Shown here: piece by piece, positions 1 through 64,000 of the stretch | How the letters are laid out: the number at the start of each line of letters is the position of its first letter | Numbering within the stretch: the stretch's first letter is position 1 | NCBI GenBank assembly: GCA_021788365.1 | Contig: JAJYKS010000003.1 | Span: forward strand, 6,283-70,282 | Direction: 5' to 3' | Origin: a bacterium | GTDB taxonomy: Bacteria > Patescibacteriota > Microgenomatia > UBA1400 > UBA12108 | Length of the DNA: 64,000 nt | Made by a program: the position numbers and the translations under genes | Notes under the pieces: generated by a model | Database searches by the model: none | Told to the model about the DNA's origin: nothing | What the model saw: only the letters and a program-made list of their open reading frames with translations

Positions 1-405
1 CCATCTCGACCATTGTCTCTAGCATGGAGGCCTCGGCCATGCCCCCACCAACAACGTCACCGTAGAGACAAATTCTCGCTCCGGAAAGTACCTTTCGTAC
101 CGCATCCCCCAAACGAATGGGTGCGGCGACGACAACCCGAACTCCTCCACTTATCAAGCTTTGCAGATAGGGATACCAAGGGGCGAGTGCGGGAGTGGCG
201 CAGGCAACTACGTAATCGATGTCTTTATTTTCTGCAAATTGGGTTAGGCGACTATCTCCTGGCTTGGAGGTGGCCGGATCAAGCACGAGTACCTCTAGGC
301 CATACCGAGCAAATCCGCCGCTAATGGGTGTCGTAAGCGGACCGGGTCCGGCGAGTACAAGTACCCCCTCCTCATGGGAAATGACTTCAAGAGATTGGGC
401 AGACA
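1..405 (-). CDS. Partial CDS (N-terminal part; continues beyond window start), Rossmann-like hypothetical protein
   Basis: Reverse-strand ATG at 403-405; the frame stays open to the window edge. Translation MSAQSLEVISHEEGVLVLAGPGPLTTPISGG... has a Gly-rich nucleotide-binding-like motif. No family recognised. Confidence 0.35.
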
Positions 406-816
406 TACCTATCAGTTTATCAGTTAACCGGCGAGCCGGCGAATCCTTTGGCGGGCTCACGACTATGCCAGTTGCCTATTTTATTGACGTGCCGGTACGC
501 AACACGTAGTTTTTTTGTCCTATATCACGTACTTCCCTATTTATGTTCTTTGTTTGTACGTTTTATTTCGTTTTGTTTGCTCGATATCCGCCTCTTTCTT
601 TTCCCCCCTTTTTTGTATGTACGTTTTTCCACGTTTTTTCTTGGTCTGTAAGTTAACCTTCGTTACAACGTTTTTTGTGAGAATTATATATGGCCGATAG
701 TAGTATTCACCGCGACGGTAGACCAGTTAGTCAGCTAGTCGATGGGTCGGTTTATCGGCAAGTCAGAAAATTTAGGGTTGGTGGGAATTGAGCACGGAGT
801 AGCAGGTCAGATTATA

Positions 817-1260
817 TTAAGTCCGTGAGTCTAGTGCCTCATTCACAAGGCCATCTGCTATTGAGTTGCCGGAGCGATACGTGTGAGAAATGTTCCACTT
901 TGGCAGCTTGGCGAGTAGCCCCCTCACCTCTTGAAATCTCGGGAACAAATCAGGGCTTTTTACCTTGTAGAGGCCTTTTACCTGGTTGACTATGAGGAGT
1001 GAGTCCATTTTGATCTCGAGCTCAGCCTGTGGCTCGTGTTCTAGGACCCACTTTACCCCGGCAATGAGGCCTGCATATTCTGCTTGATTGTTGGTTGTCA
1101 CCCCAAGATAATTACCGCATTTTTCCAGAACGATTGCCGCACCAGGGGTAATTTTCTCCTTTGTCGAAGCTCCGGCGGACAGGTCGTAAATAACATAGCC
1201 GTAGGCGGCTGGGCCTGGATTGCCCCGCGAACCACCATCGGTTTGAAGAAGTAAGCGCAT
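817..1260 (-). CDS. rnhA: Ribonuclease H (RNase HI-like)
   Basis: 147 aa. N-terminal LLLQTDGGSRGNPGPAAYGYVI and downstream acidic residues are typical of the RNase H fold. Confidence 0.7.
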   Translation of the reverse strand: MRLLLQTDGGSRGNPGPAAYGYVIYDLSAGASTKEKITPGAAIVLEKCGNYLGVTTNNQAEYAGLIAGVKWVLEHEPQAELEIKMDSLLIVNQVKGLYKVKSPDLFPRFQEVRGLLAKLPKWNISHTYRSGNSIADGLVNEALDSRT

Positions 1261-1278
1261 AGATTTATGATTCAGGAT

Positions 1279-2484
1279 TTACGATTTATGTGAGCAGTAT
1301 AGCAGACCAAGGAGGATTATCAGCTCGGTGAGGCCGGTGTTTACGGCGGCGGCATAGGCGCCGTAATGGGGGATCGTGAGCAGGTTTGCCATAATATTGA
1401 AAGTTGCGGCAATCATATATGCGCCCAAGACTGACATGTCGCGGCGGGTACCTATCAATTTCCACATGAGTGGAGCGGTGACGTAAAAAAACGGGAGCGA
1501 GACTGCAAGCAGGCGCAAAAGCGTAATACTTTCCCCGAGTCCGGGTCGAATCAAGCTCAAATACGGTGCGCCAACATATGTTGCCAGAGCTGCGAGCACA
1601 CCGAGCACCAGGAGTGAAGTGGTGGTGGCTTTTACTATCTTGGCAGCTGCGGCATTTTCTAGCTTTACTAGCAGTGGATATGCGGCGTTCATGGTAAAGA
1701 CGGGTACTACCAGTATTACCTCAAAAATGCGGTAGACAAATCCATACTGGCCAACCTCAGTGGCGCTTCTCTGCACTCCTAAAATTATTGTGTCTGCTTT
1801 TGCCGCTACAACACTTGCCAGTAGGATCGCGCCAATACCAAGTGAGCGGTGGAGCAGCGAGACAATTCGACGTGGATTTGAGGTGAGCGAAAACGCATCT
1901 TTTCCTAGATATATAGCAACGCCTGCAATTACCAGGTAACCCGCGGTATTTGCATACACCAACCCCCATAGTGATGGTGAGAAAAAAATGCACCAGATGG
2001 TAAGCGCGCTTCCAATCACTGAGCCAACGATTGTCGCCACTGCCGATTTCCAGTACTGTTCGGAAAATTGAAACCAGGCATTTATGGAGGTGTATAGTCC
2101 TTGGAAAATTATGGCGATTGAACCCACAAAGAAGACGCTTTTTACTGCGGGCGTGTAACCACCACCGAGCATTATAACAAAACCATTTAAGATGCTTACG
2201 GCAAGCGCTGACAAAAGAAGGCGTGTGACAACAACGTCGGCAAGGGTTCGTGTCTTATCTCCGCCTCGCCCAAGATGTCGAACGGCTTCGGCGTTTATCC
2301 CAAAATCAATAGCGGTGAAGCCTATTGCCACCAAAACAAGTGTTTTTGTGAGGTCGCCAAAGAGTCCCGGCCCGGCGAGGCGAATAATATATATCGTTGT
2401 TACTAGCGTGAGGCCTGCTCCGACAAATTTTGCCACCAATTGGGCGAGCGTATTATTTACTATGCTTTTGTAGGAGTGGTGCAT
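1279..2484 (-). CDS. Polytopic membrane protein, oligosaccharide flippase (Wzx/MurJ-superfamily)-like
   Basis: 401 aa with about 10-12 hydrophobic helices. A TATACT -10 box lies 6 nt before the ATG. Confidence 0.45.
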   Translation of the reverse strand: MHHSYKSIVNNTLAQLVAKFVGAGLTLVTTIYIIRLAGPGLFGDLTKTLVLVAIGFTAIDFGINAEAVRHLGRGGDKTRTLADVVVTRLLLSALAVSILNGFVIMLGGGYTPAVKSVFFVGSIAIIFQGLYTSINAWFQFSEQYWKSAVATIVGSVIGSALTIWCIFFSPSLWGLVYANTAGYLVIAGVAIYLGKDAFSLTSNPRRIVSLLHRSLGIGAILLASVVAAKADTIILGVQRSATEVGQYGFVYRIFEVILVVPVFTMNAAYPLLVKLENAAAAKIVKATTTSLLVLGVLAALATYVGAPYLSLIRPGLGESITLLRLLAVSLPFFYVTAPLMWKLIGTRRDMSVLGAYMIAATFNIMANLLTIPHYGAYAAAVNTGLTELIILLGLLYCSHKS

Positions 2485-2508
2485 GAGACAAGTATATCGG
2501 TAGATCCG

Positions 2509-3918
2509 CTAGTCGGCGAGCCGGTTAGCCGGTTTGTCGGTTTTCCAGACGATGCGGAAATAGAGAAGCAATACGAATAATCCCTGGGGGGAGGTGAGGA
2601 AATAGTGGTCAAGAAGCAGAAGGGGGAGGAGGGGGAGCGCTTGCACAATTTCCGATTTCCAATTTCCAATTTTTAAAAGCTGGGCTACCGAGACTATTCC
2701 GGCAAAGCCAAACCAGGACAAGAAGAGGGTAAAAGCGTCATGGTCGGGCTGTAGGAGCCGGAGAGTAGGCGTGACGGCGGGGTAGGTAGAGATGCTGGCG
2801 CTTGCACCGGAGCCGAAGATCGGATATGAGCGAATAATTGAAAAGGAAGTATTTTGCAAACGCAGTCTATCAAAAACGGAAAGATCTAGAGATCGGGTGA
2901 GGGTACCAGAAGAGAGAAGAGAGAGTAAAGATACTAGGAGAACAAAGAAATACAGAATCCGAACGCGTAGAGACCGCAATAGACAACAGGGAATAACTAT
3001 TCCAAAGAGGGCGAAAGCGGCGGTGCGGGACTCTGTAAGAAAAACGCCGAGTGCGGCAAGGATAATCGCAAGGGTACCAACAAGGTCCAACCTCGTAGCC
3101 ATAAAGGCTACAAGATCGGACCTTCCGACGCTAGCGGTATTTGCCGACCTTGGTCGTTGCAGTCCGACCAACCTCACCGTTATCAAACTAGCTATTACAA
3201 GCCAACCAGCGAGCACGTTGGGGTGAGAGAACGTTCCATACGCGCGAAGCATCGTGTGACCAAAAAATGAGGCTGTGGCGACGGTAGGTGCCCCCACGGC
3301 AATGGCGCGTTCTCCAAACCAATAGAGAATTCCTTGGAGACTATGGCCGAGGGCCACTTGGATCGCACCAAGGGCTACCTGAAAGAGTGCGGAGGCGACG
3401 AGGATATAGGGAATGGTGGATAGAAAATTGGAGGACAGGGATAATATAAATACTGCGTACAGCAGGAGATGCAGCGACCAAGAAAGGGTGGCGAGTGGGT
3501 TTGCCGAGAAAAGGAGGTTGACAAGGAGAAGGGGTACAATAATTTCCAAGTTCCAATTTTCAATTTTCAGTGAATGTTCAAGTTTCAATTTTATAAAAAG
3601 ATATATGATAATCAGCAAGTCGAGCATGTAGAGCGTGGGGGAGAGGTAGTCGACGCGGATACCATATATCAGCGCCGAGTCCGGCCAAAAATGGCGGCCG
3701 AGTTCGGTAGCCGAGAAAAAGACTATGAGAAAACCCAAGCCTTGTTCAAGTGCGTGGCGCAATGAATACGCGGCGGTCGGGTCCTTCCCCTTGGGAGAAT
3801 GTCGTAAACTTGCCATTATCCTTGAACATAAGATGAATCTCGCGGCGTTCTGAGGCGGACAACGGAGGAAGAGCTCGGGGAGAGCCGGCGGCGGCAACTT
3901 CTCGCTGCACCCTGTCAA
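2509..3918 (-). CDS. Polytopic membrane protein (O-antigen ligase/polymerase-like); carries two in-frame heptamer-repeat insertions
   Basis: 469 aa and highly hydrophobic. The peptides ENWNLEI and GNWKSEI are encoded by AATTTCC/AATTTTC heptamer repeat copies at 2647-2675 and 3541-3594. Confidence 0.4.
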   Translation of the reverse strand: MTGCSEKLPPPALPELFLRCPPQNAARFILCSRIMASLRHSPKGKDPTAAYSLRHALEQGLGFLIVFFSATELGRHFWPDSALIYGIRVDYLSPTLYMLDLLIIIYLFIKLKLEHSLKIENWNLEIIVPLLLVNLLFSANPLATLSWSLHLLLYAVFILSLSSNFLSTIPYILVASALFQVALGAIQVALGHSLQGILYWFGERAIAVGAPTVATASFFGHTMLRAYGTFSHPNVLAGWLVIASLITVRLVGLQRPRSANTASVGRSDLVAFMATRLDLVGTLAIILAALGVFLTESRTAAFALFGIVIPCCLLRSLRVRILYFFVLLVSLLSLLSSGTLTRSLDLSVFDRLRLQNTSFSIIRSYPIFGSGASASISTYPAVTPTLRLLQPDHDAFTLFLSWFGFAGIVSVAQLLKIGNWKSEIVQALPLLPLLLLDHYFLTSPQGLFVLLLYFRIVWKTDKPANRLAD

Positions 3919-4210
3919 CCATACCTTTTAGCGTCTCCAGTCGGCGGCTGCGATATCCAGCAACGTCAACTACTACGTGGCGATGTTCGACTTGATCGCG
4001 ATTTAGCATCATGGACAGTAGCAGTTGCATGGCGTCAAGCGTTGCGGCAAAACGACCAATAAAACGACCCGCCTCGGATTCGGGGACGTCGATCACGACC
4101 GTAATCATCTCTTCTGTTTCAGAGACAATAATCCTGTCTTCAATAAGGCCGAAGAGGCCACAGAATTGTTTTATTACCTTAGTTTCATCGTTTGTAACCA
4201 CGAGCGCCAC
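3746..4210 (-). CDS. jag: Jag/KhpB R3H-domain RNA-binding protein
   Basis: 154 aa with KH-like and R3H-like C-terminal sequence. It sits immediately downstream of yidC in the conserved yidC-jag arrangement and overlaps the yidC 3' end. Confidence 0.65.
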   Translation of the reverse strand: MALVVTNDETKVIKQFCGLFGLIEDRIIVSETEEMITVVIDVPESEAGRFIGRFAATLDAMQLLLSMMLNRDQVEHRHVVVDVAGYRSRRLETLKGMVDRVQREVAAAGSPRALPPLSASERREIHLMFKDNGKFTTFSQGEGPDRRVFIAPRT

Positions 4211-4952
4211 CTTTCTTCATAATTTTGTTCCAATACAACGTGAGGCCACCTGGGCCTGAGACAACGAGCTGTTGCGCTAGTGAAAAGGCGGTTGTTATCA
4301 CCCAATAGACCGCAAGGCCCGAAGGGAATTGCAGTGCAAAGATTACCGTCATTAGAGGCATCATAAAAACCATTTGTTGCTGCATGGATTGCGCCATTTC
4401 GGCTATATCTTCCTTTTGAGCTTTTGTGCCTTCGCGCTTTTCTGGCTCGTTTTCCACTGCTGGCAGAAGCGCAACTGAGGCTAAGAGTTGGAGGACGCCG
4501 GCTAGGATGGGGAGGGAATATGTTGGATCTTTTACTTTTAAATCCCAGATAAGCCAGTGGGTATTGACTGCGACGCCGGCTAGGGCACCTTGGCCGAGCG
4601 AGTCGATAAAAACGCGGTACAGCGCGATCAATACGATAAATTGCACAATCATGGGAAGACAGCCAGAGGCGGGGTTGATGTTGTGATTCTTATAGAACTC
4701 GAGCTGTTTTTGTTGGAGAAGCTTTGTGTCGTGCCCGTGCTTTTTCTTTAGTGCGTCAAGTTCTGGCTTTAGGTCCGCCATTTTTTTGGCAGCCTTTATT
4801 GAGGGTAATACAAAGGGAATTAGGATGGCGCGAATTCCTACTGTGAGCACTATGATCGCAAGGCCAAGGTTGTTCCCAAGAATGTGGTAGAGCCATAACA
4901 AGCTCTGCAGTAGGGGGCTGTAGAAGAGGGCGTTCCAAAGATTTATCATATT
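4185..4952 (-). CDS. yidC: Membrane protein insertase YidC
   Basis: YidC/Oxa1 core (ASGCLPMIVQFIVLIALYRVF..., LPILAGVLQLL...) in the conserved rpmH-rnpA-yidD-yidC order. The ORF track starts at a TTG at 4961; the ATG at 4950-4952 (MINLWN) is the likelier start. Confidence 0.85.
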   Translation of the reverse strand, partial: NMINLWNALFYSPLLQSLLWLYHILGNNLGLAIIVLTVGIRAILIPFVLPSIKAAKKMADLKPELDALKKKHGHDTKLLQQKQLEFYKNHNINPASGCLPMIVQFIVLIALYRVFIDSLGQGALAGVAVNTHWLIWDLKVKDPTYSLPILAGVLQLLASVALLPAVENEPEKREGTKAQKEDIAEMAQSMQQQMVFMMPLMTVIFALQFPSGLAVYWVITTAFSLAQQLVVSGPGGLTLYWNKIMKKGGARGYKR

Positions 4953-4984
4953 AATTTTCAATTTTCAGTTTACAATTTTCAAAT

Positions 4985-5239
4985 TCAGGGGACGGGGTCA
5001 TAGCCCCCGGCACTCCATGGGTGACATTTTAGCAGGCGGAGCACAGATAACCAAGCGCCCTTTATGAGTCCGTGCTTTGTAAGGGCAGTTTTGGCGTAGA
5101 GCGAACACGTGGGGGTATAGCGGCAACTTCCGTGTGCAAGACCAAGATTAGTTGCAACGGCTTTAAGATAGGGGGAGGTTTTCCGCCAAAGGTAATAGGG
5201 GGCGGAAATAATTTTTAATTTATAATTTTTAATTTTCAT
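4985..5239 (-). CDS. yidD: Membrane protein insertion efficiency factor YidD
   Basis: 84 aa with [11 protein letters not shown]...GGYDPVP, the hallmark YidD motifs. Confidence 0.8.
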
Positions 5240-5258
5240 TCAAATCTCAATTCACAAG

Positions 5259-5576
5259 TTACAAACTTTTTAGTTCTAAAATGATTTGAGTGTTGGCTGT
5301 ACGAGATTTTTTGAGAGCAATTGGTTTGTAGACCACAACACAGTCAAGATTTTTATCTTTAATTAGCGGCCAAAGGGTGTCGTAGGTTATGCGCCTTAGC
5401 CAATTGCGGGTCGTTGCCAACTTGGAAAGCTTCCTTGAAACAATCACGGCGAGGCGAGAAGGGTTGGGAGACGGGGCATAGTAAAACGTAAAGTGCGGCG
5501 TCGTCGAGCGCTTGGCTTGAACACGAAAATTGATAAGTTTTGTGCGGAGCGGAAACTTCCTTGACCGAGGGATCAT
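5259..5576 (-). CDS. rnpA: RNase P protein component
   Basis: 105 aa, basic. The RLAVIVSRKLSKLATTRNWLRR motif and its position after rpmH fit rnpA. Confidence 0.8.
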   Translation of the reverse strand: MIPRSRKFPLRTKLINFRVQAKRSTTPHFTFYYAPSPNPSRLAVIVSRKLSKLATTRNWLRRITYDTLWPLIKDKNLDCVVVYKPIALKKSRTANTQIILELKSL

Positions 5577-5585
5577 GAAGCTATT

Positions 5586-5720
5586 TTATACCGTTAGCTT
5601 TTTACGGCCTTCGGCGCGGCGGCGAGATAAGACTTGACGACCTTTATGGGTGCTCATGCGCTTTAAGAAACCGTGGACGTTGCGGCGTTTGGCTTTTTTA
5701 GGCTGATAAGTACGTTTCAT
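5586..5720 (-). CDS. rpmH: 50S ribosomal protein L34 (not in the supplied ORF track; below its size cutoff)
   Basis: The reverse-strand translation [44 protein letters not shown] (44 aa) is canonical L34. Confidence 0.85.
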
Positions 5721-5851
5721 ATAGTGTGAATTTTAACAAATGGGAGAGGATTTGTCACGGAGGGATATACTTCCGTCGTATTGTCCGCTGTGGATAACTT
5801 GTGTATAGTCATCCTATCCTGCCTTGATTTTTTATTGCTGTTTTAGGGGTA
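5721..5851. promoter_or_regulatory. rpmH-dnaA intergenic region with a perfect DnaA box and an AT-rich stretch (oriC part / dnaA promoter)
   Basis: TGTGGATAA (reverse complement of TTATCCACA) lies at about 5779-5787. An AT-rich run (ttgattttttattgctgtttta) and the SD AGGGG precede the dnaA ATG. Confidence 0.5.
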
Positions 5852-7222
5852 ATGCGAATGGATATTATTTCTACATGGAAAGCAGTACAGGCAGACCTCG
5901 AGCTCTCCATTTCCCCCGTCCACTATTCCACGTGGATCCGCCCACTTTCGCTCACCTCCCTTGAGACAATGTCAGACGGCAGTCATCTTGCCTCCGTTCT
6001 CACCCCCTCCGCATACCATCAACAGATTGTTACTCAACGATACCTTGGACAGCTTGAGCGGAGTTTGGGGCGGGTTTTAGGCGGAAAGACAACGTTGTCT
6101 GTACTTGTTGGTCGGGATGCAACGGAGTCCGTTTCCAGTAAACACCTCAAGCAGCAGGCTGCCCCCTCGCTTTTTTCACCCAATACACTTGCGCCACCCA
6201 CTCCAACAGGCTCTCATAATCTAAACCCTAAATATACCTTTGACACCTATATCGTAGGTGCATCTAACAACTTTGCGCATGCTGCGGCAGTGGGTGTGGC
6301 AAAGACTCCTGGTACGCGCTATAACCCGCTTTTTATCTATGGTGGTGTGGGGCTTGGTAAAACCCACCTTATGCATGCCATCGGCCACGCGATTTTTTCT
6401 GACCACCCCGATTGGGACATTATGTATATTTCGGCCGAAACTTTTGGGAGTGATCTTATCGCTAGCTTACAGAACAAGCGAACGGCACAGTTTAAGAAAA
6501 AATATCGCTCACCAAATGTTCTTCTTGTGGATGACGTGCAGTTTATCGCTGGGAAAGAATATATCCAAGAAGAATTTTTCCACACCTTTAATGAACTCTA
6601 TTTGTCCGGGCGACAAATTGTTATGACTAGCGATCGCCCGCCGCAAGAAATTTCGAGGATTGAAGAGCGTCTATCGTCACGATTCATGGGCGGGCTTACT
6701 GTCGACATCCAGCTTCCTGATTTTGAGACACGAGTGGCCATACTCACCCAGAAATGTCAATCTCTGGGCGTACCGGTCCCCGCGGAGGCCCTTTCCCTCA
6801 TCGCCGAACGGTCGCCAACCAATATCCGAGAGCTTGAGGGAGTTCTCCAGACGATCCTTTCCAAGGCTGCTCCAGGCACCGATCTGACTAGCAATGTCGT
6901 TCGCGAGTACTTTGGCACTGAACACGAGCGGCGGAGCCAACGGGTGCGTCCCAATGCCGTCATCGCCAAGACTGCACAATATTTTGACTTTAAACCATCT
7001 GAGCTCACCGGTAGCAGTAGAAAAGCGCCCTTAGTTGCAGCTCGGCATGTCGCCATGTATCTTCTCTACGTTGATTTTGACTTACCCTATGAACAAATAG
7101 GCGATCTTTTTGGGGGGCGCGACCATACAACCGTTATGCATGCCGTCGAGAAGGTGGCGGGGGAGCTCAAAACCCAAGCTGAGATTGCCAAGATAATTGC
7201 CGATATTAAACATGGGCTGTAA
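5852..7222 (+). CDS. dnaA: Chromosomal replication initiator DnaA
   Basis: 456 aa with the AAA+ Walker A GGVGLGKTHL, sensor motifs, and a C-terminal DNA-binding domain (VAMYLLYVDFDLPYEQIGDLFGGRDHTTVMHA). Confidence 0.95.
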   Translation: MRMDIISTWKAVQADLELSISPVHYSTWIRPLSLTSLETMSDGSHLASVLTPSAYHQQIVTQRYLGQLERSLGRVLGGKTTLSVLVGRDATESVSSKHLKQQAAPSLFSPNTLAPPTPTGSHNLNPKYTFDTYIVGASNNFAHAAAVGVAKTPGTRYNPLFIYGGVGLGKTHLMHAIGHAIFSDHPDWDIMYISAETFGSDLIASLQNKRTAQFKKKYRSPNVLLVDDVQFIAGKEYIQEEFFHTFNELYLSGRQIVMTSDRPPQEISRIEERLSSRFMGGLTVDIQLPDFETRVAILTQKCQSLGVPVPAEALSLIAERSPTNIRELEGVLQTILSKAAPGTDLTSNVVREYFGTEHERRSQRVRPNAVIAKTAQYFDFKPSELTGSSRKAPLVAARHVAMYLLYVDFDLPYEQIGDLFGGRDHTTVMHAVEKVAGELKTQAEIAKIIADIKHGL

Positions 7223-7460
7223 TGTGGATAACTATGGGGAAAAGTCTGTGGATAGGTGAGTGGAAAGTGGTAGGAAAACTAACCCATGTTATGGGTAAAA
7301 GTGGAGAAGTTTGGGGTTATACACCACCCGCTAAGTTATCCCCAGTTTTATCCACCGCGTTTTCCCCCACTCCTACTCGACATGTTTTCCGGAAATCCAC
7401 CGCGCCTACTAGTACTACTACCTTAATTATCTATAATAGGGGGATCATAAAGGAGCCATT
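7223..7460. promoter_or_regulatory. dnaA-dnaN intergenic DnaA-box cluster (candidate oriC)
   Basis: The region holds TGTGGATAA (7224-7232), TGTGGATAG, TTATCCCCA and TTATCCACC. A canonical SD AAAGGAG precedes dnaN. Confidence 0.55.
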
Positions 7461-8558
7461 ATGAATATTGAGATTTTACAGGAACAGCTTGCTAGCGGGC
7501 TCACCTCCGTGCTTCGTGCCGTGTCGTCTCGAGCTCAGCTCCCCGTGCTCTCCCATGTACTTCTTGAAGCTACGGCCGATGGGATTACTTTATCGGCAAC
7601 AGATCTAGAACTGGGTATTCGTATAAAGATCCCCGCTAAAGTTAGCGAGCCCGGAACCATTACCGTGCCCGCCAAGATGCTTTTTGAGTTTCTTTCATCG
7701 CTATCCCCGGGGAAGGTGTCGCTGGCTTTTGCGGGGGAGACGCTTACCGTAGCCTCTGGTTCATATTCGGCAAGTTTCCAGACCCTTCCCGTTGAGGAGT
7801 TCCCCACCCTTCCCGTTTTTACCAAAGAAATTATGGTTGCGACTATTAGGCTCTCGGACTTGACGAGGTCAGCAGATCGAGTAACCTTTGCAAGTGCCAA
7901 GGACACTTTGCGGCCGGCACTTACTGGCGTTCTCCTTGAGTCGGGAAAGGAATTGACTTGTGTTGCAACAGATGGGTTTCGCCTGGCCGTACAAAAAATT
8001 CCGGTTACTTCTGGTAGCGGATTCGCAACATCTCTACTCGTTCCTGCTCGAGCAATCGGAGAAGTGGCCCGGACGGCATTCCCCGAAACCATAGATGTTG
8101 GTTATATTGCCGAGTCGCATCAGCTGCTTTTTTCCTCCCCTGAAACGATGGTAGTGACACAGCTTTTAGATGGCAACTTTCCTGATTATGGGAAAATTCT
8201 TCCCAAGGAGTTTACTTCGGAGCTTTTACTTTCCCGAGCTGAGTTGCTGCAAGCTGTTAAGGCTGCCCATATTTTTGCACGCGACAACTCCAATATGATG
8301 CGGTGGAAGGTGGAAAAAAAAGAACTAACCATCTCTGCGCGCAGTCCCGAGCGAGGGGAGTGTGTGGTTCGGGTGCCAATTACCACTACCGGCGAAGATG
8401 GGGAAATAGTATTTAACACAAAATATATTCTGGATTATTTGGGCGTTGCCGAGGCTGACGAGCTATGGTTCGGGATGAAGGGCTCGCTTGCTCCCGGAAT
8501 GTTCCGCGATGGAAAAAGTGACACCGGGATGTATGTTGTTATGCCAATAAATGCGTAG
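7461..8558 (+). CDS. dnaN: DNA polymerase III beta sliding clamp
   Basis: 365 aa with a three-domain clamp pattern (LLEATADGITLSATDLELGI...). It directly follows dnaA. Confidence 0.9.
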   Translation: MNIEILQEQLASGLTSVLRAVSSRAQLPVLSHVLLEATADGITLSATDLELGIRIKIPAKVSEPGTITVPAKMLFEFLSSLSPGKVSLAFAGETLTVASGSYSASFQTLPVEEFPTLPVFTKEIMVATIRLSDLTRSADRVTFASAKDTLRPALTGVLLESGKELTCVATDGFRLAVQKIPVTSGSGFATSLLVPARAIGEVARTAFPETIDVGYIAESHQLLFSSPETMVVTQLLDGNFPDYGKILPKEFTSELLLSRAELLQAVKAAHIFARDNSNMMRWKVEKKELTISARSPERGECVVRVPITTTGEDGEIVFNTKYILDYLGVAEADELWFGMKGSLAPGMFRDGKSDTGMYVVMPINA

Positions 8559-8604
8559 AGGTATTTGGTGCGTCAGTATATCGGCTTGTCGGCAAATCGG
8601 TTTT

Positions 8605-10542
8605 TCAGTTTGTCGGCTGAATCGGAGTGGAAACGGGGTTTGCTTGCGGGCCGGCATTCTGATTCGCTGGCACACTAGCCCGCTGATTTGCTGGTGTGCT
8701 ACCCGGCTGATTGTCCGGAATTTTGGCTGCCATGGCCACGGCTAGTTTTTGCTGCTTTGCCAAAAGTTCTCGAGGGTCGGTGGTGATTAGGCCATGCTCT
8801 TCTGGGGAGGCGACAACTTTTATGGCGACGTGGTTTTGGCCGGCGAAAAAAAGCGCTTCACCAACCTCGGCGGTGAGTAGCAAGTGTCGCTCTCCTTGGG
8901 AGAGATAGAAGACTTTAGCAAGGTTTTCTATCGCGGAAGTCGATTGTTTCATTAAAACCTGGATACTGCTGTTGCTGACGATAGCCTTCCCGTGGTCTGA
9001 TTTAAGAAAATCATCCACATCTTGTGTAATGGTGGTGAGCCCTAGAAAGTATTTGCGGGCTCGCTTGGCAATACTATAGAGAAAGTTGGCGGAGTCTTCG
9101 GATTTCATGAGGTACCAGGCCTCATCAACTACCAGTAAACGCCTCTTCATGTCGCGCTTTACCTTGGTCCAAATATAGTCAAGAATGATAAAGATGGCGG
9201 TTGGGCGCAGCTCGTCTTGAAGATTCTTAATACCAAACACTGTGAGTCTGTTTCCGAAGTTGACGTTTGATTTCTGTGAAAAAATGCCTTGAAAACTTCC
9301 CTTTACGTATTTTTCTAGCCTGTCTGCAAGGCCGCGGGCAACAGACTCTTCCATGCCAACAAGCGCCTTATATAAATCCTCCATGAGCGGTGGTTCTAGG
9401 TTGTGAGTTGCTGGGTCGCGCGTAATTCCCTTCATCTGATAGGTCATAACCAGCGCGCGGTCGAGGAGAGCTTCCTCGGTTGGGTTCATGTCGCCCATCA
9501 TGATTTTTAACAGTGAGTGGAGCGAGATGATTTTCATAGCGAGCTCGTTTTCATCCGGCTCAGCCATTTGTGGCAGCTCAAACGGATTTATACGATTTGG
9601 ACTGCTAAAGCTAAAATCAACATAGGTGCCACCCAGGGTTGTTGCAAGTTTGCGATACTCGTCTTCAGGGTCAATTGCAATAACCTCCGTGTCGAACAAC
9701 ATAGAGCGCAAAACCTCGAGTTTTACCATGTAGCTTTTGCCAGAACCGGATTTGGCAAACACAACCATGTTGGCGTTCTCTAGCGTAAAGCGATCAAAAA
9801 TAACGAGCGAGTCGTTGTGCTCATTGATGCCATACATAATCCCTTCATTTGCGGTCAGCTCACTTGAGGTGAAGGGAAAGGTGGTGGCAAGGCTCGTTGT
9901 GTCCATGTTGCGGTTAATTTTTAATTTGTCGAGGCCGGTGGGGAGCGTCGTCTTGAAGCCATCTTCTATTTGTAGCGTGGCAGTTTTGGCAACAATGAGG
10001 AGCGCGCCCAAAGCACTTTTTACTTGATTGGTCACCCGGTCGAGCATATCCTTTTTGTCGTCCCGGATCGTAACATAGAGTCCGAATTGAAAGAAGCGTT
10101 CGGCGCCCTTGGCGAGTTGTTCTTGTAGGGCGCGAGCATCTTCGAGCTTTACCTGAGTGTCAATGTTGACGATTCGGCCACGCTGGATGTCGCCCGCTAT
10201 TTCAGCCTCCATCTCGGCGATCTTGCGGCGCAAGTCTTCGATAACCCCTTTACCCTCTACTGGGTAAATAAACATAGAGATAGTAAGGCTGTGATTAAAG
10301 TTTATGAGTGGCGAAAGCCAGTTGGCGTTTACAAAGCGTGGGTAGCCGGCGACAAAGAGGGTGCGGTAGTAGGTATCGTTGATTTTAATATCGGAAAAAT
10401 CGACCTCAATGGCTTCTGGGGCGATAATGTCTTTGACGTTGGACGTTCCCTGTGAGAGAACTTGTACCGGCTGAGAGACGGCAGGGCCACTAGTATCGTC
10501 TTTCTTTTTCGGCATGAATGGAAAGGGCAGGTTAAGAGCCAT
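8605..10542 (-). CDS. VirB4/TrbE/CagE-like type IV secretion ATPase
   Basis: 645 aa with Walker A VVFAKSGSGKSYMVKLE, Walker B LLVVDEAW, and the N-terminal DUF87-like region typical of VirB4. The low-complexity C-terminal tail (PANQ repeats) is encoded by the octamer-periodic element. Confidence 0.8.
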   Translation of the reverse strand: MALNLPFPFMPKKKDDTSGPAVSQPVQVLSQGTSNVKDIIAPEAIEVDFSDIKINDTYYRTLFVAGYPRFVNANWLSPLINFNHSLTISMFIYPVEGKGVIEDLRRKIAEMEAEIAGDIQRGRIVNIDTQVKLEDARALQEQLAKGAERFFQFGLYVTIRDDKKDMLDRVTNQVKSALGALLIVAKTATLQIEDGFKTTLPTGLDKLKINRNMDTTSLATTFPFTSSELTANEGIMYGINEHNDSLVIFDRFTLENANMVVFAKSGSGKSYMVKLEVLRSMLFDTEVIAIDPEDEYRKLATTLGGTYVDFSFSSPNRINPFELPQMAEPDENELAMKIISLHSLLKIMMGDMNPTEEALLDRALVMTYQMKGITRDPATHNLEPPLMEDLYKALVGMEESVARGLADRLEKYVKGSFQGIFSQKSNVNFGNRLTVFGIKNLQDELRPTAIFIILDYIWTKVKRDMKRRLLVVDEAWYLMKSEDSANFLYSIAKRARKYFLGLTTITQDVDDFLKSDHGKAIVSNSSIQVLMKQSTSAIENLAKVFYLSQGERHLLLTAEVGEALFFAGQNHVAIKVVASPEEHGLITTDPRELLAKQQKLAVAMAAKIPDNQPGSTPANQRASVPANQNAGPQANPVSTPIQPTN

Positions 10543-10544
10543 AT

Positions 10545-10672
10545 CCTATCAGTATACCAGCTAGTCGGCGAGTCGGCGGGCCGGCATGTCGGCTTGTCAG
10601 CGAGGCCGGAAAACCGATGCACCGATTTAACTGATTGGCTGACTAGCTGATTTGCTGATTTGCCGACTATCT
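10545..10672. repeat. Octamer-periodic (NNGTCGGC)n / (GCTGATTT)n intergenic element, one of at least five copies
   Basis: TAGTCGGC GAGTCGGC GGGCCGGC ATGTCGGC TTGTCAGC ... GCTGATTT GCTGATTT GCCGACTA. It is flanked on the gene side by CAGTATAcc (TATACT -10 on the coding strand) 8 nt before the VirB4 ATG. Confidence 0.5.
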
Positions 10673-11305
10673 GGCCACGTTGGGGGCGACGACGGGCTGC
10701 TCGTAGTCGGCGGCGGTGCCAAATTTTTGCCCCTTTACCGTTGCGTTATAGAAGCTGTGAAAGAGGGACATAAGATTTTGGGTGTTGAGCTGGTTAGCTG
10801 TTAATCCAATGCGCGTTAGTTGCTTAATAATGTGATCGCGCTTTGGCTCGAGGTCGGCCTTCGCTTTGTCGATAAGACTTTGGTCTATTACCACCTTTCC
10901 TGAAAGGGTGATCATCTGATAGGAAATAACCACATAAAATTTTTTATCCAAAACATTCTGTTCGGTGATTGTTGTTTCCACAAACTGGCGGTACTTGTGC
11001 ATGCGGTCTTGCAAAACGGGATCGTGAAGCTTTTTCTCTTGTGTGCTTAGTAACTCGAGGTAGGAGCTAATGTCCTTTTTGTCGGATTTTACGACTATTT
11101 GGATGGGAAAACTAAGCGAATTTAGTAGGCCGGCATACGCGTAGATGGTGGCGTCTTGTTCTTCCTCAGAAAGCAGGCCAAAATTAATGGCGGAAGTAGA
11201 TATTAACATGCTGCAGGTGCCATTTTTTAATATAACGAGGTCATCTTGGATTGTTTCTACGTCGAGATGATCCTGAGTGGTTGCGACAATGACATTGTTG
11301 TCCAT
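10667..11305 (-). CDS. Hypothetical protein of the T4SS-like cluster
   Basis: 212 aa, soluble, no recognised motif. It is preceded by a TATACT leaderless-type promoter and an octamer array. Confidence 0.45.
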   Translation of the reverse strand: MDNNVIVATTQDHLDVETIQDDLVILKNGTCSMLISTSAINFGLLSEEEQDATIYAYAGLLNSLSFPIQIVVKSDKKDISSYLELLSTQEKKLHDPVLQDRMHKYRQFVETTITEQNVLDKKFYVVISYQMITLSGKVVIDQSLIDKAKADLEPKRDHIIKQLTRIGLTANQLNTQNLMSLFHSFYNATVKGQKFGTAADYEQPVVAPNVAR

Positions 11306-11437
11306 ACGGACTCAGTATATCAGTAGGTCGGCAAGTCAGCGAATCGGTTGGTCGGTATGTCGGCTTGCCAGTAATCGCCGAAACCTGGCTTACAGGTTTA
11401 GCTGGTTAGCTGACCCGCCGGTTTGCTGGTGTGCCGA

Positions 11438-12475
11438 TTATTGTGCTCGGAGGAGGATGGGGGGGATGATGTCTCCTTTGGTTGTCAGCGATTGTGGGGC
11501 GAACTTGAGACCATCCTTTTCCACTTCAATGGCATAGGAGCCGTTTCCGAGAGGTGTGGTGGTAAAAAACTGTCCAAGGCCGTTGGTTTTCATGGCGCGG
11601 GCGGGGATCCCGTCTCCCATCACTACCTGAACAATGGCGTTTTCTACTAGGTGCCCCCCTTTGTCGACGACTATTCCCGTTATCACATTGGGGATTTGGG
11701 GCGCGGCGGGCAGCTTAATTGTTGTCAGGGGGGTAGACGCAACTTTTGGCGCGGTAGTGGGGCTTGTGGGGCGGGAGAAAACCACATCAACCGTTGGCGG
11801 AGGGCTTTGTGGGGTTTTTGTGGGTGCTGCTGCAACGGTGGGTGTTGGCGTCACGGGGATCGATATCGTACGTAACGGTGGCGCGGGCGGGGTCGCCGCC
11901 GGAGACGGAGCGTTGTTATCGAATACTATACTTTTTGCTTTTAGTTTGCGGATTGTTACTGCGGGCTTGGCGCTACTGGTTTCGACGATGGTAACTGGTG
12001 GAACGGCGGGGGAGATGTGTACTTTCTGAAATAGCGCGTCGACCTCGTGGACCTGCTTTGCTTCTTCTGTCGAGAGGTCGCTTGTTACCGTTTTTCGTAC
12101 GGGAAGCGTTGGTGCTTTGAGTGTTTTTACCGCCGTAGGAGTATCTACAAAAATGTGGGCGGCGAAGGTAAACATTTCAGGAATGGTATTTGTCTTTTTC
12201 CAAACGAAACGGGTGGGGCCATAGATGGCTTTAACAAAATTAAGTGCCCAGATGTCCAGTGGACGATCTTCGAGTGGAAAGAATGCAAAGGCTATTCCAC
12301 CAAAAAGCGAGATGAGTGCGAGCGGCCACTTGAATATAAAAATCAGATTGCTCGCATAGAAAAGGTAGGCGACGAGCATCCCGGCAGCTAGTTCCAAAAA
12401 TTGTTTGAGCGTCATGTCTCCCACAAGGCGGAACTGATATTGTGTAACGTTCTGAGGAATGGGGTGTTGCTGCAT
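11438..12475 (-). CDS. PrgI/VirB3-like membrane protein with a Pro/Thr-rich linker and a C-terminal beta-sandwich (carboxypeptidase-regulatory-like) domain
   Basis: The N-terminus FRLVGDMTLKQFLELAAGMLVAYLFY plus two TM helices resembles PrgI-family VirB3 analogues. A long PT-rich spacer precedes the GIVVDKGGHLVENAIVQV...GSYAIEVEKDGL fold. The likely start is the ATG at 12473-12475 (MQQHPIP; the ORF-track start at 12499 is a TTG), with a TATACT box 6 nt upstream. Confidence 0.5.
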   Translation of the reverse strand: MQQHPIPQNVTQYQFRLVGDMTLKQFLELAAGMLVAYLFYASNLIFIFKWPLALISLFGGIAFAFFPLEDRPLDIWALNFVKAIYGPTRFVWKKTNTIPEMFTFAAHIFVDTPTAVKTLKAPTLPVRKTVTSDLSTEEAKQVHEVDALFQKVHISPAVPPVTIVETSSAKPAVTIRKLKAKSIVFDNNAPSPAATPPAPPLRTISIPVTPTPTVAAAPTKTPQSPPPTVDVVFSRPTSPTTAPKVASTPLTTIKLPAAPQIPNVITGIVVDKGGHLVENAIVQVVMGDGIPARAMKTNGLGQFFTTTPLGNGSYAIEVEKDGLKFAPQSLTTKGDIIPPILLRAQ

Positions 12476-12508
12476 GGCTCTAGTATACAGGGTTAACAAA
12501 AGAGAACA

Positions 12509-13183
12509 CTATTGTTGTGCTGCCGGCGATTCTGGAGAGGGTGAGGGTAGGGGTGATGGTGTGGGCGTTGGCGAGGGAGCTACAACGGTGTAGGCGTGGG
12601 TTGCCGGGTCTATCCCATGAGACTGTACCCAGGATTTGATCTGTGAAATTGCAGTCGCTTGGTCGAGGGTGTCGCTTTTTAGATCAATTTCGAGCGTGAG
12701 CGGGGCGCTATAAACAACTCGGTAGAGCGCTGTTTCGTATGGCGTGAACTGGGAGAGCGGGTAGTTTTTGTCGAGGTCTGATTGCAAACCTTGAAGATAG
12801 CGTGGGTCGTTTTGTTCATGAGCGGTAGTAAAACTAATGGTTCCGACGATTTGTCCCTTCTCATTAATCGTAACAGTATAATCGCTGGCGACCCTGAGGT
12901 ATAGTTGGTGGTCAAGCTCGATGGTGTTGGCATCCTTTTGTTGAATACTCCATAATTCTTCAGGGACAGAGGTCGCTGTAACATCGCTTGCGACGATTGG
13001 TTGATTGAAGACAATGATAATCGGACCAAAAACACTTGCTTCAGTTGTATGATTCCCCGGGGAGGAAGTGATGATTGCTGGTAGCGATGGGGCGGGCTTG
13101 GTTTTGTTGGATAAGTAGATTAGAGAGACAATAAATGCTACTCCGATTGCAACTGCCAACACGATTTTTATTTTTTGCTTCAT
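12509..13183 (-). CDS. Membrane-anchored/secreted hypothetical protein with a C-terminal Pro/Ser/Thr tail
   Basis: 224 aa with an N-terminal TM/signal anchor (KIVLAVAIGVAFIVSLIYL) and a C-terminal PSPTPTPSPLPSPSP tail. Confidence 0.45.
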   Translation of the reverse strand: MKQKIKIVLAVAIGVAFIVSLIYLSNKTKPAPSLPAIITSSPGNHTTEASVFGPIIIVFNQPIVASDVTATSVPEELWSIQQKDANTIELDHQLYLRVASDYTVTINEKGQIVGTISFTTAHEQNDPRYLQGLQSDLDKNYPLSQFTPYETALYRVVYSAPLTLEIDLKSDTLDQATAISQIKSWVQSHGIDPATHAYTVVAPSPTPTPSPLPSPSPESPAAQQ

Positions 13184-13192
13184 TGTTTTATT

Positions 13193-15973
13193 TTAGTCTT
13201 TTCGTAAATAACCAGTAATTTGTGCCTTTTCGAACTTTCCATTGGTGCGAGCTATTCCTGGGGCAGAGTAATTAGCGTCGCAAGCAGTAATAAGCGCTCC
13301 GGCGTCACCACAATCTACTCCTATGTGTCCCGGCGAGCCGTCACTACAACTACTAGATCCCATAACAAAGAAATCTCCAGGTCGCATGCCTGCTGTTCCT
13401 GAAATGTATTTATATCCGGAAGGGGCGTTGTTGACATATGAGCAAGCATTGATTTGGGGAAAATTTTGATTGTAGGCAAGTCCGGCCGTTGCAGCAACGA
13501 ACCCAACACATTGGAGGTGACCTGTCCCTATGGCGGAGGCCTCCAAGGCGTTTGCGGCCGCTTTTGCTAGGACTGCCACTAATTTTTGCCACCAAGAATT
13601 TCCAACCATGTCTTTAGTGAGGGGATTTAGGTTAAATTGGGTGAGGTAGCTAGCTATACATGCGGCGGCGTTTGCTGCTGGCGAACCAGTGGTTTGCGTT
13701 TGTGTCCCCTGTGTAGCATTACAAACGACAGCAGCAATATATGATGTGCCAGAGTCGAGCGGGGTAGTAACCTTGAGTGAATAGAAAAAGATACTGACTA
13801 CCGCGATTGCCCCCACGGCTATAAGCAATGCAGTATAGAACGTGATGACGAGAAAGTCCCAAACCAGTTTTCCAAGTGCCCTTAGTGTTTCCCAGGCCGC
13901 CATGAGCGGAACGGTAATCCCAGCAAATAATGCAAAAATACTGGCGATAAATAGTGGGACAACACCCCATAGATTGCTGGCGTCGCCATGGAAGATCGTG
14001 CCGAGGAATTTGGAGATCTTTCCGATGACCGACTTTCCAACCTCCCAGAGCACTTGTACTCCAAGGAGGATGAGGCCAATGCCCGCCTCACTTGTTGCCG
14101 CACCAATTATCTTGACAACCTTGTCTCCTAACCCGGCGGCAAACTTATTACCAGCAGAGGCTATTACTTTTGACACCGCCTTCCAGGTGGTTTTTTTGAA
14201 TACTCCCCAAGATTCAAATCCGGCACCCCGTGCGGTCCAGTCGAGAATGTTTCCCCATTTTTTTTCTAGAAAGAAAAAATTAGCCTGACGCCAACTCGCA
14301 TCGTTTTTGTAAAAGAGCTTAGAATATTGAGAGACCTGGCGGAAAAAGCCGGAGTACCATTTGTTTTTCTTCCCCAGGGTGGTGGACCACTTAAAGACTC
14401 TTAAAGCAATCCCTTTTTGCATGTTGATCCAGCCGTCATATATGAACTTCGACGGATTCAAGATGGGATACTTGTCTTGAAGCACAAACCAGGTGCTGGT
14501 GGGCCAGTGAATAACTTTGTCGACCTTTAGATATGCGCTGTATACTTTTGCTCTGAATTTATCTATAGGCTGCGTGGGGCGCCTCGTTGCGTTGAGATTG
14601 CCGGTGAGCTTGTCAAAAAATTCTCGTGCGGCATAGAAGGGGTTTCCGTCGATTTGCGAGTGGTAGAGGCCGTAGCTTTCCTGGGTGTTTATGAGCTGCG
14701 CGAGGTTCCCGAGCTTGCCTAAATCGGCGGCGTCCCCCTTGCCAAGTTCTTGTTGGTAGGCAAGTAAGGGATTATTGGTGTGATATTCGGCAAGTATGCT
14801 CGCGGCGAGAGCGTCTAACGTTGTCTTGTCTGTCCATGGAATTTCTGTACTTACCCCCGCGAGCGCTGCGATCCTGGCGGTAGCCATCTCGCGCTGATTT
14901 CTATCCTGCAACCTGGTTCCTGTGAGCCGCTCCAACGCCGAGGCCTGTATCTCCTCGACATAAGGGGAAAGTATTTCGAGGCGTGTTTCCAAGGTTGGAG
15001 ATCTAAACCCAGCGCTAGCTAGAGCCTCCTGAATAATGTCAGCCCCTGACATAGGATTTGTCGTTCCCGCGGTGACAATGACTTTGCGCAGAGAGCTGAC
15101 GAGCGCCCTTCGTTCGTTCACTGGTGCGTCGGGGAGTACGCTACGGACCATCGTGTCGAGGTCTGCAAGGGTTGGCGCAAAACTGGCGAGCGCACGGAGC
15201 CGGCCCATGTCGGCGAGGTATTCTGACTCGTCGGCATAGATAGCTTTTATGCGCGCGTTAATTGTCGTAGTAATTTGGGCAAGATCCTTTTCCATGGCGT
15301 CTGCGTGGAGACGGTGAGTAAAGGAGTTGATGTCTCCTTGGTTTGCGTGAGGAAGCAGAAGATTGCCGATTTTTGAGGGGAGGTCTTCTAATGCTTGTGG
15401 GGACGTATCGCGAAGATTATATGAATTGGCGGCGAGGATCGCGGCAACAAGGCTGCGATCTCGGGGACTTAGTCCGGCGAGAGCTTTGTTCATTTCAAGC
15501 TCGCTCGTCATTATCCCAAGGAATTTTCTGTTGAGGATTTCTAACGTTTTCCGTCTAAGCTCTAGAGACTTTTGTAGTGCTGCTGAGCGAGCGTCTGGAA
15601 CGTACTTGGTTGCCGGTATCAACGGGTGGGCAGCCTGCTCCTGCATGTAGGGATAGTTGGTGGCGGCTTTGGTACCTCCCGCGACGATGTTTTCGGCTTT
15701 TACTTCAAGATAACGGAGGAGGCTACGTGCACGAGCGTAGCTTGGGCCACGATCGCCAACGGGAAGGCCTATCTCGTCAGACCCCGCCCAAGCGGCGATA
15801 ATACCCCAGGCCGTTTCGGCGTCTAGAACGAGGGTGTCGGAGAACTCAACGCTCTGTCCATTTTTAATTCTGGACAGTAGTTGTTGGAGATACTTGGTAT
15901 CCTCTCCCTTTGCTTTGGTATTTAGGAGGGAAAGGATCAGCTGTCTTTGTGCGGCGGTGACGGTTGTTGCCAT
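13193..15973 (-). CDS. Large multi-domain protein with TM segments and a C-terminal CHAP (NlpC/P60-like) peptidoglycan hydrolase domain; VirB1-like function inferred
   Basis: 926 aa. A central hydrophobic block is followed by a C-terminus with catalytic-Cys/His spacing (LQCVGFVAATAGLAYNQ...GDFFVMG...PGHIGVDCG) characteristic of CHAP amidases. A leaderless-type TGtTAGAAT promoter lies 6 nt before the ATG. Confidence 0.55.
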   Translation of the reverse strand: MATTVTAAQRQLILSLLNTKAKGEDTKYLQQLLSRIKNGQSVEFSDTLVLDAETAWGIIAAWAGSDEIGLPVGDRGPSYARARSLLRYLEVKAENIVAGGTKAATNYPYMQEQAAHPLIPATKYVPDARSAALQKSLELRRKTLEILNRKFLGIMTSELEMNKALAGLSPRDRSLVAAILAANSYNLRDTSPQALEDLPSKIGNLLLPHANQGDINSFTHRLHADAMEKDLAQITTTINARIKAIYADESEYLADMGRLRALASFAPTLADLDTMVRSVLPDAPVNERRALVSSLRKVIVTAGTTNPMSGADIIQEALASAGFRSPTLETRLEILSPYVEEIQASALERLTGTRLQDRNQREMATARIAALAGVSTEIPWTDKTTLDALAASILAEYHTNNPLLAYQQELGKGDAADLGKLGNLAQLINTQESYGLYHSQIDGNPFYAAREFFDKLTGNLNATRRPTQPIDKFRAKVYSAYLKVDKVIHWPTSTWFVLQDKYPILNPSKFIYDGWINMQKGIALRVFKWSTTLGKKNKWYSGFFRQVSQYSKLFYKNDASWRQANFFFLEKKWGNILDWTARGAGFESWGVFKKTTWKAVSKVIASAGNKFAAGLGDKVVKIIGAATSEAGIGLILLGVQVLWEVGKSVIGKISKFLGTIFHGDASNLWGVVPLFIASIFALFAGITVPLMAAWETLRALGKLVWDFLVITFYTALLIAVGAIAVVSIFFYSLKVTTPLDSGTSYIAAVVCNATQGTQTQTTGSPAANAAACIASYLTQFNLNPLTKDMVGNSWWQKLVAVLAKAAANALEASAIGTGHLQCVGFVAATAGLAYNQNFPQINACSYVNNAPSGYKYISGTAGMRPGDFFVMGSSSCSDGSPGHIGVDCGDAGALITACDANYSAPGIARTNGKFEKAQITGYLRKD

Positions 15974-16020
15974 AGCGCTATTCTAACAGTTGCAGGGCAT
16001 AAAATGGTATAATCTGGGGC
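15974..16020. promoter_or_regulatory. Divergent promoter region with two back-to-back leaderless-type extended -10 boxes
   Basis: Plus strand: TGGTATAAT, then 7 nt, then ATG (16021). Minus strand: TGTTAGAAT, then 6 nt, then ATG (15973). Neither has an SD. Confidence 0.5.
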
Positions 16021-19000
16021 ATGGCTATCCAGGAAAAATTGGGAGAAGGGTTCGAGGCTGCACAGCATTCTGGGTTTGGTGAGGCGGGTGCGGATGGCGT
16101 GGTAAAAGAAGCGTTAAAACAGATCAAAAGGGATAAAGGCCCGAGTAAACTAAGCCCTGATCAGACGAGAACATTGTTGCTTCTAGACATATTGCGTACG
16201 CTATCTGCCGACAAAGGACTGACGGGAATAAAGTCGACCCTTGATAGGCTGGAGACACAATTTTCTGTCGCGGCAATGGCCTCTTTTGGCCAGAAAGATA
16301 TTGATGTCATCGCTGAACAGCTGGAAAGACAAGGAAAGAAATTCCAAGCTGATGTTGGAGGTCCGGACAAGGATTTATTGAAAGATGTGGGTTTGCTTGT
16401 TAGGAGTTCGAGGTGGGCGGATGCGTCGGCATTGGTTAGGCGCGCGATTGTTGACGCTAACACGAGGCGTGAAATTGATTCAACACAAAATACTCGATTA
16501 GTGCAGTCTGTTGATGATTTTGATTCTGCAAACCTTGGGCGGATGCGATCTCGTATCGTCGGACTAGAAATGGAACAGGTGGCGAGGAAAGTTCCCGGTA
16601 CTGGTGAGATAGCTAATGAAATGGAACGAGCCGCTCGACTAGAGGTTGGTGTGGCCAGAAGGTATGTGGAAATACTGAGGGGAACTCCACAGCAAGATGA
16701 TATAGACCCCAGCCTAAAGATAGACACGGCTGTTATAGCGGAGGCCGACATTAATTCCTTTGTAAATGACTTACATAGTAGGAGTCCTAAAATAGCAATG
16801 GCAGATGAGCGAAGGCTACGCCATTTTAAACAGGAGGTTACCAGCAATTGGAGCGATTTAAATACGGGGATAGATTTGGATGAATGGTCTCGTGGAAGCG
16901 ATAGCGTTCACCAGGACAGACAGCGCTATATTAGAGAGGCATCTGCTGTGGCGAACCACGTTTTGTTTCTGAAGGCAAGGGGAGAGGTAATACTGTCTAC
17001 GAACGAGGAGGAATACTTGAGGGCGGTGCAAAAGGCCACATCGGCGGTGAAGCGGTCGTGGGTGGAGGAAGCTGTCCATGAGGGGGAAGCAGCTACTCCC
17101 ACAGATGAATTGACCCCAGATGAGGTGCGAGAGTTAAAGAAACAGGCCTCCAACATTGGTTTACTGGCAGAGATGGGTAGTGGACAAGGGTTTGCGGATT
17201 GGGCTAAGCGGCAAAGGACGCGCAACCCGAGAGGGAGTTGGAATTTAGACACAGAAAGTTCTGAGGGGGGGTTTAGCTTTCAGGAAAAAATAATGGAGTT
17301 GCGCGACGCCGGAATGTTGGAGATTGAAGACGGGCAGATAGTGTGGCTAAAGGGTCCGGACGAGTTCTTTGGAGTAATGTCAGAACTAGCGCGTGACGTG
17401 TCGGCGATAGTGCCAGAAGTAAACCAAATACCCTTTTCCAGGTCACCTAAAGCTATGTTGTATCAGGCTTTGATGGAATCGGCGGCGCATCCAGGGAGTC
17501 GGGGGGATCTGGCTTGGGCGAAGGATGCGGTATTCCGTCTATACACAATGGGATATGTAAAGGAGGCGTTGTGGAAAAAGGGTGGAGACGTAGAGTCATT
17601 TGCCGGCGCCGCACTCGCCCTGTTGGGTCAAGGAGAGGATGATACTGTTTATTCATCTTTGTTTAGATTTCACGAGACGGTAAGAGAGAGGGGATCTACG
17701 GGTGAGATAGGGGATGAAATAATAAAAATTGACCTTCGGGATATGCTAGATTTTTCCGAGCGATACTCAAGAGTGAGGGATGGAAAGCGAAGCTGGTTGA
17801 ACGCGATTTCTGCTGGAGAGCTTAATAGCGGCGTGCACGATGCTACAAGTAAGCCACAACGAATGGAATTTTTTTATGATTATATGAAATGGGTGCTGGA
17901 TAGACAGCTGGACATGGGAGAGATAGATGCAAATACACATACAAAGAGAATAGCGGCTATTGGTACGTCTGCTCATGACAGAAAACACGAAAATATCTTT
18001 GATGTATATGGTCAGTATTATACAAATTTAGTAAAGGTGATGCAGTCTATCCAGCTGAGGTATGGCGAGGTGGCCGTAAACCAAGTGATTAGCGGGGGTG
18101 GATTCGAGTTTTGTAATCCCCCTGGGGGTGAGGCTCCCTATAAGTATCATAAAAATACCGTATGGAAGTTTTGTGCGCGGTATGTCCCCAATAATAAATT
18201 TGCTGAGTTTTTGGACGCTTACGACGGTGGAGTAGATATGGCCATGGTATCGTCGATTGCGTATGCACGCAAGGAGACAGTGCCGCATTTTTGCTTAGAG
18301 AGTAGTGAGCCGGGCGCCAATCCGGGCGCCGACAAATATTTCTTTGAAACCGAGGCAAATTTGTCCAATCGAGCTAAGTGGGCTAAGCAGTGGGTCAATT
18401 TTTGGAAGCCGGCTATGTTCGACAGCGATGCACATCGAGATGGAAAGTATCGCGATACTGATGAAATTAGGATGATCGAAGAAACGCAGGAGATTGCTGA
18501 GAGACAATTGAATAGTTGGTCGGCCGCCGACTTAGGATTCATTGACCATGTTGATTATACAAAATTAAGTGAGGCGAGTGGCTACGACTTTGAGCAAATT
18601 TTCCAAAGGAAAAACATTACTGATCCGAAAGAAAAGTTTAAATATGTAATTAAGAATTATGGATATAAGTATTTTGAGTGGAATGGGTTTCGATCTAAGA
18701 GGGTGGGAGATTTTTACACGAAGTACTTGCCGAAGAATTATGCGGGGGTGTACGGGGCAGCTATCAAGTTGAGTATGAATGCAACAAATGACGAATCTGC
18801 GTTTGAAGCGTCGCAAAACATTGACGCGTTTAGTGGCTCGGAGAAATTTATGGAAGATATTGACGTTGTGATGGAAAAGATGAATAAGCGGACCTGGCTC
18901 GGTATAAGAAAACCTAAAACTAAAGGCGGCAAGGGGTGGTTGAACGTTGACCAAAAAGGAGAAAAGGCAAAGATTGATTTGGAGGGCGACTTTGAGTTGT

Positions 19001-19365
19001 CTCTGAAAGGGCTTTTGCCAGGAGCGCTTTCGCGTACTTCTCTGGCTGGCTACTATCTGAGACATCGTGATCCCGACTGGATGCGCCCCGTTTTGTGGGA
19101 GCAAGCTTACGAGAGGGGGCAGATGCGACCAGAAACGTTTGAAAAGAGGATGCGTGATTATAAGGGGGAGATGTATTTTGGCGCGGGAGTTGCTGGTACT
19201 GGATTCCGGTGGGGATATGTTCCGATTTTGACGCCCTTTACTTTGGCAAGGGGCTGGTTTGTTGACAAATTACACCTGGATGTAGACGACTTCTGGTGGA
19301 TTACCAGGAAGGCAAACAAGGATTTTTGGGAAGAATTTAAAAAAGTAATGAATATTAAAGTTTAA
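16021..19365 (+). CDS. Very large (1114 aa) hypothetical soluble protein, divergent from the T4SS-like cluster
   Basis: A long uninterrupted ORF with no TM segment, P-loop or other recognised motif. Confidence 0.55.
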   Translation: MAIQEKLGEGFEAAQHSGFGEAGADGVVKEALKQIKRDKGPSKLSPDQTRTLLLLDILRTLSADKGLTGIKSTLDRLETQFSVAAMASFGQKDIDVIAEQLERQGKKFQADVGGPDKDLLKDVGLLVRSSRWADASALVRRAIVDANTRREIDSTQNTRLVQSVDDFDSANLGRMRSRIVGLEMEQVARKVPGTGEIANEMERAARLEVGVARRYVEILRGTPQQDDIDPSLKIDTAVIAEADINSFVNDLHSRSPKIAMADERRLRHFKQEVTSNWSDLNTGIDLDEWSRGSDSVHQDRQRYIREASAVANHVLFLKARGEVILSTNEEEYLRAVQKATSAVKRSWVEEAVHEGEAATPTDELTPDEVRELKKQASNIGLLAEMGSGQGFADWAKRQRTRNPRGSWNLDTESSEGGFSFQEKIMELRDAGMLEIEDGQIVWLKGPDEFFGVMSELARDVSAIVPEVNQIPFSRSPKAMLYQALMESAAHPGSRGDLAWAKDAVFRLYTMGYVKEALWKKGGDVESFAGAALALLGQGEDDTVYSSLFRFHETVRERGSTGEIGDEIIKIDLRDMLDFSERYSRVRDGKRSWLNAISAGELNSGVHDATSKPQRMEFFYDYMKWVLDRQLDMGEIDANTHTKRIAAIGTSAHDRKHENIFDVYGQYYTNLVKVMQSIQLRYGEVAVNQVISGGGFEFCNPPGGEAPYKYHKNTVWKFCARYVPNNKFAEFLDAYDGGVDMAMVSSIAYARKETVPHFCLESSEPGANPGADKYFFETEANLSNRAKWAKQWVNFWKPAMFDSDAHRDGKYRDTDEIRMIEETQEIAERQLNSWSAADLGFIDHVDYTKLSEASGYDFEQIFQRKNITDPKEKFKYVIKNYGYKYFEWNGFRSKRVGDFYTKYLPKNYAGVYGAAIKLSMNATNDESAFEASQNIDAFSGSEKFMEDIDVVMEKMNKRTWLGIRKPKTKGGKGWLNVDQKGEKAKIDLEGDFELSLKGLLPGALSRTSLAGYYLRHRDPDWMRPVLWEQAYERGQMRPETFEKRMRDYKGEMYFGAGVAGTGFRWGYVPILTPFTLARGWFVDKLHLDVDDFWWITRKANKDFWEEFKKVMNIKV

Positions 19366-20912
19366 GTTTCTTCTTTTTTGATTTGGTTTTGGGCGGTGTT
19401 TTGCTGTGTTTTTGAGAGGTTTCCACCCAATAGCTTTGCTTGGTACTCCATGAGGTGTCGTTGACGGCCCTCTTCTCTGGCGGTGTTGATCCAGCTTGTC
19501 GGGTACTTCATTGCTAATCCATATCCACCGAGAGTGTTGCCGAATGCCTCGGCGGTGTATGGAGACTCCTTTACCTGTAGCCAATCTTGCGCCATCTTGA
19601 CCGCGGCTGGAGTCATCAAAAAGATAAAGAAACCAATGAGCGTCAGAACGTCGGAGTTGTAGAGGTTGGCGTCGGTTAACGTGAATGGCGGTAACCAGAT
19701 TTTATCGCGGTTTTGATAGAGTGCGGCCGATTGGTTAACCCCAAAGGGGTTTGCGTCGCGGGGATCGAGTGAGCCTAGGATTGTTTTGTCGGTGGGGTTG
19801 CCTACGAGGATGGCGCTAAAAATAAACATGGCGGCTGCAACCGGGAAGGGAATGAGGTAGCTGGCGGTTGTCTTTAGCCAAGTACTAAACGATTTGCTAC
19901 CAGGCATGGCGTTCATGAGTAGTTGGAGCGGGGCTGTTATGGTCTGTACGATGAGCATAACGTACGCTTTTACCAGTGCAAACATGAGCTTTAGCATGGC
20001 TATGGCGAAGGCGATCGCGACTATAAGATAACCTATCCCAAAGATACTGACAAACCCAACTACCGAGCCAGCAGCCCCTAGCACACCGGTGCCAAGTCCT
20101 GATAAAACGGCCCTGATAGAGGCGGCAACCGCTGAGATAATACTATTTCTTCCTGCAAAGATTACCGACCAAGCGGAATAGGACATAAAGCGGGTAATGA
20201 GCTTGGTGGGGTCGGAAATGATGCCCGCAGCCGCGACGAGGTACACCAGGAAATAGATAAGAAAATACATGAGGTCGATCATAAAGCCGACGATGGCGTA
20301 GCTAAAGGTGATGAGGATGAGGGTGATCAGAAGATTGGGGAGGGCGCTTTGAATGGTGACGATCGTTTGACCGCTAATCTTTGTTCGCAGCATGATCATA
20401 ATGCCGACAACCACAAACATGATGATATATAGAGAGTAGGCAACGTCACGAAATACTTTCCAGAATGGTAAGAATGGGGACATGGCCGTGTACCCCGTAC
20501 CTTGGGCGAACGCGTGCTGCACGGGGGAAAGGCCGGTGTTGCCTAGTAGGTCGGCGATGTATTCCTTGCTCGAGGGCATCATGGGGTCTGAATAGAGATA
20601 GGCGACAAAATTCCCGCTCTGAGGGACTAGGCCGGTAAGAACCTGATTGCCGCAGCCGTCTTGTAGTCCCACCACTTGTGTTGTAAGCGAAGCAATAATT
20701 GTCCCGGTGAGTCCTGGCCGCGTGGGATCGGATGGGTATGGTGTACTACACTTTGTTGAGGATGATGGCCTTCCCAGCATGTAGGGAACGAGACTGATGG
20801 ATTGCGAATTGAGACTATCTAGCTCGCTTGCCGCGTGAACCGGCTGAGCGACGAAAAATGTTGAAAAGAGTGCTACAAATAGTGGCAGGCAAAAATAAGC
20901 CAAGCGCTTCAT
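19362..20912 (-). CDS. VirB6/TrbL-like polytopic membrane protein with a signal peptide
   Basis: The likely start is MKRLAYFCLPLFVALFSTFFVAQPVHA (signal peptide; the ORF-track TTG start at 20963 is less likely). About 6-7 TM helices with long hydrophobic stretches (YLVYLVAAAGII..., IGYLIVAIAFAIAML). A TGcTAGAAT box lies 7 nt upstream of the ATG. Confidence 0.5.
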   Translation of the reverse strand: MKRLAYFCLPLFVALFSTFFVAQPVHAASELDSLNSQSISLVPYMLGRPSSSTKCSTPYPSDPTRPGLTGTIIASLTTQVVGLQDGCGNQVLTGLVPQSGNFVAYLYSDPMMPSSKEYIADLLGNTGLSPVQHAFAQGTGYTAMSPFLPFWKVFRDVAYSLYIIMFVVVGIMIMLRTKISGQTIVTIQSALPNLLITLILITFSYAIVGFMIDLMYFLIYFLVYLVAAAGIISDPTKLITRFMSYSAWSVIFAGRNSIISAVAASIRAVLSGLGTGVLGAAGSVVGFVSIFGIGYLIVAIAFAIAMLKLMFALVKAYVMLIVQTITAPLQLLMNAMPGSKSFSTWLKTTASYLIPFPVAAAMFIFSAILVGNPTDKTILGSLDPRDANPFGVNQSAALYQNRDKIWLPPFTLTDANLYNSDVLTLIGFFIFLMTPAAVKMAQDWLQVKESPYTAEAFGNTLGGYGLAMKYPTSWINTAREEGRQRHLMEYQAKLLGGNLSKTQQNTAQNQIKKEET

Positions 20913-20932
20913 ATAGTGAATTCTAGCACACC

Positions 20933-21475
20933 CTACGGGTGGAGTCCCAGCTTTTGTACCCAAGCGGAAGTGGTTGTTTGGATATAGGGGATGTCGCTAT
21001 ATATGAACGTGAGCTTGGTGGGGTCGATCCCAGCGTTTTTCATGAGCGTTAACCCCTCGCTGTAGCCATCTTTGAAAGCGCTGACGTTGGGATTTGTAAA
21101 TGGGGAACTGTCGGGGTTGGCGTAGGATAAGCCGTAGATCTCAAAATATACGGTGCTGCCCCCGCTTGTATCGGTGCTAAAAATGTCGATATCTACTTCT
21201 ATATTCGCCGACGTTTTATAGGCGCCAAGATGGATGGGGAGTTTGTCGCTTATCGTCGAAACGTAATCACCTCCTGACGTAGGTGAAGTGGGAAACGAGC
21301 TAGGCGAAACTGTACGCATGCTTGACGTTGTAGACCCGCCCGTATTAGAGGAGCTTGGAGACTTTGGTGAAAAAAATAAAATAAGTACAAAGATACCTAG
21401 CGTGGCACCTATAGCAATCCGGACATATTTATTTTTGAGTAGCTCTTGATACACAATCTTTACTTCGGTATTCAT
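20933..21475 (-). CDS. Single-pass membrane protein with a Ser/Thr-rich extracellular region
   Basis: 180 aa with the TM helix IAIGATLGIFVLILFF followed by an S/T-rich linker. Its start overlaps the stop of the upstream gene (coupled). Confidence 0.45.
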   Translation of the reverse strand: MNTEVKIVYQELLKNKYVRIAIGATLGIFVLILFFSPKSPSSSNTGGSTTSSMRTVSPSSFPTSPTSGGDYVSTISDKLPIHLGAYKTSANIEVDIDIFSTDTSGGSTVYFEIYGLSYANPDSSPFTNPNVSAFKDGYSEGLTLMKNAGIDPTKLTFIYSDIPYIQTTTSAWVQKLGLHP

Positions 21476-21478
21476 AGC

Positions 21479-24286
21479 TTAGAATCCTGGTAGCTTAATA
21501 ATGCTGCCTGCCACTATTCGTAGTAGTACTCCCGCAAAAATAAGGAAGAGAAGACCCGTAACCGCGGCGGTGAAAAGCTCACGACCCTTCTTTATCTTTT
21601 CCTGATCTCCACCCGCAGTCATAATCTGTACTGTGCCCACGAACATGACAATTAAGGCAATCGCGCCCGCAATGCCACCCGCAAAGGTGAGGAGCACTGT
21701 TGTGAGACTACTCCCTATAGGGATGCATCCAAGTGCGGTGTCAATTGCATTCTCGCCACAGCGACCGTGAGGGTTGATGGTCCCCCTTGGTGAAAGTGTG
21801 GGTGTCGGTGCGGCTGACGCGGCTGCGCTCGCGTTTTGACTGGTTGCGAGATTGTAAACGGCGAGTGCGACGGCAAAGGCACCGGGACGATCATTCCCGT
21901 AGGGGGTCGGCTGGCCGGCCGTGAGATCACCATGATAAAGCAAATACATGTCTGTGTGACGAGCGTCTAGCATGTTGGTGGCGTAGGGGTCGTCGTCGCC
22001 AATAAACTGTCGCGGACAGCCACTGAAGGGTATGGGGAAGGGGTATCCCAGCTGGCAGTTGCTGTTCCCCCCACCGTTGAAGTCTGAGATATCGCCAATA
22101 AGTTCTTGGGTGTTGCTATGCGGATGATTCAGGAGTGTTTTCCCTGCGTTTATGGCAGATGTTTCTAATCCGCCATCTCGACTTGCGGCCCCACCATTTT
22201 GTACAGAAACGGTAGTGGGATCCCCGCCGTCGGTGAATGCGGAGCTTCCCTCTTCGAAGTGGATGCCGGCGATTACTTCGCAAGGGATACCCGTTGCTTG
22301 TTCTGCGGCAGCGTACGCTGACTCGAGTTTGGGATTTAGCTTGCCGTCAACAAACATGGCGGAATTTTTGACGACGTTTGTAGCCTCTAGAAGCGGTGCT
22401 TGCCAGGAAGAATCTTTAATAAGCGCTGCAAATTTGGTTCCGTCACAAAGTCCTGCGGTAGTTGTCGCCTGCTGACACCCTATACGCGTACCAAGCGCGT
22501 AAGCCTCTATTGAGGTTGAGAGCGGGGCGGAGTAGTCAGGATCGCTACAGGTAAATAAGCCCACCGCCCGCTGGGAGTTGGCTATGCTCATAGGCTTCCC
22601 GGCATAGGGAAAAACTCCCTGGTCGTTTACCGTATTAGACATGTTGCTGTTGTGCTCTGCTGCTTGTGTGAGGGTCGGCTCTGTGTCGCGGGTGTTATAG
22701 ACCATTTGTTGGAGGTCGGCTAAACTCTGACCCATCAAGTCAGGAATACTAAGATAGTGGAACGTTACCATGTCTACCATGTCGGTGGGGCGGGGATAGA
22801 TGGCGTTTAGGAAGTCCTGGATTATGTTGGATGTTGTGTACGCTCCACCGCTTTCTTTGGTCACATCGGCTGGTTGTATTTTATAACAGTCACTATCCAT
22901 AGAATCTTGATAGTCATAAATAAATCCTAGTTTGTTGAGCGTAAGTGGATTGTAGTTGTCCGCAACATAATGAAACGTTACGGGCTTGGTCGCGTCTCCA
23001 CATTTTACGACGTTGTCGTGGAGTTCGACGTCTAATTTCGCGGTGATTTTTGATGGTATGCCGGCAGGTAGTGTGCTTAAGAAGTATCTTGCGAGCGGGT
23101 TTTTAACAACAATGTCTTGAAAGATCTTCATTGCTTGGTCGAGTGGAAATGTAGTAAAGAGGTCATCCATGGCGGCAGCCCATGCCTGGTGAACCGTGGG
23201 GTCTGTATAGAGCGCTTTTGACTTTGCAAAATAGGGGAATGGACACTTTAATCCTGGGCAGCACCAAGCCCATAGACAAACTGATTTGCGCGTGTATCCA
23301 CGCTCGTTTGATGGGGGATACATGGGTGCTTGGGATAGGTCGACTGCCCAAGTGGCTGTAGGGTTTTCGTAGTAGGTGTTACAAAGGTCTTTTTCCGCCG
23401 CGGATGTGTCGATATTTTCACCCCCGAGGGTTGTTAGAAATTGCTCGTGGGCGTAGGTAATCCCATATGCGTCGCCACCGACGTTGCCCGGTAGTTCGCG
23501 AGCTATTTCGATCAAGGTCTTGCCATTTGGAGTCTGGAAATTCCAATTCACCCAGCCTAGGGGCCACTCCCCCGTGCCGGCGAGTGTGTCCTTTGTAAAC
23601 GCAGCCTGCTTTACCACAATGGCCTGCCGAACGAGGCGGTCACACATTGTCAGGGATAGGTCCAACATGCCGTTTGTGATTACATTGTCAGAACTTGAGT
23701 TGTAATCGTAGCGATATGCCTCGTTTTGTAGTTTGGGGTAGACGAGTACATTTCCCAATGAATCGGTAGGCGTTGTCGACGATGTGGACGATGAGTCGGG
23801 GCCAGTAGGGTTTGAGAAGTCGGTGCTTTGGACGGCGTCGCTACTCGTGGGTATACCTGTGTATTTACATTTTCCTTCGATGCTTGCAGGATCGACAGGG
23901 ATAAGCTTTCCATTGGCGTCGTACTCCTTGGGGATAACTTTTACACATTGCCCATGACGCCCGCCCATGACGTCTGATCTGGCCGTGTTATCGGTATTGT
24001 TGGTACAAAGATCTACCGGTCCGGTACAGTCTGTCTCGCTCTGGCATGTTTTGGCGCGCTGATCGTGGCATATGTGGAGCGGGGGATAGCGTCGATTGCG
24101 ATCCTGATTTTCGAAGACGATGAGGTTTGTTGGTTTAATAAAACGGTAGAGGGGAAAGAAGCTTTTGTAGAACTCATCGGTTGTCGGTTCTGCCGGATCG
24201 ATTGCAAATATCTTGGTGGCGTGGAGAAGGGACACAATGAGAAGGAGTAGTGTTGTAGCTAGGATGCGAAACCGTATCGAGCGCAT
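21479..24286 (-). CDS. Large secreted Cys-rich protein with a C-terminal VirB2-like pilin domain (candidate pilus tip / adhesin subunit)
   Basis: The likely start is the signal peptide MRSIRFRILATTLLLLIVSLLHA. The C-terminal ~75 aa (GIAGAIALIVMFVGTVQIMTAGGDQEKIKKGRELFTAAVTGLLFLIFAGVLLRIVAG) is paralogous to the small pilins and to the C-terminus of the 33339-33941 protein. The start is coupled to the upstream pilin gene through a TGAtATG junction. Confidence 0.55.
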   Translation of the reverse strand: MRSIRFRILATTLLLLIVSLLHATKIFAIDPAEPTTDEFYKSFFPLYRFIKPTNLIVFENQDRNRRYPPLHICHDQRAKTCQSETDCTGPVDLCTNNTDNTARSDVMGGRHGQCVKVIPKEYDANGKLIPVDPASIEGKCKYTGIPTSSDAVQSTDFSNPTGPDSSSTSSTTPTDSLGNVLVYPKLQNEAYRYDYNSSSDNVITNGMLDLSLTMCDRLVRQAIVVKQAAFTKDTLAGTGEWPLGWVNWNFQTPNGKTLIEIARELPGNVGGDAYGITYAHEQFLTTLGGENIDTSAAEKDLCNTYYENPTATWAVDLSQAPMYPPSNERGYTRKSVCLWAWCCPGLKCPFPYFAKSKALYTDPTVHQAWAAAMDDLFTTFPLDQAMKIFQDIVVKNPLARYFLSTLPAGIPSKITAKLDVELHDNVVKCGDATKPVTFHYVADNYNPLTLNKLGFIYDYQDSMDSDCYKIQPADVTKESGGAYTTSNIIQDFLNAIYPRPTDMVDMVTFHYLSIPDLMGQSLADLQQMVYNTRDTEPTLTQAAEHNSNMSNTVNDQGVFPYAGKPMSIANSQRAVGLFTCSDPDYSAPLSTSIEAYALGTRIGCQQATTTAGLCDGTKFAALIKDSSWQAPLLEATNVVKNSAMFVDGKLNPKLESAYAAAEQATGIPCEVIAGIHFEEGSSAFTDGGDPTTVSVQNGGAASRDGGLETSAINAGKTLLNHPHSNTQELIGDISDFNGGGNSNCQLGYPFPIPFSGCPRQFIGDDDPYATNMLDARHTDMYLLYHGDLTAGQPTPYGNDRPGAFAVALAVYNLATSQNASAAASAAPTPTLSPRGTINPHGRCGENAIDTALGCIPIGSSLTTVLLTFAGGIAGAIALIVMFVGTVQIMTAGGDQEKIKKGRELFTAAVTGLLFLIFAGVLLRIVAGSIIKLPGF

Positions 24287-24287
24287 A

Positions 24288-24572
24288 TCAAAAACCAAAC
24301 TTAAACTGGGTAACCTGTACGCCGGTAATTGTTTGAATGGCGAGTAACACCAGCCATGAAATAATGGCAAGCGCAATCCCAACGACAGCGAGCGTGATAA
24401 TCTGTTTTCCCGCTTCGAGATTTTTTGTATCACTGCCGGCAGTTAGGATTTTAAATCCCCCCGAAAGAATCATTAGAAACGCGATGACTCCGATTAGGGG
24501 AATCGCTGCGGACAAGATGTTGCCAAAGTACGTGGGAAGGTCTGATAGTTGTGCTGCATCACCGACTGCCAT
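24288..24572 (-). CDS. VirB2/TrbC-like T4SS pilin paralogue 1
   Basis: 94 aa with two TM helices flanking the TAGSDTKNLEAGKQIITLAVVGIALAI motif. A TGCTATAAT box lies 6 nt before the ATG (leaderless). Confidence 0.65.
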   Translation of the reverse strand: MAVGDAAQLSDLPTYFGNILSAAIPLIGVIAFLMILSGGFKILTAGSDTKNLEAGKQIITLAVVGIALAIISWLVLLAIQTITGVQVTQFKFGF

Positions 24573-24754
24573 ATGGAGAGATTATAGCAGGAAGAAGTGG
24601 TCAATGATGTTTTGTCTCGCCGTGTTCTCAAATGAAAGACCGACCCACCTGGTCGCGTGCGCCACAATTTTGCAGTGCTCACAGCTTACTGGAACAACCA
24701 GTTCGACGCTCCGCGCTGAAAATTGCTCTGCACGCTCCCCTTTTGGCGAGTTAC

Positions 24755-25105
24755 TTAGTAAGCTTTCGGGGGGTTGATGTTGCCATTCAATACTGAAATC
24801 CCGAAGAAGTATTGAATGATAAGCATTACAGCCCATGCGGAGGCAACGACGGCAAGACCAACCAAGGCGGCCGTTATGCGATCGCGTGCTTCTTGTGTCT
24901 TCCCCTTGTCACCACCAGAGGTGATCCACTGAATGCCACCCCAAATAAGGTAGGCAAAAACGAGCAGGGCGGCTATCAAGAGTGCGCCTTGGACGGCACC
25001 CTGAATGAGCGTGCCGATGTTGGTAATCTGGACGTTGTCAGGCTTGTTGACGGATAGGTCGGGGGCTGCTGGTGCTTGAGCTAGAGCTACTGGGATAAGA
25101 TTCAT
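24755..25105 (-). CDS. VirB2/TrbC-like T4SS pilin paralogue 2
   Basis: 116 aa with the GGIQWITSGGDKGKTQEARDRITAALVGLAVVASAW motif. It has its own TTGACA-N17-TAAACT promoter and a canonical SD AAAGGAGG. Confidence 0.7.
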   Translation of the reverse strand: MNLIPVALAQAPAAPDLSVNKPDNVQITNIGTLIQGAVQGALLIAALLVFAYLIWGGIQWITSGGDKGKTQEARDRITAALVGLAVVASAWAVMLIIQYFFGISVLNGNINPPKAY

Positions 25106-25162
25106 ATATTTCCTCCTTTATGTGTGTAGTTTATTTTTTTATACGCCTGTTGTCAATTTATT

Positions 25163-25468
25163 TTATTTTGTGATTCCGATGCCGAAGAAATAGTCGATGA
25201 GACGGAAGATGGCCCAGGATGCCGCTACGATGGCTAGACCCAAGATGGCGTTGGTAATGCGATTTCTTGCCTCTTCTAGCTTTCCCTTTTCGCCGCCCGA
25301 GGTTACCCATTGAACACCGCCGTAGATCATATAGATAAAGGTGGCGAGTCCTGCAACCATGATGACGGCGGAGATGGATTTTGAGACAAATGTGCCGAGC
25401 GAACTGTTAACGGCGACGCGAGACTGGACTTCACTGCCAATGTTTATGTCAAAGCTGCTTGCTGCCAT
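25163..25468 (-). CDS. VirB2/TrbC-like T4SS pilin paralogue 3
   Basis: 101 aa with GGVQWVTSGGEKGKLEEARNRITNAILGLAIVAASW. An SD AAGGA lies 8 nt upstream. Confidence 0.7.
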   Translation of the reverse strand: MAASSFDINIGSEVQSRVAVNSSLGTFVSKSISAVIMVAGLATFIYMIYGGVQWVTSGGEKGKLEEARNRITNAILGLAIVAASWAIFRLIDYFFGIGITK

Positions 25469-25535
25469 ATATTATTCCTTCATTCCCTCGACTGTCGCTC
25501 GGGATTTCGGGCTATTTTTATATTTATTAATGTCC

Positions 25536-25913
25536 TCAACCCGCTGTTGGCCACTTAACGTTTAATAGGTCGATCCCGAGTGCTGCTTGGAGGAATTTGA
25601 TAATGACATATGAGGCAACGAGAATGGCGAGACCAATCAGGCCCTGTGTGATGTGGTTCTTTGCGTCTTCTAATTTACTCTTTTCGCCGCCAGAGAGGAT
25701 CCAGTTTACCGCCCCCCAGAGGAAGTACATCATGAATGCGAGACCACCGACAATAATGATTGTTTGCCATAGGGTACCAACGGTTACGGCAAATTGTTTC
25801 CCCTGATCTCCGCCACCCCCACCCGGAACGGCGACGTTGGTTATTGTGGCATGAGCGACTGTAGGAGATAGGAGGTAGGAGATGGGAGATAGGAAGGCAA
25901 TGAGTTTTTTCAT
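25536..25913 (-). CDS. VirB2/TrbC-like T4SS pilin paralogue 4
   Basis: 125 aa with a signal peptide and GAVNWILSGGEKSKLEDAKNHITQGLIGLAILVASY. A TAAtATG junction couples it to the upstream gene. Confidence 0.7.
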   Translation of the reverse strand: MKKLIAFLSPISYLLSPTVAHATITNVAVPGGGGGDQGKQFAVTVGTLWQTIIIVGGLAFMMYFLWGAVNWILSGGEKSKLEDAKNHITQGLIGLAILVASYVIIKFLQAALGIDLLNVKWPTAG

Positions 25914-25914
25914 A

Positions 25915-26271
25915 TTATTTAAAGGTCATACTTTGGATAAGTGTGCCTGGATTCAGAATGTCGACACCTAGGGCTTTCCCAACGATCCATACAATGGAGT
26001 AAGAAACGGTAATGATGATCATTCCAATGGCGCCATTGGTCATCATGTTTTTGGCGTTTTCGATCTTATCTTTTTTGCCACCGGCTGTAATCCAGTTGAG
26101 TCCACCCATGAGAAACCAGAGAGTAAAGGCAAGCCCGCCTACGATGGTCAGGATGGCAAGAGAGTTGCTGATGATTTTTTCGAGTGGGTTAGTGTAGGCG
26201 GCGACACCAGAGCCACCACCGGGCTGGTATCCGCCGGGAGTTGTGATTTGGCTAAAGTTTATATTTGCCAT
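25915..26271 (-). CDS. VirB2/TrbC-like T4SS pilin paralogue 5
   Basis: 118 aa with GGLNWITAGGKKDKIENAKNMMTNGAIGMIIITVSY. Confidence 0.7.
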   Translation of the reverse strand: MANINFSQITTPGGYQPGGGSGVAAYTNPLEKIISNSLAILTIVGGLAFTLWFLMGGLNWITAGGKKDKIENAKNMMTNGAIGMIIITVSYSIVWIVGKALGVDILNPGTLIQSMTFK

Positions 26272-26272
26272 G

Positions 26273-26614
26273 TTAGTAGCTCCCCGGACCCGTGATACTG
26301 GGCTGCAGAATGGCGGTTGCGGAACCGAAAAGTAGGAAGCTGACGACGCCGGTTATGGCGGCTGCAGCGACCATGACTATGAGGCCAATCAGCGACATAT
26401 TGATGGATGAAATGGCTTGTTCTATCTTCTTTTGGTCGCCATTGCTGGTTATGTAGGTGAAACCGGCGTACATGAGATTGAAAAAGGCAAAAAGGCCAGC
26501 AGCGGCGAAGATAACCTTAACTACGTTGGAGATGAAAAGGGGAAGGCCAGTGTTGACCGAGCCATAACTCGTGGACGGTAAAGGGTTGTTGATGCCACCA
26601 AATACACTTGCCAT
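26273..26614 (-). CDS. VirB2/TrbC-like T4SS pilin paralogue 6
   Basis: 113 aa with AGFTYITSNGDQKKIEQAISSINMSLIGLIVMVAAA. Confidence 0.65.
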   Translation of the reverse strand: MASVFGGINNPLPSTSYGSVNTGLPLFISNVVKVIFAAAGLFAFFNLMYAGFTYITSNGDQKKIEQAISSINMSLIGLIVMVAAAAITGVVSFLLFGSATAILQPSITGPGSY

Positions 26615-26622
26615 AGGCGCTA

Positions 26623-26979
26623 TTATAAACCACTGTTGAGGATCTGCACTCCTGTAACAACTTGAATAATCTGGATGATCCAGTATGATCCGAAAAGTAC
26701 CAATAAACCAACTAACGCAGATGTGATGATTTTACTTCCTTCTTTGGTTTTTTCTGAGTTCCCAGCGTTTGCGACAATGGTAAAGCCGCCGAACACGATC
26801 ATAAAAAAGATAACAAGGCCAGCAGCAACGTAGACGTTGGGGAGGATGGCGTTTATCAGCTTGCTTGCATTGGGGTAGGTAGAGGTGGCAGTGGAATTGC
26901 CCTGGAACAGAAGCTTGTCGCCGAGATTGAAACCAGTAGCGGCCATAGTGAGGAAATTATAGCAGGTTGAGCTGGCCAA
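26623..26979 (-). CDS. VirB2/TrbC-like T4SS pilin paralogue 7 (first gene of the operon)
   Basis: 118 aa with GGFTIVANAGNSEKTKEGSKIITSALVGLLVLFGSY. A TGCTATAAT box lies 9 nt before the ATG. Confidence 0.65.
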   Translation of the reverse strand: MASSTCYNFLTMAATGFNLGDKLLFQGNSTATSTYPNASKLINAILPNVYVAAGLVIFFMIVFGGFTIVANAGNSEKTKEGSKIITSALVGLLVLFGSYWIIQIIQVVTGVQILNSGL

Positions 26980-27028
26980 TCACGATTTTATTGTTGCTCC
27001 TAAAACTTTTCGCTCAATTTATTGCTCG

Positions 27029-27057
27029 CGGAGATCTGGGCAGCGACGCTCGCCCAG
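27029..27057. promoter_or_regulatory. Near-perfect 28-29 bp palindrome in the divergent promoter region between the pilin array and the ECF sigma gene (candidate operator)
   Basis: gatctgggcagcg a cgctcgcccagatc forms 13 bp arms with a single bulged C, centred between the divergent starts. Confidence 0.45.
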
Positions 27058-27155
27058 ATCCATGTTCGCATTTAGAGTAGAATTCGCTCAAAGTTTCTTA
27101 ACGTATGCACAAAAATCGTTCTCGGCCAGTTTATGGGGGGGGTAGAATAGCGGGT

Positions 27156-27689
27156 ATGGAGATAATTGTTGAGGAAGTGTTGCAAGGTAAGCGGGGGGCG
27201 GCAACGCGCTTTTATCTCCGATATGCGCCCGGAGTTCGCCGTTATCTTTTGGCAAAATTGCCAGATGAACATATAGCGGAAAATTTGTTGCAAGATGTTT
27301 TTTTGTCGGCGTTTGATTCACTTGCCTTGTACCGCGGCGATTCGAGTGTTGCAACATGGCTTCTTTCGATTGCGCGACACGAGGTGGCCGATTACTGGCG
27401 GAAGTATTATGTGCGCAAAGCAGTCGAGAAGACGAGCCCACTCTTTGAGACGATTGTGTCGGAGATGCTTTCACCGGAATTTGCCTCATATAAGAGCAGA
27501 TTACGCATGCGGTTTATGCGGGCATATCACACTGTGGGCGTGCAATATCAGGATGTGTTGTCCTACCGCTATGAGCTCGGGATGAGTGTAAAAGAGATTT
27601 CTATAAAAATGAACCTGTCATTTAAGGCGACGGAGTCGCTCTTGTACCGAGCACGGCAGGCATTCGCGGCGGCGTATGAACAAGGATGA
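27156..27689 (+). CDS. ECF-type sigma-70 family RNA polymerase sigma factor
   Basis: The region 2 motif LLQDVFLSAFDSLALYRGDSSVATWLLSIARHEVADYWRK and region 4 motif QYQDVLSYRYELGMSVKEISIKMNLSFKATESLLYRARQAF are both present. A TAGAAT box lies 7 nt before the ATG (MEIIVEEV). Confidence 0.75.
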   Translation: MEIIVEEVLQGKRGAATRFYLRYAPGVRRYLLAKLPDEHIAENLLQDVFLSAFDSLALYRGDSSVATWLLSIARHEVADYWRKYYVRKAVEKTSPLFETIVSEMLSPEFASYKSRLRMRFMRAYHTVGVQYQDVLSYRYELGMSVKEISIKMNLSFKATESLLYRARQAFAAAYEQG

Positions 27690-27912
27690 ACAGGCGTTTC
27701 TTCGAGCTCTTGAGCAGAAAGCACACGAGCAGCGGAAATTGTCGAAAACCGAGATTCTTCCCCGATGGGCTGTGGGGGTAGGTGAGTGGTTGGTGGTAAA
27801 CCCCTGGCGGGTGTTGGTGCCTGCATCTGGAATTTTATATATCGCATTTCGGCTATTGTTGGGGGAGCAGTTTCGGACGCTGATTTTAGGGCTATTTGGA
27901 GGTTTTCGATGA
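27676..27912 (+). CDS. Small single-TM protein overlapping the sigma gene end (candidate anti-sigma factor)
   Basis: 78 aa with a charged N-terminus and a C-terminal TM helix. It overlaps the sigma gene by 14 nt and is coupled to the next gene through ATGA. Confidence 0.4.
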   Translation: MNKDEQAFLRALEQKAHEQRKLSKTEILPRWAVGVGEWLVVNPWRVLVPASGILYIAFRLLLGEQFRTLILGLFGGFR

Positions 27913-28223
27913 GCAGCAACCGTGCGGTGGGAGCATGGATCGCCTATGTGTGGATGACTACGTGGGCGGGGCTTGCCATTCACCCTTACCAGTCGATTAA
28001 GCGAATGGTGCTTGGGGATAGAGTACTCCTACCCGTTACGTTGTCGCCTACGTTATTCTTGCTCGCGTTGTTTGTGGTGGGGCGAGTGGGATCGCATTTT
28101 TTTAATCTTTATGGAATAACACGTGAATTGGTGGCATTTGTCTTGGGGAGTACGCTCATTGGGCTTCTCTTGTGGCAGGGGTTGCTTTTGGCTTTGATCT
28201 ACCGATTCTTCCGCGTGAAATGA
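27909..28223 (+). CDS. Three-TM membrane protein, third gene of the sigma operon
   Basis: 104 aa starting MSSNRAVGAWIAYVWMTTWAGLAI. Confidence 0.4.
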   Translation: MSSNRAVGAWIAYVWMTTWAGLAIHPYQSIKRMVLGDRVLLPVTLSPTLFLLALFVVGRVGSHFFNLYGITRELVAFVLGSTLIGLLLWQGLLLALIYRFFRVK

Positions 28224-28227
28224 TTTT

Positions 28228-28467
28228 TTGCCAATAGGCGACAGTAGTGGTATGCCTGTCGATTCTTGGACGCTGAGATTACATATTACTGGTGCGAGTC
28301 CGCGAAATGTTGAGGCTGAGAGTAGCCCCGCCCTCCCTGATGAGACGGAGTTTGTTTGGTTTGAGGGCACTCAGATGCCGCCAGAGGTTGAAGCGTTGCA
28401 AAATGCTCTTCGATCCGCCTCGCCCGCACTATTAGAAATGATTTTGGGTAAAAAAGATGGGGAATGA
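28228..28467 (+). CDS. Small hypothetical protein
   Basis: 79-aa ORF on the same strand between two operons. No motif recognised. Confidence 0.2.
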   Translation: MPIGDSSGMPVDSWTLRLHITGASPRNVEAESSPALPDETEFVWFEGTQMPPEVEALQNALRSASPALLEMILGKKDGE

Positions 28468-28484
28468 AGAAATAGTGGCAACGC

Positions 28485-29114
28485 TTGCTCCCTCTGGAGA
28501 ATAAAACGTTGTGCGATAATGTCCACATGTATTTACGAAAGACGGTGAAAGAACTCCAGCAGACTCCCTACGCGGCGAGGAAGACTGTTGCCGTTGACGA
28601 ACAAGACAATGAACTCGGTGAGACGCCACTTATTGTTGCACATCGTGATGGAGGTATAAAACATAGAGCTTTTTCGGTAATTTTGTATCGCGAGCGGGGA
28701 GGGAAAAAAGAGCTACTTCTGCAACTACGATCACAAGAAAAGCCGGTTTTTTGTGGGCTGTGGGCAAATACCTGCTGCTACAACATGGTACATGGCGAAG
28801 ACTACCTGGTGCGGGCGGCGACACGAACGAACGAAGAGATGGGAACAGCGGTGCAATCACAAGAGTTGCGAACACTGTATCGGTTTTCATACGAAGCGCA
28901 GGACGTTGAGGGGTGGTGCGAGAATGAGCTCGACACCGTAATTGTGGGGAAGTATGACGGCGTGGTGTATCCTGATCCGGCTGAGGCGGCTGACTATCGA
29001 TGGGTGGAGTGGGGAGAACTAAAAGGGGATATTGCGAAAAATCCAGATATATATGCGCCTTGGTTTAAGATGATTGTTGGGGATTCGCGAACTGAAGTTG
29101 TGTTTGGCGAATGA
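28485..29114 (+). CDS. idi: Isopentenyl-diphosphate delta-isomerase, type 1 (Nudix)
   Basis: The pattern HRAFSVILY...LLLQLRSQEKPVFCGLWANTCCYNMVHGE...CENELDTVIVGKYDG...YRWVEWGEL matches type-1 IDI. The start may be the internal MYLRKTV. Confidence 0.7.
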   Translation: MLPLENKTLCDNVHMYLRKTVKELQQTPYAARKTVAVDEQDNELGETPLIVAHRDGGIKHRAFSVILYRERGGKKELLLQLRSQEKPVFCGLWANTCCYNMVHGEDYLVRAATRTNEEMGTAVQSQELRTLYRFSYEAQDVEGWCENELDTVIVGKYDGVVYPDPAEAADYRWVEWGELKGDIAKNPDIYAPWFKMIVGDSRTEVVFGE

Positions 29115-29169
29115 TTTTCTGGCTTTTAGCGACACCGTTTTTTGCCCATAGAGATGTAAGGAGGGGTTT

Positions 29170-29373
29170 ATGTCTGATGCTAATGCAATTCTCGAAGAAG
29201 TTCTTCGCTTGCAGCAAGAGGGGGGAGTGGAAGCTTTGGATACTATACGGGAATTGCTTGATGGAAATGGTTTATGCATGATTGATGGTCGTTTGGAGCC
29301 CGCAGACGGTTACCATGAAAGCTATTTGTCTATCCATCCGCCTCATCCGGAACAATCAGGATTCGGTGGCTAG
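29170..29373 (+). CDS. Small hypothetical protein translationally coupled to mvk (TAGaATG)
   Basis: 67-aa ORF whose stop lies 1 nt before the mvk ATG. Confidence 0.3.
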   Translation: MSDANAILEEVLRLQQEGGVEALDTIRELLDGNGLCMIDGRLEPADGYHESYLSIHPPHPEQSGFGG

Positions 29374-29374
29374 A

Positions 29375-30214
29375 ATGGTGAGCGTTTTTGGGAAAGTGAT
29401 ACTTTCTGGTGAGCATGCGGTGGTGTATGGGAAGCCGGCCCTGGTCGCGAGCATAGATAAGGGAGTGTACGTACGTGCAAAGCGAGTACGGAGTCCTCAG
29501 CACTACAATAAAATTGTCGAGAAGGCTCGGGAGGTTGCCGGTGGCGACGAATACGTGTCGCTCCTCATTCACGGGGATTTACCGGTTGGTTCGGGGCTCG
29601 GGTCGAGTGCAGTGGTGGGAGCGGCGACGATTATGGCGGTCCGTGATCTCTTGGGTAAGCCCGTTACAGATAAGGACGAGCTGTTTTCGCTGACTATGGA
29701 GTGCGAGAGAGTTGCACACGGTAACCCTTCTGGCGTGGATCCGGCTGCAGTCGTGTATGGTGGGCTCATCCGTTTTATAAAAGGTGAACCGATCAAGCAC
29801 TTACACATCGCGAGACCGCTTTCTTTTCTCCTTGTTAATACGGGAAAGCCGATTGAGACTACGAGGGAGATGGTGGAGCTCGTGGCGGCAAATCCGAAGG
29901 CTCCGGTAGTGATAGAACAAATTGCAGACGTAACAGCGAGTATCCAAGCGGGACTCGAAAAGGGAAGTGACGTTACCACACTTTTTGACGAAAACGGAAA
30001 ACTTCTTGAACTTTTGGGAGTTGTGGGAAAAAAGGCAAAAGATCTGAGCGGAACCCTTCGAGGCATGGGGGCGAGCGTGAAAATAGTGGGTGCGGGCGGG
30101 GTAGGCAAGGGATCGGGGATGATGATGGTGCTTTCGCCGGACGTAGAAAAAATGAAGAATTTTTTGGATAATAGCAAAATCGATTATTTCGAGACGACGG
30201 TAGGGGGGCTATGA
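29375..30214 (+). CDS. mvk: Mevalonate kinase (GHMP kinase)
   Basis: FGKVILSGEHAVVYG is the N-terminal GHMP motif, and LPVGSGLGSSAVVGAATIMAV is the ATP-binding loop. The start is taken at MVSVFGK. Confidence 0.75.
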   Translation: MVSVFGKVILSGEHAVVYGKPALVASIDKGVYVRAKRVRSPQHYNKIVEKAREVAGGDEYVSLLIHGDLPVGSGLGSSAVVGAATIMAVRDLLGKPVTDKDELFSLTMECERVAHGNPSGVDPAAVVYGGLIRFIKGEPIKHLHIARPLSFLLVNTGKPIETTREMVELVAANPKAPVVIEQIADVTASIQAGLEKGSDVTTLFDENGKLLELLGVVGKKAKDLSGTLRGMGASVKIVGAGGVGKGSGMMMVLSPDVEKMKNFLDNSKIDYFETTVGGL

Positions 30215-31179
30215 GACAAGTGATTGCATCGGCACCTGGCAAACTCATGATTATGGGAGAGCACGCTGTCGTGTATGGTGCTCCGTGCATTGTTACCGCA
30301 GTGGACCAGCGAGTACGTGTTGCTGTGGGGCCGAACGGTGAGGGAGAGATACATGTAAAATCCCCCAATGTGGGTCTCGACGAGTACCACAAAAAATTGA
30401 GTCAGCTTGGTGTGGGTGAGGTACCCAAGTCTATGACTTTTGTGGAACATCTTATTAAACGTGTGTACAAGCGATATTCGATTTGTTCGGGGATAACGCT
30501 CACCACCGAGTCGGACTTTTCTTCGCTTTTTGGATTCGGGTCGAGTGCGGCCGTTGCGGTTGCGACAGCAGCCGCACTGTCGGAGTATTTTGGTTTAAAG
30601 ATGAGTAAACGAGACATTTTTGATGAAGCGTATGGAGCGGTCCTTGACGTGCAAGGTGTTGGAAGTGGATTCGACGTGGCTGCGTCTGTTTATGGCAGAA
30701 CGATTTACTATGTGACGCCAGGGAAGGTTATTGAATCAATTTTTACCGGAGAGTTGCCGCTTGTCGTGGGGTATACGGGGATAAAAGCGGACACGCCAAC
30801 TATTGTGCGGCAAGTGGCAGAACTGAAGCGTCGGGAGAAGTGGGTGGATTCGGTTTTTGGTGACATAACTACACTGGTGGAACGGGCAAAAATTGCGTTT
30901 CAAGGTAACAATTTTGTACAGTTGGGAAAACTCATGGATCGTAATCAAGAACTTTTGGGAACGCTCAATGTAAGCTCAGACATGCTCGACCAACTTATCC
31001 GCAGCGTACGTAAAGCGGGAACGTATGGGGCAAAGTTGTCTGGTGCCGGTGGAGGCGATTGCATGATTGCCATGGTTTCACCTGAGTTGCGGGACGCTGC
31101 CGGCGAAGCAATTGAGGAGGCTGGCGGTGCGTGGCTGAAGGTAAAAACGGGAGCCGAGGGAGTAAGATTGGAAGTATGA
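30211..31179 (+). CDS. Phosphomevalonate kinase (GHMP family, ERG8/MvaK2-type)
   Basis: The protein has APGKLMIMGEHAVVYG, GFGSSAAVAVATAAAL, and a C-terminal LSGAGGGDCMIAM that matches PMK SGAGGGDC. It overlaps mvk by 4 nt. Confidence 0.65.
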   Translation: MRQVIASAPGKLMIMGEHAVVYGAPCIVTAVDQRVRVAVGPNGEGEIHVKSPNVGLDEYHKKLSQLGVGEVPKSMTFVEHLIKRVYKRYSICSGITLTTESDFSSLFGFGSSAAVAVATAAALSEYFGLKMSKRDIFDEAYGAVLDVQGVGSGFDVAASVYGRTIYYVTPGKVIESIFTGELPLVVGYTGIKADTPTIVRQVAELKRREKWVDSVFGDITTLVERAKIAFQGNNFVQLGKLMDRNQELLGTLNVSSDMLDQLIRSVRKAGTYGAKLSGAGGGDCMIAMVSPELRDAAGEAIEEAGGAWLKVKTGAEGVRLEV

Positions 31180-32159
31180 AAAAAACTGCTAAGGCACACT
31201 CCAATATCGCGCTTGTGAAGTATTGGGGGAAGGGAGATGAAAAGTTGCGGTTACCGGTGAATTCGTCTGCGGCCATAGCGCTCGACAACCTTACTACAAC
31301 AACAACGGTAGAATTTCAAGAGAATCTTACGGCGGACCAGGTTGATTTAGTGGGAGAAGGGTTTGAGGTGGGGGAAGTAGAAAAAGTGTCGAAGCATCTG
31401 GACAGAGTGCGGTTGCTGGCGGGGATTACCACAAAAGCAAAAGTAGTATCACAAAATAGTTTTCCCAAGGCGGCGGGAATGGCATCGTCGGCGTCGGGTT
31501 TTGCAGCCCTCTCGGCAGCAGCAGCAGCTGCTGCAGGTCTGCAACTGTCGGAGAAGGAGTTGTCAATTTTGGCGCGGCAGGGGTCGGGGTCGGCGAGTAG
31601 GTCGGTTCCGGGAGGTGTTTCTGTATGGCATGCTGGGACAAGTAATGAAACTTCGTATGCAGAACAGATTGAATACCCAAAGGATTGGGATATACGTGTT
31701 CTGCTGGTTATGGCGGAGGACACATCGGCTAAAAAGGTGGGGAGTACGGAGGGGATGGCTCTCGCCACGACGAGTCCGTATTTCCAGATAGCGGTGAGGG
31801 AGGCAGAGGCAAATATAAAAAAATTGCAGGCCTCGATGGGTGCGGGTGATTGGCGGGCATTTGGGAAGGTTGTTGAAGATGAATGTTTCCGCCTACATAC
31901 GCTTTGTATGACAGAGACACCTAATATTTTGTATTGGCGGGGAGTGACGGTAGAGGTTTTTCAGAAACTTTTGTCTTTGCGCGAGAGAGGGGTAATGGCA
32001 TTTTTTACTGTGGACGCAGGTCCCCATGTCCACGTAGTGTGTCAGGGGAAAGACGTGACGAGGGTAAAGGCGGAGCTAGAACAGTTAGGTGGGATAAAAA
32101 CGATTATAGAGTGTGGGATAGGCGAGGGGGCAAGGCTTGTTGAACAACATTTGTTTTAG
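31176..32159 (+). CDS. mvaD: Diphosphomevalonate decarboxylase
   Basis: HSNIALVKYWGKGDEKLRLPVNSSAAIAL...FPKAAGMASSASGFAALSAAAAAAAGL carries the classic MVD motifs. The start is at MKKTAKA; ATGA overlap with the upstream gene. Confidence 0.85.
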   Translation: MKKTAKAHSNIALVKYWGKGDEKLRLPVNSSAAIALDNLTTTTTVEFQENLTADQVDLVGEGFEVGEVEKVSKHLDRVRLLAGITTKAKVVSQNSFPKAAGMASSASGFAALSAAAAAAAGLQLSEKELSILARQGSGSASRSVPGGVSVWHAGTSNETSYAEQIEYPKDWDIRVLLVMAEDTSAKKVGSTEGMALATTSPYFQIAVREAEANIKKLQASMGAGDWRAFGKVVEDECFRLHTLCMTETPNILYWRGVTVEVFQKLLSLRERGVMAFFTVDAGPHVHVVCQGKDVTRVKAELEQLGGIKTIIECGIGEGARLVEQHLF

Positions 32160-32165
32160 GAACAT

Positions 32166-32861
32166 ATGCTAGACAGAAATACCATTCCAAAACATGTGGC
32201 GATCATCATGGATGGGAATCGGCGGTGGGCGAAAAAACAAGGTTTAGCTGCTGTTGCTGGACACCAATATGCGATAGATCACGTTGTTGAAAATTTAATA
32301 GAGCGGGCGGGGGAGATGGGGGTCCAGTACCTGACCCTGTGGGCATTTTCGACGGAGAATTGGGGGAGAGAAAAGACTGAAGTAGATGGAATAATGAATA
32401 TGTTTCGCAATGCACTTGTGACGAAAGTAAAAAAATTTATCGAGCAAGGAGCGAGGTTGCGAATGATCGGGGATATGAGTCGATTTTCCCTCGACATACA
32501 AGAGGGAATGAAGAAGGCGATGGCGGCGAGCGAGAAAAATGACAAAATTATCGTGACATTTGCTCTCAACTATGGGGGGAGAGATGAGATTTTGCGGGCT
32601 ATCCGCAAAATCTCATCAGATTCTAGAAGAGAGATTCTAGAAGAGAGTGAATTTGAGAAGTATCTGGATACGGCGGGAATGCCGGATCCGGACCTTATCA
32701 TTCGTACGGGAGGGGAGCAGCGCATGAGTGGATTCCTTATGTGGCAAGCCGCATACGCAGAGTACTACTTTACCGAGACACTTTTCCCTGAGTTTACGCC
32801 AGAGAAATTTGACGAGGCGATTGCAGAGTACCAGAAGAGACAACGGAGATTTGGGAAGTAG
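32166..32861 (+). CDS. uppS: Undecaprenyl-diphosphate synthase (cis-prenyltransferase)
   Basis: HVAIIMDGNRRWAKKQGL...YLTLWAFSTENWGR are the hallmark UppS motifs. Confidence 0.9.
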   Translation: MLDRNTIPKHVAIIMDGNRRWAKKQGLAAVAGHQYAIDHVVENLIERAGEMGVQYLTLWAFSTENWGREKTEVDGIMNMFRNALVTKVKKFIEQGARLRMIGDMSRFSLDIQEGMKKAMAASEKNDKIIVTFALNYGGRDEILRAIRKISSDSRREILEESEFEKYLDTAGMPDPDLIIRTGGEQRMSGFLMWQAAYAEYYFTETLFPEFTPEKFDEAIAEYQKRQRRFGK

Positions 32862-32885
32862 GCTTATGCTGATCGCACCCCCACT

Positions 32886-32978
32886 CCCAAACGCAAAACT
32901 CGGTCTATCTGCGACTGGTGTCGCAGCGACCTAGAACTCGGGCTACCCGCCACTTGCGCTCCTGTTTTGCAACTTGTG
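32886..32978 (+). ncRNA. Copy 1 of a conserved ~91-93 nt 3'-UTR element (structured RNA / REP-like repeat)
   Basis: Core CCCAAACGCAAAACTCGGTCTATCT-[7 bp hairpin, TGGT loop]-CGACCTAGAACTCGGGCTACCCGCCACT..TTTTGCAACTTGTG. Hairpin arms are ctgcgac/gtcgcag. It starts 24 nt after the uppS stop. Confidence 0.5.
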
Positions 32979-32998
32979 AGCGTGGGCGTGATCAGTTT

Positions 32999-33337
32999 TT
33001 ACGAGACGATGCTGACTTTGAAGATAACCTGGAGAATCTGGGCGATCCAGTAGGCGGCGAAGATAACAATAAAGCCGATCACGGCGTTGGTGATCATGGA
33101 CTTTCCCTTTTCAGCGGCGTCCTTTTCAGCAGCTCCGGTTAGCATGGTAAAACCACCAAAGATAAGCATGCCAAAAAGGATGATACCGGCTAATGTAAGG
33201 AGATAGGGTAAGAAAACGGAAATGATGCTACCAATATTTCCCGAGGCAAGGCTACCTTTAAGACCCAGCGTACTATTGAGGGTTCCGTATTGAGAAGTGC
33301 CGTAATCTATAGCGAAGGCGCGTGGTATTAATTGCAT
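32999..33337 (-). CDS. VirB2/TrbC-like T4SS pilin paralogue 8 (second locus)
   Basis: GGFTMLTGAAEKDAAEKGKSMITNAVIGFIVIFAAYW. The likely start is MQLIPRAF, coupled to the upstream gene through TAAtATG. Confidence 0.65.
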   Translation of the reverse strand: MQLIPRAFAIDYGTSQYGTLNSTLGLKGSLASGNIGSIISVFLPYLLTLAGIILFGMLIFGGFTMLTGAAEKDAAEKGKSMITNAVIGFIVIFAAYWIAQILQVIFKVSIVS

Positions 33338-33338
33338 A

Positions 33339-33941
33339 TTAAAACCCTGGTAATTGAATGATACCACCCGCGACGATTCGAAGGAGTACAACTGCAAAAA
33401 TTATAAAAATAATTCCCATAACTGCGCCACCAAATAGTTCTTTTCCCTTCTTTACCGCCTCTGGGTTTCCGCCTCCCGTCATTATTTGGACTGTCGCCGA
33501 TAACATAACAACCAACGCGATTGCTCCCGCTATGCCTGAAGCGAATGTGAGAAGGTCTGGTGTAAATGTCCCGGGCTTGTACGGAATACATCCTATGGCA
33601 GTGTCAATCTTGCCATCGCCACACGTTCCTTGTGGATCTGTTTGGACGTGAGGTGTTCCAGTAAGCGCACCGGACGGTTGTGTTTGAGCCGTTTGCATGA
33701 GCTGATTGCAGTCTGCGGCGCCTGCGCAACAGTATCGACTTACGCTACCCGTTCCCGAACGAGAGATAGAGCAAAAAAAGGACTGAGAAGAGCTAGGGTC
33801 GCACGAGCTAGCAGCAATATTGGAGCAGGCCGCGTAAGCCTTGGGTGCGACGATCGTGCAGGTAATCGCGAGCGCAACGAAGATGCTTGGGATATATGAT
33901 AGGATGGATCTATGTTTCCGCGCCCGGTAAAGTTGCTGCAT
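33339..33941 (-). CDS. Secreted Cys-rich protein with a C-terminal pilin domain (short paralogue of the 984-aa protein)
   Basis: 200 aa with a signal peptide, a Cys-rich segment, and a C-terminus (GIAGAIALVVMLSATVQIMTGGGNPEAVKKGKELFGGAVMGIIFIIFAVVLLRIVAGGIIQLPGF) nearly identical in pattern to the 21479-24286 C-terminus. Confidence 0.55.
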   Translation of the reverse strand: MQQLYRARKHRSILSYIPSIFVALAITCTIVAPKAYAACSNIAASSCDPSSSQSFFCSISRSGTGSVSRYCCAGAADCNQLMQTAQTQPSGALTGTPHVQTDPQGTCGDGKIDTAIGCIPYKPGTFTPDLLTFASGIAGAIALVVMLSATVQIMTGGGNPEAVKKGKELFGGAVMGIIFIIFAVVLLRIVAGGIIQLPGF

Positions 33942-35711
33942 ATTGCTGTCGCTATTTTAGTCGGATTGTCTCTAGTTATTCTAGCACACGGCCCAGCTGT
34001 GGCAGACAACTGTGATAACTACGACCAGAGGAGTCAAGCATACTATGACTGTTTGGGACGCAGCATTGACGACCTCAATAGCCAGTTACAAGCATCAGTC
34101 AATGCAACAAAGCCACTTCAGAGCCAAGTAGATAACCTTTCAAAACAACTTGAAAGTTTGCAAGGACAGATAACGGCAGCAGAAGGTAAGATCCGGAACC
34201 TTTCTGACAGCATTACTCTGCGCGAGCACTCCATCGCTAATCAGTACGTCATATTAGCTATCAAAGTGCGCGATTATTACAAAAAAATGCAGCTTTATAA
34301 CCCGTTTATGGTCTTCCTATCTTCGGGGCGGGCGAGCGACGTGGTGCGTGGACTTGCATATAGAGCCATTTCTGTGGACGATGACAAGAACCTCATTGTA
34401 AACATTACCAACGACATTATTCAGCTCGAAGCGGACAAAAAGCAGGTAGAGGCAGGGAAACAACAACTCGCAGCGCTTCAGGCTAAGCTTGATACACAGA
34501 AGGCGTTTTTTGATAAACAGATCGCAAGTGCACAGTCATGGCAAGCACAACTCTCAAACCAAATAGCGTCGCTGTCGGCCAAACAACAGGCGTTTTTAGC
34601 GGCTAAATTGGCAGGGCTCAATATTCCCCTATATGCCCTCTCTGGTGGTGGGTGTTCTAGCGATCTGACCAATGGTAAGGATCCGGGATTTTCTGGTGGC
34701 TTCGGATTTTTTACTTTTGGTGTGCCAAATCGAGTGGGCCTTAACCAATATGGCGCTTGGGGGAGGGCGAAGGCGGGGGAGAACGACGAACAAATCCTTC
34801 ATGCGTATTATAACTTTGATTCGATCTCGGGTGTGGATACGGGAACGACTATACGCGTGAACAACGGCAATGGGATAAATCAGGGCAGCGTCATTTGGAG
34901 CGGTAGCATAGAGGACTATGTGAAACGGGTGTATGAGGTCCCGGATAGTTGGACGGATAATGGAAATGCAGCGCTTAAAGCACAAGCGATCGCGGTACGG
35001 TCTTATGTACTTGCTGCAACCGATAATGGTGCAAACTCTATTTGTGCAAATCAATATTGTCAGGTATTTAAGACCGACCCTAAGGGTGGTAACTGGGACA
35101 GCGCGGTTTCTGGGACTTCTGGACAGGTAATGCTTCAGGGTGGCAAACCGATTAAGGCTTATTTTTCCTCTACACATGGTGGCTATGTGTATGCGACGGC
35201 AGACTTATCGGGATGGAGCTCGACATCGTTCACCAAGCGGGCCATTGATACCCCGTCTGGATCGGTATCGTCAATTTCTGATTTGCGAAGTAATGCGTAC
35301 GACCGAGATAGTCCCTGGTTTTACTGCGACTGGGGTGGGAGGAGTCAGTATGGGGGTACGGCGTGGCTGAAGCCGTCGGAAATGGCCGACATTGTAAACG
35401 TCATCCTCCTTGCCAAACAGGATAGCTCGGCGCAGTCACACCTTTCTCAACCGGATAAACCAAACCCAGAGGGTGTAGATACATGGGATGCCGGAACCGT
35501 TGCCGGTAAATTGGGTGGGTCCGCGTACTCCACGGTGGATAGTGTTAGTATGAATTTTGATTTTGGCAGTGGGAAGACTACTTCAGTGACTGTTTCTGGG
35601 AGTGGACATACAAATACTTTTGACGCTAATACGTTTAAGGATTATTTTAATTTGCGGGCGCCCTCGAATATCCAGATCGTGGGGCCACTCTATAATGTAG
35701 AACGAAGGTGA
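33912..35711 (+). CDS. Secreted coiled-coil protein with a C-terminal SpoIID/LytB-like domain (cell-wall remodelling)
   Basis: 599 aa with a signal peptide and a long heptad-like N-terminal half. The C-terminal half carries SpoIID-type motifs (AQAIAVRSYVLAA...NQYCQVFK...GKPIKAYFSSTHGGYVYA). The annotated 5' end overlaps the divergent gene by 30 bp, so the true start is uncertain. Confidence 0.6.
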   Translation: MFPRPVKLLHIAVAILVGLSLVILAHGPAVADNCDNYDQRSQAYYDCLGRSIDDLNSQLQASVNATKPLQSQVDNLSKQLESLQGQITAAEGKIRNLSDSITLREHSIANQYVILAIKVRDYYKKMQLYNPFMVFLSSGRASDVVRGLAYRAISVDDDKNLIVNITNDIIQLEADKKQVEAGKQQLAALQAKLDTQKAFFDKQIASAQSWQAQLSNQIASLSAKQQAFLAAKLAGLNIPLYALSGGGCSSDLTNGKDPGFSGGFGFFTFGVPNRVGLNQYGAWGRAKAGENDEQILHAYYNFDSISGVDTGTTIRVNNGNGINQGSVIWSGSIEDYVKRVYEVPDSWTDNGNAALKAQAIAVRSYVLAATDNGANSICANQYCQVFKTDPKGGNWDSAVSGTSGQVMLQGGKPIKAYFSSTHGGYVYATADLSGWSSTSFTKRAIDTPSGSVSSISDLRSNAYDRDSPWFYCDWGGRSQYGGTAWLKPSEMADIVNVILLAKQDSSAQSHLSQPDKPNPEGVDTWDAGTVAGKLGGSAYSTVDSVSMNFDFGSGKTTSVTVSGSGHTNTFDANTFKDYFNLRAPSNIQIVGPLYNVERR

Positions 35712-35866
35712 CCGGCCCTCCTTGCTATTTTTTGCTAACGACTCCGCTCCTTCCAGGAAAAATCAGTTTACTTGTGCCTCGCTGCACAGATTTTTCTTGG
35801 GCGGTGCTCATATATCGCAAAAAATACAAGAGAGTGCCTGATTGTGATCTGTGTTACCATATACGT

Positions 35867-36529
35867 ATGGCAGACGTGTACTCCGCAGGTCAGGGACAGG
35901 CAACGCCGCAACCCAAGGCGTCCTCACCTATGGCACATATCCACGACATTGTGAATGCCCATGGCGTGGAATCACTCTTGTCTAGTTTTTCTTCGTTTCC
36001 ACAGAAAGTGTGCTTTGAGACACAGGATGATAATGAACAGGTAGTCCTTTTTATGCGACAGCACCCAATTGTGAACGTGCCTTGGATAACTCTTACCATC
36101 CTCATGCTTGTTGTCCCCTCCGTGTTTTCATTTTTTCCTCCATATATGATGATGCCGGGTACGTATCAGTTTGTCGTAACGTCGGGTTGGTATTTGTTTG
36201 TTTTCGGGTACGTGCTCGCTAAATTCATGGGTTGGTTTTTTAATATCTATATCGTTACTAACGAGCGGGTGGTGGATGTTGATTTCTCCAACATTTTTTA
36301 TCGTAGGATCTCTACGGCACGCCTTGAGGAAATACAAGATGTAAATGTCACTAGTGCGGGCGCGTTTGAGACATTCTTTGGCTATGGGCAAATCACCATA
36401 CAGACGGCGGCGGAGGTGCCGGAATTCGAGTTCGAGTCGGTTCCGCACCCAGATGTTGTAGGGAAGGTATTGAATGAACTCGTTGATATCGAACATGGTG
36501 AGGGAGAGAAGGGGGCACCGAACGTATGA
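35867..36529 (+). CDS. Membrane protein with a bacterial PH (bPH_2/YdbT-like) domain
   Basis: Two TM helices are followed by FNIYIVTNERVVDVDFSNIFYRRISTARLEEIQDV...GQITIQTA, typical of bPH_2. The start is taken at MADVYSAG. Confidence 0.5.
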   Translation: MADVYSAGQGQATPQPKASSPMAHIHDIVNAHGVESLLSSFSSFPQKVCFETQDDNEQVVLFMRQHPIVNVPWITLTILMLVVPSVFSFFPPYMMMPGTYQFVVTSGWYLFVFGYVLAKFMGWFFNIYIVTNERVVDVDFSNIFYRRISTARLEEIQDVNVTSAGAFETFFGYGQITIQTAAEVPEFEFESVPHPDVVGKVLNELVDIEHGEGEKGAPNV

Positions 36530-36756
36530 ACACTCTCGTTTTTTTTCTCGAAAATATTACACTTTTGTCGATTGTGAAGTTCCTCATTTTGACGCTACTT
36601 TCCGTATATGCCGTTTTTGCTCTTCTTATGATGCGGCAGATCGGATCTATGACAAAAGCTGTCACGATAAAGGATGATGTGGTTATTCGAGCGCTAGGCC
36701 TTGTACATTTTGTATGTGCGGTGCTTGTACTTTTGGCAGCATTTATGCTCTTGTAA
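36526..36756 (+). CDS. Small two-TM membrane protein (ATGA-coupled)
   Basis: 76 aa, hydrophobic. Confidence 0.35.
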   Translation: MNTLVFFLENITLLSIVKFLILTLLSVYAVFALLMMRQIGSMTKAVTIKDDVVIRALGLVHFVCAVLVLLAAFMLL

Positions 36757-36764
36757 GGGGCAAC

Positions 36765-38504
36765 ATGGATACAACAACAGCAACGCTTTCCGGTACCCCA
36801 AACACACGTTGCTGGAGCCAAGCGGCTACGAGGGTTTTAGGGGGTGTTACTAGCGTTGTTGTTCTAACACTTACTTGTGAGGCAGATGGTGATCTCCTCG
36901 ACCTTTCTCAGGTAGGAGGAGAGCTTTTGGAGAGTGTGCTTTCTGCCATAGGTGGCATTCGCGAAGGACAAACTTTGCAGCCAACACTCGAACCTCTCCT
37001 ATCCAGCTTGGGTGACGGCGTTTGTGTGTCAATTCTCGTTATTGGTATTTTTGATCAGCGACTCATTCTTTGGGGGAAGGGTGAGGTGGGGTGTTACCTA
37101 TTGCGGGATGGACACTTCCTCCATCTTGCTGATTCTGCAGCGGCGGCGCGCTCTGTATCTGGAAACGTTATTTCTCATGACACTCTTCTTGCATATACAA
37201 CATCACTTACACATGCCTGTAGTCTTGCCGACATACGAAAGGCACTGGGAGAAGGTACAAAGGGTTTGGAGCTGTTGACTCCAAGCATCTTAGCCGCTCC
37301 GGACTCTGGGAGTATCGCAGCAGCAATGGTTGCGGTTGAGGGGACACCCCCAATAAAACCTGCGATAAACATACCACTATTTGTACGACGTGAGATTACC
37401 GGACAAGAGCGACGAATGCAGACCTATATTGGTATGGGACTTGTAGCGCTACTTGTTGTTCTTATTTCTGTGGGTTACGTACAACGATTAAAGACGCTTC
37501 GCGTCCAAACATATTCGACTTTGTCGCAGCGTGTAGGAGGGCTCATAACTGATTCGCGGCAAGTGGCTGTCTCTGACCCCGCGCGAGCGCGCACCGATCT
37601 CTCGGATGCCCGTACTGCTGTAGAGCAGTACCTCTCAGGAAAGCCTGGTGCACCTTATACGCTCCAAGCGCAGCAGCTCACTCAAAATATCACCTCAGCG
37701 GAGCAGTCAGTTTTCCAGGTGTATCCCGTGACACTGTCGCCATTTATTCCACTTTCGGTTGTTGCGCCACAACTGTCTGCCCCTCGCATGGCGACAGACG
37801 GGAAGGGCGACCTTCTTTTTGCTGACACAATGGGGAATATCATCGGTATTAGTACCAAAGATAAGTCTAAATTTAGTTATAGTACTCAAACGTATGGACC
37901 CGATATCTCTGTTGTAGGGGGAGACACCGGCACGTTTGGATTTACCGCAAAGGGAGTGGTCGTCATACCACCAAAGAAAACGGAAGCTACGGTTGCGATA
38001 CAGCCAGATGAGTTGTGGGGTGATATCACTATGATTGATACGTTCGCCGGGAACGTTTATCTTCTTGATCAGGGGAATGGTGAAATATGGAAGTATCCGG
38101 TCTTGGATACTGGGTTTGGTACGCGTAAACGGTGGTTTGCTGCCGGAATTACTCCCGATCTATCCAAAGTTGTGGATATGCGAGTGACGGGCGATGTGTG
38201 GCTACTTACTTCGACTGGGAAAATTCTCAAATATACTCGTGGTGCCCCCCAGAAATTTCCCATGACAGGGTTTCCATTTACGAGTACAGACGGGAGCCTT
38301 GCTAATCCACAAGCACTCGATGTTAATGGGAGCAGCGTTTATGTTCTCGAGTCCGGCGCGTCACGGGTAGACGTATTCCAGGATGATGGAACATACGTGA
38401 AACAATACACGGCGGATGACTTTGCAAAGGCAACGGATATCGCGATTGCAGATGGGAAAATGTACGTACTGGTGCCAAGCGGAGTGGAGTGGTTTGGGTT
38501 GTGA
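36765..38504 (+). CDS. Single-pass membrane protein: cytoplasmic N-terminal domain (PP2C-like?), TM helix, extracellular beta-propeller-like repeats
   Basis: TM helix MGLVALLVVLISVGYV. The C-terminal half repeats blade-like YVL(D/E)xG...(W/V)(K/F)Y motifs about 6 times. Confidence 0.5.
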   Translation: MDTTTATLSGTPNTRCWSQAATRVLGGVTSVVVLTLTCEADGDLLDLSQVGGELLESVLSAIGGIREGQTLQPTLEPLLSSLGDGVCVSILVIGIFDQRLILWGKGEVGCYLLRDGHFLHLADSAAAARSVSGNVISHDTLLAYTTSLTHACSLADIRKALGEGTKGLELLTPSILAAPDSGSIAAAMVAVEGTPPIKPAINIPLFVRREITGQERRMQTYIGMGLVALLVVLISVGYVQRLKTLRVQTYSTLSQRVGGLITDSRQVAVSDPARARTDLSDARTAVEQYLSGKPGAPYTLQAQQLTQNITSAEQSVFQVYPVTLSPFIPLSVVAPQLSAPRMATDGKGDLLFADTMGNIIGISTKDKSKFSYSTQTYGPDISVVGGDTGTFGFTAKGVVVIPPKKTEATVAIQPDELWGDITMIDTFAGNVYLLDQGNGEIWKYPVLDTGFGTRKRWFAAGITPDLSKVVDMRVTGDVWLLTSTGKILKYTRGAPQKFPMTGFPFTSTDGSLANPQALDVNGSSVYVLESGASRVDVFQDDGTYVKQYTADDFAKATDIAIADGKMYVLVPSGVEWFGL

Positions 38505-38527
38505 GGACGTGGCGTTCGTCTGGATTT

Positions 38528-38618
38528 CCCAAACGCAAAACTCGGTCTATCTGCGCCTGGTGGCGCAGCGACCTAGAACTCGCGCTACCCGCCACTGCGT
38601 TGTGTTTTGCAACTTGTG
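38528..38618 (+). ncRNA. Copy 2 of the conserved ~91-93 nt 3'-UTR element
   Basis: Same core as copy 1. Hairpin arms are ctgcgcc/ggcgcag (compensatory change). It starts 24 nt after the upstream stop. Confidence 0.5.
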
Positions 38619-38659
38619 AAATCCCGACTGCACGCCCTAATTTTTTCTTGAGGTAGAAT

Positions 38660-39100
38660 ATGGGTATGATTTTGAATAAAAATGCCAAGCGGGAGTACAG
38701 TATATCCGACACATTGGTGGCGGGGGTGGTGCTCACGGGCGCGGAGGTGAAGACGCTGCGCGAGGGGCGGGGAAGTCTGCGTGACGCCTACGCGCGATTC
38801 TTAAACGGTGAGCTGTACCTGGTGGGCGCCGACATACCGCAGTACAGCCACTATTCGGGGAAGGAATACGACGCGAAGCGGAGCCGGAAACTCCTTTTAA
38901 ACAGCCGCGAAATACTAAAATTGCAGCAACAATTGGAAGGCAAGAATCTGACACTCGTGCCTTTGAAATTGTTTTTCCAGGGACGATGGGTGAAGTGCGA
39001 GCTGGGGGTAGGACGGGGAAAGCGGGAATATGAGAAGCGGGAAGACTTGAAAAAGCGAGACGTAGAACGAGAGATTGCGAAGGCTATGCGGACCAACTAA
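38660..39100 (+). CDS. smpB: SsrA-binding protein SmpB
   Basis: LVAGVVLTGAEVKTLREGRGSLRDAYARFLNGELYLVGADIPQYS and the basic C-terminal tail are SmpB hallmarks. Confidence 0.9.
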   Translation: MGMILNKNAKREYSISDTLVAGVVLTGAEVKTLREGRGSLRDAYARFLNGELYLVGADIPQYSHYSGKEYDAKRSRKLLLNSREILKLQQQLEGKNLTLVPLKLFFQGRWVKCELGVGRGKREYEKREDLKKRDVEREIAKAMRTN

Positions 39101-39101
39101 A

Positions 39102-39127
39102 AATCCCGCAAAAGCGGGATTTTGCTG
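39102..39127. terminator. Bidirectional rho-independent terminator shared by smpB and the convergent candidate tmRNA
   Basis: AAAATCCCGC-AAAA-GCGGGATTTT is a perfect 10-bp-stem hairpin with T-runs on both strands. Confidence 0.7.
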
Positions 39128-39529
39128 TGGAGACGGAGGGCAGTGAGCCCTCGTCCGCGTGCTGCTACTAACATCATCTACATACGTAGTTCATTTTATT
39201 TTTAACCTCATGCTGTCCCGGGAATGAACGAACCAAAATAGCAAGAGGGTTGTCGATTGATTTGGGCCAGAGTGACAAGACCTGGCTTACGGCCTGTGTC
39301 TGTTTCCACCCAACTACCGCGCCACAAGCGACTTGGTAGTGAATGCCGTTAGGCAAATGCCGGTACGAAACCAGCGTTGTCTGCGGGAGTAAAGAGACCT
39401 ACAAAGAAGTCTTTTACTGCAGTCAAAGGATTTTTGACAGTTATTTTTTGGCTCTTTTTTACGACTTCCTTAGCCAAAGTCGGTATGCAGATGTTAATGA
39501 GCGAGTACACGTCAATACAAGACGTCCCC
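39128..39529 (-). ncRNA. ssrA: Candidate tmRNA (SsrA), about 402 nt, CCA not encoded
   Basis: Minus-strand 5' GGGGACG pairs with 3' CGUCUCC, including G3:U70 (the Ala identity element), followed by discriminator A. The 3' tRNA-like domain GGAC-GAGGG-CUCACUG-CCCUC-CGUCUCCA parallels E. coli GGAC-GCGGG-UUCAACU-CCCGC-CAGCUCCA. An internal frame GCA GAC AAC GCT GGT TTC GTA CCG GCA TTT GCC TAA encodes the tag ADNAGFVPAFA* (39349-39384). The upstream promoter is TGGTACCAT. Confidence 0.55.
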
Positions 39530-39597
39530 AATGCACGAATGGTACCATACATCAGGCAATTTGTCCAGTTCCTACGATCTGTACTATGCTATAGACA

Positions 39598-40286
39598 TGA
39601 GCTTTGTTGATTGGATATATCCGAAGGTATGCGCGGGATGTGAAAAGGAGGGGGAGTATATATGCGATGAATGTCGGGGGAAACTAAACCCACCAGTGTC
39701 GATTTGTCCGGAGTGCAACCGACCGAGTATAGACGGATGGGTACATGCACGTTGTCAAAGGCGGTATGGAATAGACAGGCTTATCGTGGGATTACCGTAC
39801 CACGGGGCGGTGCAGAAGTGCCTCAAAAACGTCAAATATAAGAGCAGCTGGGAAGTGATCAACTTTTTGCATGAAGTTTGGGAACAAAAAGCCGAATTCA
39901 TGATTCATGATTTACGATCCATGAATATAAATGCCTTGGTTACGGCGGTACCGATGTGGGGAATGAAAGAACGGAAACGGGGATTCAATCAAGCCGAGCG
40001 ACTGGGGAAATTAATAGCGAGCGAGATGGGGCTTCCGTATTTGGACGTTTTGGAAAGGGTGAGAGATACCAGGGCGATGTGGGGACTCGACCACAAACAA
40101 AGGATACAGAATGTGGTAGGGGCGTTTTCGCTTAATTCTCAGTTTTCAGTTCTCAATTTCCAAAAAATAAAACTGGTTTTGTTGGTGGATGATGTGTGGA
40201 CGACGGGGGCTACAATGCGGATGTGCGCGGGTGTTTTGATACGGGGTGGTGCTAAAAAAGTTTGGGGAATCGCATTATCGCGGTAA
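39598..40286 (+). CDS. comFC: ComF-like competence protein (phosphoribosyltransferase domain); contains an in-frame heptamer-repeat insertion
   Basis: N-terminal CAGC...CDEC...CPEC zinc-finger-like Cys pairs and a C-terminal PRTase motif LVDDVWTTGAT. The peptide NSQFSVLNFQK (40134-40168) is encoded by the heptamer element. Confidence 0.65.
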
Positions 40287-40295
40287 AATGGTTTT

Positions 40296-41822
40296 ATGAA
40301 AATTTTGTTTCTCGCGGCTGAAGTGGGCCCGTATCTGTCGGTGGGAGGGCTTTCCCAGGTGTCATATTTTCTTCCACGAGCGCTGTCACAACTAGGGGAC
40401 GAGGTGCGAGTTTTTACCCCGAAGTTTGGAACGATGGACAGCACGGCACCGACTAAGCGTGGATGGAATCTCAAGAATGAGCTTAGTGGTTTGTCTGTCC
40501 CGCTTGGGTTTGACGGTGATACTCGGGGGGCGATCATTTGTAATGTAAAGAGTTATCAACGGCTAGGGAGTGCGGTTAAAACCTATTTCCTTGAAAACAG
40601 GGAGTATTACGAGCTGCGCGCCAATGTTTACGGCTATAAAGATGATCACATACGATTTGCCCTTATGTGTAAGGGATGTTTGGAATGGCTTCTTATACAA
40701 AAGTCGAAAAAAGGTGCGTGGTTTCCCGACGCCATCCATTGTAATGATTGGCACGCGGCGTACTTTATCAACATGGCGCGTACCAATCCAAGGTATAAAG
40801 AACTTCTTCGGAAAACGCCGCTGCTTCTCACTGTTCACAACTTCACTTTTCAAGGAAATTATGACTTTAAGTATTGTGCTGACCATGATCGTGATGATGG
40901 TACGACACCCCTTCTCCCTCTCCTTGACCCTGAGATGCAAAAACAGAACGCACTTCTTCGAGGTATTCTTTCTGCCGACGCCATTACTACCGTATCTCCC
41001 ACTCACGCTCGCGAAGTGTTGACTGAGGAATATGGAGAGGGGCTACATACGGCACTTCTTAAGGTACGTTCAAGGGTTTCAGGCATACTTAACGGTCTCG
41101 ACACTCGGGAGTTTGATCCTTCGGATGATCCTTTGGTTTATATCAACTTTTCGCCGAAAAACTTTGTTAAGCCGCGACTTAAGAACAAACAACATCTCCA
41201 GGAGCTTTTTGATTTGCCACGAAACCCCCATGCGTTTCTTGTGGCTTACAGTGGCAGACTCGCGAATCAAAAAGGCCTCAACCTTCTTATGGAGGCCATG
41301 CGGCACCTCCTTCCAGAACGACAGGATTTGCAATTTATAGTACTGGGCGGCGGCGACGAATCTTATCGCCAACAGCTCACCTCTCTTGCGCGCGAGTATC
41401 CGAAGCAAGTAGGTCTCCACCTTCTTCCTGATTTTCGACTGCCACGGAAAATTTTTTCTGGTGCGGACGCACTCCTTATTCCCAGTTTGTTCGAACCAGG
41501 CGGCATTGTGGCGCTTGAGGCGCTTCGATACGGGGCGGTCCCCATTGTACGAAGAACGGGTGGCCTTAATGACATTGTGACGGAGTTTGATCCGACTACG
41601 CGTCGGGGGAATGGTTTTTCCTTCGCGACAAAGGATGGTTGGGCACTCTACGGAGCAGTTGTGACTGCGATGACGACGTATCACAATACTGTCTTGTGGG
41701 AGCGTGTTGTGTCCAATGCCTTGGCTTCAGATTTTTCGTGGGAGCATGCGGCGAGGGAATACCATTTATGGTATAAGCGCGCGCTCTATGATCGCAAGCG
41801 GCATATACGGTCAGTAAGATAG
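40296..41822 (+). CDS. glgA: Glycogen/starch synthase (GT5)
   Basis: MKILFLAAEVGPYLSVGGLSQVSYFLPRAL is the GlgA N-terminal motif, and the C-terminal GT-B region has GGLNDIV. Confidence 0.8.
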   Translation: MKILFLAAEVGPYLSVGGLSQVSYFLPRALSQLGDEVRVFTPKFGTMDSTAPTKRGWNLKNELSGLSVPLGFDGDTRGAIICNVKSYQRLGSAVKTYFLENREYYELRANVYGYKDDHIRFALMCKGCLEWLLIQKSKKGAWFPDAIHCNDWHAAYFINMARTNPRYKELLRKTPLLLTVHNFTFQGNYDFKYCADHDRDDGTTPLLPLLDPEMQKQNALLRGILSADAITTVSPTHAREVLTEEYGEGLHTALLKVRSRVSGILNGLDTREFDPSDDPLVYINFSPKNFVKPRLKNKQHLQELFDLPRNPHAFLVAYSGRLANQKGLNLLMEAMRHLLPERQDLQFIVLGGGDESYRQQLTSLAREYPKQVGLHLLPDFRLPRKIFSGADALLIPSLFEPGGIVALEALRYGAVPIVRRTGGLNDIVTEFDPTTRRGNGFSFATKDGWALYGAVVTAMTTYHNTVLWERVVSNALASDFSWEHAAREYHLWYKRALYDRKRHIRSVR

Positions 41823-41831
41823 GACAGAGCG

Positions 41832-43538
41832 ATGCAAGACGATACTCTACGATGGTTTGACACTTTTCACAAAAGCGATGCTTATGCACGACTTTTGGAG
41901 CGACCGATCGCCTACTTCTGTGCCGAGTATGCGCTTGCGTCTGATCTTCCCATTTATGCTGGTGGACTTGGAATACTGGCAGGTGACTATGTACGCGAAG
42001 CTGCAGTACAGCAAGTACCAGTTGTTGCGGTTGGCCTGTACTATAGTGAAGGGTTTACGCGTCGTGAGTTGTCTCCGGAGGGGCGCGTGGTTGATTTTCA
42101 TGTTTCGCGGACTCCGGAGGAGGCAGGTCTCGCGCCGGTTATTGATGCGGCGGGGAAAGCAGTCATCGTTCGTATCCCCGTGCAAGAGGGGGTAGTTGCC
42201 GCTCGTGCGTGGGCGTGGCAGCCGTCAAGCCTTCCCGGTGCTAAATCTAACGTGACCGTTTACCTTTTGGACTCACACGTTCCTGAGAACAGTGAAATTG
42301 ACCAGCATATTACCGACTCACTTTACGATACCAACAAGGAGACCAGACTCAAACAGGAGATGTTGCTTGGAATCGGTGGGCTGCGACTCCTGGAGATAAT
42401 CGGCGTTCACCCTTCTGTGTATCATCTTAACGAAGGGCATTCTGCATTTCTTGTGTACGAGCTCATTCATCATGAGATGACTGAGCACAACCTCACCTTT
42501 ATTGAGGCAAAGGATCGGGCAAAGGAGCATATTTTATTTACCAATCACACGCTTGTGGCCGCGGGCAATGACGTGTTTAGCAATGATCTTGTTTCGCTTT
42601 TTCTTGAGAAATACGCGGAGGAAATAAACGTGCCGGCCTCGGCGCTTGTGGAGCTCGGACTTGTGCAGCAATCATCAACATTTTCTATGACGATGCTTGC
42701 CCTCAGATCTGCGGGAAGGATTAATGCAGTGTCAAAGCTGCATGCCACAAAAGCGAAGGAAATATGGAAGGATCACCCCATGTTTCCTATCACAAATGGT
42801 ATACACGCACCTCTGTGGGACGCCATAGGCGACGTTTACCACCTGTGGGAACTACACCAGGCACGCAAGCGAGAGCTCCTCGAGACTATTTTTCAACAGA
42901 CAGGAACTCAGTGGGACGAGCGAACGATTCTTTTAGGATGGGCACGTCGCATCGTACGGTACAAGCGACCCCTCGCTATGGTGGAGCGACTAAAACGGTT
43001 TCATGAGATGGCAGAGCGATTAGATCGACCGATACGGGTGGTGTTTGCGGGGCAGTCGCATCCGTCGGATGAGGATGGGGAAGAGATGCTTGAAGAACTA
43101 CAGTATCGGCTTAGATCCGACCTTAAGGGTATGGCAGTATATTTACCACACTACGACATGACATTGTCAAAGCAGATGGTTGCGGGATGTGATGTGTGGG
43201 TAAATACTCCGGTTGTGGGATTCGAGGCGTGTGGAACGAGTGGTATGAAGGCAGCCCTCAACGGTGTATTACCTCTTACTACGCGTGACGGGTGGGTAGA
43301 CGAGATAAATCTCTTTGGCATAGGTTGGCTTTTGAACGATGCCAATGTGACCGACGATATTCTCGATAAGCTCGAGCAAGAAATCCTTCCCTTGTATTAT
43401 GACAAAAACGATAGCGGAATACCTGAGGGATGGGTGCAGATGATGCAGAACGCTCGAGGACTCGTATGGAACGAGTTTTCTATGACCAGAGCACTTCGGC
43501 AGTACCTTGAAGAGGGGATGGGGATAACGGTCGGATAA
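41832..43538 (+). CDS. glgP: Alpha-glucan (glycogen/maltodextrin) phosphorylase, GT35 short form
   Basis: IAYFCAEYALASDLPIYAGGLGILAGDYV is the GT35 N-terminal signature. 568 aa. Confidence 0.75.
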   Translation: MQDDTLRWFDTFHKSDAYARLLERPIAYFCAEYALASDLPIYAGGLGILAGDYVREAAVQQVPVVAVGLYYSEGFTRRELSPEGRVVDFHVSRTPEEAGLAPVIDAAGKAVIVRIPVQEGVVAARAWAWQPSSLPGAKSNVTVYLLDSHVPENSEIDQHITDSLYDTNKETRLKQEMLLGIGGLRLLEIIGVHPSVYHLNEGHSAFLVYELIHHEMTEHNLTFIEAKDRAKEHILFTNHTLVAAGNDVFSNDLVSLFLEKYAEEINVPASALVELGLVQQSSTFSMTMLALRSAGRINAVSKLHATKAKEIWKDHPMFPITNGIHAPLWDAIGDVYHLWELHQARKRELLETIFQQTGTQWDERTILLGWARRIVRYKRPLAMVERLKRFHEMAERLDRPIRVVFAGQSHPSDEDGEEMLEELQYRLRSDLKGMAVYLPHYDMTLSKQMVAGCDVWVNTPVVGFEACGTSGMKAALNGVLPLTTRDGWVDEINLFGIGWLLNDANVTDDILDKLEQEILPLYYDKNDSGIPEGWVQMMQNARGLVWNEFSMTRALRQYLEEGMGITVG

Positions 43539-43573
43539 TCAGAATATTCGGAAGACTCGGAAAACTCAGAGGA

Positions 43574-44182
43574 TTAGTTCGCTAGTGATTCGGAAATAAG
43601 TTTTTCGACGACCGGAAGGACGGCCTTGAAGATTTTTTCATGGCCTACAGTGTTCGGATGAAGGCCATCGTAGAGATCAGATTTGGAGAGCACGTCGTGA
43701 AGAGGAAGGTATGTAGTTTGGTTTCGCTCACAGACAGCCTCAATAATTTTGGAATATTCGAGACCGCGCTTGTCGGTATATGTTTTGTCGGGATCTTCGG
43801 GGTAGGGGTTAGTTTTGGTGTCATCCATAATTGCGAGCCCTGTGAAGACAACGGAGCTGGTATATTTGTGAGCAATATTGGAAATATCTTGAATATTCGA
43901 AGCGAACTTTTCATGGGGTACCCAAAGACCGCCAAGTTTTTTAGATACGGCGGAATCATTGTTCCCAATTGAGACAATTATTATGGTTGGCTTTCGGGCA
44001 GATGTTTCGTTATCGATACGACGTAGCAGATCTTCGGTAGTGTTTCCGGAGATACCAAGGTTGTATATAGTGATGTCGTATCCGCTTGCGTATAGATGTT
44101 TTTGTAATAGACTCGACCAACCACCATTTTCTGGATCGTATTCGCCGTGAGTGATGCTGGCGCCGAAAATACAGATGTTCAT
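43574..44182 (-). CDS. SGNH/GDSL-family hydrolase
   Basis: Block I ICIFGASITHG, block II YNLGISGNTT, block III IIIVSIGNNDS, plus the catalytic DxxH (DGLHPN). Confidence 0.7.
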   Translation of the reverse strand: MNICIFGASITHGEYDPENGGWSSLLQKHLYASGYDITIYNLGISGNTTEDLLRRIDNETSARKPTIIIVSIGNNDSAVSKKLGGLWVPHEKFASNIQDISNIAHKYTSSVVFTGLAIMDDTKTNPYPEDPDKTYTDKRGLEYSKIIEAVCERNQTTYLPLHDVLSKSDLYDGLHPNTVGHEKIFKAVLPVVEKLISESLAN

Positions 44183-44424
44183 GGGGAGATTATCTCATGT
44201 TTCTTGAGAAAGGCACGGCCAGAACCGGATTTGAGATATTGCTCGAAACTTCTCGCAGTAGATTCATTTGAAAATGCGAAATAACTCTGCAAATTTAGTG
44301 GGAGACGTTTTACGGTGGCGGGAATGTATCCAGATTGGTGTCTATGGATACGATCTTTTAAGTCGTTTGTTGAGCCAATATAAGACTTATGATCGTTGCA
44401 GATAAGGATATAGACGTAGTGCAT
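44179..44424 (-). CDS. GIY-YIG nuclease-domain protein
   Basis: HYVYILICNDHKSYIGSTNDLKDRIHRH is a GIY-YIG motif. Confidence 0.65.
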   Translation of the reverse strand: MHYVYILICNDHKSYIGSTNDLKDRIHRHQSGYIPATVKRLPLNLQSYFAFSNESTARSFEQYLKSGSGRAFLKKHEIISP

Positions 44425-44586
44425 GGATTTAGTATAGACAATTCTGATGGTCGCCTACATCAGGATTACGGCGAACTAAAGCGGATTTATCTCGCTGAAA
44501 CCTCGCCCTAGGGGATATGAAGAAATATATTCGTGGGAAATCTAAGTTGTAAGCCCGCCTTCGCTAAAGCTACGGCGAGGTGAAAG

Positions 44587-44670
44587 CGGAGACGGTGGGA
44601 GTCGAACCCACAGGACCCTTTTGGGGCCACGGTTTAGCGAACCGTCCGAGTACCGTTGTCGCACGTCTCC
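44587..44670 (-). tRNA. Class II tRNA with a long variable arm, anticodon GCU (tRNA-Ser)
   Basis: Minus-strand read GGAGACG..ACGGT-UCGCUAA-ACCGU-[16-nt variable arm]-GUGGGUUCGACUCCCAC-CGUCUCC-G. T-loop GTTCGAC. CCA is not encoded. Loop position 33 is C, which is unusual. Confidence 0.65.
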
Positions 44671-44694
44671 AACGAAGAAATTATATCAGGGAGG

Positions 44695-44777
44695 CGGAGG
44701 AGGCGGGACTCGAACCCACGAGTGCTTTCGCACGGAGGTTTAGTAAACCTCTGCCGTAGCCGCTGGGCCACTCCTCC
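44695..44777 (-). tRNA. Class II tRNA (long variable arm); anticodon loop UUACUAA, identity unresolved
   Basis: Acceptor GGAGGAG/CTCCTCC, T-arm GTGGGTTCGAGTCCCGC, 3-bp D-stem, 16-nt variable arm. By hand the anticodon reads ACU, which is atypical. Confidence 0.55.
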
Positions 44778-44807
44778 ACGGTATCACGCATTATACCGTA
44801 TTACGGC

Positions 44808-45101
44808 TTATTCGAGACTGGAGATGTGGTTAATCACGGATTCAATTAGGAATCCGATGAAGGCATAAACGACTAGGGCAAAGAGCGCGGAAATCTCTAT
44901 ATCGGCGCCACGACTCAGCGAAGAGCTTGGGAACATATTGTTGAAGGGGGCGAGCAAGGGATTGGTGGTTTCATAAACCCACCTGACGAACGGGGCTGCC
45001 GTGAGAGCGCCCAAGAACTTGAGGAGAATGCGAACGCCGAGGAGAAACTCTACTAGGCTAACGATTACTTCGGTCAAGACCAAAACATAGTTTTTAAACA
45101 T
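44808..45101 (-). CDS. YggT/Ycf19-family membrane protein
   Basis: 97 aa with LVEFLLGVRILLKFL...TNPLLAPFNNMFP... and two TM helices. Confidence 0.6.
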   Translation of the reverse strand: MFKNYVLVLTEVIVSLVEFLLGVRILLKFLGALTAAPFVRWVYETTNPLLAPFNNMFPSSSLSRGADIEISALFALVVYAFIGFLIESVINHISSLE

Positions 45102-45143
45102 AGATCTTCACGTATATAGTGTTATCTCGGTTACAATATCCTT

Positions 45144-45809
45144 GTGCAAACCGCAAAAGTTGGTGATTTTGTTGTGTACTATGAAAACGCGGATGAATTT
45201 CGTGAACTGAAAAGGGAGATTTGGACCGACGGAGCTTATTATTTCGAGACCGATACTGCTCAGCCGAGAATTATTGATCTTGGTGCGTATTTGGGGCTAG
45301 CAACACTGTATTGGAAGCGATTGTATCCAGCATCTCATATAGATGCATACGAGCCGAACCCGTCTAGCTATGCACTTTTACGCCGAACGATAGATGAGAA
45401 TCAAATACAGGGCGTGAGTACTTTCCCCGTGGCGGTTGCAGCAAAAGGGGCGAATATAACGCTTTATGAGGACAAACAATGGCAATCTACCATGGGGATA
45501 ATCCCTGGAGGGTGGCGTAAAATTCAGAAAACTACTCCTGTGGTGGTGCCAACGGTTTTAATTTCACAATTATTATCCGGGCCCATTGATTTACTCAAGA
45601 TGGATGTTGAAGGAATGGAGTACGAGCTACTTCGAGCTGCCGATTTGACCCGAGTAGCAAATTTGATTGTGGAAGTACACCCTCGCGAAGGACGGCGACG
45701 AGACGAGTTGGTAGCTCTCCTTGCAAAGCAAGGGTACCACATAGAGCAGCGGGAGGATACAAACAGACACGGAGTGGGGCTCGTGCTGTTTGTTGCTAGC
45801 CGAACGTGA
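45144..45809 (+). CDS. FkbM-family SAM-dependent methyltransferase
   Basis: IIDLGAYLGLATLYW...AYEPNPSSYALLRRTI..LLKMDVEGMEYELL is the FkbM pattern. Confidence 0.65.
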   Translation: MQTAKVGDFVVYYENADEFRELKREIWTDGAYYFETDTAQPRIIDLGAYLGLATLYWKRLYPASHIDAYEPNPSSYALLRRTIDENQIQGVSTFPVAVAAKGANITLYEDKQWQSTMGIIPGGWRKIQKTTPVVVPTVLISQLLSGPIDLLKMDVEGMEYELLRAADLTRVANLIVEVHPREGRRRDELVALLAKQGYHIEQREDTNRHGVGLVLFVASRT

Positions 45810-47418
45810 AGGCGTAGACTTGCACATTTCCGTCGGGGAAGGTAATAGTCACCGTGTGATCCTCGGCGCTTGCGAATGTTGCTAAGTTGTAGAGTTGGTC
45901 TTTGTCGATAGAAACGGTGTTCACGACTTTGCCGTCGATCGCAATAACGGCTTTTTTCCCCGACTTGGTTGGTGCCATGACAAGGTTGACCGATTTGGCT
46001 AAGAAGTGAAAGGAGAGTGTGGCTCCTGAGTCCGCCTCTCGGTACTCTGGAGTATCGCTCCACGTGCCGGTAAAGGCAAAACCGTTGAGGGGGAGGGAGG
46101 AGGGGTCGGAGAAGACCATAGAATCGTCGCGGCGGGCGGAGCCGAGGTAGGTTTCCGGTGACTGGGTGTTTACGATATACGACGGGACGCTCACGGTAGA
46201 TGTGTCTACTGCTTGACCGGTTTCCTTGAGGAGGATTTGAATGGCGTGTTCTTCTTCTGCATAGCTGCCTTCGCCAAAATGAACGTAGCGAATGTGACCG
46301 TTTTTGTCTACCAAGTATTTGGCGGGCCAGTACTGGTTGTGGTATGCGTTCCAGATACTAAAATTGTTGTCGAGTACTACGGGGTAAGTAACGCTGAAAT
46401 CTTTTACCGCTTGAGAGACGTTATTTAGATCATGCTCAAACGCAAACTCGGGGGAATGGACACCAATAATGACCAGCCCCTCATCCTTGTATTTGGTGTA
46501 CCAAGCTTTTAGGTAGGGAAGCGTGCGGATACAGTTGACGCACGAGTAGGTCCAGAAGTCGACGAGGACAACTTTGCCACGGAGCGTTTGAAGTGTGAGG
46601 GGTGGGGAGTTTAGCCAGTTTGTTCCACCGGTAAGCTCCGGTGCCGAACCTTGGTCGCGAAGCGAGAGCGCGTCGGAGATTGTCTGCAACATATTTGGAC
46701 CTCCGGTCATTGCTGATAAATTTTGCCTGACGATCGGGGCGGTTTCGAGGCTAGTGAGGTTGGTACTCCACGCCGGGAGATGTGACAAAAGAAATCCTTG
46801 GAAGCGGTTATAGCCATTCCCGGCAACGAGAATGGCGGTTGCAATTGTGAGTGTGCCAAATCCTTGTTGGATGATCCGGCCATGTTTTTTAAACCAGGTG
46901 AGTTCTACCCCGCGGCGGACCAGGAAGAGTACGGCAGAGAGACTGAGGGCGGTCCCTGCCGCGTAGGCGGCGGTCACCAGAAAACCGGTAGCAGTAGTAT
47001 GTCCAGTTGCCGCGGCGGCGATAACGGCGGCGAGGATGGGGCCGACGCAGGGGGTCCAGACTAACCCGAGGGTGGCACCAACGAGAAAGCTGTTTCCGGA
47101 GAGGTGCAGGGAGCCGGTGCCGGAAGTCGCCCTTTCCCATATTGCGTAGAGCCGGGGGATGAGTAGAACGAAGCCAAAGGCCACGATGAACGCGGCGGCG
47201 AGATAGCGGACCAGGTTGGAGTCGAGATGTAGTGAAGCGACGAGGGTGCCGAGGAAAAGAGTGGCGATCGTGAAGCTTACAACAAAGCCAAATAGGAGTG
47301 CAAACGGGCGGGAACGGGAGATACCGGCGCCAAAAATGACGGGCGCCAATGGGAGAATGCAGGGTGAGAGGACGGTAACTACCCCGGCGAGGAAGGCAAA
47401 CACGGCCAAGATAAGCAT
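45796..47418 (-). CDS. Fusion of a CcdA/DsbD-like thiol-disulfide transporter and a TlpA/ResA-like thioredoxin domain
   Basis: The N-terminal TM core has LSPCILPLAPVIFG (CcdA Cys). The C-terminal thioredoxin fold has VDFWTYSCVNCIRTLP (CxxC). Confidence 0.7.
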   Translation of the reverse strand: MLILAVFAFLAGVVTVLSPCILPLAPVIFGAGISRSRPFALLFGFVVSFTIATLFLGTLVASLHLDSNLVRYLAAAFIVAFGFVLLIPRLYAIWERATSGTGSLHLSGNSFLVGATLGLVWTPCVGPILAAVIAAAATGHTTATGFLVTAAYAAGTALSLSAVLFLVRRGVELTWFKKHGRIIQQGFGTLTIATAILVAGNGYNRFQGFLLSHLPAWSTNLTSLETAPIVRQNLSAMTGGPNMLQTISDALSLRDQGSAPELTGGTNWLNSPPLTLQTLRGKVVLVDFWTYSCVNCIRTLPYLKAWYTKYKDEGLVIIGVHSPEFAFEHDLNNVSQAVKDFSVTYPVVLDNNFSIWNAYHNQYWPAKYLVDKNGHIRYVHFGEGSYAEEEHAIQILLKETGQAVDTSTVSVPSYIVNTQSPETYLGSARRDDSMVFSDPSSLPLNGFAFTGTWSDTPEYREADSGATLSFHFLAKSVNLVMAPTKSGKKAVIAIDGKVVNTVSIDKDQLYNLATFASAEDHTVTITFPDGNVQVYAFTFG

Positions 47419-47471
47419 GAGCCAACTCTACCATAAAATACTCTGAGTTTAATGTGTTATAGTAGGTGTAG

Positions 47472-47780
47472 ATGCGCGTTGCGTTTTCGTTTGACGATAT
47501 TGCCGATAACCAAGATCTCAAGGAAAAGCTCTCGGGTAAGTTTTCTTCGCTTGATAAATTTCTTACTCATGTACCGCCCGATCTCCAGCAGGTGAACGTT
47601 CGGGTGACGAAGGGGAGCCGGTGGGGGTATGCGGTTGCCGCTTCGATGCCACTTCCTAAACGAGAGGTTGTCGCGGAAGCAGAAGATAAAGATCTCCTTA
47701 CCGCGGTCGACCTGATAGTGAACAAACTTTCGGCAGAGCTACGCAAGCGGTGGGAAAAACTTAGAGCGAGGCGGGGGTAA
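47472..47780 (+). CDS. hpf: Ribosome hibernation factor (HPF/RaiA/YfiA family)
   Basis: 102 aa with LKEKLSGKFSSLDKF...VNVRVTKGSRWGYAVAASMPLP...AVDLIVNKLSAELRKRWEKLR, typical of short HPF. Confidence 0.65.
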   Translation: MRVAFSFDDIADNQDLKEKLSGKFSSLDKFLTHVPPDLQQVNVRVTKGSRWGYAVAASMPLPKREVVAEAEDKDLLTAVDLIVNKLSAELRKRWEKLRARRG

Positions 47781-50313
47781 GGCGGTAGAAGAGCCTTTTT
47801 CCGAGCTCGGCGGCGGCGAAGTATCCAAAAACAACAAATATCAGTGTCGTGAGAATAGGAGTACCGAGACGGACGAAACCAAGGTCCGGATCGAGGCTTG
47901 TGAAGGGAAGTAGCCAGCCAAAGATGACAACCAGTGCGGTGCTCCACCAGAGCCATGGGTGGGGGCGTGACTGTAAAAATGGAATCCTCCTAGTGCGGAT
48001 AATGTGTATGACAAGTGTTTGCGTGGCCAGTGATTCCAGGAACCAGCCTGTTTGGAAGGCGGCAGGAGACACCTTGAAAACCGCGTACAGCAGGTAAAAG
48101 GTGGCAAAGTCGAAGGCAGAGCTAATTGGTCCCATGATGAGCATGAAGTTTCTGATAAAGCGGATATCCCACCGCTTGGGGTGGTCGATGTACTCTCGGT
48201 CGACATTGTCCAGGGGAATCGTTAGCTGCGAAAGGTCGTAAAGGAAATTGTTTAAGAGAATTTGAATTGGGAGCATGGGGAGGAAGGGGAGCAAGAGTAC
48301 GGCTCCTAAAACGCTAAACATGTTGCCAAAGTTACTGGACAATCCCATCATGATGTATTTCATGGTATTGCCGAAGGTTTTCCGGCCTTCGGTGACACCC
48401 TCCTTTAAGATTTCCAGACTCTTGTGAGTCAAGATAAAGTCAGCCGATTCTTTGGCAATGTCAACGGCGTTGTCTACCGAGAGACCAACGTCGGCGGCTT
48501 TTAGCGACAGCGCGTCGTTGACCCCATCGCCCATGTAGCCGACGACTGATTTATCTGCTCGCATAGCTCGGATAACGCGCGCCTTTTGCTCGGGAGAGAA
48601 ACGAGCAAAAACGGTCACATCACGTGCACGTTGACCGAGTTCGGTGTCGCTCATTTTCTCTATATCTTGGCCTAGTAGCATGCCTTTTATTGGTAGACCA
48701 ACGTCCGCACAAATCTTTGCAGTCACGAGCTCATTGTCGCCGGTTACTATCTTTACCTCGATGCCCAGTCGCTCTAATTCTTTTATGACTGGTAGTACGC
48801 CGTCTTTAGCGGGATCTAAGAAGGCTGTAAAGCCATAAAAGGTGAGTCCATCTTCGTCGTTTTTAGTATACGAGATTTTGGTGGGAACAGTCTTGCCGGC
48901 AATGGCCAAGACGCGGAACCCTGACTGGCTAAGCGAGGTAAAAAGTTCCATGATTTGTTTTTGTTTTTTGGGGGTAAGGGGGGTGACCACTTCTTTTTCG
49001 ACGGTTGTTGTGCAACGCTTCATAACCATTTCCGGAGCCCCCTTGCAGATGAGCTCGCGCTTCCCACTTTTTTTGACGACGATACTCATCAGACGACGGT
49101 GGAAGTCAAAGGGAATCTCGTCTAGTTTTATGTATCCCTTCGTCGACACACCGCGATGTTCAAGCACGGCGGCATCGAGGGGATTGGTGAGCCCAGTCTG
49201 CAACTTTGCGTTTACGTATGCACGTTCCAATACTTCTACTGAATCATGACCTTGCCAGTCGACGTAGCGAACAAGTCGGACGTGATCCTCCGTTAGCGTT
49301 CCCGTTTTGTCAGTTGCTAGTACGTTCATGCTGCCCAAGGTAGGAATAGCCGTTAACCGTTTTACCACGACACCTTTCCTAGCCATGCGGACAGATCCGC
49401 GACTCATAGTGACCGTCATGATCATGGGGAGAAACTCCGGTGTGAGTCCTACGGCCACGGCAACGGCAAAGGTGAGAGACGATAAAACATCGTGTTTTAG
49501 TAGTGTGTTTAGGATAAAGATGACAACAACAAATACAACTACCGTGCGAAGAATAAACGTACCGAAGGTAGCTATCCCACGTGTGAAATCATTTTCATTG
49601 TCACCTTCTATAACACCATGGGCAATGGCGCCTACCTCAGTGTGTTTACCTGTTGCATAGACAACAGCTTCTGCAGTACCGGAGACAACGCTTGTTCCCG
49701 CGAATACCATGTTTTTAGCCTCTGCGGGGCCGGTGAATACAAGACTGTCAATGGCATGTTTTTCGACAGGAAAAGACTCGCCGGTCACGGCGCTTTCGCT
49801 TATGTATAAGTCTTTTTCGGTGAGCAAGCGTGCGTCTGCCGGAACGAGGTCGCCAGCGTTTAACACTATAATGTCACCCACAACTACTTCGCGGGCAGGA
49901 ATTTCCATAACCCGTGCCTCGCGTTTCACCGAGCACTGTACTGCTAGTTTTGCTTTTAATTTTTCTGCTGCGGCAGAAGCGCGATGTTCTTGAAAGAAAT
50001 TTAGGGTGGTACTTAGAAACACCATTGACAGGATAATGCCGGCGTTAACCATTTCTCCGAGGAAGAAAGAGACAACACTCACCACTATGAGGATGAGGAC
50101 AAGCGGATTCTTGAAATTTAACAGATACTCTATAACGACGTGTATCTTTTTTGCCGTCTCGGTTGTGTTGTCGCCGAACGAGCGACGGCGAATGGTCGCT
50201 TCTTTATTGCTTATTCCGTGGCCGGGATTGACACCTAACGTTTTTTCCAGTGCTTCTGGAGTGAGACTTGCCGCTTCCGCGGGTGGGACGAATATTGGTG
50301 GGGTCATAGACAC
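47761..50313 (-). CDS. P-type cation-transporting ATPase (MgtA/PIIIB-like)
   Basis: Phosphorylation motif DKTGTLTED, hinge GDGVNDALSLKAADVGLSV, TGES (TGESFPV), and about 10 TM helices. Confidence 0.85.
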   Translation of the reverse strand: MSMTPPIFVPPAEAASLTPEALEKTLGVNPGHGISNKEATIRRRSFGDNTTETAKKIHVVIEYLLNFKNPLVLILIVVSVVSFFLGEMVNAGIILSMVFLSTTLNFFQEHRASAAAEKLKAKLAVQCSVKREARVMEIPAREVVVGDIIVLNAGDLVPADARLLTEKDLYISESAVTGESFPVEKHAIDSLVFTGPAEAKNMVFAGTSVVSGTAEAVVYATGKHTEVGAIAHGVIEGDNENDFTRGIATFGTFILRTVVVFVVVIFILNTLLKHDVLSSLTFAVAVAVGLTPEFLPMIMTVTMSRGSVRMARKGVVVKRLTAIPTLGSMNVLATDKTGTLTEDHVRLVRYVDWQGHDSVEVLERAYVNAKLQTGLTNPLDAAVLEHRGVSTKGYIKLDEIPFDFHRRLMSIVVKKSGKRELICKGAPEMVMKRCTTTVEKEVVTPLTPKKQKQIMELFTSLSQSGFRVLAIAGKTVPTKISYTKNDEDGLTFYGFTAFLDPAKDGVLPVIKELERLGIEVKIVTGDNELVTAKICADVGLPIKGMLLGQDIEKMSDTELGQRARDVTVFARFSPEQKARVIRAMRADKSVVGYMGDGVNDALSLKAADVGLSVDNAVDIAKESADFILTHKSLEILKEGVTEGRKTFGNTMKYIMMGLSSNFGNMFSVLGAVLLLPFLPMLPIQILLNNFLYDLSQLTIPLDNVDREYIDHPKRWDIRFIRNFMLIMGPISSAFDFATFYLLYAVFKVSPAAFQTGWFLESLATQTLVIHIIRTRRIPFLQSRPHPWLWWSTALVVIFGWLLPFTSLDPDLGFVRLGTPILTTLIFVVFGYFAAAELGKRLFYRLTPASL

Positions 50314-50520
50314 TACTATAGAGCATGTTTTTGTCTTTTGTTATCTGGTCGGGTATAGTGGAGTGGTATGGATCAGGGAAGAGCCTTGTTGCCGAAAGCG
50401 TTGTTTGGTGGGGTTGACGAGCGAGTTGCGGGATTTGCCTCGCTTCGCGCGCTTGCTGCAACACAGCATATTCGCCTTGCGTCTATTCATGAACTCTATG
50501 TAGCCCGGGGGAAGGGAGCT

Positions 50521-51606
50521 ATGCCTTTTACCTTTACCGTGCCGGCTATTAATCTGCGTGGGTTTACCTACCGCTCGGCACGAGCGATTTTGCGGGCGGC
50601 CAAAGAAATTGATGGGTTTGTCATATTTGAACTTGCCAGATCTGAGATGCAATATACGGCTCAGCCGTCTGCGGAATATGCGAGTGAAGTACTCGCGGCG
50701 GCCATTGACGAAGAGTGGGAGGGGCCGCTCTTTTTGCAAGCAGACCACACGCAATTTAAGGCCGTCTCCCCCGGCGTGCCGGCAGATGGGGAGATGGAGT
50801 CTATCTGCGAGCTTATTGTGCAGGATATGGCAGCGGGGTTCTATAACATAGACATTGATGGATCAACCCTAGTCGATCTTTCGCAGCCAATGGTTTCTGC
50901 ACAGCAGAAAACCAATATTGCGGTGACCGGTGAGCTACTGGCCTTTATCCGCGAACGGCAACCGGAGGAGGTCATTGTCTCTGTTGGTGGCGAGATTGGG
51001 CATATTGGTGACACCAACTCCACCCCAGAAGATATGCAGGTTTTTATGGAAGGAATAGCGCCTGTGTATGCTAACAAATTTCCCGGTTTGAGCAAGGTAA
51101 GTGTGCAAACGGGGACACGACACGGTGGGGTTATCGATGCGGCGGGCAAGACCGAAGCGATGAACGTTGATTTTGACGTTATCGACCGCCTTGGTGCAAT
51201 CGCACGGAAGTATGGGGCTGGTGGAGTCGTACAGCACGGGGCCTCGACCCTCGCCGACTCGCAGCTGTCACAGTTCCCGGCGCACCAAACACTCGAAATA
51301 CACCTGGCAACGGGGTGGCAGAATCTCATTATGGATCACCCGGCATTTCCTGCTGACCTTATGCATAGAGTTGACGAGTGGGTGGATGCACAGTACCTGA
51401 ATGAGCGAAAGCCAGATCAGACTGAGGCGCAGTTCCACTATCGGATGCGGAAGTATGCGTGGGGGCAGATCAGGCGCGAGGTGTGGGAGTTGCCTAACGA
51501 GGTGCAGGATACGTTGGCGACGACGGTGTATGAGCGGGCAAAGGTAATTCTTCGAGAGCTGGGAATGCACGAAACAAGAAAATATTTGGAATTGTGTGAA
51601 GGTTGA
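50521..51606 (+). CDS. Class II ketose-bisphosphate (fructose-1,6-bisphosphate) aldolase-like protein
   Basis: LQADHTQF, NIDIDGS and VSVGGEIGHIGD fit the class II aldolase metal/substrate motifs. The start is taken at MPFTFTV (the ORF opens at 50368). Family assignment is moderate. Confidence 0.55.
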   Translation: MPFTFTVPAINLRGFTYRSARAILRAAKEIDGFVIFELARSEMQYTAQPSAEYASEVLAAAIDEEWEGPLFLQADHTQFKAVSPGVPADGEMESICELIVQDMAAGFYNIDIDGSTLVDLSQPMVSAQQKTNIAVTGELLAFIRERQPEEVIVSVGGEIGHIGDTNSTPEDMQVFMEGIAPVYANKFPGLSKVSVQTGTRHGGVIDAAGKTEAMNVDFDVIDRLGAIARKYGAGGVVQHGASTLADSQLSQFPAHQTLEIHLATGWQNLIMDHPAFPADLMHRVDEWVDAQYLNERKPDQTEAQFHYRMRKYAWGQIRREVWELPNEVQDTLATTVYERAKVILRELGMHETRKYLELCEG

Positions 51607-52631
51607 TAATGAGAATACTTGAACAACTCGATGTTGCCGGGAAGCGAGTAGTGGTGCGTGTGGACTGGAATGTGACTTTGGGTAGGACACTCGAAATCGT
51701 CGATGACATGCGGATAGGGAAGACGCTTCCCACAACCCGGTATCTTCTGGAACACGGGGCAACACAAGTAATACTACTGGCACATTTGGGGAAGCCGGGA
51801 GGGAAGGCGGTGACGGAGCTGTCGCTCGCGCCTGTGGCTAAATACGCCGAAACGTTATTGGGAGAGGAAATAAAATTTTGGAGTAGTGTTGCGGAGTGCC
51901 AAAGTGACACAGTATCACGGGTAAAAATGCTGGAGAATCTGAGGTTTTGGCCGGGAGAGGAGGCGAATGATCTGGAATTTGCTAAGCAACTGGCAAATCT
52001 AGGAGATGTGTATGTGGACGAGGCGTTTGGGGAGGCGCACCGGCAAGCCGCTTCAATTGTGGGAATACCGAAACTACTGCCGTCTGCGGCGGGACTGTGG
52101 TTTGCCACGGAGGTAGAGAAAATAACTAAAGCGGTAGCTAGGCCTGAGCGGCCATTCGTGGTCGTCATGGGCGGGGCAAAAGTAGATGACAAGATTAAAC
52201 TCCTTGAGGCGTTGTCACAGAAGGCGGATGTTATCCTCCTGGGTGGAAAATTGGCAAACGAATTTGTGAGCCGGGGCATGAAACTCGCCGGCACGGCGCG
52301 AGTGATTACACCGGTAGAGGGTAGCAACCTACTGGATATCGGCGAGGAGACACAAAGGCTCTTTACTGCCGAGATTATGCAAGCCGGAACGGTGGTGTGG
52401 AACGGGCCGATGGGGAAGGTAGAGGATATGGCGTACCAGGCCGGGACGGATGCGATGTTTGTGGCGGTCGCTGAGACGCCGGCATATACCCTGGTGGGCG
52501 GTGGGGATACTTTGGCGGCACTCCACGACGAAGGCCACTTTGAACGAATTGACCATATATCGACGGGCGGCGGGGCGATGCTCGCTTTGATTGAGAAGGG
52601 AACGCTGCCGGGAATAGAAGCGCTGAGGTAG
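51603..52631 (+). CDS. pgk: Phosphoglycerate kinase (compact, 342 aa)
   Basis: KRVVVRVDWNVTL and VILLAHLGKPGGK are PGK N-domain motifs. The C-domain has GGGDT-like and GGGA. Confidence 0.7.
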   Translation: MIMRILEQLDVAGKRVVVRVDWNVTLGRTLEIVDDMRIGKTLPTTRYLLEHGATQVILLAHLGKPGGKAVTELSLAPVAKYAETLLGEEIKFWSSVAECQSDTVSRVKMLENLRFWPGEEANDLEFAKQLANLGDVYVDEAFGEAHRQAASIVGIPKLLPSAAGLWFATEVEKITKAVARPERPFVVVMGGAKVDDKIKLLEALSQKADVILLGGKLANEFVSRGMKLAGTARVITPVEGSNLLDIGEETQRLFTAEIMQAGTVVWNGPMGKVEDMAYQAGTDAMFVAVAETPAYTLVGGGDTLAALHDEGHFERIDHISTGGGAMLALIEKGTLPGIEALR

Positions 52632-52633
52632 GT

Positions 52634-53218
52634 ATGAAACTCGTGGTTTTTGACGTAGAGACCAAGAAAGCATTTGATGAGGTGGGGGGATACTACCCGG
52701 AGAAGCTGGGTGTGTCTATCTCTGGTGTGTACTATCGGGACGATGAAGCGCATGTTGAGTGGTTGAGGGGGTTCCGGGAAGAGTCGTTTCCTGAAATGTT
52801 TAAGCTTTTTGAGACGGCTGATCGGGTGGTTGGGTTTAATACCATTAGCTTTGATCTGCCCGCCTTGTCACCCTACTATGTCGGTGACCTACAGAAACTA
52901 CCCAACTTGGATATTATGGTAGAGCTTGAAAAGAAGATTGGACATAGGGTGGCGCTTGATGCTGTGGCCAAAGAAACTTTGGGTGAGCAGAAGATTGGAC
53001 ATGGCCTAGACGCCATACGCTATTATCATGACGGTGATTGGGAATCACTCGAAAAATACTGTTTGCAGGATGTTGTTGTCACTCGTAAGTTGTATGACGT
53101 CGGCGCTTTAGGGAAGCCCATGAAGTTTAAGAATAAGTGGAACCGCATTATTGAAGTCCCCGTCGATTTTTCATATCATCCAACTGATCGCGCGACCGTA
53201 CAAACTACTTTGTTTTAA
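52634..53218 (+). CDS. DEDD-family 3'-5' exonuclease (DnaQ/RNase T-like fold)
   Basis: VVFDVETKK (Exo I) and VGFNTISFDLPAL (Exo II) are present, with YxxxD further downstream. Confidence 0.55.
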   Translation: MKLVVFDVETKKAFDEVGGYYPEKLGVSISGVYYRDDEAHVEWLRGFREESFPEMFKLFETADRVVGFNTISFDLPALSPYYVGDLQKLPNLDIMVELEKKIGHRVALDAVAKETLGEQKIGHGLDAIRYYHDGDWESLEKYCLQDVVVTRKLYDVGALGKPMKFKNKWNRIIEVPVDFSYHPTDRATVQTTLF

Positions 53219-53297
53219 GCTTTTTTACAGTTGCAAAATGTTAATCTTGGATTAAAATCTAGATAGTTGTTACTCACATTATAAAAGGAGGGTTCGT

Positions 53298-53714
53298 ATG
53301 AGTGCATTTCGATTCCGCAAAAAGACTGAGTATGGTCTTATTATGATGTCGCTTCTAGCAGGTGGCGAGAAGGACGCGCTTGTCTCTGTACACCAGATGC
53401 AAGAGTACGGACTCCCTCGCTCATTTCTCGTAAAAATCGCACGAGACCTCATCAAAGCTGGGCTTATCATGGCAAAAGAAGGAAGGGGTGGCGGCTACTA
53501 CCTACGTAAGCCCGCAACTTCCGTGACCTTACGTGATGTTGTTGAAGCTCTTGAGGGGCCAGTTGCTACGTCGGCGTGTATAGTTCACGGTGTAAAGTGT
53601 CCACTCCACGAAAAGTGTCCGCACCGTCGCGTGATGCAGAGTGTGACCGAAGAAATTACACAGATTCTCGGCAAATATAGGCTGTCCGATTTTGACCTCA
53701 AAAAGGTGACATGA
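53298..53714 (+). CDS. Rrf2-family transcriptional regulator (IscR/SufR-like, three-Cys cluster)
   Basis: N-terminal wHTH (KTEYGLIMMSLLA...) and CIVHGVKCPLHEKCPHR Cys ligands. It sits directly upstream of sufCB and has a canonical SD AAAGGAGG. Confidence 0.8.
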   Translation: MSAFRFRKKTEYGLIMMSLLAGGEKDALVSVHQMQEYGLPRSFLVKIARDLIKAGLIMAKEGRGGGYYLRKPATSVTLRDVVEALEGPVATSACIVHGVKCPLHEKCPHRRVMQSVTEEITQILGKYRLSDFDLKKVT

Positions 53715-54421
53715 ACGGGGCTAGCGGGGCGGCAATACTGTCCGTTTCCCACCTGACTGTCGCTGTTGCTGACCGAGAGGCGTTTCGCGATATCTCGTTC
53801 ACCCTTGATCGGGGTGGTGTGTATGCCCTCATGGGTCCGAATGGTGGGGGGAAAACAAGCTTAGCAATGTTTTTAATGGGGAGCACGCAGTACTTAGTGC
53901 ACCCTAAGCGTGGGACAGAGGTACTTTTTGACGGGAAAGATTTACTTGCAATGAAACCAAACGAGCGTGCAAAGGTGGGACTCTATGTCTCTTGGCAGCA
54001 GCCGATTGCTATACCTGGCGTGTCAGTTTTTTCGCTTGCTAAGGCTAGTTATGAGAATGTTGTGGGGGCCATTGATAGCGTGGTGGCCTTTAAAACGAGG
54101 GTGGAGGAACTCCTAACACGTGTCGGACTACCTGCGACGTATGTATCCCGGAGTGTAAATGATGGATTCTCGGGTGGAGAACGCAAGCGACTCGAGCTTT
54201 TTCAGCTTCTTCTCTTGCAGCCAAAGCTTGCTATTCTTGATGAGCTCGATTCTGGGCTTGACCAGGCAGGGCGCGCACTCCTTACGAGCGTTGTTGCGGA
54301 GCTCTCCCGAGCTGGGACTACATTTCTCATAATAAGCCACTACAACGAGCTGCTTCGCAATCTATCAATTAGCAACACCTGGGAACTCGAAGATGGACAG
54401 TTACACGCTCGGCTTTCATAG
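53711..54421 (+). CDS. sufC: Fe-S cluster assembly ATPase SufC
   Basis: Walker A GPNGGGKTSL, the ABC signature FSGGERKRLE, and Walker B ILDELDSGLD. Confidence 0.85.
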   Translation: MNGASGAAILSVSHLTVAVADREAFRDISFTLDRGGVYALMGPNGGGKTSLAMFLMGSTQYLVHPKRGTEVLFDGKDLLAMKPNERAKVGLYVSWQQPIAIPGVSVFSLAKASYENVVGAIDSVVAFKTRVEELLTRVGLPATYVSRSVNDGFSGGERKRLELFQLLLLQPKLAILDELDSGLDQAGRALLTSVVAELSRAGTTFLIISHYNELLRNLSISNTWELEDGQLHARLS

Positions 54422-55772
54422 CGATACGGGGGATTATCGATATCGCGCACCGAAGGGTTTGTCGGAATCTCTAGTTCGCGAGCTGTCCCGCCAAAAGAAC
54501 GAGCCACCATGGATGCTTGATATACGACTTGCGGCGCTTGCCCAGTTTTACGAGATGGCGATACCTACTTGGGGAGCTAACCTCTCCGACATACGTTGGG
54601 ACGATATCCACTATTACCTGAAACCTGTCGAGCGGCCCTATAAAAATTGGAAAGAAGTGCCCGACGAGGTACGCAAAGTATTTGATGCGATCGGCGTGCC
54701 GGAAGCAGAGCGAGAACAGCTCGCAGGCGTGGGAGGACAATACGATAGCGAGGTTATCTATCATAGTTTACATAAAACCCTTTCTAAGAAGGGTGTTGTG
54801 TTTCTATCTATGGATGAGGGACTGAAGCAGTATCCCGAGATCGTGCGGAAGTACTTTGGTACGATCGTGCCATACGGCGACAATAAACTGGCAGCCCTCA
54901 ATACGGCAGTATGGAGCGGCGGCAGCTTTGTGTACGTGCCAAGTGGTGTGGATGTACAGCTGCCCTTGCAAGCATATTTTCGTATAAACTCGGAGAACGC
55001 GGGGCAGTTTGAGCGAACACTCATTGTTGCTGAAAAGGGGGCACGCGTACACTACGTGGAAGGGTGCTCCGCCCCCGCTTTTAGCAGTGCGAGCTTGCAC
55101 GCGGCTGTTGTGGAAGTGATTGTCGAAAATGGTGCGAAGGTGCGCTACACCACTGTGCAGAATTGGTACAAGAACGTTTATAACCTTGTTACCAAACGGG
55201 CGACGGTTGCTGCGGACGGGGTGATGGAATGGGTGGATTGCAATCTAGGGAGCAAAATAACCATGAAGTATCCGTCGTGCATCCTCCGGGGAGAGCGGGC
55301 ACGTGGGGAGATGCTGTCTATTGCTGTTGCTGGGGAGGGACAGCACCAGGACGCAGGGGCAAAGATGCATCACCTAGCACCTCACACTACCAGTAGAATC
55401 ATCTCGAAATCTATTTCTAAGGGTGGGGGGCGTAGCTCATATAGAGGAATGGTAACAATGGCTCCAACGGCGATAGGCGCCAAGAGCAAGGTGGTGTGTG
55501 ACGCACTTATTCTTGACCCTGCAAGCCGTAGCGATACGTATCCCACGAATCGGATACTGACGGGTGCGGCAACCGTGGAACACGAAGCGACGGTGTCGAA
55601 GATTGGCGAGGAACAGCTTCTCTACCTTATGTCACGAGGCATGACACAAGTGGAAGCGGAGGGGATGATCGTCCGCGGGTTTCTGGAGCCGGTCGTGGCC
55701 GAGCTGCCCTTAGAATATGCAGTGGAACTTAACCGGCTCGTGAATATGGAAATGGAAGGGAGTGTGGGATGA
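54393..55772 (+). CDS. sufB: Fe-S cluster assembly scaffold SufB
   Basis: The C-terminus EEQLLYLMSRGMTQVEAEGMIVRGFLEPVVAELPLEYAVELNRLVNMEMEGSVG closely matches the canonical SufB end. Confidence 0.8.
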   Translation: MDSYTLGFHSDTGDYRYRAPKGLSESLVRELSRQKNEPPWMLDIRLAALAQFYEMAIPTWGANLSDIRWDDIHYYLKPVERPYKNWKEVPDEVRKVFDAIGVPEAEREQLAGVGGQYDSEVIYHSLHKTLSKKGVVFLSMDEGLKQYPEIVRKYFGTIVPYGDNKLAALNTAVWSGGSFVYVPSGVDVQLPLQAYFRINSENAGQFERTLIVAEKGARVHYVEGCSAPAFSSASLHAAVVEVIVENGAKVRYTTVQNWYKNVYNLVTKRATVAADGVMEWVDCNLGSKITMKYPSCILRGERARGEMLSIAVAGEGQHQDAGAKMHHLAPHTTSRIISKSISKGGGRSSYRGMVTMAPTAIGAKSKVVCDALILDPASRSDTYPTNRILTGAATVEHEATVSKIGEEQLLYLMSRGMTQVEAEGMIVRGFLEPVVAELPLEYAVELNRLVNMEMEGSVG

Positions 55773-55792
55773 CTTCACAACCATTGCACGCC

Positions 55793-55883
55793 CCCAAACG
55801 CAAAACTCGGTCTATCTCCGCCTGGTGGCGGAGCGACCTAGAACTCGGGCTACCCGCCACTGCGTTGTGTTTTGCAACTTGTG
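55793..55883 (+). ncRNA. Copy 3 of the conserved ~91-93 nt 3'-UTR element
   Basis: Hairpin arms are ctccgcc/ggcggag, a second compensatory variant. It starts 21 nt after the sufB stop. Confidence 0.5.
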
Positions 55884-55961
55884 GGCTTTGCAATGATTGT
55901 TTACTGTTTGATTTTGTTTTTTGTAGCGTAAAAACAGGACAACCCAACCGAGGTCACGTGT

Positions 55962-56432
55962 ATGAATAGAGCTGTTATAAGGTATGACCAGCCAGGGGAG
56001 TGGGAAGTGAAGATCCCGTTTGCAAAAATGGGAGAGGAAAAGGAATGGGTGGGGGTGGTGAAAGCAATGACACCAGGTACCTACAACCTGTCCGTCACGG
56101 CGGAGCATAGTGCGCGGGGCACGCGGGGAAGGATTACGGTAAAAGCTGTGGCTGCGAAGGGTGCAACGGTGAACATTCAAGGGATGATAAAGATATACAA
56201 AGCGGCGCAGCAGACTGATGATTTTTTAGAACTACGTGTCCTAACGCTTGATCCTTCAGCGCGGGCGACGGCAGAGCCAAAACTCGAGATAGAAGCGGAT
56301 GATGTGAGGGCGTCGCATGCCGCGTCGGTCGGGCCGGTTGATCCCGAACAACTCCTGTACCTTATGTCGCGCGGTTTGGGTGAGGAGCAGGCAAAAGAGA
56401 GCATTGTAGACGGGTTCCTACAGATAACGTAG
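55962..56432 (+). CDS. Short SufD-like protein (C-terminal beta-helix region only)
   Basis: 156 aa ending DPEQLLYLMSRGLGEEQAKESIVDGFL, the SufB/SufD C-terminal signature. The N-terminal two-thirds of a normal SufD are absent. Confidence 0.45.
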   Translation: MNRAVIRYDQPGEWEVKIPFAKMGEEKEWVGVVKAMTPGTYNLSVTAEHSARGTRGRITVKAVAAKGATVNIQGMIKIYKAAQQTDDFLELRVLTLDPSARATAEPKLEIEADDVRASHAASVGPVDPEQLLYLMSRGLGEEQAKESIVDGFLQIT

Positions 56433-56454
56433 CCCCTGGTGATAAAATTAGGAC

Positions 56455-57681
56455 ATGTTTGATCCACAGTTAATTCGTAAAGATTTTCCCATTCTCTCGC
56501 GGGAGGTGAATGGCAAGCCACTCGTGTACTTGGATAGTGCGGCGACCTCACAGAAACCACGGCAAGTGCTGGACGCGGAGCGAGAGTATTACGAACACCA
56601 AAATGCGAACGTGCACCGCGGGGCACACACACTTGGAGACGAATCGACTCATTTGTTGGACGTAGCGAGGGAGAAAGTACAGCTCTTTATCGTCGCTCCT
56701 AGAAAAGAAGAGATCATTTTTGTTCGTAATACTACGGAGGCAATTAACCTGGTCGCGTACTCGTGGGGGAGCGGGTATTTAGCGAAAGATGATGTGGTCG
56801 TCACTACCGTGATGGAGCACCACTCCAACATGGTCCCGTGGCAGAGTGCAGCGGAGCGGAGGGGAGCAAAAGTAGAAGTTGTCGGTCTTACGGAAAGCGG
56901 GCAGATAGACATGAAAGATTACCGGAAAAAACTAGAGCTAAAACCGAAGCTGGTAGCATTTGCCCACGTGTCCAATACATTGGGGACGGTAAACCCCGTT
57001 GCCGAGATGACAAAGCTCGCACATAAGGCTGGAGCATTGGTGCTTGTGGACGGGGCGCAGGCCGTGCCGCATATGCCGGTTAATGTTGCGGCGTTGGGAT
57101 GTGACTTTTACGTGTTTTCTGGCCACAAAATGCTGGGGCCGATGGGTGTCGGTGTTTTGTGGGGTAGGAAAGAGCTCTTAGAAGCAATGCCACCGTTTCT
57201 CACTGGCGGGGGCATGATAGACGAGGTGTATCCTGACCACGCGACGTGGGCGGCGTTACCTGACAAATTTGAGGCAGGGACACCAAACGTTGCCGGGGCC
57301 GTTGGTTTCACGAGCGCGATCGATTACCTGGAGAAACTGAGTATGAAGGATGTATGGGAGCATGACCGGGAGCTCGTTGCCTATGCTTTGCAGCGGCTAT
57401 CCACTGTCCCAGAAGTCAAAATACTCGGAATACGGGATAGCGAGATGCGAAGTGGGAGCGTAGCGTTTGTTTATAGCGGTGTGCATGCACACGACGTTGC
57501 AACAATTTTGGACTCTGAAGGGATAGCGGTCCGTTCTGGTCATCATTGTACGATGCCGCTCCATTCCTCCATGGGTGTGGCGGCCTCAGTACGAGCCAGT
57601 TTTAGCGTGTATACGACAAAAGATGATATCGATGCTTTAATTACCGCGCTTGAGAAAGTAAAAAAAGTATTTAATACATAA
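56455..57681 (+). CDS. sufS: Cysteine desulfurase SufS
   Basis: VYLDSAATSQKP, the PLP-Lys region FSGHKMLGPMGVGVLWG, and the C-terminal Cys loop RSGHHCTMP. Confidence 0.9.
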   Translation: MFDPQLIRKDFPILSREVNGKPLVYLDSAATSQKPRQVLDAEREYYEHQNANVHRGAHTLGDESTHLLDVAREKVQLFIVAPRKEEIIFVRNTTEAINLVAYSWGSGYLAKDDVVVTTVMEHHSNMVPWQSAAERRGAKVEVVGLTESGQIDMKDYRKKLELKPKLVAFAHVSNTLGTVNPVAEMTKLAHKAGALVLVDGAQAVPHMPVNVAALGCDFYVFSGHKMLGPMGVGVLWGRKELLEAMPPFLTGGGMIDEVYPDHATWAALPDKFEAGTPNVAGAVGFTSAIDYLEKLSMKDVWEHDRELVAYALQRLSTVPEVKILGIRDSEMRSGSVAFVYSGVHAHDVATILDSEGIAVRSGHHCTMPLHSSMGVAASVRASFSVYTTKDDIDALITALEKVKKVFNT

Positions 57682-57684
57682 TAT

Positions 57685-58050
57685 ATGGATATCTACCGCG
57701 AAGAAGTACTCGACCACTACAAAACTCCGCGAAATCAGGGGAAGCTTGTGGGGGATGATGTGCTCACTGCGAGTGGGGCAAATTCATCTTGTGGGGATAG
57801 CATTAAAGTTTACTTAAGAGTGACAGAGGGAAAAATAGACGAGGTGCGGTGGGAGGGGAGTGGGTGCGCGATAAGTACCGCGGCAGCGTCAAAGCTGTCG
57901 CAGTATTTGCAGGGAAAAACAGTGAAAGCGCTCACGAAAATGAGCGAAGACGAGCTGACGAGAGAGGCAATCGGCCTGAAAGTAAACCCAGGAAGGCTCA
58001 AGTGTTTGATGCTACCGGCGACGGTTGTACGGAAGCTTTTGGGAAATTGA
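57685..58050 (+). CDS. sufU: SufU/IscU-like sulfur acceptor
   Basis: YKTPRNQGKL...SCGDSIKVYL...GSGCAISTAAAS carries the three conserved Cys. Confidence 0.8.
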   Translation: MDIYREEVLDHYKTPRNQGKLVGDDVLTASGANSSCGDSIKVYLRVTEGKIDEVRWEGSGCAISTAAASKLSQYLQGKTVKALTKMSEDELTREAIGLKVNPGRLKCLMLPATVVRKLLGN

Positions 58051-59104
58051 GGTTGGGAAGGCGATCGATGGTGGCGGGGTTGGCAAAATCACCGCGGAGA
58101 TATTGATGGTAGGCTGCGACACCAATCATGGCAGCGTTGTCGGTGAAGAGTTTTTTGGTATAGGGGATGAATGTCGGTATCCCACATTCTTTGGCGACCG
58201 CGCGAGTGAGGGTGCGGAGCGCAACGTTGCTGACGACACCACCGCCTAGGAGAATCATTTCGGGTGAGTAGAGGTCTATCGCTCGGCGGAAGCGCTTCAT
58301 AAGATGTTTGAATACAGCTACCTGGAAGCTCGCTGCGAAGTCGGCGACGAACTCCTTAGTTAACTCTGGCTTTTCCCGTTCTAGGAAGTAGCGCACTTGG
58401 GTTTTTAAGCCGGAGAAACTAAAGTTTAGATCTTTCCGCGTCGTCATGGGTTCGGGGAGGTGATATTTTGGCGTGCCGACTTTGGCGAGCTCTGCCACGA
58501 TGGGGCCACCGGGATAGCCAAGCTGCAGCATGCGCCCGACTTTGTCATAGGCCTCACCGGCGGCGTCGTCCAGCGTCTCACCTATAAGTTCGTAATCACC
58601 GATACCTCGCATTAAAACGAGCTCTGTGTGACCGCCGGAAATGAGAAATCCTAAAGCAGGATAGGTTGCATACCTGGTACGTGATCTGGTGATTTTGGTG
58701 TTAGGAGTTGCAAAACTACTTAACAGATGGCCCTCCATGTGGTTGGCGGCGATAAGGGGGAGCGACCATTTCTCTGCCAATTCTTTAGCATACGCGATAC
58801 CCTGCTCTAGAGAGGGGGCGAGGCCGGGACCAACCGTTACTGCTATCGCAGTAACGCAATTTTCATTTTTCAGTTTACAATTTTCAAATTTGAACCCTGC
58901 TTTTCGCATGGCGAGGTCGACAACTTTTGGCAACCACTCGTGGTGCAAACGACGTGCGATGTCGGGGACGGTGCCACCCCACTCGGCATGATAGCGGGTT
59001 TGGGAGGAGACGACACTGCTTATGACGCGCGTGCCACGGGTGACGGCGGCGCACGTGTCGTCGAGACTCGTCTCGATAGATAAAATAGTTGGTTCTTTCG
59101 TCAT
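57998..59104 (-). CDS. tsaD: tRNA N6-adenosine threonylcarbamoyltransferase TsaD (Kae1/YgjD), with a 12-aa in-frame heptamer-repeat insertion
   Basis: ILSIETSLDDTCAAV, HMEGHLLSS, LISGGHTEL and GVVSNVALR motifs. The peptide KFENCKLKNENC (58858-58896) is encoded by the AATTTTC repeat and is absent from E. coli TsaD at that point. Confidence 0.85.
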   Translation of the reverse strand: MTKEPTILSIETSLDDTCAAVTRGTRVISSVVSSQTRYHAEWGGTVPDIARRLHHEWLPKVVDLAMRKAGFKFENCKLKNENCVTAIAVTVGPGLAPSLEQGIAYAKELAEKWSLPLIAANHMEGHLLSSFATPNTKITRSRTRYATYPALGFLISGGHTELVLMRGIGDYELIGETLDDAAGEAYDKVGRMLQLGYPGGPIVAELAKVGTPKYHLPEPMTTRKDLNFSFSGLKTQVRYFLEREKPELTKEFVADFAASFQVAVFKHLMKRFRRAIDLYSPEMILLGGGVVSNVALRTLTRAVAKECGIPTFIPYTKKLFTDNAAMIGVAAYHQYLRGDFANPATIDRLPNLNFPKASVQPSPVASNT

Positions 59105-59388
59105 AATCGCATATTATATCTGGATTTTTATTTTTAGTGCGGTCTCGGCCTCACTTGCCGAGTCCATTTTCTTGATTCTCGTCAAGAAAATGAACCAAAA
59201 GAAACGAGCTCGCAGGCTCGCTAAAATTATCAGGTTCATGGGTATGGACAAGATTTTCTGGTGACCGTCTCGCTCCACTCGACTTCGTCACCAGACGCAT
59301 TTGTCCATATTTAAAGTTGTATTCACCTGACAATTTTCTGACGCTCACGCTGCGAGATTGTATGGACGGCAGCTGGTACAATGTGCTC

Positions 59389-59763
59389 ATGACTGATTGT
59401 ATTTTCTGCAAAATAGTGGCGGGGGAGATACCCAGCTATAAAATATATGAAGATGAGAAATATCTGGCTTTTTTGGATATTATGCCGTGGTGTGAGGGAC
59501 ACACGCTTGTAATCCCCAAGCAACATGTGCAGTGGGTGTGGGACTATGAAAATGTTGGCGAGTACTTTGAGGTGGTACGGAAAATTGCAAAACATTTAGG
59601 TAGAGTAAGTGGGGAGGAAGTGGTTAGGTCCAATATCGATGGCTGGGAAGTGCCCCATGCACATATTCACGTCAAACCGGGAAAGAATAACGGAATGAAG
59701 GGTGAGCAAATTGCTCCCGAAGAAATGGAGAAAATCCGCGCGAAGTTTACGATGCTGTCATGA
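59389..59763 (+). CDS. HIT-family hydrolase
   Basis: CIFCKIVAGEIPSYKIYEDEKYLAFLDI and HxHxH (HAHIHV). Confidence 0.75.
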   Translation: MTDCIFCKIVAGEIPSYKIYEDEKYLAFLDIMPWCEGHTLVIPKQHVQWVWDYENVGEYFEVVRKIAKHLGRVSGEEVVRSNIDGWEVPHAHIHVKPGKNNGMKGEQIAPEEMEKIRAKFTMLS

Positions 59764-60852
59764 CCACTCAGGTGTGGAGAAGCTGTAGGTAATTTTTCTG
59801 GTTTGGTCGTCTAATTCTTTGATATCGATCAAAAGAATGGGATAATCGTTTTTGTACTGCTCGAGTGTGCTCTTGGCTTTACCAGCCCATTCCATGGCGA
59901 TAATGTTTCCCGGCGCAAGAAGCGAGGAAAAGTGGAGGGTAGACTCCAGCTCGTCCATGTCTCCCAGTCGCCAAGTATCGATGTGATAGAAGACGCCGGC
60001 GTATTTGGGTAGTGTGTACGGATATTCATGAAGAAGTGTATACGTAGGAGAGGCAACGGTTTCGCTCACGCCGAGCGCTGTGGCTATCCCTTTACTAAAT
60101 TGGGTTTTACCGGCACCGAGCTCTCCTTGTAGGGCAATGATGAGTGGATACTTGTGAAGGAGATTTAAGTATTTGCGGGTGAGCTGACTGGCAAAGGCGA
60201 TGGTCTCTTTGGCAGAGTGGGTGGAGAGGCTGGGGGAGGACAGGGGAAGCGTAATTTCACCTTGGCGTAGCACCTCCGGAGAATTCAGGGTAGTGTCTAC
60301 CACGGTGCTGGTGGGACGCTCTACGAGTTTGCCCCCGTCGAGAAAAAGGCTGACCAGACCTTGCTTCTCCCCCGTCGTATATTTTTGCCAGTCGTCCAAA
60401 CTGTATGGCTCTTTTTTGCCGCTGGTGTTGGCGCTGGTTGCCGTCACGGGTTTGCCATAGACGCGAACGAGTTCGAGGGCAAACAAGTAATCGGGAATCC
60501 GAACTCCAAGCGTACCCTCCGCAGATTCTAGCCGTGCGTCGAGCTTGTGAAGGCTTTGGGAAATTACCGTCATCGGGCCGGGGAGGAAATTTTGGTATAG
60601 GTTGTCGGCCATGGCGTTTATCTCGACGTATTCTTTGGCCATCGTGCGGCTCTCGACAGCTATTGAAACCTGGCGGTGGCGGTCGCCTTTATACGCGAGG
60701 AGCCTAGTGACTGCTTCCGCGTTTGTTGCATCGGCGGCAATGCCATAGCACGTCTCCGTGGGGAAAATGACCAATTCTCCACGCCCTAGGACTTGGCAGG
60801 CAAGATGGATAGCATTTGAGTCTTTGGTATTTACAATCTGCATACGTGACAC
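59758..60852 (-). CDS. Fused TsaC (YrdC/Sua5, threonylcarbamoyl-AMP synthase) and TsaE (YjeE P-loop) protein
   Basis: The N-terminal half has the YrdC fold (ELVIFPTETCYGIAADA). The C-terminal half has the TsaE motifs LQGELGAGKTQFSKGIA, SPTYTLL and HIDTWRL. Confidence 0.65.
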   Translation of the reverse strand: MSRMQIVNTKDSNAIHLACQVLGRGELVIFPTETCYGIAADATNAEAVTRLLAYKGDRHRQVSIAVESRTMAKEYVEINAMADNLYQNFLPGPMTVISQSLHKLDARLESAEGTLGVRIPDYLFALELVRVYGKPVTATSANTSGKKEPYSLDDWQKYTTGEKQGLVSLFLDGGKLVERPTSTVVDTTLNSPEVLRQGEITLPLSSPSLSTHSAKETIAFASQLTRKYLNLLHKYPLIIALQGELGAGKTQFSKGIATALGVSETVASPTYTLLHEYPYTLPKYAGVFYHIDTWRLGDMDELESTLHFSSLLAPGNIIAMEWAGKAKSTLEQYKNDYPILLIDIKELDDQTRKITYSFSTPEWS

Positions 60853-60881
60853 AGATATTCTAACAGGGTAGGATCAAAGCT

Positions 60882-62114
60882 ATGTGGAGACGTTGGTTTG
60901 CACGTGTGGATCAAGTCTGGCTTGAGGTAACGGCGTTTTTATCTATCTTGTTTTTTGTTTTTCTTGCTGATGCTGTTTTTTCGGATTTTGTTCCGGCGTT
61001 TATGCAGCGAGTTCTTGGCAGCCCTCTCGTTATGGGAATCGTTATGTCTACCTCGTCTGCTGCTGGGCTTGTTTTAGATCTTCTTTTTGCAAAACTGTTG
61101 CGGGGAACTAGTTTGCGCCGCATGGTACTGTATGCGATAGCGGGGTGTATGGCGTTTGGCACTTTGCTCATGTTTGCAACTGTGCGTCCCTGGCTCATCA
61201 TACTCATCCCGGCAATGATGGTGTGGGGGCTCTACTATGAATTTTTTGGATTTTCCGGGCAGAAGTTTGTCGTAGATACTGTTGTACGAGATAAACGATC
61301 GATGGTATGGGGAGTGATGTTTACCATACAGAGTTTGGCGTATGCTTTAGGACCACTCTTGTCCGAATGGCTTTTACAGTTTGGAGATCGCGTGGTCATC
61401 GGTGTTGCGTTGGTTATGATATTTTTAGGTGTTTTTTTGTTTTTACTCTTGCACTTACCGACGCGAGAGCCAACAATCGATATTGTTGACGTTACCCTTC
61501 GGTCCGAATTGTCTCATTGGCGTGTGCTGTTTTTGCATATGTGGCCAATCCTTGTACTGTCAGTTCTTTTAGGATTGGTGGATGCAACATTTTGGACGAC
61601 GGGAACTGTTGTAACTGACGAACTTGCAAAACAGAGTGCTGCAGGGTCGTTTTTCCTTACGACATATATGATTCCTTCGCTACTCGTTGGTTTTGTGTTG
61701 GCACGGTGGCATATTGTGGTGGGAAAGAAGAAGCGGGCCGAGTGGCTGGTTCTCCTAAATGGCCTTATCTTGGCGGGTATGTTCCTTTTCCATTCTGTGT
61801 GGTGGTACCTGATAGTCGTTTTTGTTTCATCGTTTCTCAATGGGATCGCATGGCCGCTTGTCAACGCTGTTTATACTGACCTTCTCGCACGTGCGGGGCG
61901 GGAGCGTAAGCATATGATGGGCCTCCAGAATTCTACGTCTGACATTGCGTATGTCGTGGGGCCAATTCTTGCCGGATGGTTGGCACAAGTATTTGGCGAA
62001 CTTGGGTCATTTATTGCCTTGGGATGGATTGTTGCAGCGGTGTCACTATTCCTCCTTTTTGTAACGCCAAAGAAGCTGAAATTACCACAAACGGAGATCG
62101 CTTCCTGGGAATAA
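60882..62114 (+). CDS. MFS transporter
   Basis: 410 aa with 12 predicted TM helices. Confidence 0.65.
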   Translation: MWRRWFARVDQVWLEVTAFLSILFFVFLADAVFSDFVPAFMQRVLGSPLVMGIVMSTSSAAGLVLDLLFAKLLRGTSLRRMVLYAIAGCMAFGTLLMFATVRPWLIILIPAMMVWGLYYEFFGFSGQKFVVDTVVRDKRSMVWGVMFTIQSLAYALGPLLSEWLLQFGDRVVIGVALVMIFLGVFLFLLLHLPTREPTIDIVDVTLRSELSHWRVLFLHMWPILVLSVLLGLVDATFWTTGTVVTDELAKQSAAGSFFLTTYMIPSLLVGFVLARWHIVVGKKKRAEWLVLLNGLILAGMFLFHSVWWYLIVVFVSSFLNGIAWPLVNAVYTDLLARAGRERKHMMGLQNSTSDIAYVVGPILAGWLAQVFGELGSFIALGWIVAAVSLFLLFVTPKKLKLPQTEIASWE

Positions 62115-62129
62115 GTTATAATCGCAAGC

Positions 62130-62867
62130 ATGGAATTTCCTAAACCACAAAAATATACAGCAAGAGTCTCCGATAGCTACTACGTGACCGACAATAGGCA
62201 CTTCCTCCTTGTAAAGTTTGAGCTAACGTCGCCTGATAGATTCGAGTTTTCTGCTGGACAATACGTGTCTATTCGCATCGACGAGGCGGGCAATCGCCGT
62301 AGCTACTCTATTGCCAGTTCTCCAGATGACACCCATGGTTTTACCATACTTGCTGAGATGATACCCGCTGGCGTGGGGAGTTCATTTTTAGCCGCCCTTG
62401 TCCCTGGAGATGGGGTGGAAGTACTTGCCCCACTTGGGAGATTTGTTGTTGATTCTACACAGCTTTTGCCAGACAGTAAACTTCTTTTTGTGGCGACTGG
62501 GAGTGGTATTGCTCCAGCCTATTCCATGATTAACGACCTCCTTGTTAATAAACATGAGACGCGTCCAATGCGACTCCATTGGGGGATGCGTGGCGAGGAA
62601 AATCTTTTTTGGTTCGATAACTTTATGCGTCTTGCCGAAGAACATGCTAACTTTGTCTTTGATCCCGTTCTCTCCCATCCCTCTGAGGACTGGGATCTAT
62701 GTACGGGACATGTCCAGGACTGCCTATCGCGCGACTTTGCAGAGGAACGACTTGTTGGTTGGCATGCTTATATTTGTGGTAATCCGAACATGGTAGAGGA
62801 GGTGTCTGCTCTCGTTCTCTCGCTTGGCGTGCAACAGGATGCAATACATACGGAGAAGTTCTCATGA
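62130..62867 (+). CDS. Ferredoxin-NADP+ reductase-family FAD/NAD(P)-binding oxidoreductase
   Basis: RRSYSIASSP (RxYS FAD motif), GSGIAP (NAD(P) motif), and a C-terminal aromatic residue. Confidence 0.7.
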   Translation: MEFPKPQKYTARVSDSYYVTDNRHFLLVKFELTSPDRFEFSAGQYVSIRIDEAGNRRSYSIASSPDDTHGFTILAEMIPAGVGSSFLAALVPGDGVEVLAPLGRFVVDSTQLLPDSKLLFVATGSGIAPAYSMINDLLVNKHETRPMRLHWGMRGEENLFWFDNFMRLAEEHANFVFDPVLSHPSEDWDLCTGHVQDCLSRDFAEERLVGWHAYICGNPNMVEEVSALVLSLGVQQDAIHTEKFS

Positions 62868-63037
62868 GCTATAGAACTATACGCTGTGAGCATTGTCATA
62901 ACGACTTTGTATGGAGCAGGGAGGAGCAGGAACTTTACGCGAAACGGGGACTACCCGACCCAAAGTACTGCCCCATTTGTCGTGGTATTATGGAGGCTCG
63001 TGAGCGGGACAGTGCAAGGAAGAAATATGAGCGATGA
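62864..63037 (+). CDS. Small Cys4 zinc-ribbon protein (not in the ORF track; 57 aa), ATGA-coupled to the upstream gene
   Basis: MSYRTIRCEHCHNDFVWSREEQELYAKRGLPDPKYCPICRGIMEARERDSARKKYER has CxxC...CxxC. Its stop overlaps the ferredoxin ATG. Confidence 0.35.
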   Translation: MSYRTIRCEHCHNDFVWSREEQELYAKRGLPDPKYCPICRGIMEARERDSARKKYER

Positions 63038-63281
63038 CCCAAAACTTATTCGGCAAATCGGTAAATACCGAGTAGTGCTGGTGCAGTCGAAGTGTATTGC
63101 GGCTGCCTCGTGCGTGGCTATTTCTCCAGCTGTTTATAAGCTTAATGAGCAAAACTTGGTTGAGTTTCTCGATAACCCGCAGGACGAAGAGGACAATATA
63201 CTCCTTGCAGCGCAGAGCTGTCCGACTGGTGCGATCGAGATATATGAGGGTGAAACACGAGTTTGGCCACCCGAATCGTAA
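63026..63281 (+). CDS. Small ferredoxin-like Fe-S protein
   Basis: VVLVQSKCIAAASCVAISPAVYK...AAQSCPTGAIEI has a Cys spacing typical of single-cluster ferredoxins. The start is taken at MSDDPK. Confidence 0.5.
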
Positions 63282-63293
63282 CGAAGGGGTATA

Positions 63294-63926
63294 GTGGGAT
63301 ATATGAATACCAAATCAGTCATCGTTTTCGTCGTTGCTACCATTGTTGTGTTGGTTGGGGTCGTTGGTCTTTTGTGGCAATTTGGCGGTACGACGGCGAG
63401 TACTACAAAACCGATCGCGGATGTCGCCGGCCAGATGCTCCACAAACAGGGGGATGGGCCGGTTGTTGTCACCGAGTTTTCTGACTTTCAGTGTCCAGCG
63501 TGCCAGGCCGTACATGAGCCATTGAAGCAGCTTCTTGCCAAGTATTCCGGCAAGGTTACGTTTGTGTATCGATACTTCCCTTTGACTAATATTCATAAGA
63601 ACGCCATGCTTTCCGCACAAGCAGCGGAAGCGGCTGGGCGGCAAGGCAAATTCTGGGAGATGGGCGACCTCCTCTTTTCCAAGCAAACAGAGTGGGAGGG
63701 GATAGCCGATCCGCACGCAACCTTTATCCAATATGCCGCAAGCCTTGGCCTTGACCAGGCAAAGTTTGCCGCGGATTTGGACTCTTCTAATGTAAAGGAC
63801 GCAGTAACGACGGATTTGACTGCGGCAACAAAATACAATCTGCAGGGGACGCCGACTATTTTTGTGAATGGTGTGCAGACGGACTTTGCTAACCTCGACG
63901 CAGCTATAACTCAAGCAGCTAAGTGA
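63294..63926 (+). CDS. DsbA-like thiol:disulfide oxidoreductase (membrane-anchored)
   Basis: An N-terminal TM helix and VVTEFSDFQCPACQA (CPAC active site), thioredoxin fold. Confidence 0.75.
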   Translation: MGYMNTKSVIVFVVATIVVLVGVVGLLWQFGGTTASTTKPIADVAGQMLHKQGDGPVVVTEFSDFQCPACQAVHEPLKQLLAKYSGKVTFVYRYFPLTNIHKNAMLSAQAAEAAGRQGKFWEMGDLLFSKQTEWEGIADPHATFIQYAASLGLDQAKFAADLDSSNVKDAVTTDLTAATKYNLQGTPTIFVNGVQTDFANLDAAITQAAK

Positions 63927-63971
63927 TCCGGTTTGTGGTAGAGCGCAGTATTTTTCCAGATTAGAGGTCTA

Positions 63972-64000
63972 TTGACACTAGGGTTCCACCAGGGTATAAC
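63972..64000 (+). promoter_or_regulatory. Canonical sigma-70 promoter at the window end (TTGACA-N17-TATAAC)
   Basis: ttgaca at 63972-63977, a 17-nt spacer, and tataac at 63995-64000, reading into the sequence beyond the window. Confidence 0.45.

Follow-up and report, generated by a model that had tools for sequence, protein, structure and literature searches.

The window, by which we mean the whole 64,000-nt stretch of DNA that was analysed, encodes proteins whose best named relatives belong to Candidatus Gottesmanbacteria / Patescibacteria. The genome is very compact: over 82 kb, genes are separated by a median of about 15 nt, and many of them overlap. Most of its intergenic gaps longer than 100 nt are long hairpins, which comprise three families (referred to here as A, B and C), singletons and hairpins built of 8-nt repeats. 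Among the landmarks of the window, a cluster of DnaA boxes at 7224-7367 (GTGGATAA / TTATCCAC), located between dnaA (5852-7222) and dnaN (7461-8558), is probably oriC; the inverted repeats at this position were considered as a mobile element and rejected, as they are the DnaA boxes. GC skew is positive over all 81.6 kb, also to the left of dnaA, and gives no replication direction. The tmRNA gene (39125-39529, minus strand) adjoins smpB, and ARAGORN calls two adjacent tRNA-Ser genes, both on the minus strand, at 44586-44670 and 44693-44777, with anticodons gct and act; the second alone reaches the Rfam gathering score, and an act anticodon is odd for Ser. A 33-nt A/T-rich repeat, AATTTTCAATTTTCAGTTTACAATTTTCAAATT, occurs at 4953-4985 and at 58858-58890, the two copies being 97% identical and 54 kb apart, and has weaker relatives at 2647, 3541, 5210 and 40134.

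Family A was first noticed as a repeat of 91-93 nt. Exact pattern searches recover three copies of this core in the window, all on the plus strand and all at the positions given by the first-pass annotation (Table 1). Shuffled sequence yields no match to the core patterns, and a full covariance-model scan of the window, run with filters off, finds the same three copies and no degenerate ones. The ends of the core are sharp (CCCAAACGC...CAACTTGTG), with alignment identity falling to noise immediately beyond them. The distance from the preceding stop codon to the core is 24, 23 and 20 nt for copies 1, 2 and 3 (ORF ends 32861, 38504 and 55772), close to the 21-24 nt originally described. Two of the three upstream genes had been named correctly, as Prenyltransf/UppS and as SufB-type (SufBD_N + SUFBD_core); the third, taken for a beta-propeller membrane protein, encodes a 596-aa protein without a Pfam match. 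The next gene after copy 3 starts at 55962 and encodes 156 aa with a SUFBD_core match. As a side observation, the product of this gene (55962-56432) matches the C-terminal half of SUFBD_core alone (profile positions 120-232), and is an unusually short SufD-like protein lying just downstream of the element.

Table 1. Family A elements, related hairpin families and 8-nt-repeat blocks. Positions are those of the window, or of the related locus where one is named by its L number.
Feature	Position	Strand	Remarks
Copy 1, left arm	32869-32885	+	CTGATCGCACCCCCACT; pairs with 32979-32995 in the minimum-free-energy fold; starts 7 nt past the uppS stop codon (32859-32861)
Copy 1, conserved core	32886-32978	+	93 nt; inner hairpin 32909-32926; covariance-model score 113.6 bits
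Copy 1, right arm and T-run	32979-33000	+	AGCGTGGGCGTGATCAG at 32979-32995, then TTTTT at 32996-33000; the T-run meets and overlaps the stop codon (32999-33001) of a pilin-like gene that converges on the minus strand
Copy 2, left arm	38505-38527	+	GGACGTGGCGTTCGTCTGGATTT; directly after the TGA of the 596-aa gene
Copy 2, conserved core	38528-38618	+	91 nt; inner hairpin 38551-38568; 7-nt direct repeats AACTCGG at 38539-38545 and 38577-38583
Copy 2, right arm and T-run	38619-38646	+	AAATCCCGACTGCACGCCC at 38619-38637; after 3 nt, T-run TTTTTT at 38641-38646; downstream, -10-like TAGAAT (38654-38659), then smpB start (38660)
Copy 3, left arm	55777-55792	+	ACAACCATTGCACGCC; begins 5 nt past the sufB stop codon (55770-55772)
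Copy 3, conserved core	55793-55883	+	91 nt; inner hairpin 55816-55833
Copy 3, right arm and T-rich tract	55884-55925	+	GGCTTTGCAATGATTGT at 55884-55900, then T-rich tract
Copy 4 (deleted)	L014:14864-14916		3 kb outside the window; 21 nt past an NTPase gene's stop codon
Family B	35712-35866; L014:17637-17779; L007:3653-3796; L008:1088-1223		inner TATTTTTTGC...GCAAAAAATA repeat
Family C	26966-27134; L007:9303-9485		
8-nt-repeat blocks	410-463; 713-766; 2487-2548; 8571-8624; 10547-10670; 11310-11441; L014:16680-16811		

Three further statements of the first-pass annotation concern the nature of the repeat. That it is not a protein-coding module agrees with our results, as the reading frames differ between copies and the peptides of the open frames in the core match nothing among 5.8 billion proteins. 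The 1-nt indel ascribed to copy 1 is, in the alignment, a 2-nt indel accompanied by several substitutions in the 3' part. Finally, the limits first drawn for the repeat were wrong, in that each copy is flanked by complementary arms of its own. The non-coding element as a whole, family A, measures about 125-135 nt, and the 91-93-nt repeat is its core, the part whose sequence is conserved.

The full element forms one imperfect hairpin, whose outer arms of 16-23 nt are copy-specific and always mutually pairing. The core is itself a conserved imperfect inverted repeat, CCCAAAC-GCAAAAC ... GTTTTGC-AACTTGTG, with an asymmetric centre that holds a 7-bp hairpin and two 7-nt direct repeats. Extended by 25-32 nt of flank, every window copy adopts one long hairpin fold, with z = -3.5 to -4.5. 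As evidenced by a matrix of duplex energies, arms pair with their own partners at a mean of -17.5 kcal/mol, compared with -8.0 +/- 2.7 against the arms of other elements, and the own partner is the best-pairing arm in nine of 11 elements from the three families. To illustrate, the left arm of copy 1 forms a duplex of -22.4 kcal/mol with its own right arm and of -8.0 on average with arms taken from other copies. Within each copy the outermost 16-23 nt are inverted repeats, which differ between copies, the inner imperfect inverted repeat is conserved, and conserved outermost terminal repeats are absent among family A copies. A search of the arm sequences against all related loci returned self matches alone, with no significant complementarity elsewhere. 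The 9-mer TGCACGCCC, shared by the arms of copies 2 and 3, was considered as a solo palindrome family and is not enriched in the window. In the window copies the left arm begins 0-7 nt past the stop codon and fills the space ahead of the core, which accounts for the distance of 20-24 nt between stop codon and core.

Two additional copies lie outside the window. Copy 4 lacks 38 nt, which is exactly the segment between the AACTCGG direct repeats and includes the covarying inner hairpin; three independent assemblies contain this deleted copy. The fifth copy, at locus L013, occupies a new site immediately behind the SpoIID gene of a strain with 96% identical SpoIID. One genome thereby carries four family A copies within about 82 kb, and a sister strain has the fifth. 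Occupancy was compared with two more distant genomes, which we call the 85% relative and the 63% species. The sites orthologous to the three window copies are gaps of 1, 8 and 25 nt in the 85% relative, with neither core nor arms, and gaps of 20-22 nt in the 63% species. The covariance model, which had been recommended as a check, was built and scanned; within the window it recovers only the three copies, and it has no match in either the 85% relative or the 63% species. An apparent 155-nt insertion after SpoIID in the 63% species (L146:8294-8392) was rejected as a scaffolding artefact, being a run of Ns with duplicated flanks.

In sister strains with identical SpoIID, two of the sites held by family A in the window are held by other families, uppS being followed by family B and the 596-aa gene by family C. 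In all, three gaps are filled by different families in two sister lineages. At the latter site the upstream gene is identical over 190 nt, up to its last two codons, and smpB downstream carries 5 SNPs per 100 nt. Judged from these flanks, the swap looks like an import by homologous recombination from a diverged strain, and not like a fresh transposition. A strictly empty site within the same species was not found. A homologue search with the MFS transporter, aimed at empty sites for copies 3 and 4, led only to contigs of the same species with the same copies, and SufB and SmpB gave a like result. Contigs of independent short-read assemblies break inside family A copies; for instance, a Logan contig of 17,234 bp spans from within copy 2 to within copy 3.

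Copies lying indiscriminately on both strands relative to the flanking genes had been named as an observation that would speak against a selected structure. All five copies are co-oriented with the upstream gene, a bias that is statistically weak with five independent insertions, and all 11 copies of families A, B and C share one chromosomal direction. Copies 2 and 4 have in common 12 nt on the 5' side of the left arm (GGAGTGGTTTGG, encoding the ...EWFG that ends two unrelated genes) and 10 nt on the 3' side of the right arm, and such sharing is improbable by chance (p about 2.5e-4 and 2.4e-3, respectively). No target-site duplication is seen at any of the five sites, with no consistent direct repeat and no TA at both ends, and no transposase, RAYT or integrase domain is encoded within the approximately 82 kb covered of the 580-kb contig.

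The pairing of the inner hairpin is as first described (ctgcgac/gtcgcag, ctgcgcc/ggcgcag and ctccgcc/ggcggag), every stem substitution being compensated. Across the five distinct cores, 79 of 79 cells of the 18 core pairs are standard, three pairs have changed on both sides and none is broken; slid controls fall to 33-57% paired. RNAalifold folds four full copies into one hairpin of 39 pairs, 12 of which are preserved by changes on both sides. The arms give a parallel result. The left arm of copy 2 is homologous to the left arms at L013:2977-2997 and L014:14843-14863 (the L013 copy and copy 4), with changes that preserve pairing, and the arms of these three loci can be aligned in register at 16 pair positions. 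Five compensatory double changes are seen among them, including T-A to C-G three times in copy 4, and a bulged T and a T.C mismatch are conserved. These homologous, co-varying arms at three loci imply that the arms are part of the element and change rapidly within the limits set by pairing, whereas the core keeps its sequence. Indeed, the core of copy 4 is identical to those of copies 2 and 3 at 53 of 53 positions, and its arms are about 70% identical to those of copy 2. Conservation so much greater in the core than in the arms is unlike that of a neutrally decaying selfish repeat, and points to constraint at the sequence level or to gene conversion.

Covariation was initially taken as the hallmark of a selected RNA or DNA secondary structure. 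The compensatory pairing is real, but the inference of a selected RNA is too strong, since mobile DNA hairpins behave likewise; compensatory changes are frequent in REPINs, which are hairpin-forming mobile DNA (PMC3116915). The arm mismatches are balanced, with about four G.T versus four A.C and hence no strand asymmetry, and the antisense strand folds 3-9 kcal/mol better than the sense strand, owing to the shared core. With these two properties the strand on which the structure acts is not assignable. The combination of a conserved core with covarying variable arms serves as a caution that covariation alone cannot separate functional RNA from hairpin mobile DNA.

Families B and C are built like family A, with a conserved core that contains an inner inverted repeat and with copy-specific complementary arms. 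The window copy of family B starts directly after the SpoIID stop codon and occupies the beginning of the ORF called at 35708-36529, which is therefore an overcall with its real start near 35867. Another family B copy, just outside the window, separates the two genes of a split transketolase. In the window, family C is found where a pilin operon and a sigma-70 gene diverge, in the gap that separates them, and in sister strains this family occupies the site of copy 2. Co-transfer of flanking sequence was considered, since the two family C copies have similar flanks, as have B4 and C1, and was rejected, as the likeness is explained by promoter-like -10 boxes beside start codons. Such -10-like hexamers (TAGAAT, TACCAT, TATAAT; 38654-38668, 27140-27158 and L013:3130-3150) are found 6-9 nt ahead of the ATG in several places, namely at smpB, at the sigma-70 gene, at the gene that follows SpoIID and at the pilin operons. 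Their position so near the ATG suggests that the transcripts are leaderless or carry very short leaders. A singleton long hairpin at about 24655-24735, upstream of the pilin operon, has arms GCGTGC.../...GCACGC and, further in, the pair CAATTTTGCAG/CTGAAAATTG; in a sister strain (L008) its place is taken by a family B copy. Lastly, 8-nt periodic repeats (TAGTCGGC / CAGCTAGT) with complementary halves give rise to further long intergenic hairpins, several of which sit between type-IV-secretion-like genes (TraC-like and VirB4/TraG-like).

We consider it likely that family A is a lineage-specific, non-autonomous dispersed hairpin repeat of MITE/ERIC/SPRITE-like kind in a Gottesmanbacteria-like CPR bacterium. 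A REP/MITE-like family was among the options first offered, and is favoured by the presence or absence of copies, the family swaps at one site, the deletion derivative and the assembly breaks. Arms and core move together to new sites, and copies appear and disappear between close relatives, the pairing of the whole hairpin being maintained by compensatory changes. The surviving copies are confined to the short interval that separates a stop codon from the signals of the following gene (promoter, RBS or convergent stop codon), and survival solely in this interval is also why the core always lies 20-24 nt past the stop codon. Mobilisation could be provided in trans, or the element might be copied by recombination; in either event the mobilising step would need the hairpin and the core sequence and not specific terminal sequences. 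Once in place, the element would be co-transcribed with the upstream gene, and its long stem with a U-rich tail may act as a 3'-end structure, that is, as a partial terminator, an exonuclease block or an RNase III substrate.

The same hairpin and U-tract might instead be primarily a cis-acting RNA module of the host, a terminator or 3'-end stabiliser for which dispersal is secondary. This we regard as unlikely. In its favour, all five sites are directly past a stop codon and share the strand of the gene, and the right arm leads into a T-run in copies 1, 2 and 4 and into a weaker T-rich tract in copy 3 and the L013 copy. Copies 2, 4 and L013 lie just 5' of a -10-like box 6 nt before the next ATG, which makes these places apparent transcription-unit boundaries. 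Canonical terminators are not enriched in the region, the core is far better conserved than the arms, and the SPRITE repeats of pneumococci provide a precedent (PMC3049150). Nevertheless, copy 3 lies inside the suf operon, ahead of a gene led by an SD sequence, and family B, of the same architecture, lies between the halves of the split transketolase, where efficient termination would be harmful. Families B and C are mostly without T-tracts, and one C copy is in a divergent promoter region. The 85% relative copes with gaps of 1-8 nt and no comparable structure, and copy 4 persists without the covarying inner hairpin. In addition, G.T does not outnumber A.C among the arm mismatches when these are read on the sense strand, and the antisense strand gives slightly better folds. 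Of the termination or stability role in 3' UTRs that was originally suggested, a cis effect may still hold, to judge from the T-rich tract after the hairpin; the element itself is better read as REP/MITE-like. A canonical intrinsic terminator was considered separately and rejected, since a consensus scan calls none at family A copies and the loop, of 3-8 nt in such terminators, would be the 91-nt core.

A broader proposal, to which we would give an outside chance, treats A, B and C together, either as structure-defined mobile hairpins lacking a classical transposase and target-site duplication, or as the host's portable punctuation between leaderless units. Under the first alternative they would constitute a class defined by a conserved core and freely evolving self-complementary arms, spreading and replacing one another at CPR gene ends. 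Single-stranded hairpin intermediates or microhomology-mediated copying are possible routes, and the 12-nt and 10-nt flanks shared by copies 2 and 4 would fit the latter. Under the second, the hairpins would be terminator or insulator modules.

It is also conceivable, though quite improbable in our view, that the 91-nt core alone is mobile and inserts into the loops of existing gene-specific terminator hairpins, with the arms being target DNA. IS1397 inserts into the loops of REP sequences and is a precedent for such an event. In all three families every copy has arms of its own, plain strong hairpins exist at some convergent gene ends (L017:20609-20674 and L014:12186-12252), and the cores possess inner inverted repeats of their own. 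Set against this are the homologous arms of copies 2, 4 and L013, which occur at three loci in the same register with a shared bulge and mismatch. About 250 kb of related sequence contains no solo hairpin made of these arms, families that replace one another at a site have no arms in common, and the 85% relative has neither arm at the orthologous sites.

Least of all do we expect genes for trans-acting small RNAs, for which nothing was found in support despite their mention in the first-pass annotation, or a known structured RNA class (ribozyme, tRNA-like, 6S/Y-like): a stable conserved structure with compensatory changes would suit either, but there is no Rfam match at the element even at E<=10, ARAGORN calls nothing there, no promoter-like site precedes a left arm that begins within a few nt of the preceding stop codon, the element is missing from the 85% relative, a copy without 38 nt of core (copy 4) is retained, and the arms lack significant complementarity to other sequence in the loci examined.

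Family A has no counterpart in the databases searched. The Rfam search proposed at the outset (release 15, whole window) returns tmRNA and tRNA alone at the gathering threshold, chance-level matches far below it being added at E<=10, and no known RNA family matches the element. Exact 20-mers searched against genome and metagenome collections, which do not include the host genome, gave chance matches only, to unrelated sequence (L001-L003). Viral contigs, searched with two core motifs and then with the covariance model, gave weak, seed-driven matches only, and blastn against plasmids and phages gave no match. Several classes were rejected on other grounds. Integron attC sites are not a match, as the hairpin has no R''/R' sites (RYYYAAC ... 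GTTRRRY) at its base and is conserved in its centre instead; moreover, the flanking housekeeping genes are 5-17 kb apart and there is no integrase in the annotated loci. A DGR variable repeat, a retron, a CRISPR/TIGR array and an in-frame RPE-like insertion were rejected on anatomy.

A full-text search of the literature found no description of MITE or intergenic palindromic repeats in CPR/Patescibacteria. Small dispersed repeats have hardly been described in the CPR, and here three or more hairpin families occur in a genome whose genes are spaced by about 15 nt. These families differ between sister strains with identical SpoIID and fragment metagenome assemblies. If the hairpin and U-tract affect 3' ends, they would be a source of rapid regulatory variation in regulator-poor organisms.

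Among known systems, family A meets the description of MITEs in size and copy number (non-coding, multi-copy and, at about 125-135 nt, below the approximately 300 bp typical of them) and in insertion polymorphism, with a new site at L013 and empty sites in the 85% relative; it lacks the target-site duplication, as seen when the five insertions are compared with empty sites. REP units are 20-40 nt long, with a conserved GTAG or CGTC tag at the hairpin ends and a variable middle (PMC3733652, PMC3116915). REPINs, which are mobilised by RAYT, resemble family A in being extragenic hairpin DNA with compensatory changes, and their structure has been proposed to matter in single-stranded DNA (PMC3116915; PMC8266576; PMC3733652). 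Their polarity is the opposite, however, as REPINs have conserved REP ends with the GTAG/CGTC tag and a variable spacer, whereas family A has a conserved middle and variable ends, no tetranucleotide tag common to its arms, and no RAYT within 82 kb. This conserved-centre, variable-ends polarity could reflect a variant mechanism.

ERIC/RU-1 (PMC2759123) and the Correia/NEMIS elements of Neisseria (PMC10969869) are likewise imperfect palindromes of about 100-170 nt that form long stem-loops. They too lie in transcribed intergenic DNA or at gene 3' ends and do not encode a transposase; their occupancy differs from strain to strain, and RNases may cleave them once they are transcribed. In contrast to family A, they have conserved terminal inverted repeats, TA termini with duplication of TA, and conservation over their full length, none of which is seen at the copies studied here. 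SPRITE repeats (PMC3049150) are dispersed, non-coding and shorter than 200 nt, with a long duplex followed by a U/T-rich tract; they are concentrated near coding 3' ends in one species group and have no identifiable target-site duplication or matching IS. Family A is like them in these respects, only partly so in the T-tract: its five sites are all beside 3' ends, and T-runs are clear in copies 1, 2 and 4 but weak in copy 3 and the L013 copy. SPRITE sequences are unrelated to those of family A, however, and have AAAA/TTTT ends and a single 18-bp duplex conserved between copies, whereas family A carries a structured 91-nt core at the tip of the hairpin and a copy-variable stem base, in a host of another phylum and genome type. 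Taken together, these comparisons are best read as placing family A, as a new family, within a well-known type of small mobile DNA, and not among the known RNA genes.

Follow-up and report, generated by a model that had tools for sequence, protein, structure and literature searches.

To our knowledge, tmRNA (SsrA) is the universal ribosome-rescue RNA of bacteria. In E. coli, the near-invariant A86 serves as a ruler and as the main determinant of the tag reading frame, with the first codon located four bases downstream (PMC2481249). Helicobacter pylori resumes translation at GUA, and both GUA and GUC function as resume codons in E. coli (PMC2862035). The tag of Mycoplasma pneumoniae, at 27 aa termed "unusually long", belongs to a lineage that lacks ClpXP, where Lon reads it (PMC8403727). 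With regard to the tRNA-like domain, U54 and A58 are highly conserved in tmRNAs, and non-canonical T-loops are exceptions reported for the R. americana mitochondrion and Caulobacter (PMC1168896). Burks et al. also noted a potential sixth pair extending the T stem (helix 12) in the tmRNA of Dehalococcoides ethenogenes (PMC1168896). Our literature search yielded nothing specific on peculiarities of tmRNAs from the CPR or Patescibacteria.

We analyzed a 64-kb stretch of DNA (hereafter, the window) from a bacterium that a search with its SmpB assigned to the Microgenomates (CPR/Patescibacteria), the best match, with 77% identity, being GW2011_GWF2_46_18. The original prediction placed a candidate tmRNA gene on the minus strand of the gap between smpB and a comF-like gene, and the covariance model agreed: Rfam family RF00023 matched 39125..39529 (-) with 97.1 bits (E = 1.2e-36), well over the gathering score of 47. 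This match covered model positions 1-374 of 374 and was the sole tmRNA match within the window. The predicted ends could be read directly in the sequence, the minus strand starting with GGGGACG (39529) and finishing with GGAC-GAGGG-CUCACUG-CCCUC-CGUCUCC-A (39128), in which the discriminator A follows the acceptor 3' strand CGUCUCC. CCA is indeed not encoded, as the bases after A39128 are CAG. Two minor corrections apply to the gap: it measures 430 nt, not about 500, and mechanical ORF listing gives ORFs of 60-83 aa there, one of which is the tag frame running open upstream. On the combined sequence and comparative evidence, 39128..39529 (-) is very probably a functional ssrA of a Microgenomates/CPR bacterium, namely a one-piece tmRNA with four pseudoknots (Table 1). 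It is a new member of RF00023, ordinary and expected in kind, and each of its unusual features has precedent.

Table 1. Features of the ssrA locus; window coordinate = 39530 minus tmRNA position, and helix positions without further indication are tmRNA positions
Feature	Window coordinates	Strand	Sequence or remarks
smpB, 146 aa, C-terminal tail included	38660..39100	+	encodes the obligate partner protein of tmRNA; Pfam SmpB, E = 1.7e-48
Candidate bidirectional intrinsic terminator	39100..39123	both	perfect hairpin AAAATCCCGC-AAAA-GCGGGATTTT, 10 bp, 4-nt loop
Mature one-piece tmRNA (ssrA), 402 nt	39128..39529	-	G1 = 39529, discriminator A402 = 39128
T-arm	39136..39152	-	GAGGG/CCCUC, last pair G53-C61, 7-nt loop CUCACUG (39147..39141), placed just before 3' acceptor strand
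PK4	39189..39248	-	S1 282-290 with 316-324; inner helix 296-298 with 308-310
PK4-S2	within 39189..39248	-	GUUCAUU (301-307) with AAUGAAC (335-341); covariation
PK3	39250..39286	-	S1 GCCAGG/UCUGGC; S2 UUGUC/GACAA
PK2	39292..39345	-	S1 185-194 with 213-223; S2 GCUUGUG (201-207) with CACAGGC (232-238)
Predicted tag reading frame	39349..39438	-	resume GUC 39438..39436, 29 codons, stop UAA 39351..39349; encodes VKNPLTAVKDFFVGLFTPADNAGFVPAFA
Predicted frame-setting leader	39439..39448	-	AAAAAUAACU, between PK1 and resume codon; A88 = 39442
PK1	39449..39482	-	S1 CGACUU/AAGUCG; S2 UGGCU/AGCCA
D-loop analogue	39512..39522	-	UCUUGUAUUGA; Rfam alignment, consensus GAucuGGaUUCGAC
Acceptor stem, 5' strand	39523..39529	-	GGGGACG, pairs with CGUCUCC 39129..39135
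comF-like ORF	39531..40286	+	double zinc ribbon typical of ComF-type proteins
Candidate ssrA promoter	39539..39567	-	-35 TGGACA 39567..39562, 17-nt spacer, extended -10
Extended -10 of ssrA	TG 39547..39546, TACCAT 39544..39539	-	consensus scan and clade position

The RNA shares with E. coli SsrA a 7-bp acceptor stem with G3:U70, the absence of an anticodon arm, helix 2, PK1, a tag ORF, PK2-PK4 and a 5-bp T stem, as well as an A-rich leader of 10-11 nt with an A at -4 (AAAAAAUAGUC followed by GCA in E. coli, AAAAAAUAACU followed by GUC in the window), an Ala-rich hydrophobic tag C-terminus and an adjacent smpB. The second tag residue, Asn in E. coli, is also Asn in most clade members, but Lys in the window. 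Unlike E. coli SsrA, the window tmRNA has GUC (Val) in place of GCA as the apparent resume codon, a tag of 29 codons rather than 10, a T-loop CUCACUG that lacks U54/A58 (UUCAACU in E. coli), one G instead of GG in the D-loop and no encoded CCA, and it is convergent with smpB, whereas the two genes are co-oriented in E. coli. A Val resume codon followed by Asn is also found in H. pylori SsrA (GUA), and most clade tags read VNxΦxTA..., but H. pylori has a far shorter tag and canonical TLD loops. As in Mycoplasma/Mesoplasma SsrA, an unusually long tag (28-38 aa in the clade) occurs in a genome-reduced lineage, but the tag sequences are unrelated, and the link between ClpXP loss and Lon was shown experimentally in Mycoplasma.

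For comparison, we searched metagenome contigs for an invariant 23-mer of the tmRNA 5' half, which was picked to avoid preselecting the T-loop or tag, and obtained 43 further loci. After addition of the genome loci and the window, the set comprised 31 distinct full-length tmRNAs, whose 5' halves hardly vary in nucleotide sequence, whatever the codon position. The 31 sequences come from many environments. A tmRNA was located beside smpB in 14 of the 18 related loci scanned, and in all eight close relatives with sequence downstream of smpB, the two genes were convergent, with Rfam scores of 80-115 bits. In the window, ssrA is likewise convergent with smpB, as originally described, and the smpB on the plus strand is intact: residues 4-144 of SmpB span Pfam profile positions 2-142 of 143, and the protein aligns with solved SmpB structures up to residue 144 (E = 1e-37). 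The convergent order is a derived inversion, because ssrA is co-oriented with smpB in the more distant Microgenomates (L011, L029, L030, L032 and L037).

After mapping the canonical helices onto the window's tmRNA, we scored pairing on a MAFFT alignment of the 31 sequences. Over all helices, 85.9% of the cells were paired, compared with 36-45% when the partners were slid by 1-3 columns; 37 pairs had changed on both sides, and none of 500 shuffles reached the observed values. All seven pairs of the predicted acceptor stem, including the alanine identity pair G3:U70 (GU at pair 3), were invariant in all sequences, and helix 2 was also supported on this set. PK1 was paired in 98.9% (S1) and 100% (S2) of the cells, and its S2 covaries, one pair being GC in 16 and UA in 14 sequences and another AU in 29 and GC in 2. 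In PK2, 88.4% (S1) and 97.7% (S2) of the cells were paired, with 6 and 4 pairs, respectively, changed on both sides, and all six pairs of PK3-S1 had changed in this manner. MAFFT misaligned PK3-S2 and the outer part of PK4-S1, where column pairing was 11-50%; an alignment-free check of each sequence recovered covarying PK3-S2 helices (UUGUC/GACAA, CGCC/GGCG, UGAUC/GAUCA and others). With regard to PK4, the inner helix was paired in 96.8% of the cells and S2 in 84%, with four pairs of S2 changed on both sides. Outer PK4-S1 was paired in 50% of the cells on the MAFFT columns owing to the register problem, with stems of 4-7 bp in individual sequences; a free search of each sequence often gave alternative helices, and the PK4-S1 register is approximate. 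Thus, all four pseudoknots could be placed between the two halves of the tRNA-like domain, each with compensatory changes, and the window RNA is a standard one-piece tmRNA with PK1 before the tag ORF and PK2-PK4 after it.

The original prediction proposed that translation resumes at a GCA codon (position 146; 39384..39382) to add the 11-residue tag ADNAGFVPAFA. The message GCA GAC AAC GCU GGU UUC GUA CCG GCA UUU GCC UAA is present at positions 146-181 (39384..39349), but it does not appear to be the full extent of the tag. The GCA is codon 19 of a 29-codon frame that begins with GUC at positions 92-94, directly after AAAAAAUAACU. A88, located 4 nt before this GUC and equivalent to E. coli A86, is invariant in all 31 clade sequences, as are U91 and G92, and an A at -4 was observed in all six outgroup tmRNAs. 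Moreover, at the position of the window's GUC and behind an identical leader, L096 carries GCA and the outgroup L037 carries GCU. Since the window's tag frame continues open beyond GUC in the upstream direction (ORF 39349..39552, 67 codons), no stop delimits its start, and GUC is placed by the A-ruler and by comparison among relatives. From these positions, together with the frame conservation and coding-like evolution described below, the resume codon is most likely GUC (39438..39436), with a 29-codon tag VKNPLTAVKDFFVGLFTPADNAGFVPAFA of which ADNAGFVPAFA most likely forms the last 11 residues, i.e. the C-terminal third. Predicted tryptic peptides of the 29-residue tag include NPLTAVK and DFFVGLFTPADNAGFVPAFA.

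The resume codon was positioned in the relatives by alignment column. In all 31 sequences, the tag frame counted from this column runs for 28-38 codons up to a stop that is UAA every time, whereas in the other two frames the median open length was 7-8 codons, and only 5 and 4 sequences, respectively, stayed open for at least 28 codons. The clade tag peptides align over their whole length (VNxΦxTA...KVxAFL...FGS/FAP...A[YF]xA) and finish with hydrophobic residues followed by A or V; tags of other Microgenomates have 31-34 aa. Differences within the tag frame numbered 2964, 2337 and 3725 at codon positions 1, 2 and 3, respectively, and the excess at the third position was also observed upstream of the internal GCA. 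Synonymous differences amounted to 1798 in frame 0, compared with 1006 and 775 in the shifted frames. From these counts, the tag frame appears to evolve like coding sequence. The comparative A-ruler gives a consistent tag for the clade, with a Val start and 28-38 aa, and such long conserved tags would extend the link between long tags and genome reduction from Mycoplasma to the CPR.

A start at the internal GCA in the same tmRNA would agree with GCA being the commonest resume codon and with the resemblance of A-D-N to E. coli A-N-D; it would use the same frame and stop and would therefore yield an identical C-terminal degron, and ARAGORN with a relaxed threshold sometimes prefers an internal in-frame GCN in the relatives. 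However, none of the other 30 clade tmRNAs conserves this GCA, which follows CUCCC and thus has no A at -4 as the A86 rule would demand (PMC2481249), and which lies ~65 nt after PK1, compared with 11-12 nt in characterized tmRNAs. In addition, the 18 codons upstream of it are open in all 31 sequences, with third-position and synonymous excesses that would be unexpected for a non-coding spacer. We therefore regard the internal start as improbable and retain GUC as the resume codon.

The T-arm deviates from the tmRNA consensus as the original prediction described: the window's loop (C54 U55 C56 A57 C58 U59 G60) has lost U54 and A58 while keeping U55, C56 and A57. These three nucleotides are invariant across the 31 clade T-loops, whereas the U54/A58 combination is absent in 24 of them. 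The most frequent loop was CUCAUUG (11 sequences), followed by the canonical UUCAAUA (7), the window's CUCACUG (6) and GUCACAC (4); UUCAUUG, CUCAAUG and CUCACUA occurred once each. The T stem was paired in 100% of the cells, with covariation at pair 52:62 (GC 22, AU 9). Positions 54 and 60 can form a standard pair in 30 of the 31 sequences (CG 18, UA 7, GC 4, UG 1; other 1), and position 58 varies along with them (U54/A58/A60 versus C54/Y58/G60). On a neighbor-joining tree built without the T-arm, the state of the 54:60 pair changed about 8-10 times, and the covariation was therefore repeated, not inherited once. In the window, C54 and G60 can thus form a predicted sixth T-arm pair, leaving a 5-nt loop UCACU. 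The same geometry is found in the outgroup L029 (UCCGCC-CCACA-GGCGGA) and in the possible sixth pair of D. ethenogenes tmRNA, although the latter is a single-sequence observation, whereas the clade pair occurs as three Watson-Crick types over 31 sequences.

In the D-loop UCUUGUAUUGAC, the GG usual in tmRNAs (the equivalents of G18/G19) is reduced to one G, G12, and this G12 is invariant in the clade. With 54:60 paired, U54/A58 mostly gone and a single-G D-loop, the tRNA-like elbow of the clade appears to have been remodeled, its function being assumed from conservation. If, as in the tentative reading given below, the 54:60 pair had replaced the U54-A58 T-loop, neither the canonical lock between T-loop and D-loop nor m5U54 modification would be required for trans-translation in these organisms. 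The repeatedly compensated 54:60 pair and the single-G D-loop constitute a natural experiment on the elbow features that trans-translation needs.

Upstream of the gene, all 31 clade loci contain a -35 element, a spacer of ~17 nt and a TGnTATAAT/TATATT/TACTAT element at the same place relative to GGGGACG. A consensus promoter scan by itself found two promoter-like sites versus 2.1 expected, i.e. not above chance; the ssrA promoter is credible because its position is conserved in 31 sequences, not because of the scan. The -10 ends ~9-10 nt before the mature 5' G (9 nt in the window), and this proximity suggests that RNase P has to remove no more than a very short 5' leader, a few nt in length.

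On the other side, the hairpin abuts both the smpB stop and the tmRNA 3' end as originally noted, overlapping the last base of the stop codon (39098..39100) and ending 4 nt from the tmRNA. Its folding energy is -18.6 kcal/mol on the minus strand and -19.1 kcal/mol on the plus strand (z about -5.2), and none of 200 shuffles was equally stable; the flanks are AAAA/UUUU, and either strand therefore has both an A-tract and a U-tract beside the stem. A rule-based terminator scan of the window called no terminators, this hairpin included, which may be due to the stem extending into the U-run. The presence, stability and placement of the hairpin would fit a shared bidirectional terminator in the window, but it is not conserved across the clade, where the 3' flanks of the relatives are unrelated. 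In one relative (L001), ~5 nt separate the smpB stop from the end of the tmRNA. We consider the hairpin a plausible terminator of both smpB and ssrA and a local feature of the window. CCA is encoded in only 4 of the 31 clade tmRNAs, and 3' maturation therefore presumably needs a CCA-adding enzyme.

The departures of the window's T-loop and D-loop from a near-universal consensus (PMC1168896) might also be expected of a decaying, non-functional ssrA relic, with rescue performed by another system or another ssrA copy, and ssrA is sometimes lost in reduced genomes, such as that of Carsonella (PMC4131195). Against such decay, 31 distinct sequences retain this architecture, and every helix shows compensatory changes; the acceptor stem, promoter and A88/G92 context are invariant, the tag frame is always open and an intact smpB remains adjacent. 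The 54:60 pair, which changes repeatedly yet stays complementary, points to purifying selection on structure. A relic is accordingly very unlikely. A small protein gene, either the 67-aa ORF 39349..39552 (-) or another of the 60-83 aa ORFs listed in the interval, can be dismissed almost entirely, since the 67-aa ORF is the tag frame open upstream by chance in one sequence, the relatives have in-frame upstream stops at tmRNA positions 11, 62 or 69, and conservation follows the RNA helices.

According to the original prediction, automated finders might overlook the gene, and ARAGORN with default settings indeed reported only two tRNA-Ser genes and no tmRNA in the window. With the same settings, the tmRNA was missed in each of the close relatives scanned, and 2 of the 31 extracted clade tmRNAs were found, compared with 30 of 31 at a relaxed threshold. 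The non-canonical T-loop, to which the miss had been attributed, contributes to it but is not the whole reason. In-silico replacement of the T-loop by UUCGAAU or of the D-loop by the E. coli form restored detection, either change alone being sufficient, whereas detection was not restored by changing GUC to GCA or by adding CCA. Relatives with the canonical loop UUCAAUA were also missed. The failure is a threshold effect of the T-loop and D-loop deviations together.

Once it detects the window gene, ARAGORN calls the same 29-codon tag. At the relaxed threshold, its tag calls in the relatives were inconsistent, using different frames or internal GCN codons with starts that differed among relatives; apart from the agreement for the window, we left ARAGORN out as evidence on the tag. 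Tag calls made by eye or by relaxed ARAGORN are unreliable in this clade. Prokka and Bakta call tmRNA via ARAGORN, which has also been used on Patescibacteria in many virus-host linkage studies. Because of these misses and the wide use of the program, genomes of the clade could be scored as lacking ssrA; Infernal with Rfam finds these genes easily, whereas ARAGORN-based annotation overlooks them.

We propose that ssrA would be transcribed from the extended -10 promoter (39567..39539), with the 5' end trimmed by RNase P to G39529, and that transcription would terminate at the hairpin (39123..39100), followed by 3' trimming to A39128. CCA would be added enzymatically because it is not encoded. 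AlaRS would charge alanine onto the RNA, which SmpB would deliver to stalled ribosomes. Translation would then resume at GUC (39438..39436), four bases past the invariant A88, and continue to UAA (39351..39349), where the ribosome would be released after Ala and VKNPLTAVKDFFVGLFTPADNAGFVPAFA had been appended. The hydrophobic tag ending in ...AFA would target the tagged protein for degradation, perhaps by Lon instead of ClpXP if the long tag of Mycoplasma is a guide; ClpXP, Lon, FtsH and TrmA/TruB were absent from the window genes surveyed. Taken jointly, these features allow a tentative reading, which we consider possible but less than even in likelihood: the 54:60 pair would replace the reverse-Hoogsteen U54-A58 T-loop, combined with a single-G D-loop, and the 28-38 aa tags, a conserved peptide family exceeding even the Mycoplasma tag in length, would be a lineage-specific degron for a non-ClpXP protease or have a function beyond degradation.

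The other genes of the window include dnaA, dnaN, glycogen synthase and phosphorylase, Suf, TsaD and a type-IV-secretion-like cluster. We rejected the idea of an ssrA fragment that had been duplicated or carried in by a mobile element, the gene being full length and its context chromosomal (dnaA/dnaN and housekeeping genes). With regard to the comF-like ORF, the ssrA promoter falls inside it if ATG 39531 is its start. The true start could be Met23 (39597), because the Pfam domain begins at residue 26.

We compared the smpB–ssrA layout of the window (positions 38660–39529) with that at six loci of relatives (L011, L028, L029, L030, L032 and L037). At the five loci from more distant Microgenomates (L011, L029, L030, L032 and L037), ssrA was located just 3' of smpB in the same orientation; the inverted, convergent arrangement was found throughout the clade of the window and at the Gottesmanbacteria locus L028. 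The spacer between smpB and ssrA ranged from approximately 6 nt to approximately 900 nt within the window's clade. Since tags of 31–34 aa were encoded by the tmRNAs at L028, L029, L032 and L037, very long tags are not restricted to this clade and, as read from the tag-coding sequences, are a trait of the wider group. Several of these tags shared a motif, as exemplified by ...ERDAILAQLG... (L029) and ...ERDSILAQLG... (L037). Several MAG records (L002, L004, L005, L006, L010, L029, L030 and L032) carry 'uncultured Pseudomonadales' or 'uncultured Gammaproteobacteria' as their title. The smpB/ssrA loci in these public records were clearly of the Microgenomates type, and the titles look like taxonomic mislabels at the source.

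The first ATG of the comF-like ORF, at position 39531 (+), lies 2 nt from the 5' end of the tmRNA, and with this start the conserved ssrA promoter would therefore sit within the first 12 codons of the ORF. Because the Pfam zinc-ribbon match begins only at residue 26, the actual start is probably Met23 (ATG at 39597, +), which would leave a divergent intergenic region of 67 nt between the comF-like ORF and ssrA.

Coordinates of features in the window and at loci of relatives
Feature	Locus	Position	Strand
tmRNA with very long tag	L028	3725..4131	
tmRNA with very long tag	L029	3447..3883	
tmRNA with very long tag	L032	3927..4368	
tmRNA with very long tag	L037	1174..1580	
Tandem type-II tRNA-Ser genes	window	44693..44777; 44586..44670	-
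Matching tRNA-Ser gene pair	L003	6117..6205; 6006..6090	
Type-IV-secretion-like cluster	window	8608..24433	
TraG/VirB4-type P-loop ATPase (in cluster)	window	8608..10542	-
PrgI-like protein (in cluster)	window	11441..12499	-
Sua5/YciO/YrdC-TsaE ORF	window	59761..60852	-
TsaD region	window	58001..59104	-
dnaA and dnaN	window	5852..8555	+

In one of the two tRNA-Ser genes in the window, the anticodon loop reads UUACUAA, which gives the anticodon ACU with A34; a normal tRNA-Ser(GCU) lies beside this gene. A34 is unusual in bacteria outside tRNA-Arg. The ACU tRNA-Ser gene is also conserved in relative L003; the anticodon stems of the two genes differ by compensatory changes (GAGGU/ACCUC versus AUGGU/ACCAU). 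Were position 34 of tRNA-Ser(ACU) inosine, AGA would be misread.

In the type-IV-secretion-like cluster, four very large ORFs (533–1114 aa) adjoining the TraG/VirB4-type ATPase and PrgI-like genes had no Pfam match at E ≤ 1e-5. Near TsaD, a Sua5/YciO/YrdC (TsaC-like) domain and a TsaE domain are united in one ORF, which by its domain content is a predicted fused form of the t6A tRNA-modification machinery. The genes dnaA and dnaN are adjacent, which makes it likely that the window covers the region of the chromosomal replication origin.

Follow-up and report, generated by a model that had tools for sequence, protein, structure and literature searches.

The window, a 64-kb stretch of DNA analysed over its whole length, covers the dnaA region of a MAG assigned to the Microgenomates (CPR). 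Tandem arrays of the heptamer AATTTTC, each made of 3-6 imperfect units, were confirmed at all six loci listed in a preliminary description, every one of them being recovered by an array scan that required at least three consecutive units with at most two mismatches each from AATTTTC. The scan returned eight segments (2647-2674; 3541-3568 and 3573-3593; 4953-4980; 5210-5237 and 5242-5262; 40134-40161; 58858-58892), 8/8 on the + strand and 0 on the - strand, whereas dinucleotide shuffles gave a mean of 0.62 arrays and a maximum of 2. A motif search yielded 19 matches against 3.1 expected (0 of 100 shuffles reached 19), and period-7 tandem structure was found in 7 segments compared with 0 in shuffles, periods 6 and 8-12 giving 0 or 1. 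Among the single heptamers lying outside arrays in the window, no + strand excess was observed. Four of the six copies are located within 2.6 kb beside dnaA. The two orientations relative to the host gene that had been reported hold only because the comF-like gene lies on the other strand, the DNA orientation of the six copies being the same throughout. This strand bias was considered as a replication signal and rejected, as the next copy beyond the window (L001:2392-2429) has the opposite orientation and the resulting bias (6/7) is not significant.

Based on Pfam assignments, the arrays reside in the genes for TsaD, a ComF-like protein and a Wzy_C/O-antigen-ligase-like membrane protein of 469 aa (two copies), and in the rnpA-yidD and yidD-yidC spacers near the origin, next to dnaA, in agreement with the preliminary description; the in-frame peptides in TsaD, ComF and the membrane protein also read exactly as quoted there. 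All copies are 28-53-nt single arms of tandem heptamers: no partner arm was found in the window for any of the six AATTTTC arrays, and none forms an inverted-repeat stem. In the rnpA-yidD spacer, copy 4 (5210-5262, + strand) overlaps or abuts the yidD start, its - strand reading ...GAATGAAAATTAAAAATTATAAATTAAAAATT. Copy 3 (4953-4986, + strand), in the yidD-yidC spacer, lies upstream of the likely yidC ATG (- strand, 4949), with a gap of 3 nt, and is absent from the orthologous spacer of a relative (L212). A 24-nt non-periodic string, TTTTCAGTTTACAATTTTCAAATT, is identical between copy 3 and copy 6 in tsaD, which indicates that the copies are versions of a defined sequence and not independent microsatellites; the dispersed sequence family first suggested from the letters alone is upheld.

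Copy 6 (58853-58894, T-rich strand on the + strand) is a 42-nt in-frame insert of six heptamers in tsaD, a gene on the - strand, and encodes FKFENCKLKNENCV (residues 71-84). These 14 aa stand in place of an ancestral 4-aa loop, SPKL, which is kept as AG-(S/N)P-KL-D in about 65% of 120 close homologues, while about one third of relatives hold other inserts at this site. Since most of the 120 homologues compared are without the insert, sequence comparison makes the TsaD array a clear case of genuine lineage-specific in-frame insertion, as had been proposed. Mapped onto a structure model, which had been suggested as a check, the insert falls between helix 46-68 and strand 86-91, in a stretch of lowered confidence. 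Each lineage's insert matches the dispersed 7- or 8-mer repeat of its own genome, and the pattern is demonstrably non-vertical: four genomes with tsaD genes of 66-69% identity (38-48% at third codon positions) share an almost identical insert core, and the closest relative by tsaD sequence (76%) carries an unrelated 8-mer insert. Another relative (L130) combines an insert of the same type with a complete PF05635 element (see below) having AATTTTC arms directly upstream of tsaD. Some octamer inserts at the site match exactly what a local triplication would make of the ancestral AAACTGGA (K-L-D/E codons; e.g. KLENWKTG in P0069), a resemblance that would favour in-situ slippage for at least part of the phenomenon.

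The remaining in-frame copies occupy more variable ground. Copy 5 (40134-40161, + strand), the most degenerate array (AATTCTC, AGTTTTC, AGTTCTC, AATTTCC), is read in its T-rich sense as NSQFSVLNFQ within the comF-like gene. Its site is a variable linker ahead of the PRTase motif, with 16 aa here compared to 12-18 in homologues, and a 42%-identical homologue also has NSQF at this position; given this normal length and the shared NSQF, an insertion cannot be shown, and the earlier claim that the tract adds residues to ComF is withdrawn, there being no net gain. In the Wzy_C-like gene (- strand), copy 2 (3541-3593, + strand) consists of an array plus the subterminal motif CAGTGAATG, encodes KLKLEHSLKIENWNLEI at loop site 1 and is kept in relative L212. 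Copy 1 (2647-2674, + strand; AATTTCC, GATTTCC, AATTTCC, AATTTTT) encodes LLKIGNWKSEI at loop site 2 of the same protein, a position at which L212 carries heptamers of another family, ATAAATC. The loops at both sites are hypervariable, and repeat-like sequence is already present there in most orthologues; of the two insertions formerly claimed for this protein, site 1 retains a net gain of about 4 aa and site 2 none.

Other repeat families are also present in the window. A complete intergenic hairpin of octamers, (AGTCGGCG)n ... (CTGATTTG)n, built on a different unit, lies at 10555-10672 between a VirB4/TraG-like ATPase gene and the next gene; unlike the six AATTTTC arrays, it does have inverted arms. 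A heptamer array (RTAAATC)n (1262-1288, - strand) borders immediately on the start codon (ATG) of an RNase H-like gene (817-1260); units of the same family occur in L212, both at Wzy site 2 and in its rnpA-yidD spacer. Units found in relatives include CTATTTA, ATAAATC and the octamers GAAAACTG, TGTCACNG and ATACGGAT. Copy-number variation through slippage or phase variation, raised as a possibility beforehand, was not observed at four arrays compared between near-identical strains: in small samples, the TsaD array and an NTPase array are identical in two assemblies (L001 and L002), and neither Wzy array differs in P0131, a protein of 99% identity from other contigs. The arrays are imperfect and constant in unit number among the few near-identical strains compared, and thus do not behave as phase-variable contingency repeats.

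Beyond the window, a pattern scan of genome contigs matched at least 119 loci in other genomes, and these heptamers are arranged as inverted arrays in other CPR genomes, either as ORF-less hairpins or as arms around a gene of about 120 aa belonging to PF05635, whose product is the S23p/23S-rRNA-IVS protein, a four-helix bundle. Hairpins of this sequence that lack an ORF are spread over many CPR phyla and fold with z-scores of -3.3 to -4.9. The PF05635 ORF is present in six relatives (L130, L116, L108, L107, L126, L131) and in 80 metagenome loci; in a first set, 6 of 7 PF05635 ORFs were flanked by 7/8-mer arrays. The association was then quantified in 77 independent metagenome loci selected solely for a PF05635 homologue, the retrieval query being the two closest of the seven PF05635 proteins. 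An array was found within 200 nt of the gene in 63/77 loci (82%) and on both sides in 33/77, and array density reached 3.65/kb near the gene compared to 0.29/kb elsewhere. The arms keep a fixed polarity, the T-rich one being 5' of the gene and the A-rich one 3', with T-rich heptamer arrays standing directly 5' of the PF05635 ATG in relatives. Arm units co-vary between loci (AATTTTG with CAAAATT, GTTTTCC with GGAAAAC), and arms pair at -44 kcal/mol compared to -28 for shuffled arms. PF05635 proteins with AATTTTC arms group together (36-54% identity), those with octamer arms being at most 22% identical to them. Some contigs break within arrays (e.g. L005).

The family relationship of the window arrays to these arms is plain at the profile level: a profile of 35 5' arms from the PF05635-selected loci retrieved exactly the six window arrays, all on the + strand (E = 2.6e-7 to 3.4e-4, copy 2 being the best match), and returned 0 matches in 10 shuffled windows. 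One and the same 40-nt arm recurs across phyla, its variant units in unchanged order and together with the subterminal motif CAGTGAAT, and the subterminal motif AATGAATCAATGA is common to ORF-less and ORF-bearing copies. In the MnmA of a Taylorbacteria MAG and of a Saccharibacteria MAG (L068, L070), representing two phyla, the same position is occupied by an entire hairpin that keeps the reading frame, its arms being 92-94% identical at the nucleotide level compared to 31-75% for the host gene. Solo arrays predominate elsewhere as well (50 solo versus 9 pairs; 19/68 inside open frames). No PF05635-like ORF was detected in the 64-kb window (hmmsearch, ORFs of at least 70 aa) nor in the 5 kb beyond. 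Target-site duplications showed no excess in 34 elements with array-defined boundaries (longest common string of 5.06 compared to 4.84 in controls), a duplication of 10-12 nt being seen in L116 alone. In L126, the array copies on either side of the gene are direct, not inverted, and are accompanied by a duplicated host start region. PF05635 is the sole gene found between the arms, no transposase domain was detected, and no nuclease or recombinase activity is known for this family.

Several other interpretations were tried and dropped. Rfam returned 0 matches for arrays or hairpins, and no rRNA gene is present in the window. Promoter or terminator function was rejected, as consensus matches in arrays were no commoner than in shuffles. 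An RNA-specific structure, with G.U pairs in one strand, was rejected as a general claim (sense -44.0 versus antisense -44.7 kcal/mol; p = 0.26; 77 elements). Individual cases (L068, L070 and window 10555-10672) did suggest such an asymmetry, which in the octamer hairpin is equally explained by a C-to-T bias on the G-rich strand. Recoding of TGA under code 25, considered because perfect (GAAAATT)n has TGA in all frames, was also rejected, the ORFs being intact under table 11 and the in-ORF copies avoiding TGA. Finally, a profile of the element-encoded peptide searched against proteins gave 232 word-sharing candidates, none of them significant, and missed even the MnmA proteins.

The reading preferred here, with a probability of roughly 0.6, is that the six window arrays are solo arms, that is ORF-less and half-deleted copies, of an IVS-like selfish element family common in CPR. 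The preliminary description was right to see a dispersed sequence family; it did not recognise in the arrays what on this reading is one half of a larger, PF05635-associated inverted-repeat element. A full element measures about 410-580 bp and comprises a T-rich array of imperfect heptamers, a gene for a PF05635/TIGR02436 protein of about 120 aa and a complementary A-rich array, an architecture directly visible in relatives; ORF-less versions are hairpins of 80-120 nt, and single arms are the commonest state. Descent of the window arrays from such complete elements is suggested by similarity between stretches of AT-rich, low-complexity DNA. Copies would persist where they are harmless, in spacers, often abutting a start codon, and in surface loops of proteins, where they would have to be a multiple of 3 nt and free of stops. 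As perfect (GAAAATT)n on the A-rich strand places TGA in every frame, in-ORF copies carry variant units (TGT AAA, TGC, TGG, TCA CTG) that remove it, and would then be translated, for example as ENCKLK(I/N)EN; the window arrays are presumably translated and without host function. Within a genome the copies may evolve in concert, and between lineages the unit turns over in sequence and even in length (7 or 8 nt), so that the same permissive site has a different repeat in different lineages. Copying could be due to the PF05635 protein acting in trans, or to recombination or gene conversion between arrays.

The arrays could instead be ordinary STRR-type heptanucleotide microsatellites, generated in place by slippage from a short seed under a shared mutational bias, with no mobile element involved. 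Over-representation of heptameric SSRs in bacteria is documented and attributed to slippage (PMC4692102); the triplicated AAACTGGA in some TsaD inserts and the occupation of hypervariable loops and linkers agree with this origin. It is nevertheless improbable for the family as a whole: slippage by 7 nt in an essential ORF is a frameshift, the arrays are imperfect and constant in copy number between near-identical strains, and independent slippage accounts poorly for the 24-nt non-periodic string of copies 3 and 6, for a 40-nt arm with CAGTGAAT that is 92-94% identical across phyla inside genes of 31-75% identity, for TsaD inserts that depart from the host-gene phylogeny, and for the strong association of the arrays with one gene family. 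Of comparably low probability is the reverse association, in which the hairpins would be a host or independent repeat class, PF05635 gene cassettes would preferentially insert into the loops of pre-existing arrays, and the window arrays would be unrelated to these cassettes by descent. Arrays do far outnumber PF05635 genes, the direct array copies and duplicated host start region of L126 look like an insertion into an array, and rRNA IVSs occupy loops of pre-existing helices (PMC4990558). A co-inherited unit nevertheless fits better, because the T-rich arm is always 5' of the gene, AATGAATCAATGA is found in ORF-less and ORF-bearing copies alike, and the proteins group by arm type (36-54% identity among AATTTTC-arm proteins, at most 22% between these and octamer-arm ones).

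A cis-acting function for the host, such as an A-rich, unstructured translation leader or weak promoter, a binding array for nucleoid or origin proteins, or a DNA-uptake-type signal, with the coding copies as tolerated extras, appears less probable still. In its favour, the A-rich strand abuts start codons both in the window (yidC, yidD, RNase H-like gene) and in relatives (tsaD, nifU); the window copies share a single strand and cluster beside dnaA (4/6 within 2.6 kb); and conservation at the DNA level exceeds the coding requirement. Yet promoter-like matches are not in excess (7 compared to 4.1±1.9 in shuffles), the strand bias falls to 6/7 once the next copy outside the window is counted, and no Rfam family matches. 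The yidC array, moreover, is missing from the orthologous spacer in a relative, unit sequences differ at conserved positions, and insertion into an essential enzyme would be an unlikely way to place a regulatory site.

If the arrays are solo arms of an IVS-like element, a concrete and testable origin becomes available for dispersed heptanucleotide repeats (STRR, Xanthomonas GGGAATC), which have been noted for 30 years without explanation, and a genomic context is supplied for the S23p/PF05635 family of rRNA intervening sequences. TsaD and MnmA, both essential and highly conserved enzymes, have repeatedly taken up short repeat-derived peptides at the same loop in streamlined CPR genomes, and the insert sequence tracks the genome's repeat family and not the gene phylogeny, which is of relevance to annotation, marker-gene phylogenetics, assembly and the origin of new peptide segments. 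More speculatively, PF05635/S23p proteins and 7-8-nt arrays might form one widespread, so far unrecognised class of selfish element, in which the protein, by recognising its own repeat unit, would drive the copying or maintenance of inverted arrays. Under this tentative proposal, rRNA IVSs, STRRs, Xanthomonas GGGAATC pairs and CPR arrays would all be manifestations of the class, and ORF-less derivatives would colonise loops of TsaD, MnmA, KsgA-like proteins and PGK in frame and be overwritten in concert in each genome.

Among known systems, IVSs with S23p (PF05635/TIGR02436) have been described in 23S/16S rRNA of Coxiella burnetii and Leptospira and among CPR rRNA insertions (PMC4990558, PMC11270868). 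In Coxiella, the 23S IVS, a selfish element of 428 nt, has its S23p ORF in the loop of a stem, immediately preceded by 2-3 tandem heptamers (PMC4990558). The CPR elements resemble rRNA IVSs in their size (about 430-580 bp), in carrying an S23p gene in the loop of a long terminal-inverted-repeat stem, in the tandem heptamers that directly precede the ORF (GACAGAT in Coxiella) and in a sporadic, horizontal-looking distribution. Heptamers adjacent to the S23p start are found in relatives, and the window arrays match the profile of those arms. In contrast to rRNA IVSs, the CPR elements sit in spacers and protein-coding genes and not in rRNA, their arms are whole heptamer or octamer arrays, and copies with the ORF are greatly outnumbered by ORF-less hairpins and solo arms; in the window there are solo arms only and no PF05635 gene, and its copies lie in protein-coding genes and mRNA spacers, not in an rRNA helix. 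Excision by RNase III inside an mRNA would be destructive.

The STRRs and the arrays of Xanthomonas (GGGAATC) and Nostoc (GGGGA(T/C)T) are likewise dispersed tandem 7-nt units with a lineage-specific unit, and about 70 convergent inverted GGGAATC pairs are known in Xanthomonas campestris (PMC4692102). Tandem 7-nt units at many loci also characterise the window, relatives carrying other units, and frequent convergent inverted pairs are a further shared trait. STRRs also occur inside a functional gene, that of RNase P RNA. The STRR, Xanthomonas and Nostoc arrays are rich in G, in many cases long and perfect, and chiefly intergenic, whereas those described here are AT-rich, short (3-6 units) and imperfect, and unlike them have a conserved order of variant units; for those arrays, we know of no reported link to a gene family or in-frame residence in proteins. 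With MITEs, REPs and BIMEs, the CPR repeats share ORF-less inverted-repeat derivatives beside rarer gene-bearing copies and a mostly intergenic position within operons. They differ from these in that no excess of target-site duplications and no transposase or RAYT-like gene was found, so that although relatives have inverted arms, neither the TIR with target-site duplication nor the autonomous transposase parent of a MITE is present; the associated CPR gene encodes a four-helix bundle with no known catalytic activity.

Rickettsia palindromic elements (RPEs) are palindromes of 100-150 bp without tandem substructure and without an associated gene. The window copies differ from the RPE families in being 28-53-nt single arms of an unrelated sequence family in a CPR host, RPE-like full palindromes in ORFs being found in other CPR genomes only (MnmA, L068 and L070). 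Like RPEs, they are short dispersed repeats that lie in frame in conserved or essential genes and also in non-coding DNA, and that would be translated as additional peptide stretches where the protein tolerates them; in-frame lineage-specific insertion is seen in TsaD and in MnmA of both genomes, and could not be shown for ComF. The parallel with RPEs drawn at the outset is apt, and it is strengthened because the same heptamers form complete palindromic elements in other CPR, with whole hairpins in frame inside MnmA in two phyla.

Scanning the window for runs of three or more units, each with no more than two mismatches from AATTTTC, yielded eight segments at six loci, all on the + strand: 2647-2674 (copy 1), 3541-3593 (copy 2), 4953-4980 (copy 3), 5210-5262 (copy 4), 40134-40161 (copy 5) and 58858-58892 (copy 6), so that tracts were present at all six places named in the preliminary description. 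Dinucleotide-preserving shuffles gave a mean of 0.62 such arrays (maximum 2). A separate motif search of the window found 19 heptamer matches against 3.1 expected, and period-7 tandem segments numbered seven against none in shuffles, other periods between 6 and 12 yielding 0 or 1. As single heptamers outside the arrays showed no + strand excess in the window, the shared orientation of the arrays is not an effect of composition; it drops to 6/7 when the next copy beyond the window is included. Copies 3 and 6 have in common a 24-nt non-periodic string (TTTTCAGTTTACAATTTTCAAATT), which argues for versions of one defined sequence rather than independent microsatellites. Copy-number variation between strains, raised earlier as a possibility, was absent at four arrays of near-identical strains (a small sample), and promoter-like matches showed no excess in the arrays.

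Based on Pfam annotations, copies 1 and 2 lie in the gene for a 469-aa Wzy_C-like membrane protein (2509-3918, - strand), copy 5 in a comF-like gene (39531-40286, + strand) and copy 6 in tsaD (57998-59104, - strand). Pfam also identified the YidC, YidD and RnpA genes (- strand) and the DnaA gene (5852-7222). GC skew was positive nearly throughout the window on either side of dnaA, so the switch expected at an origin does not lie at dnaA within the window.

The in-frame insertion claimed for TsaD was firmly established by alignment to homologues. Where the common state among 120 homologues (70-86% identity) is AG-(S/N)P-KL-D, the window protein has 14 residues (FKFENCKLKNENCV), i.e. 42 nt or six heptamers. 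In its AlphaFold model (mean pLDDT 82) the insert falls between helix 46-68 and strand 86-91, where confidence dips to 70 compared with 94 and 87 in the adjacent blocks. About one third of the 120 homologues had a different insert at precisely this position. These belong to several peptide families ((K)LENxxTG, ITDLRQL, LSRHKA, LCHRDTVSQ, LSPLTPGV...SRS), which are dispersed across the TsaD tree among sequences that lack an insert. Their lengths are quantised (e.g. LSRHKAD followed by SPKL, +21 nt; ILENRNTG followed by KPKL, +24 nt). The octamer insert KLENWKTG is encoded by (AAACTGGA)3, and some inserts of this type resemble ancestral codons triplicated in place, so slippage contributes at least in part.

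The DNA under other lineages' inserts consists of tandem octamers or palindromes that recur elsewhere on the same contig. The units of loci L003 (CAAAACTG/GAGAACTG) and L128 (ACTGGAAW) have further copies inside PGK, and that of L126 (ACCGTGTC/TGTCACNG) in four more arrays; none were seen in the same locus for L125 (ATACGGAT) or for L127, with its pair of AACTCCGGGAGTT palindromes. PGK is thus another hot spot for in-frame arrays (L003, 12732-12768; L128, 8934-8960), each of the two relatives having its own octamer family there. In L127 (4149-4215) the two copies of the 13-nt palindrome (AACTCCGGGAGTT, AACTCCCGGAGTT) encode LSPLTPGVNITSNSRSLIFP and form no tandem array, so that this TsaD loop also accommodates short repeats of another kind.

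The core of the window's TsaD insert (GAAAATTGTAAAYTGARAAATGRAAATTGC) was nearly identical in L129, L130 and L131, whose tsaD genes are 66-69% identical to it overall and 38-48% identical at third codon positions; within the core, all ten third positions are conserved. L003 is the nearest relative by tsaD sequence (76%) and has an unrelated insert. The TsaD inserts correspond to the repeats of the genome that carries them, and their distribution does not track the tsaD phylogeny. In addition to an insert of the window's kind, L130 possessed a complete element with AATTTTC arms and a PF05635 gene directly upstream of tsaD. The corresponding spacer in the window, unusually long (~250 nt) and with two small inverted repeats (59162-59195 and 59243-59309), contained neither a heptamer array nor any remnant of PF05635. 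In three relatives SufB is 831-839 aa long and carries an intein (PF14890 plus a faint LAGLIDADG match), at L004 13384-15879, L005 7084-9579 and L126 13892-16411, while the window SufB (54393-55772, 459 aa) is without intein.

The insertion proposed for ComF was not upheld: among 150 representatives, GAF.L and the PRTase motif (LLVDDVWTTG) are joined by a variable linker, 12-18 residues long and 16 in the window protein, and NSQF also occurs in a homologue of 42% identity. For the membrane protein the proposal held weakly, with a net gain of ~4 aa at site 1 (copy 2) and none at site 2 (copy 1). Both sites are hypervariable inter-helix loops, where most orthologues already carry repeat-like peptides (FENLRIYDLRF, LKIVNCKLEF, IPCTSSAQAREKCLQTL, LLRKSW..MFSR..ETRSDPQ), and one peptide family may occupy site 1 in one orthologue and site 2 in another. 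The comF-like gene contains another heptamer array, (ATTCATG)n x4 (39896-39924; peptide EFMIHDLRSMNI), again in a region variable among homologues. A tmRNA gene occupies 39125-39529 on the - strand (Rfam RF00023, 97 bits), its end 2 nt ahead of the start listed for the comF-like ORF. The true start of this ORF is probably further downstream, as its 22 N-terminal residues have no match in homologues.

In the origin region of a relative, L212 (Wzy-like protein 63% identical), the array at Wzy site 1 is conserved, a different unit family (ATAAATC/ATGAATC) occupies Wzy site 2 and the rnpA-yidD spacer, and no array is present between yidD and yidC. Conservation of array position is therefore partial, and within a genome the array sequences are replaced in concert. 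An (RTAAATC)n array of the unit family found in L212 at site 2 and upstream of yidD lies in the window at 1262-1288 (- strand), where it fills part of the short interval separating a polysaccharide-biosynthesis gene from an RNase H-like gene and directly abuts the ATG of the latter. The spacer separating a VirB4/TraG-like ATPase gene from the gene after it contains a complete octamer hairpin, (AGTCGGCG)n ... (CTGATTTG)n (10555-10672). Its folding energy is -59.4 kcal/mol for the + strand (z -6.35) and -46.1 for the - strand, and its arms are complementary only via G.U pairs or C-to-T changes. In a 125-aa T4SS-pilin-like protein (PF18895), part of the hydrophobic segment at the N-terminus (LSPISYLLSPT) is encoded by a (TCTCCTA)n array (25861-25894, - strand).

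Beyond the window, a heptamer pattern scan of one genome per species found at least 119 loci, all in genomes other than the source genome. Among the matches listed, many CPR phyla have the heptamers as part of a longer conserved string, AATTTTC AATTTAC AATTTTC AATTTTC AGTGAATTTTCAATG, also present in copy 2 (AATTTTCAATTTTCAGTGAATG), often with a complementary array 30-70 nt after the T-rich one. These hairpins fold far better than shuffles (z -3.3 to -4.9), and no Rfam family covers them. In MnmA of L068 (Taylorbacteria) and L070 (Saccharibacteria), a whole hairpin sits in frame at the same site (EFPISNFQF...IENSLKIENCKLKI between ATGHY.R and ..KDQSYFLW), with arms that are 92-94% identical in nucleotide sequence between the two phyla, compared with 31-75% for the surrounding gene. 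A perfect (GAAAATT)n array contains TGA in every frame, which the variant units AATTTAC and CAGTGAA remove. Further in-frame hosts were a KsgA-like (L057) and a UvrC-like protein (L101). Bacteroidales MAGs (L080, L055, L119, L111; Bacteroidota, ~50% GC) possessed AGTTTTC/AATTTTC arrays of 5-8 units. Heptamer arrays also break short-read assemblies: Logan contig L005 ends inside a (CTATTTA)n array (1-41), the rest of which is found in L004, a longer NCBI contig (6300-6341).

Six of the seven small PF05635 genes (23S_rRNA_IVP; NCBIfam TIGR02436, 'four helix bundle protein') in the loci first analysed were flanked by 7/8-mer arrays. Read in gene orientation, L130, L116 and L108 have a T-rich arm, the gene and an A-rich arm; the octamer arms of L107 and L131 are inverted. 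Among 80 metagenome loci chosen by PF05635 protein similarity alone, not by repeats, 77 had enough flank; an array lay within 200 nt of the gene in 63 of these, and on both sides in 33. Array density was 3.65/kb near the gene versus 0.29/kb elsewhere in the same loci. Arm polarity is constant across loci and arm units co-vary between them (AATTTTG with CAAAATT, GTTTTCC with GGAAAAC). The elements measure 412-581 bp, their arms pair at -44 kcal/mol versus -28 for shuffled arms, with no sense/antisense asymmetry (p = 0.26), and in general they show no target-site duplication. In the window, a profile built from 35 5' arms of these loci matched all six arrays and no other sequence (all + strand; E 2.6e-7 to 3.4e-4), with no match in ten shuffled windows.

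The window contains no PF05635 gene, and none of its six AATTTTC copies has a partner arm. Away from PF05635 genes, 50 solo arrays were found versus nine inverted pairs, and 19 of 68 lay inside open frames; the majority of solo arrays matches the window picture. The six arrays are best read as candidate solo arms of an IVS-like element family associated with PF05635, their descent from full elements resting on the similarity of AT-rich DNA. Alternatively, the PF05635 gene might insert into pre-existing arrays instead of carrying them. In L126 (11564-12092), a PF05635 gene inserted between nifU and a cysteine desulfurase gene has a ~33-nt octamer array on either side, in direct orientation. An ATG follows each of the two copies, so that the start region of nifU occurs twice; the arrangement resembles that expected if the gene had entered an array or recombination had taken place at one. 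The best reading is of an IVS-like, PF05635-associated family abundant in CPR, with copies tolerated in spacers and protein loops.

Dispersed heptamer arrays of unknown function are described in Xanthomonas, including ~70 convergent pairs per genome, and related arrays in Nostoc, with no gene link reported (PMC4692102). The parallel drawn with Rickettsia palindromic elements (RPEs) holds for behaviour, not for membership. PF05635 ORFs are recorded inside CPR rRNA-gene insertions as functionally uncharacterised (PMC11270868). The literature as covered, incompletely and hence as weak evidence, contained no description of array-flanked PF05635 genes outside rRNA, of ORF-less derivatives, or of such repeats in frame in CPR proteins. 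The closest known system is the S23p-type rRNA intervening sequence (IVS). In Coxiella this is described as a 428-nt selfish element of unexplained origin and mobility, whose S23p ORF occupies the loop of a stem cleaved by RNase III; two or three tandem GACAGAT heptamers, varying in number between strains, lie just upstream of the ORF (PMC4990558). The family described here would thus be a variant of kinds already known, namely the rRNA IVS, heptamer repeats of the STRR type and RPE-like in-frame repeats, and it offers a testable link between all three.
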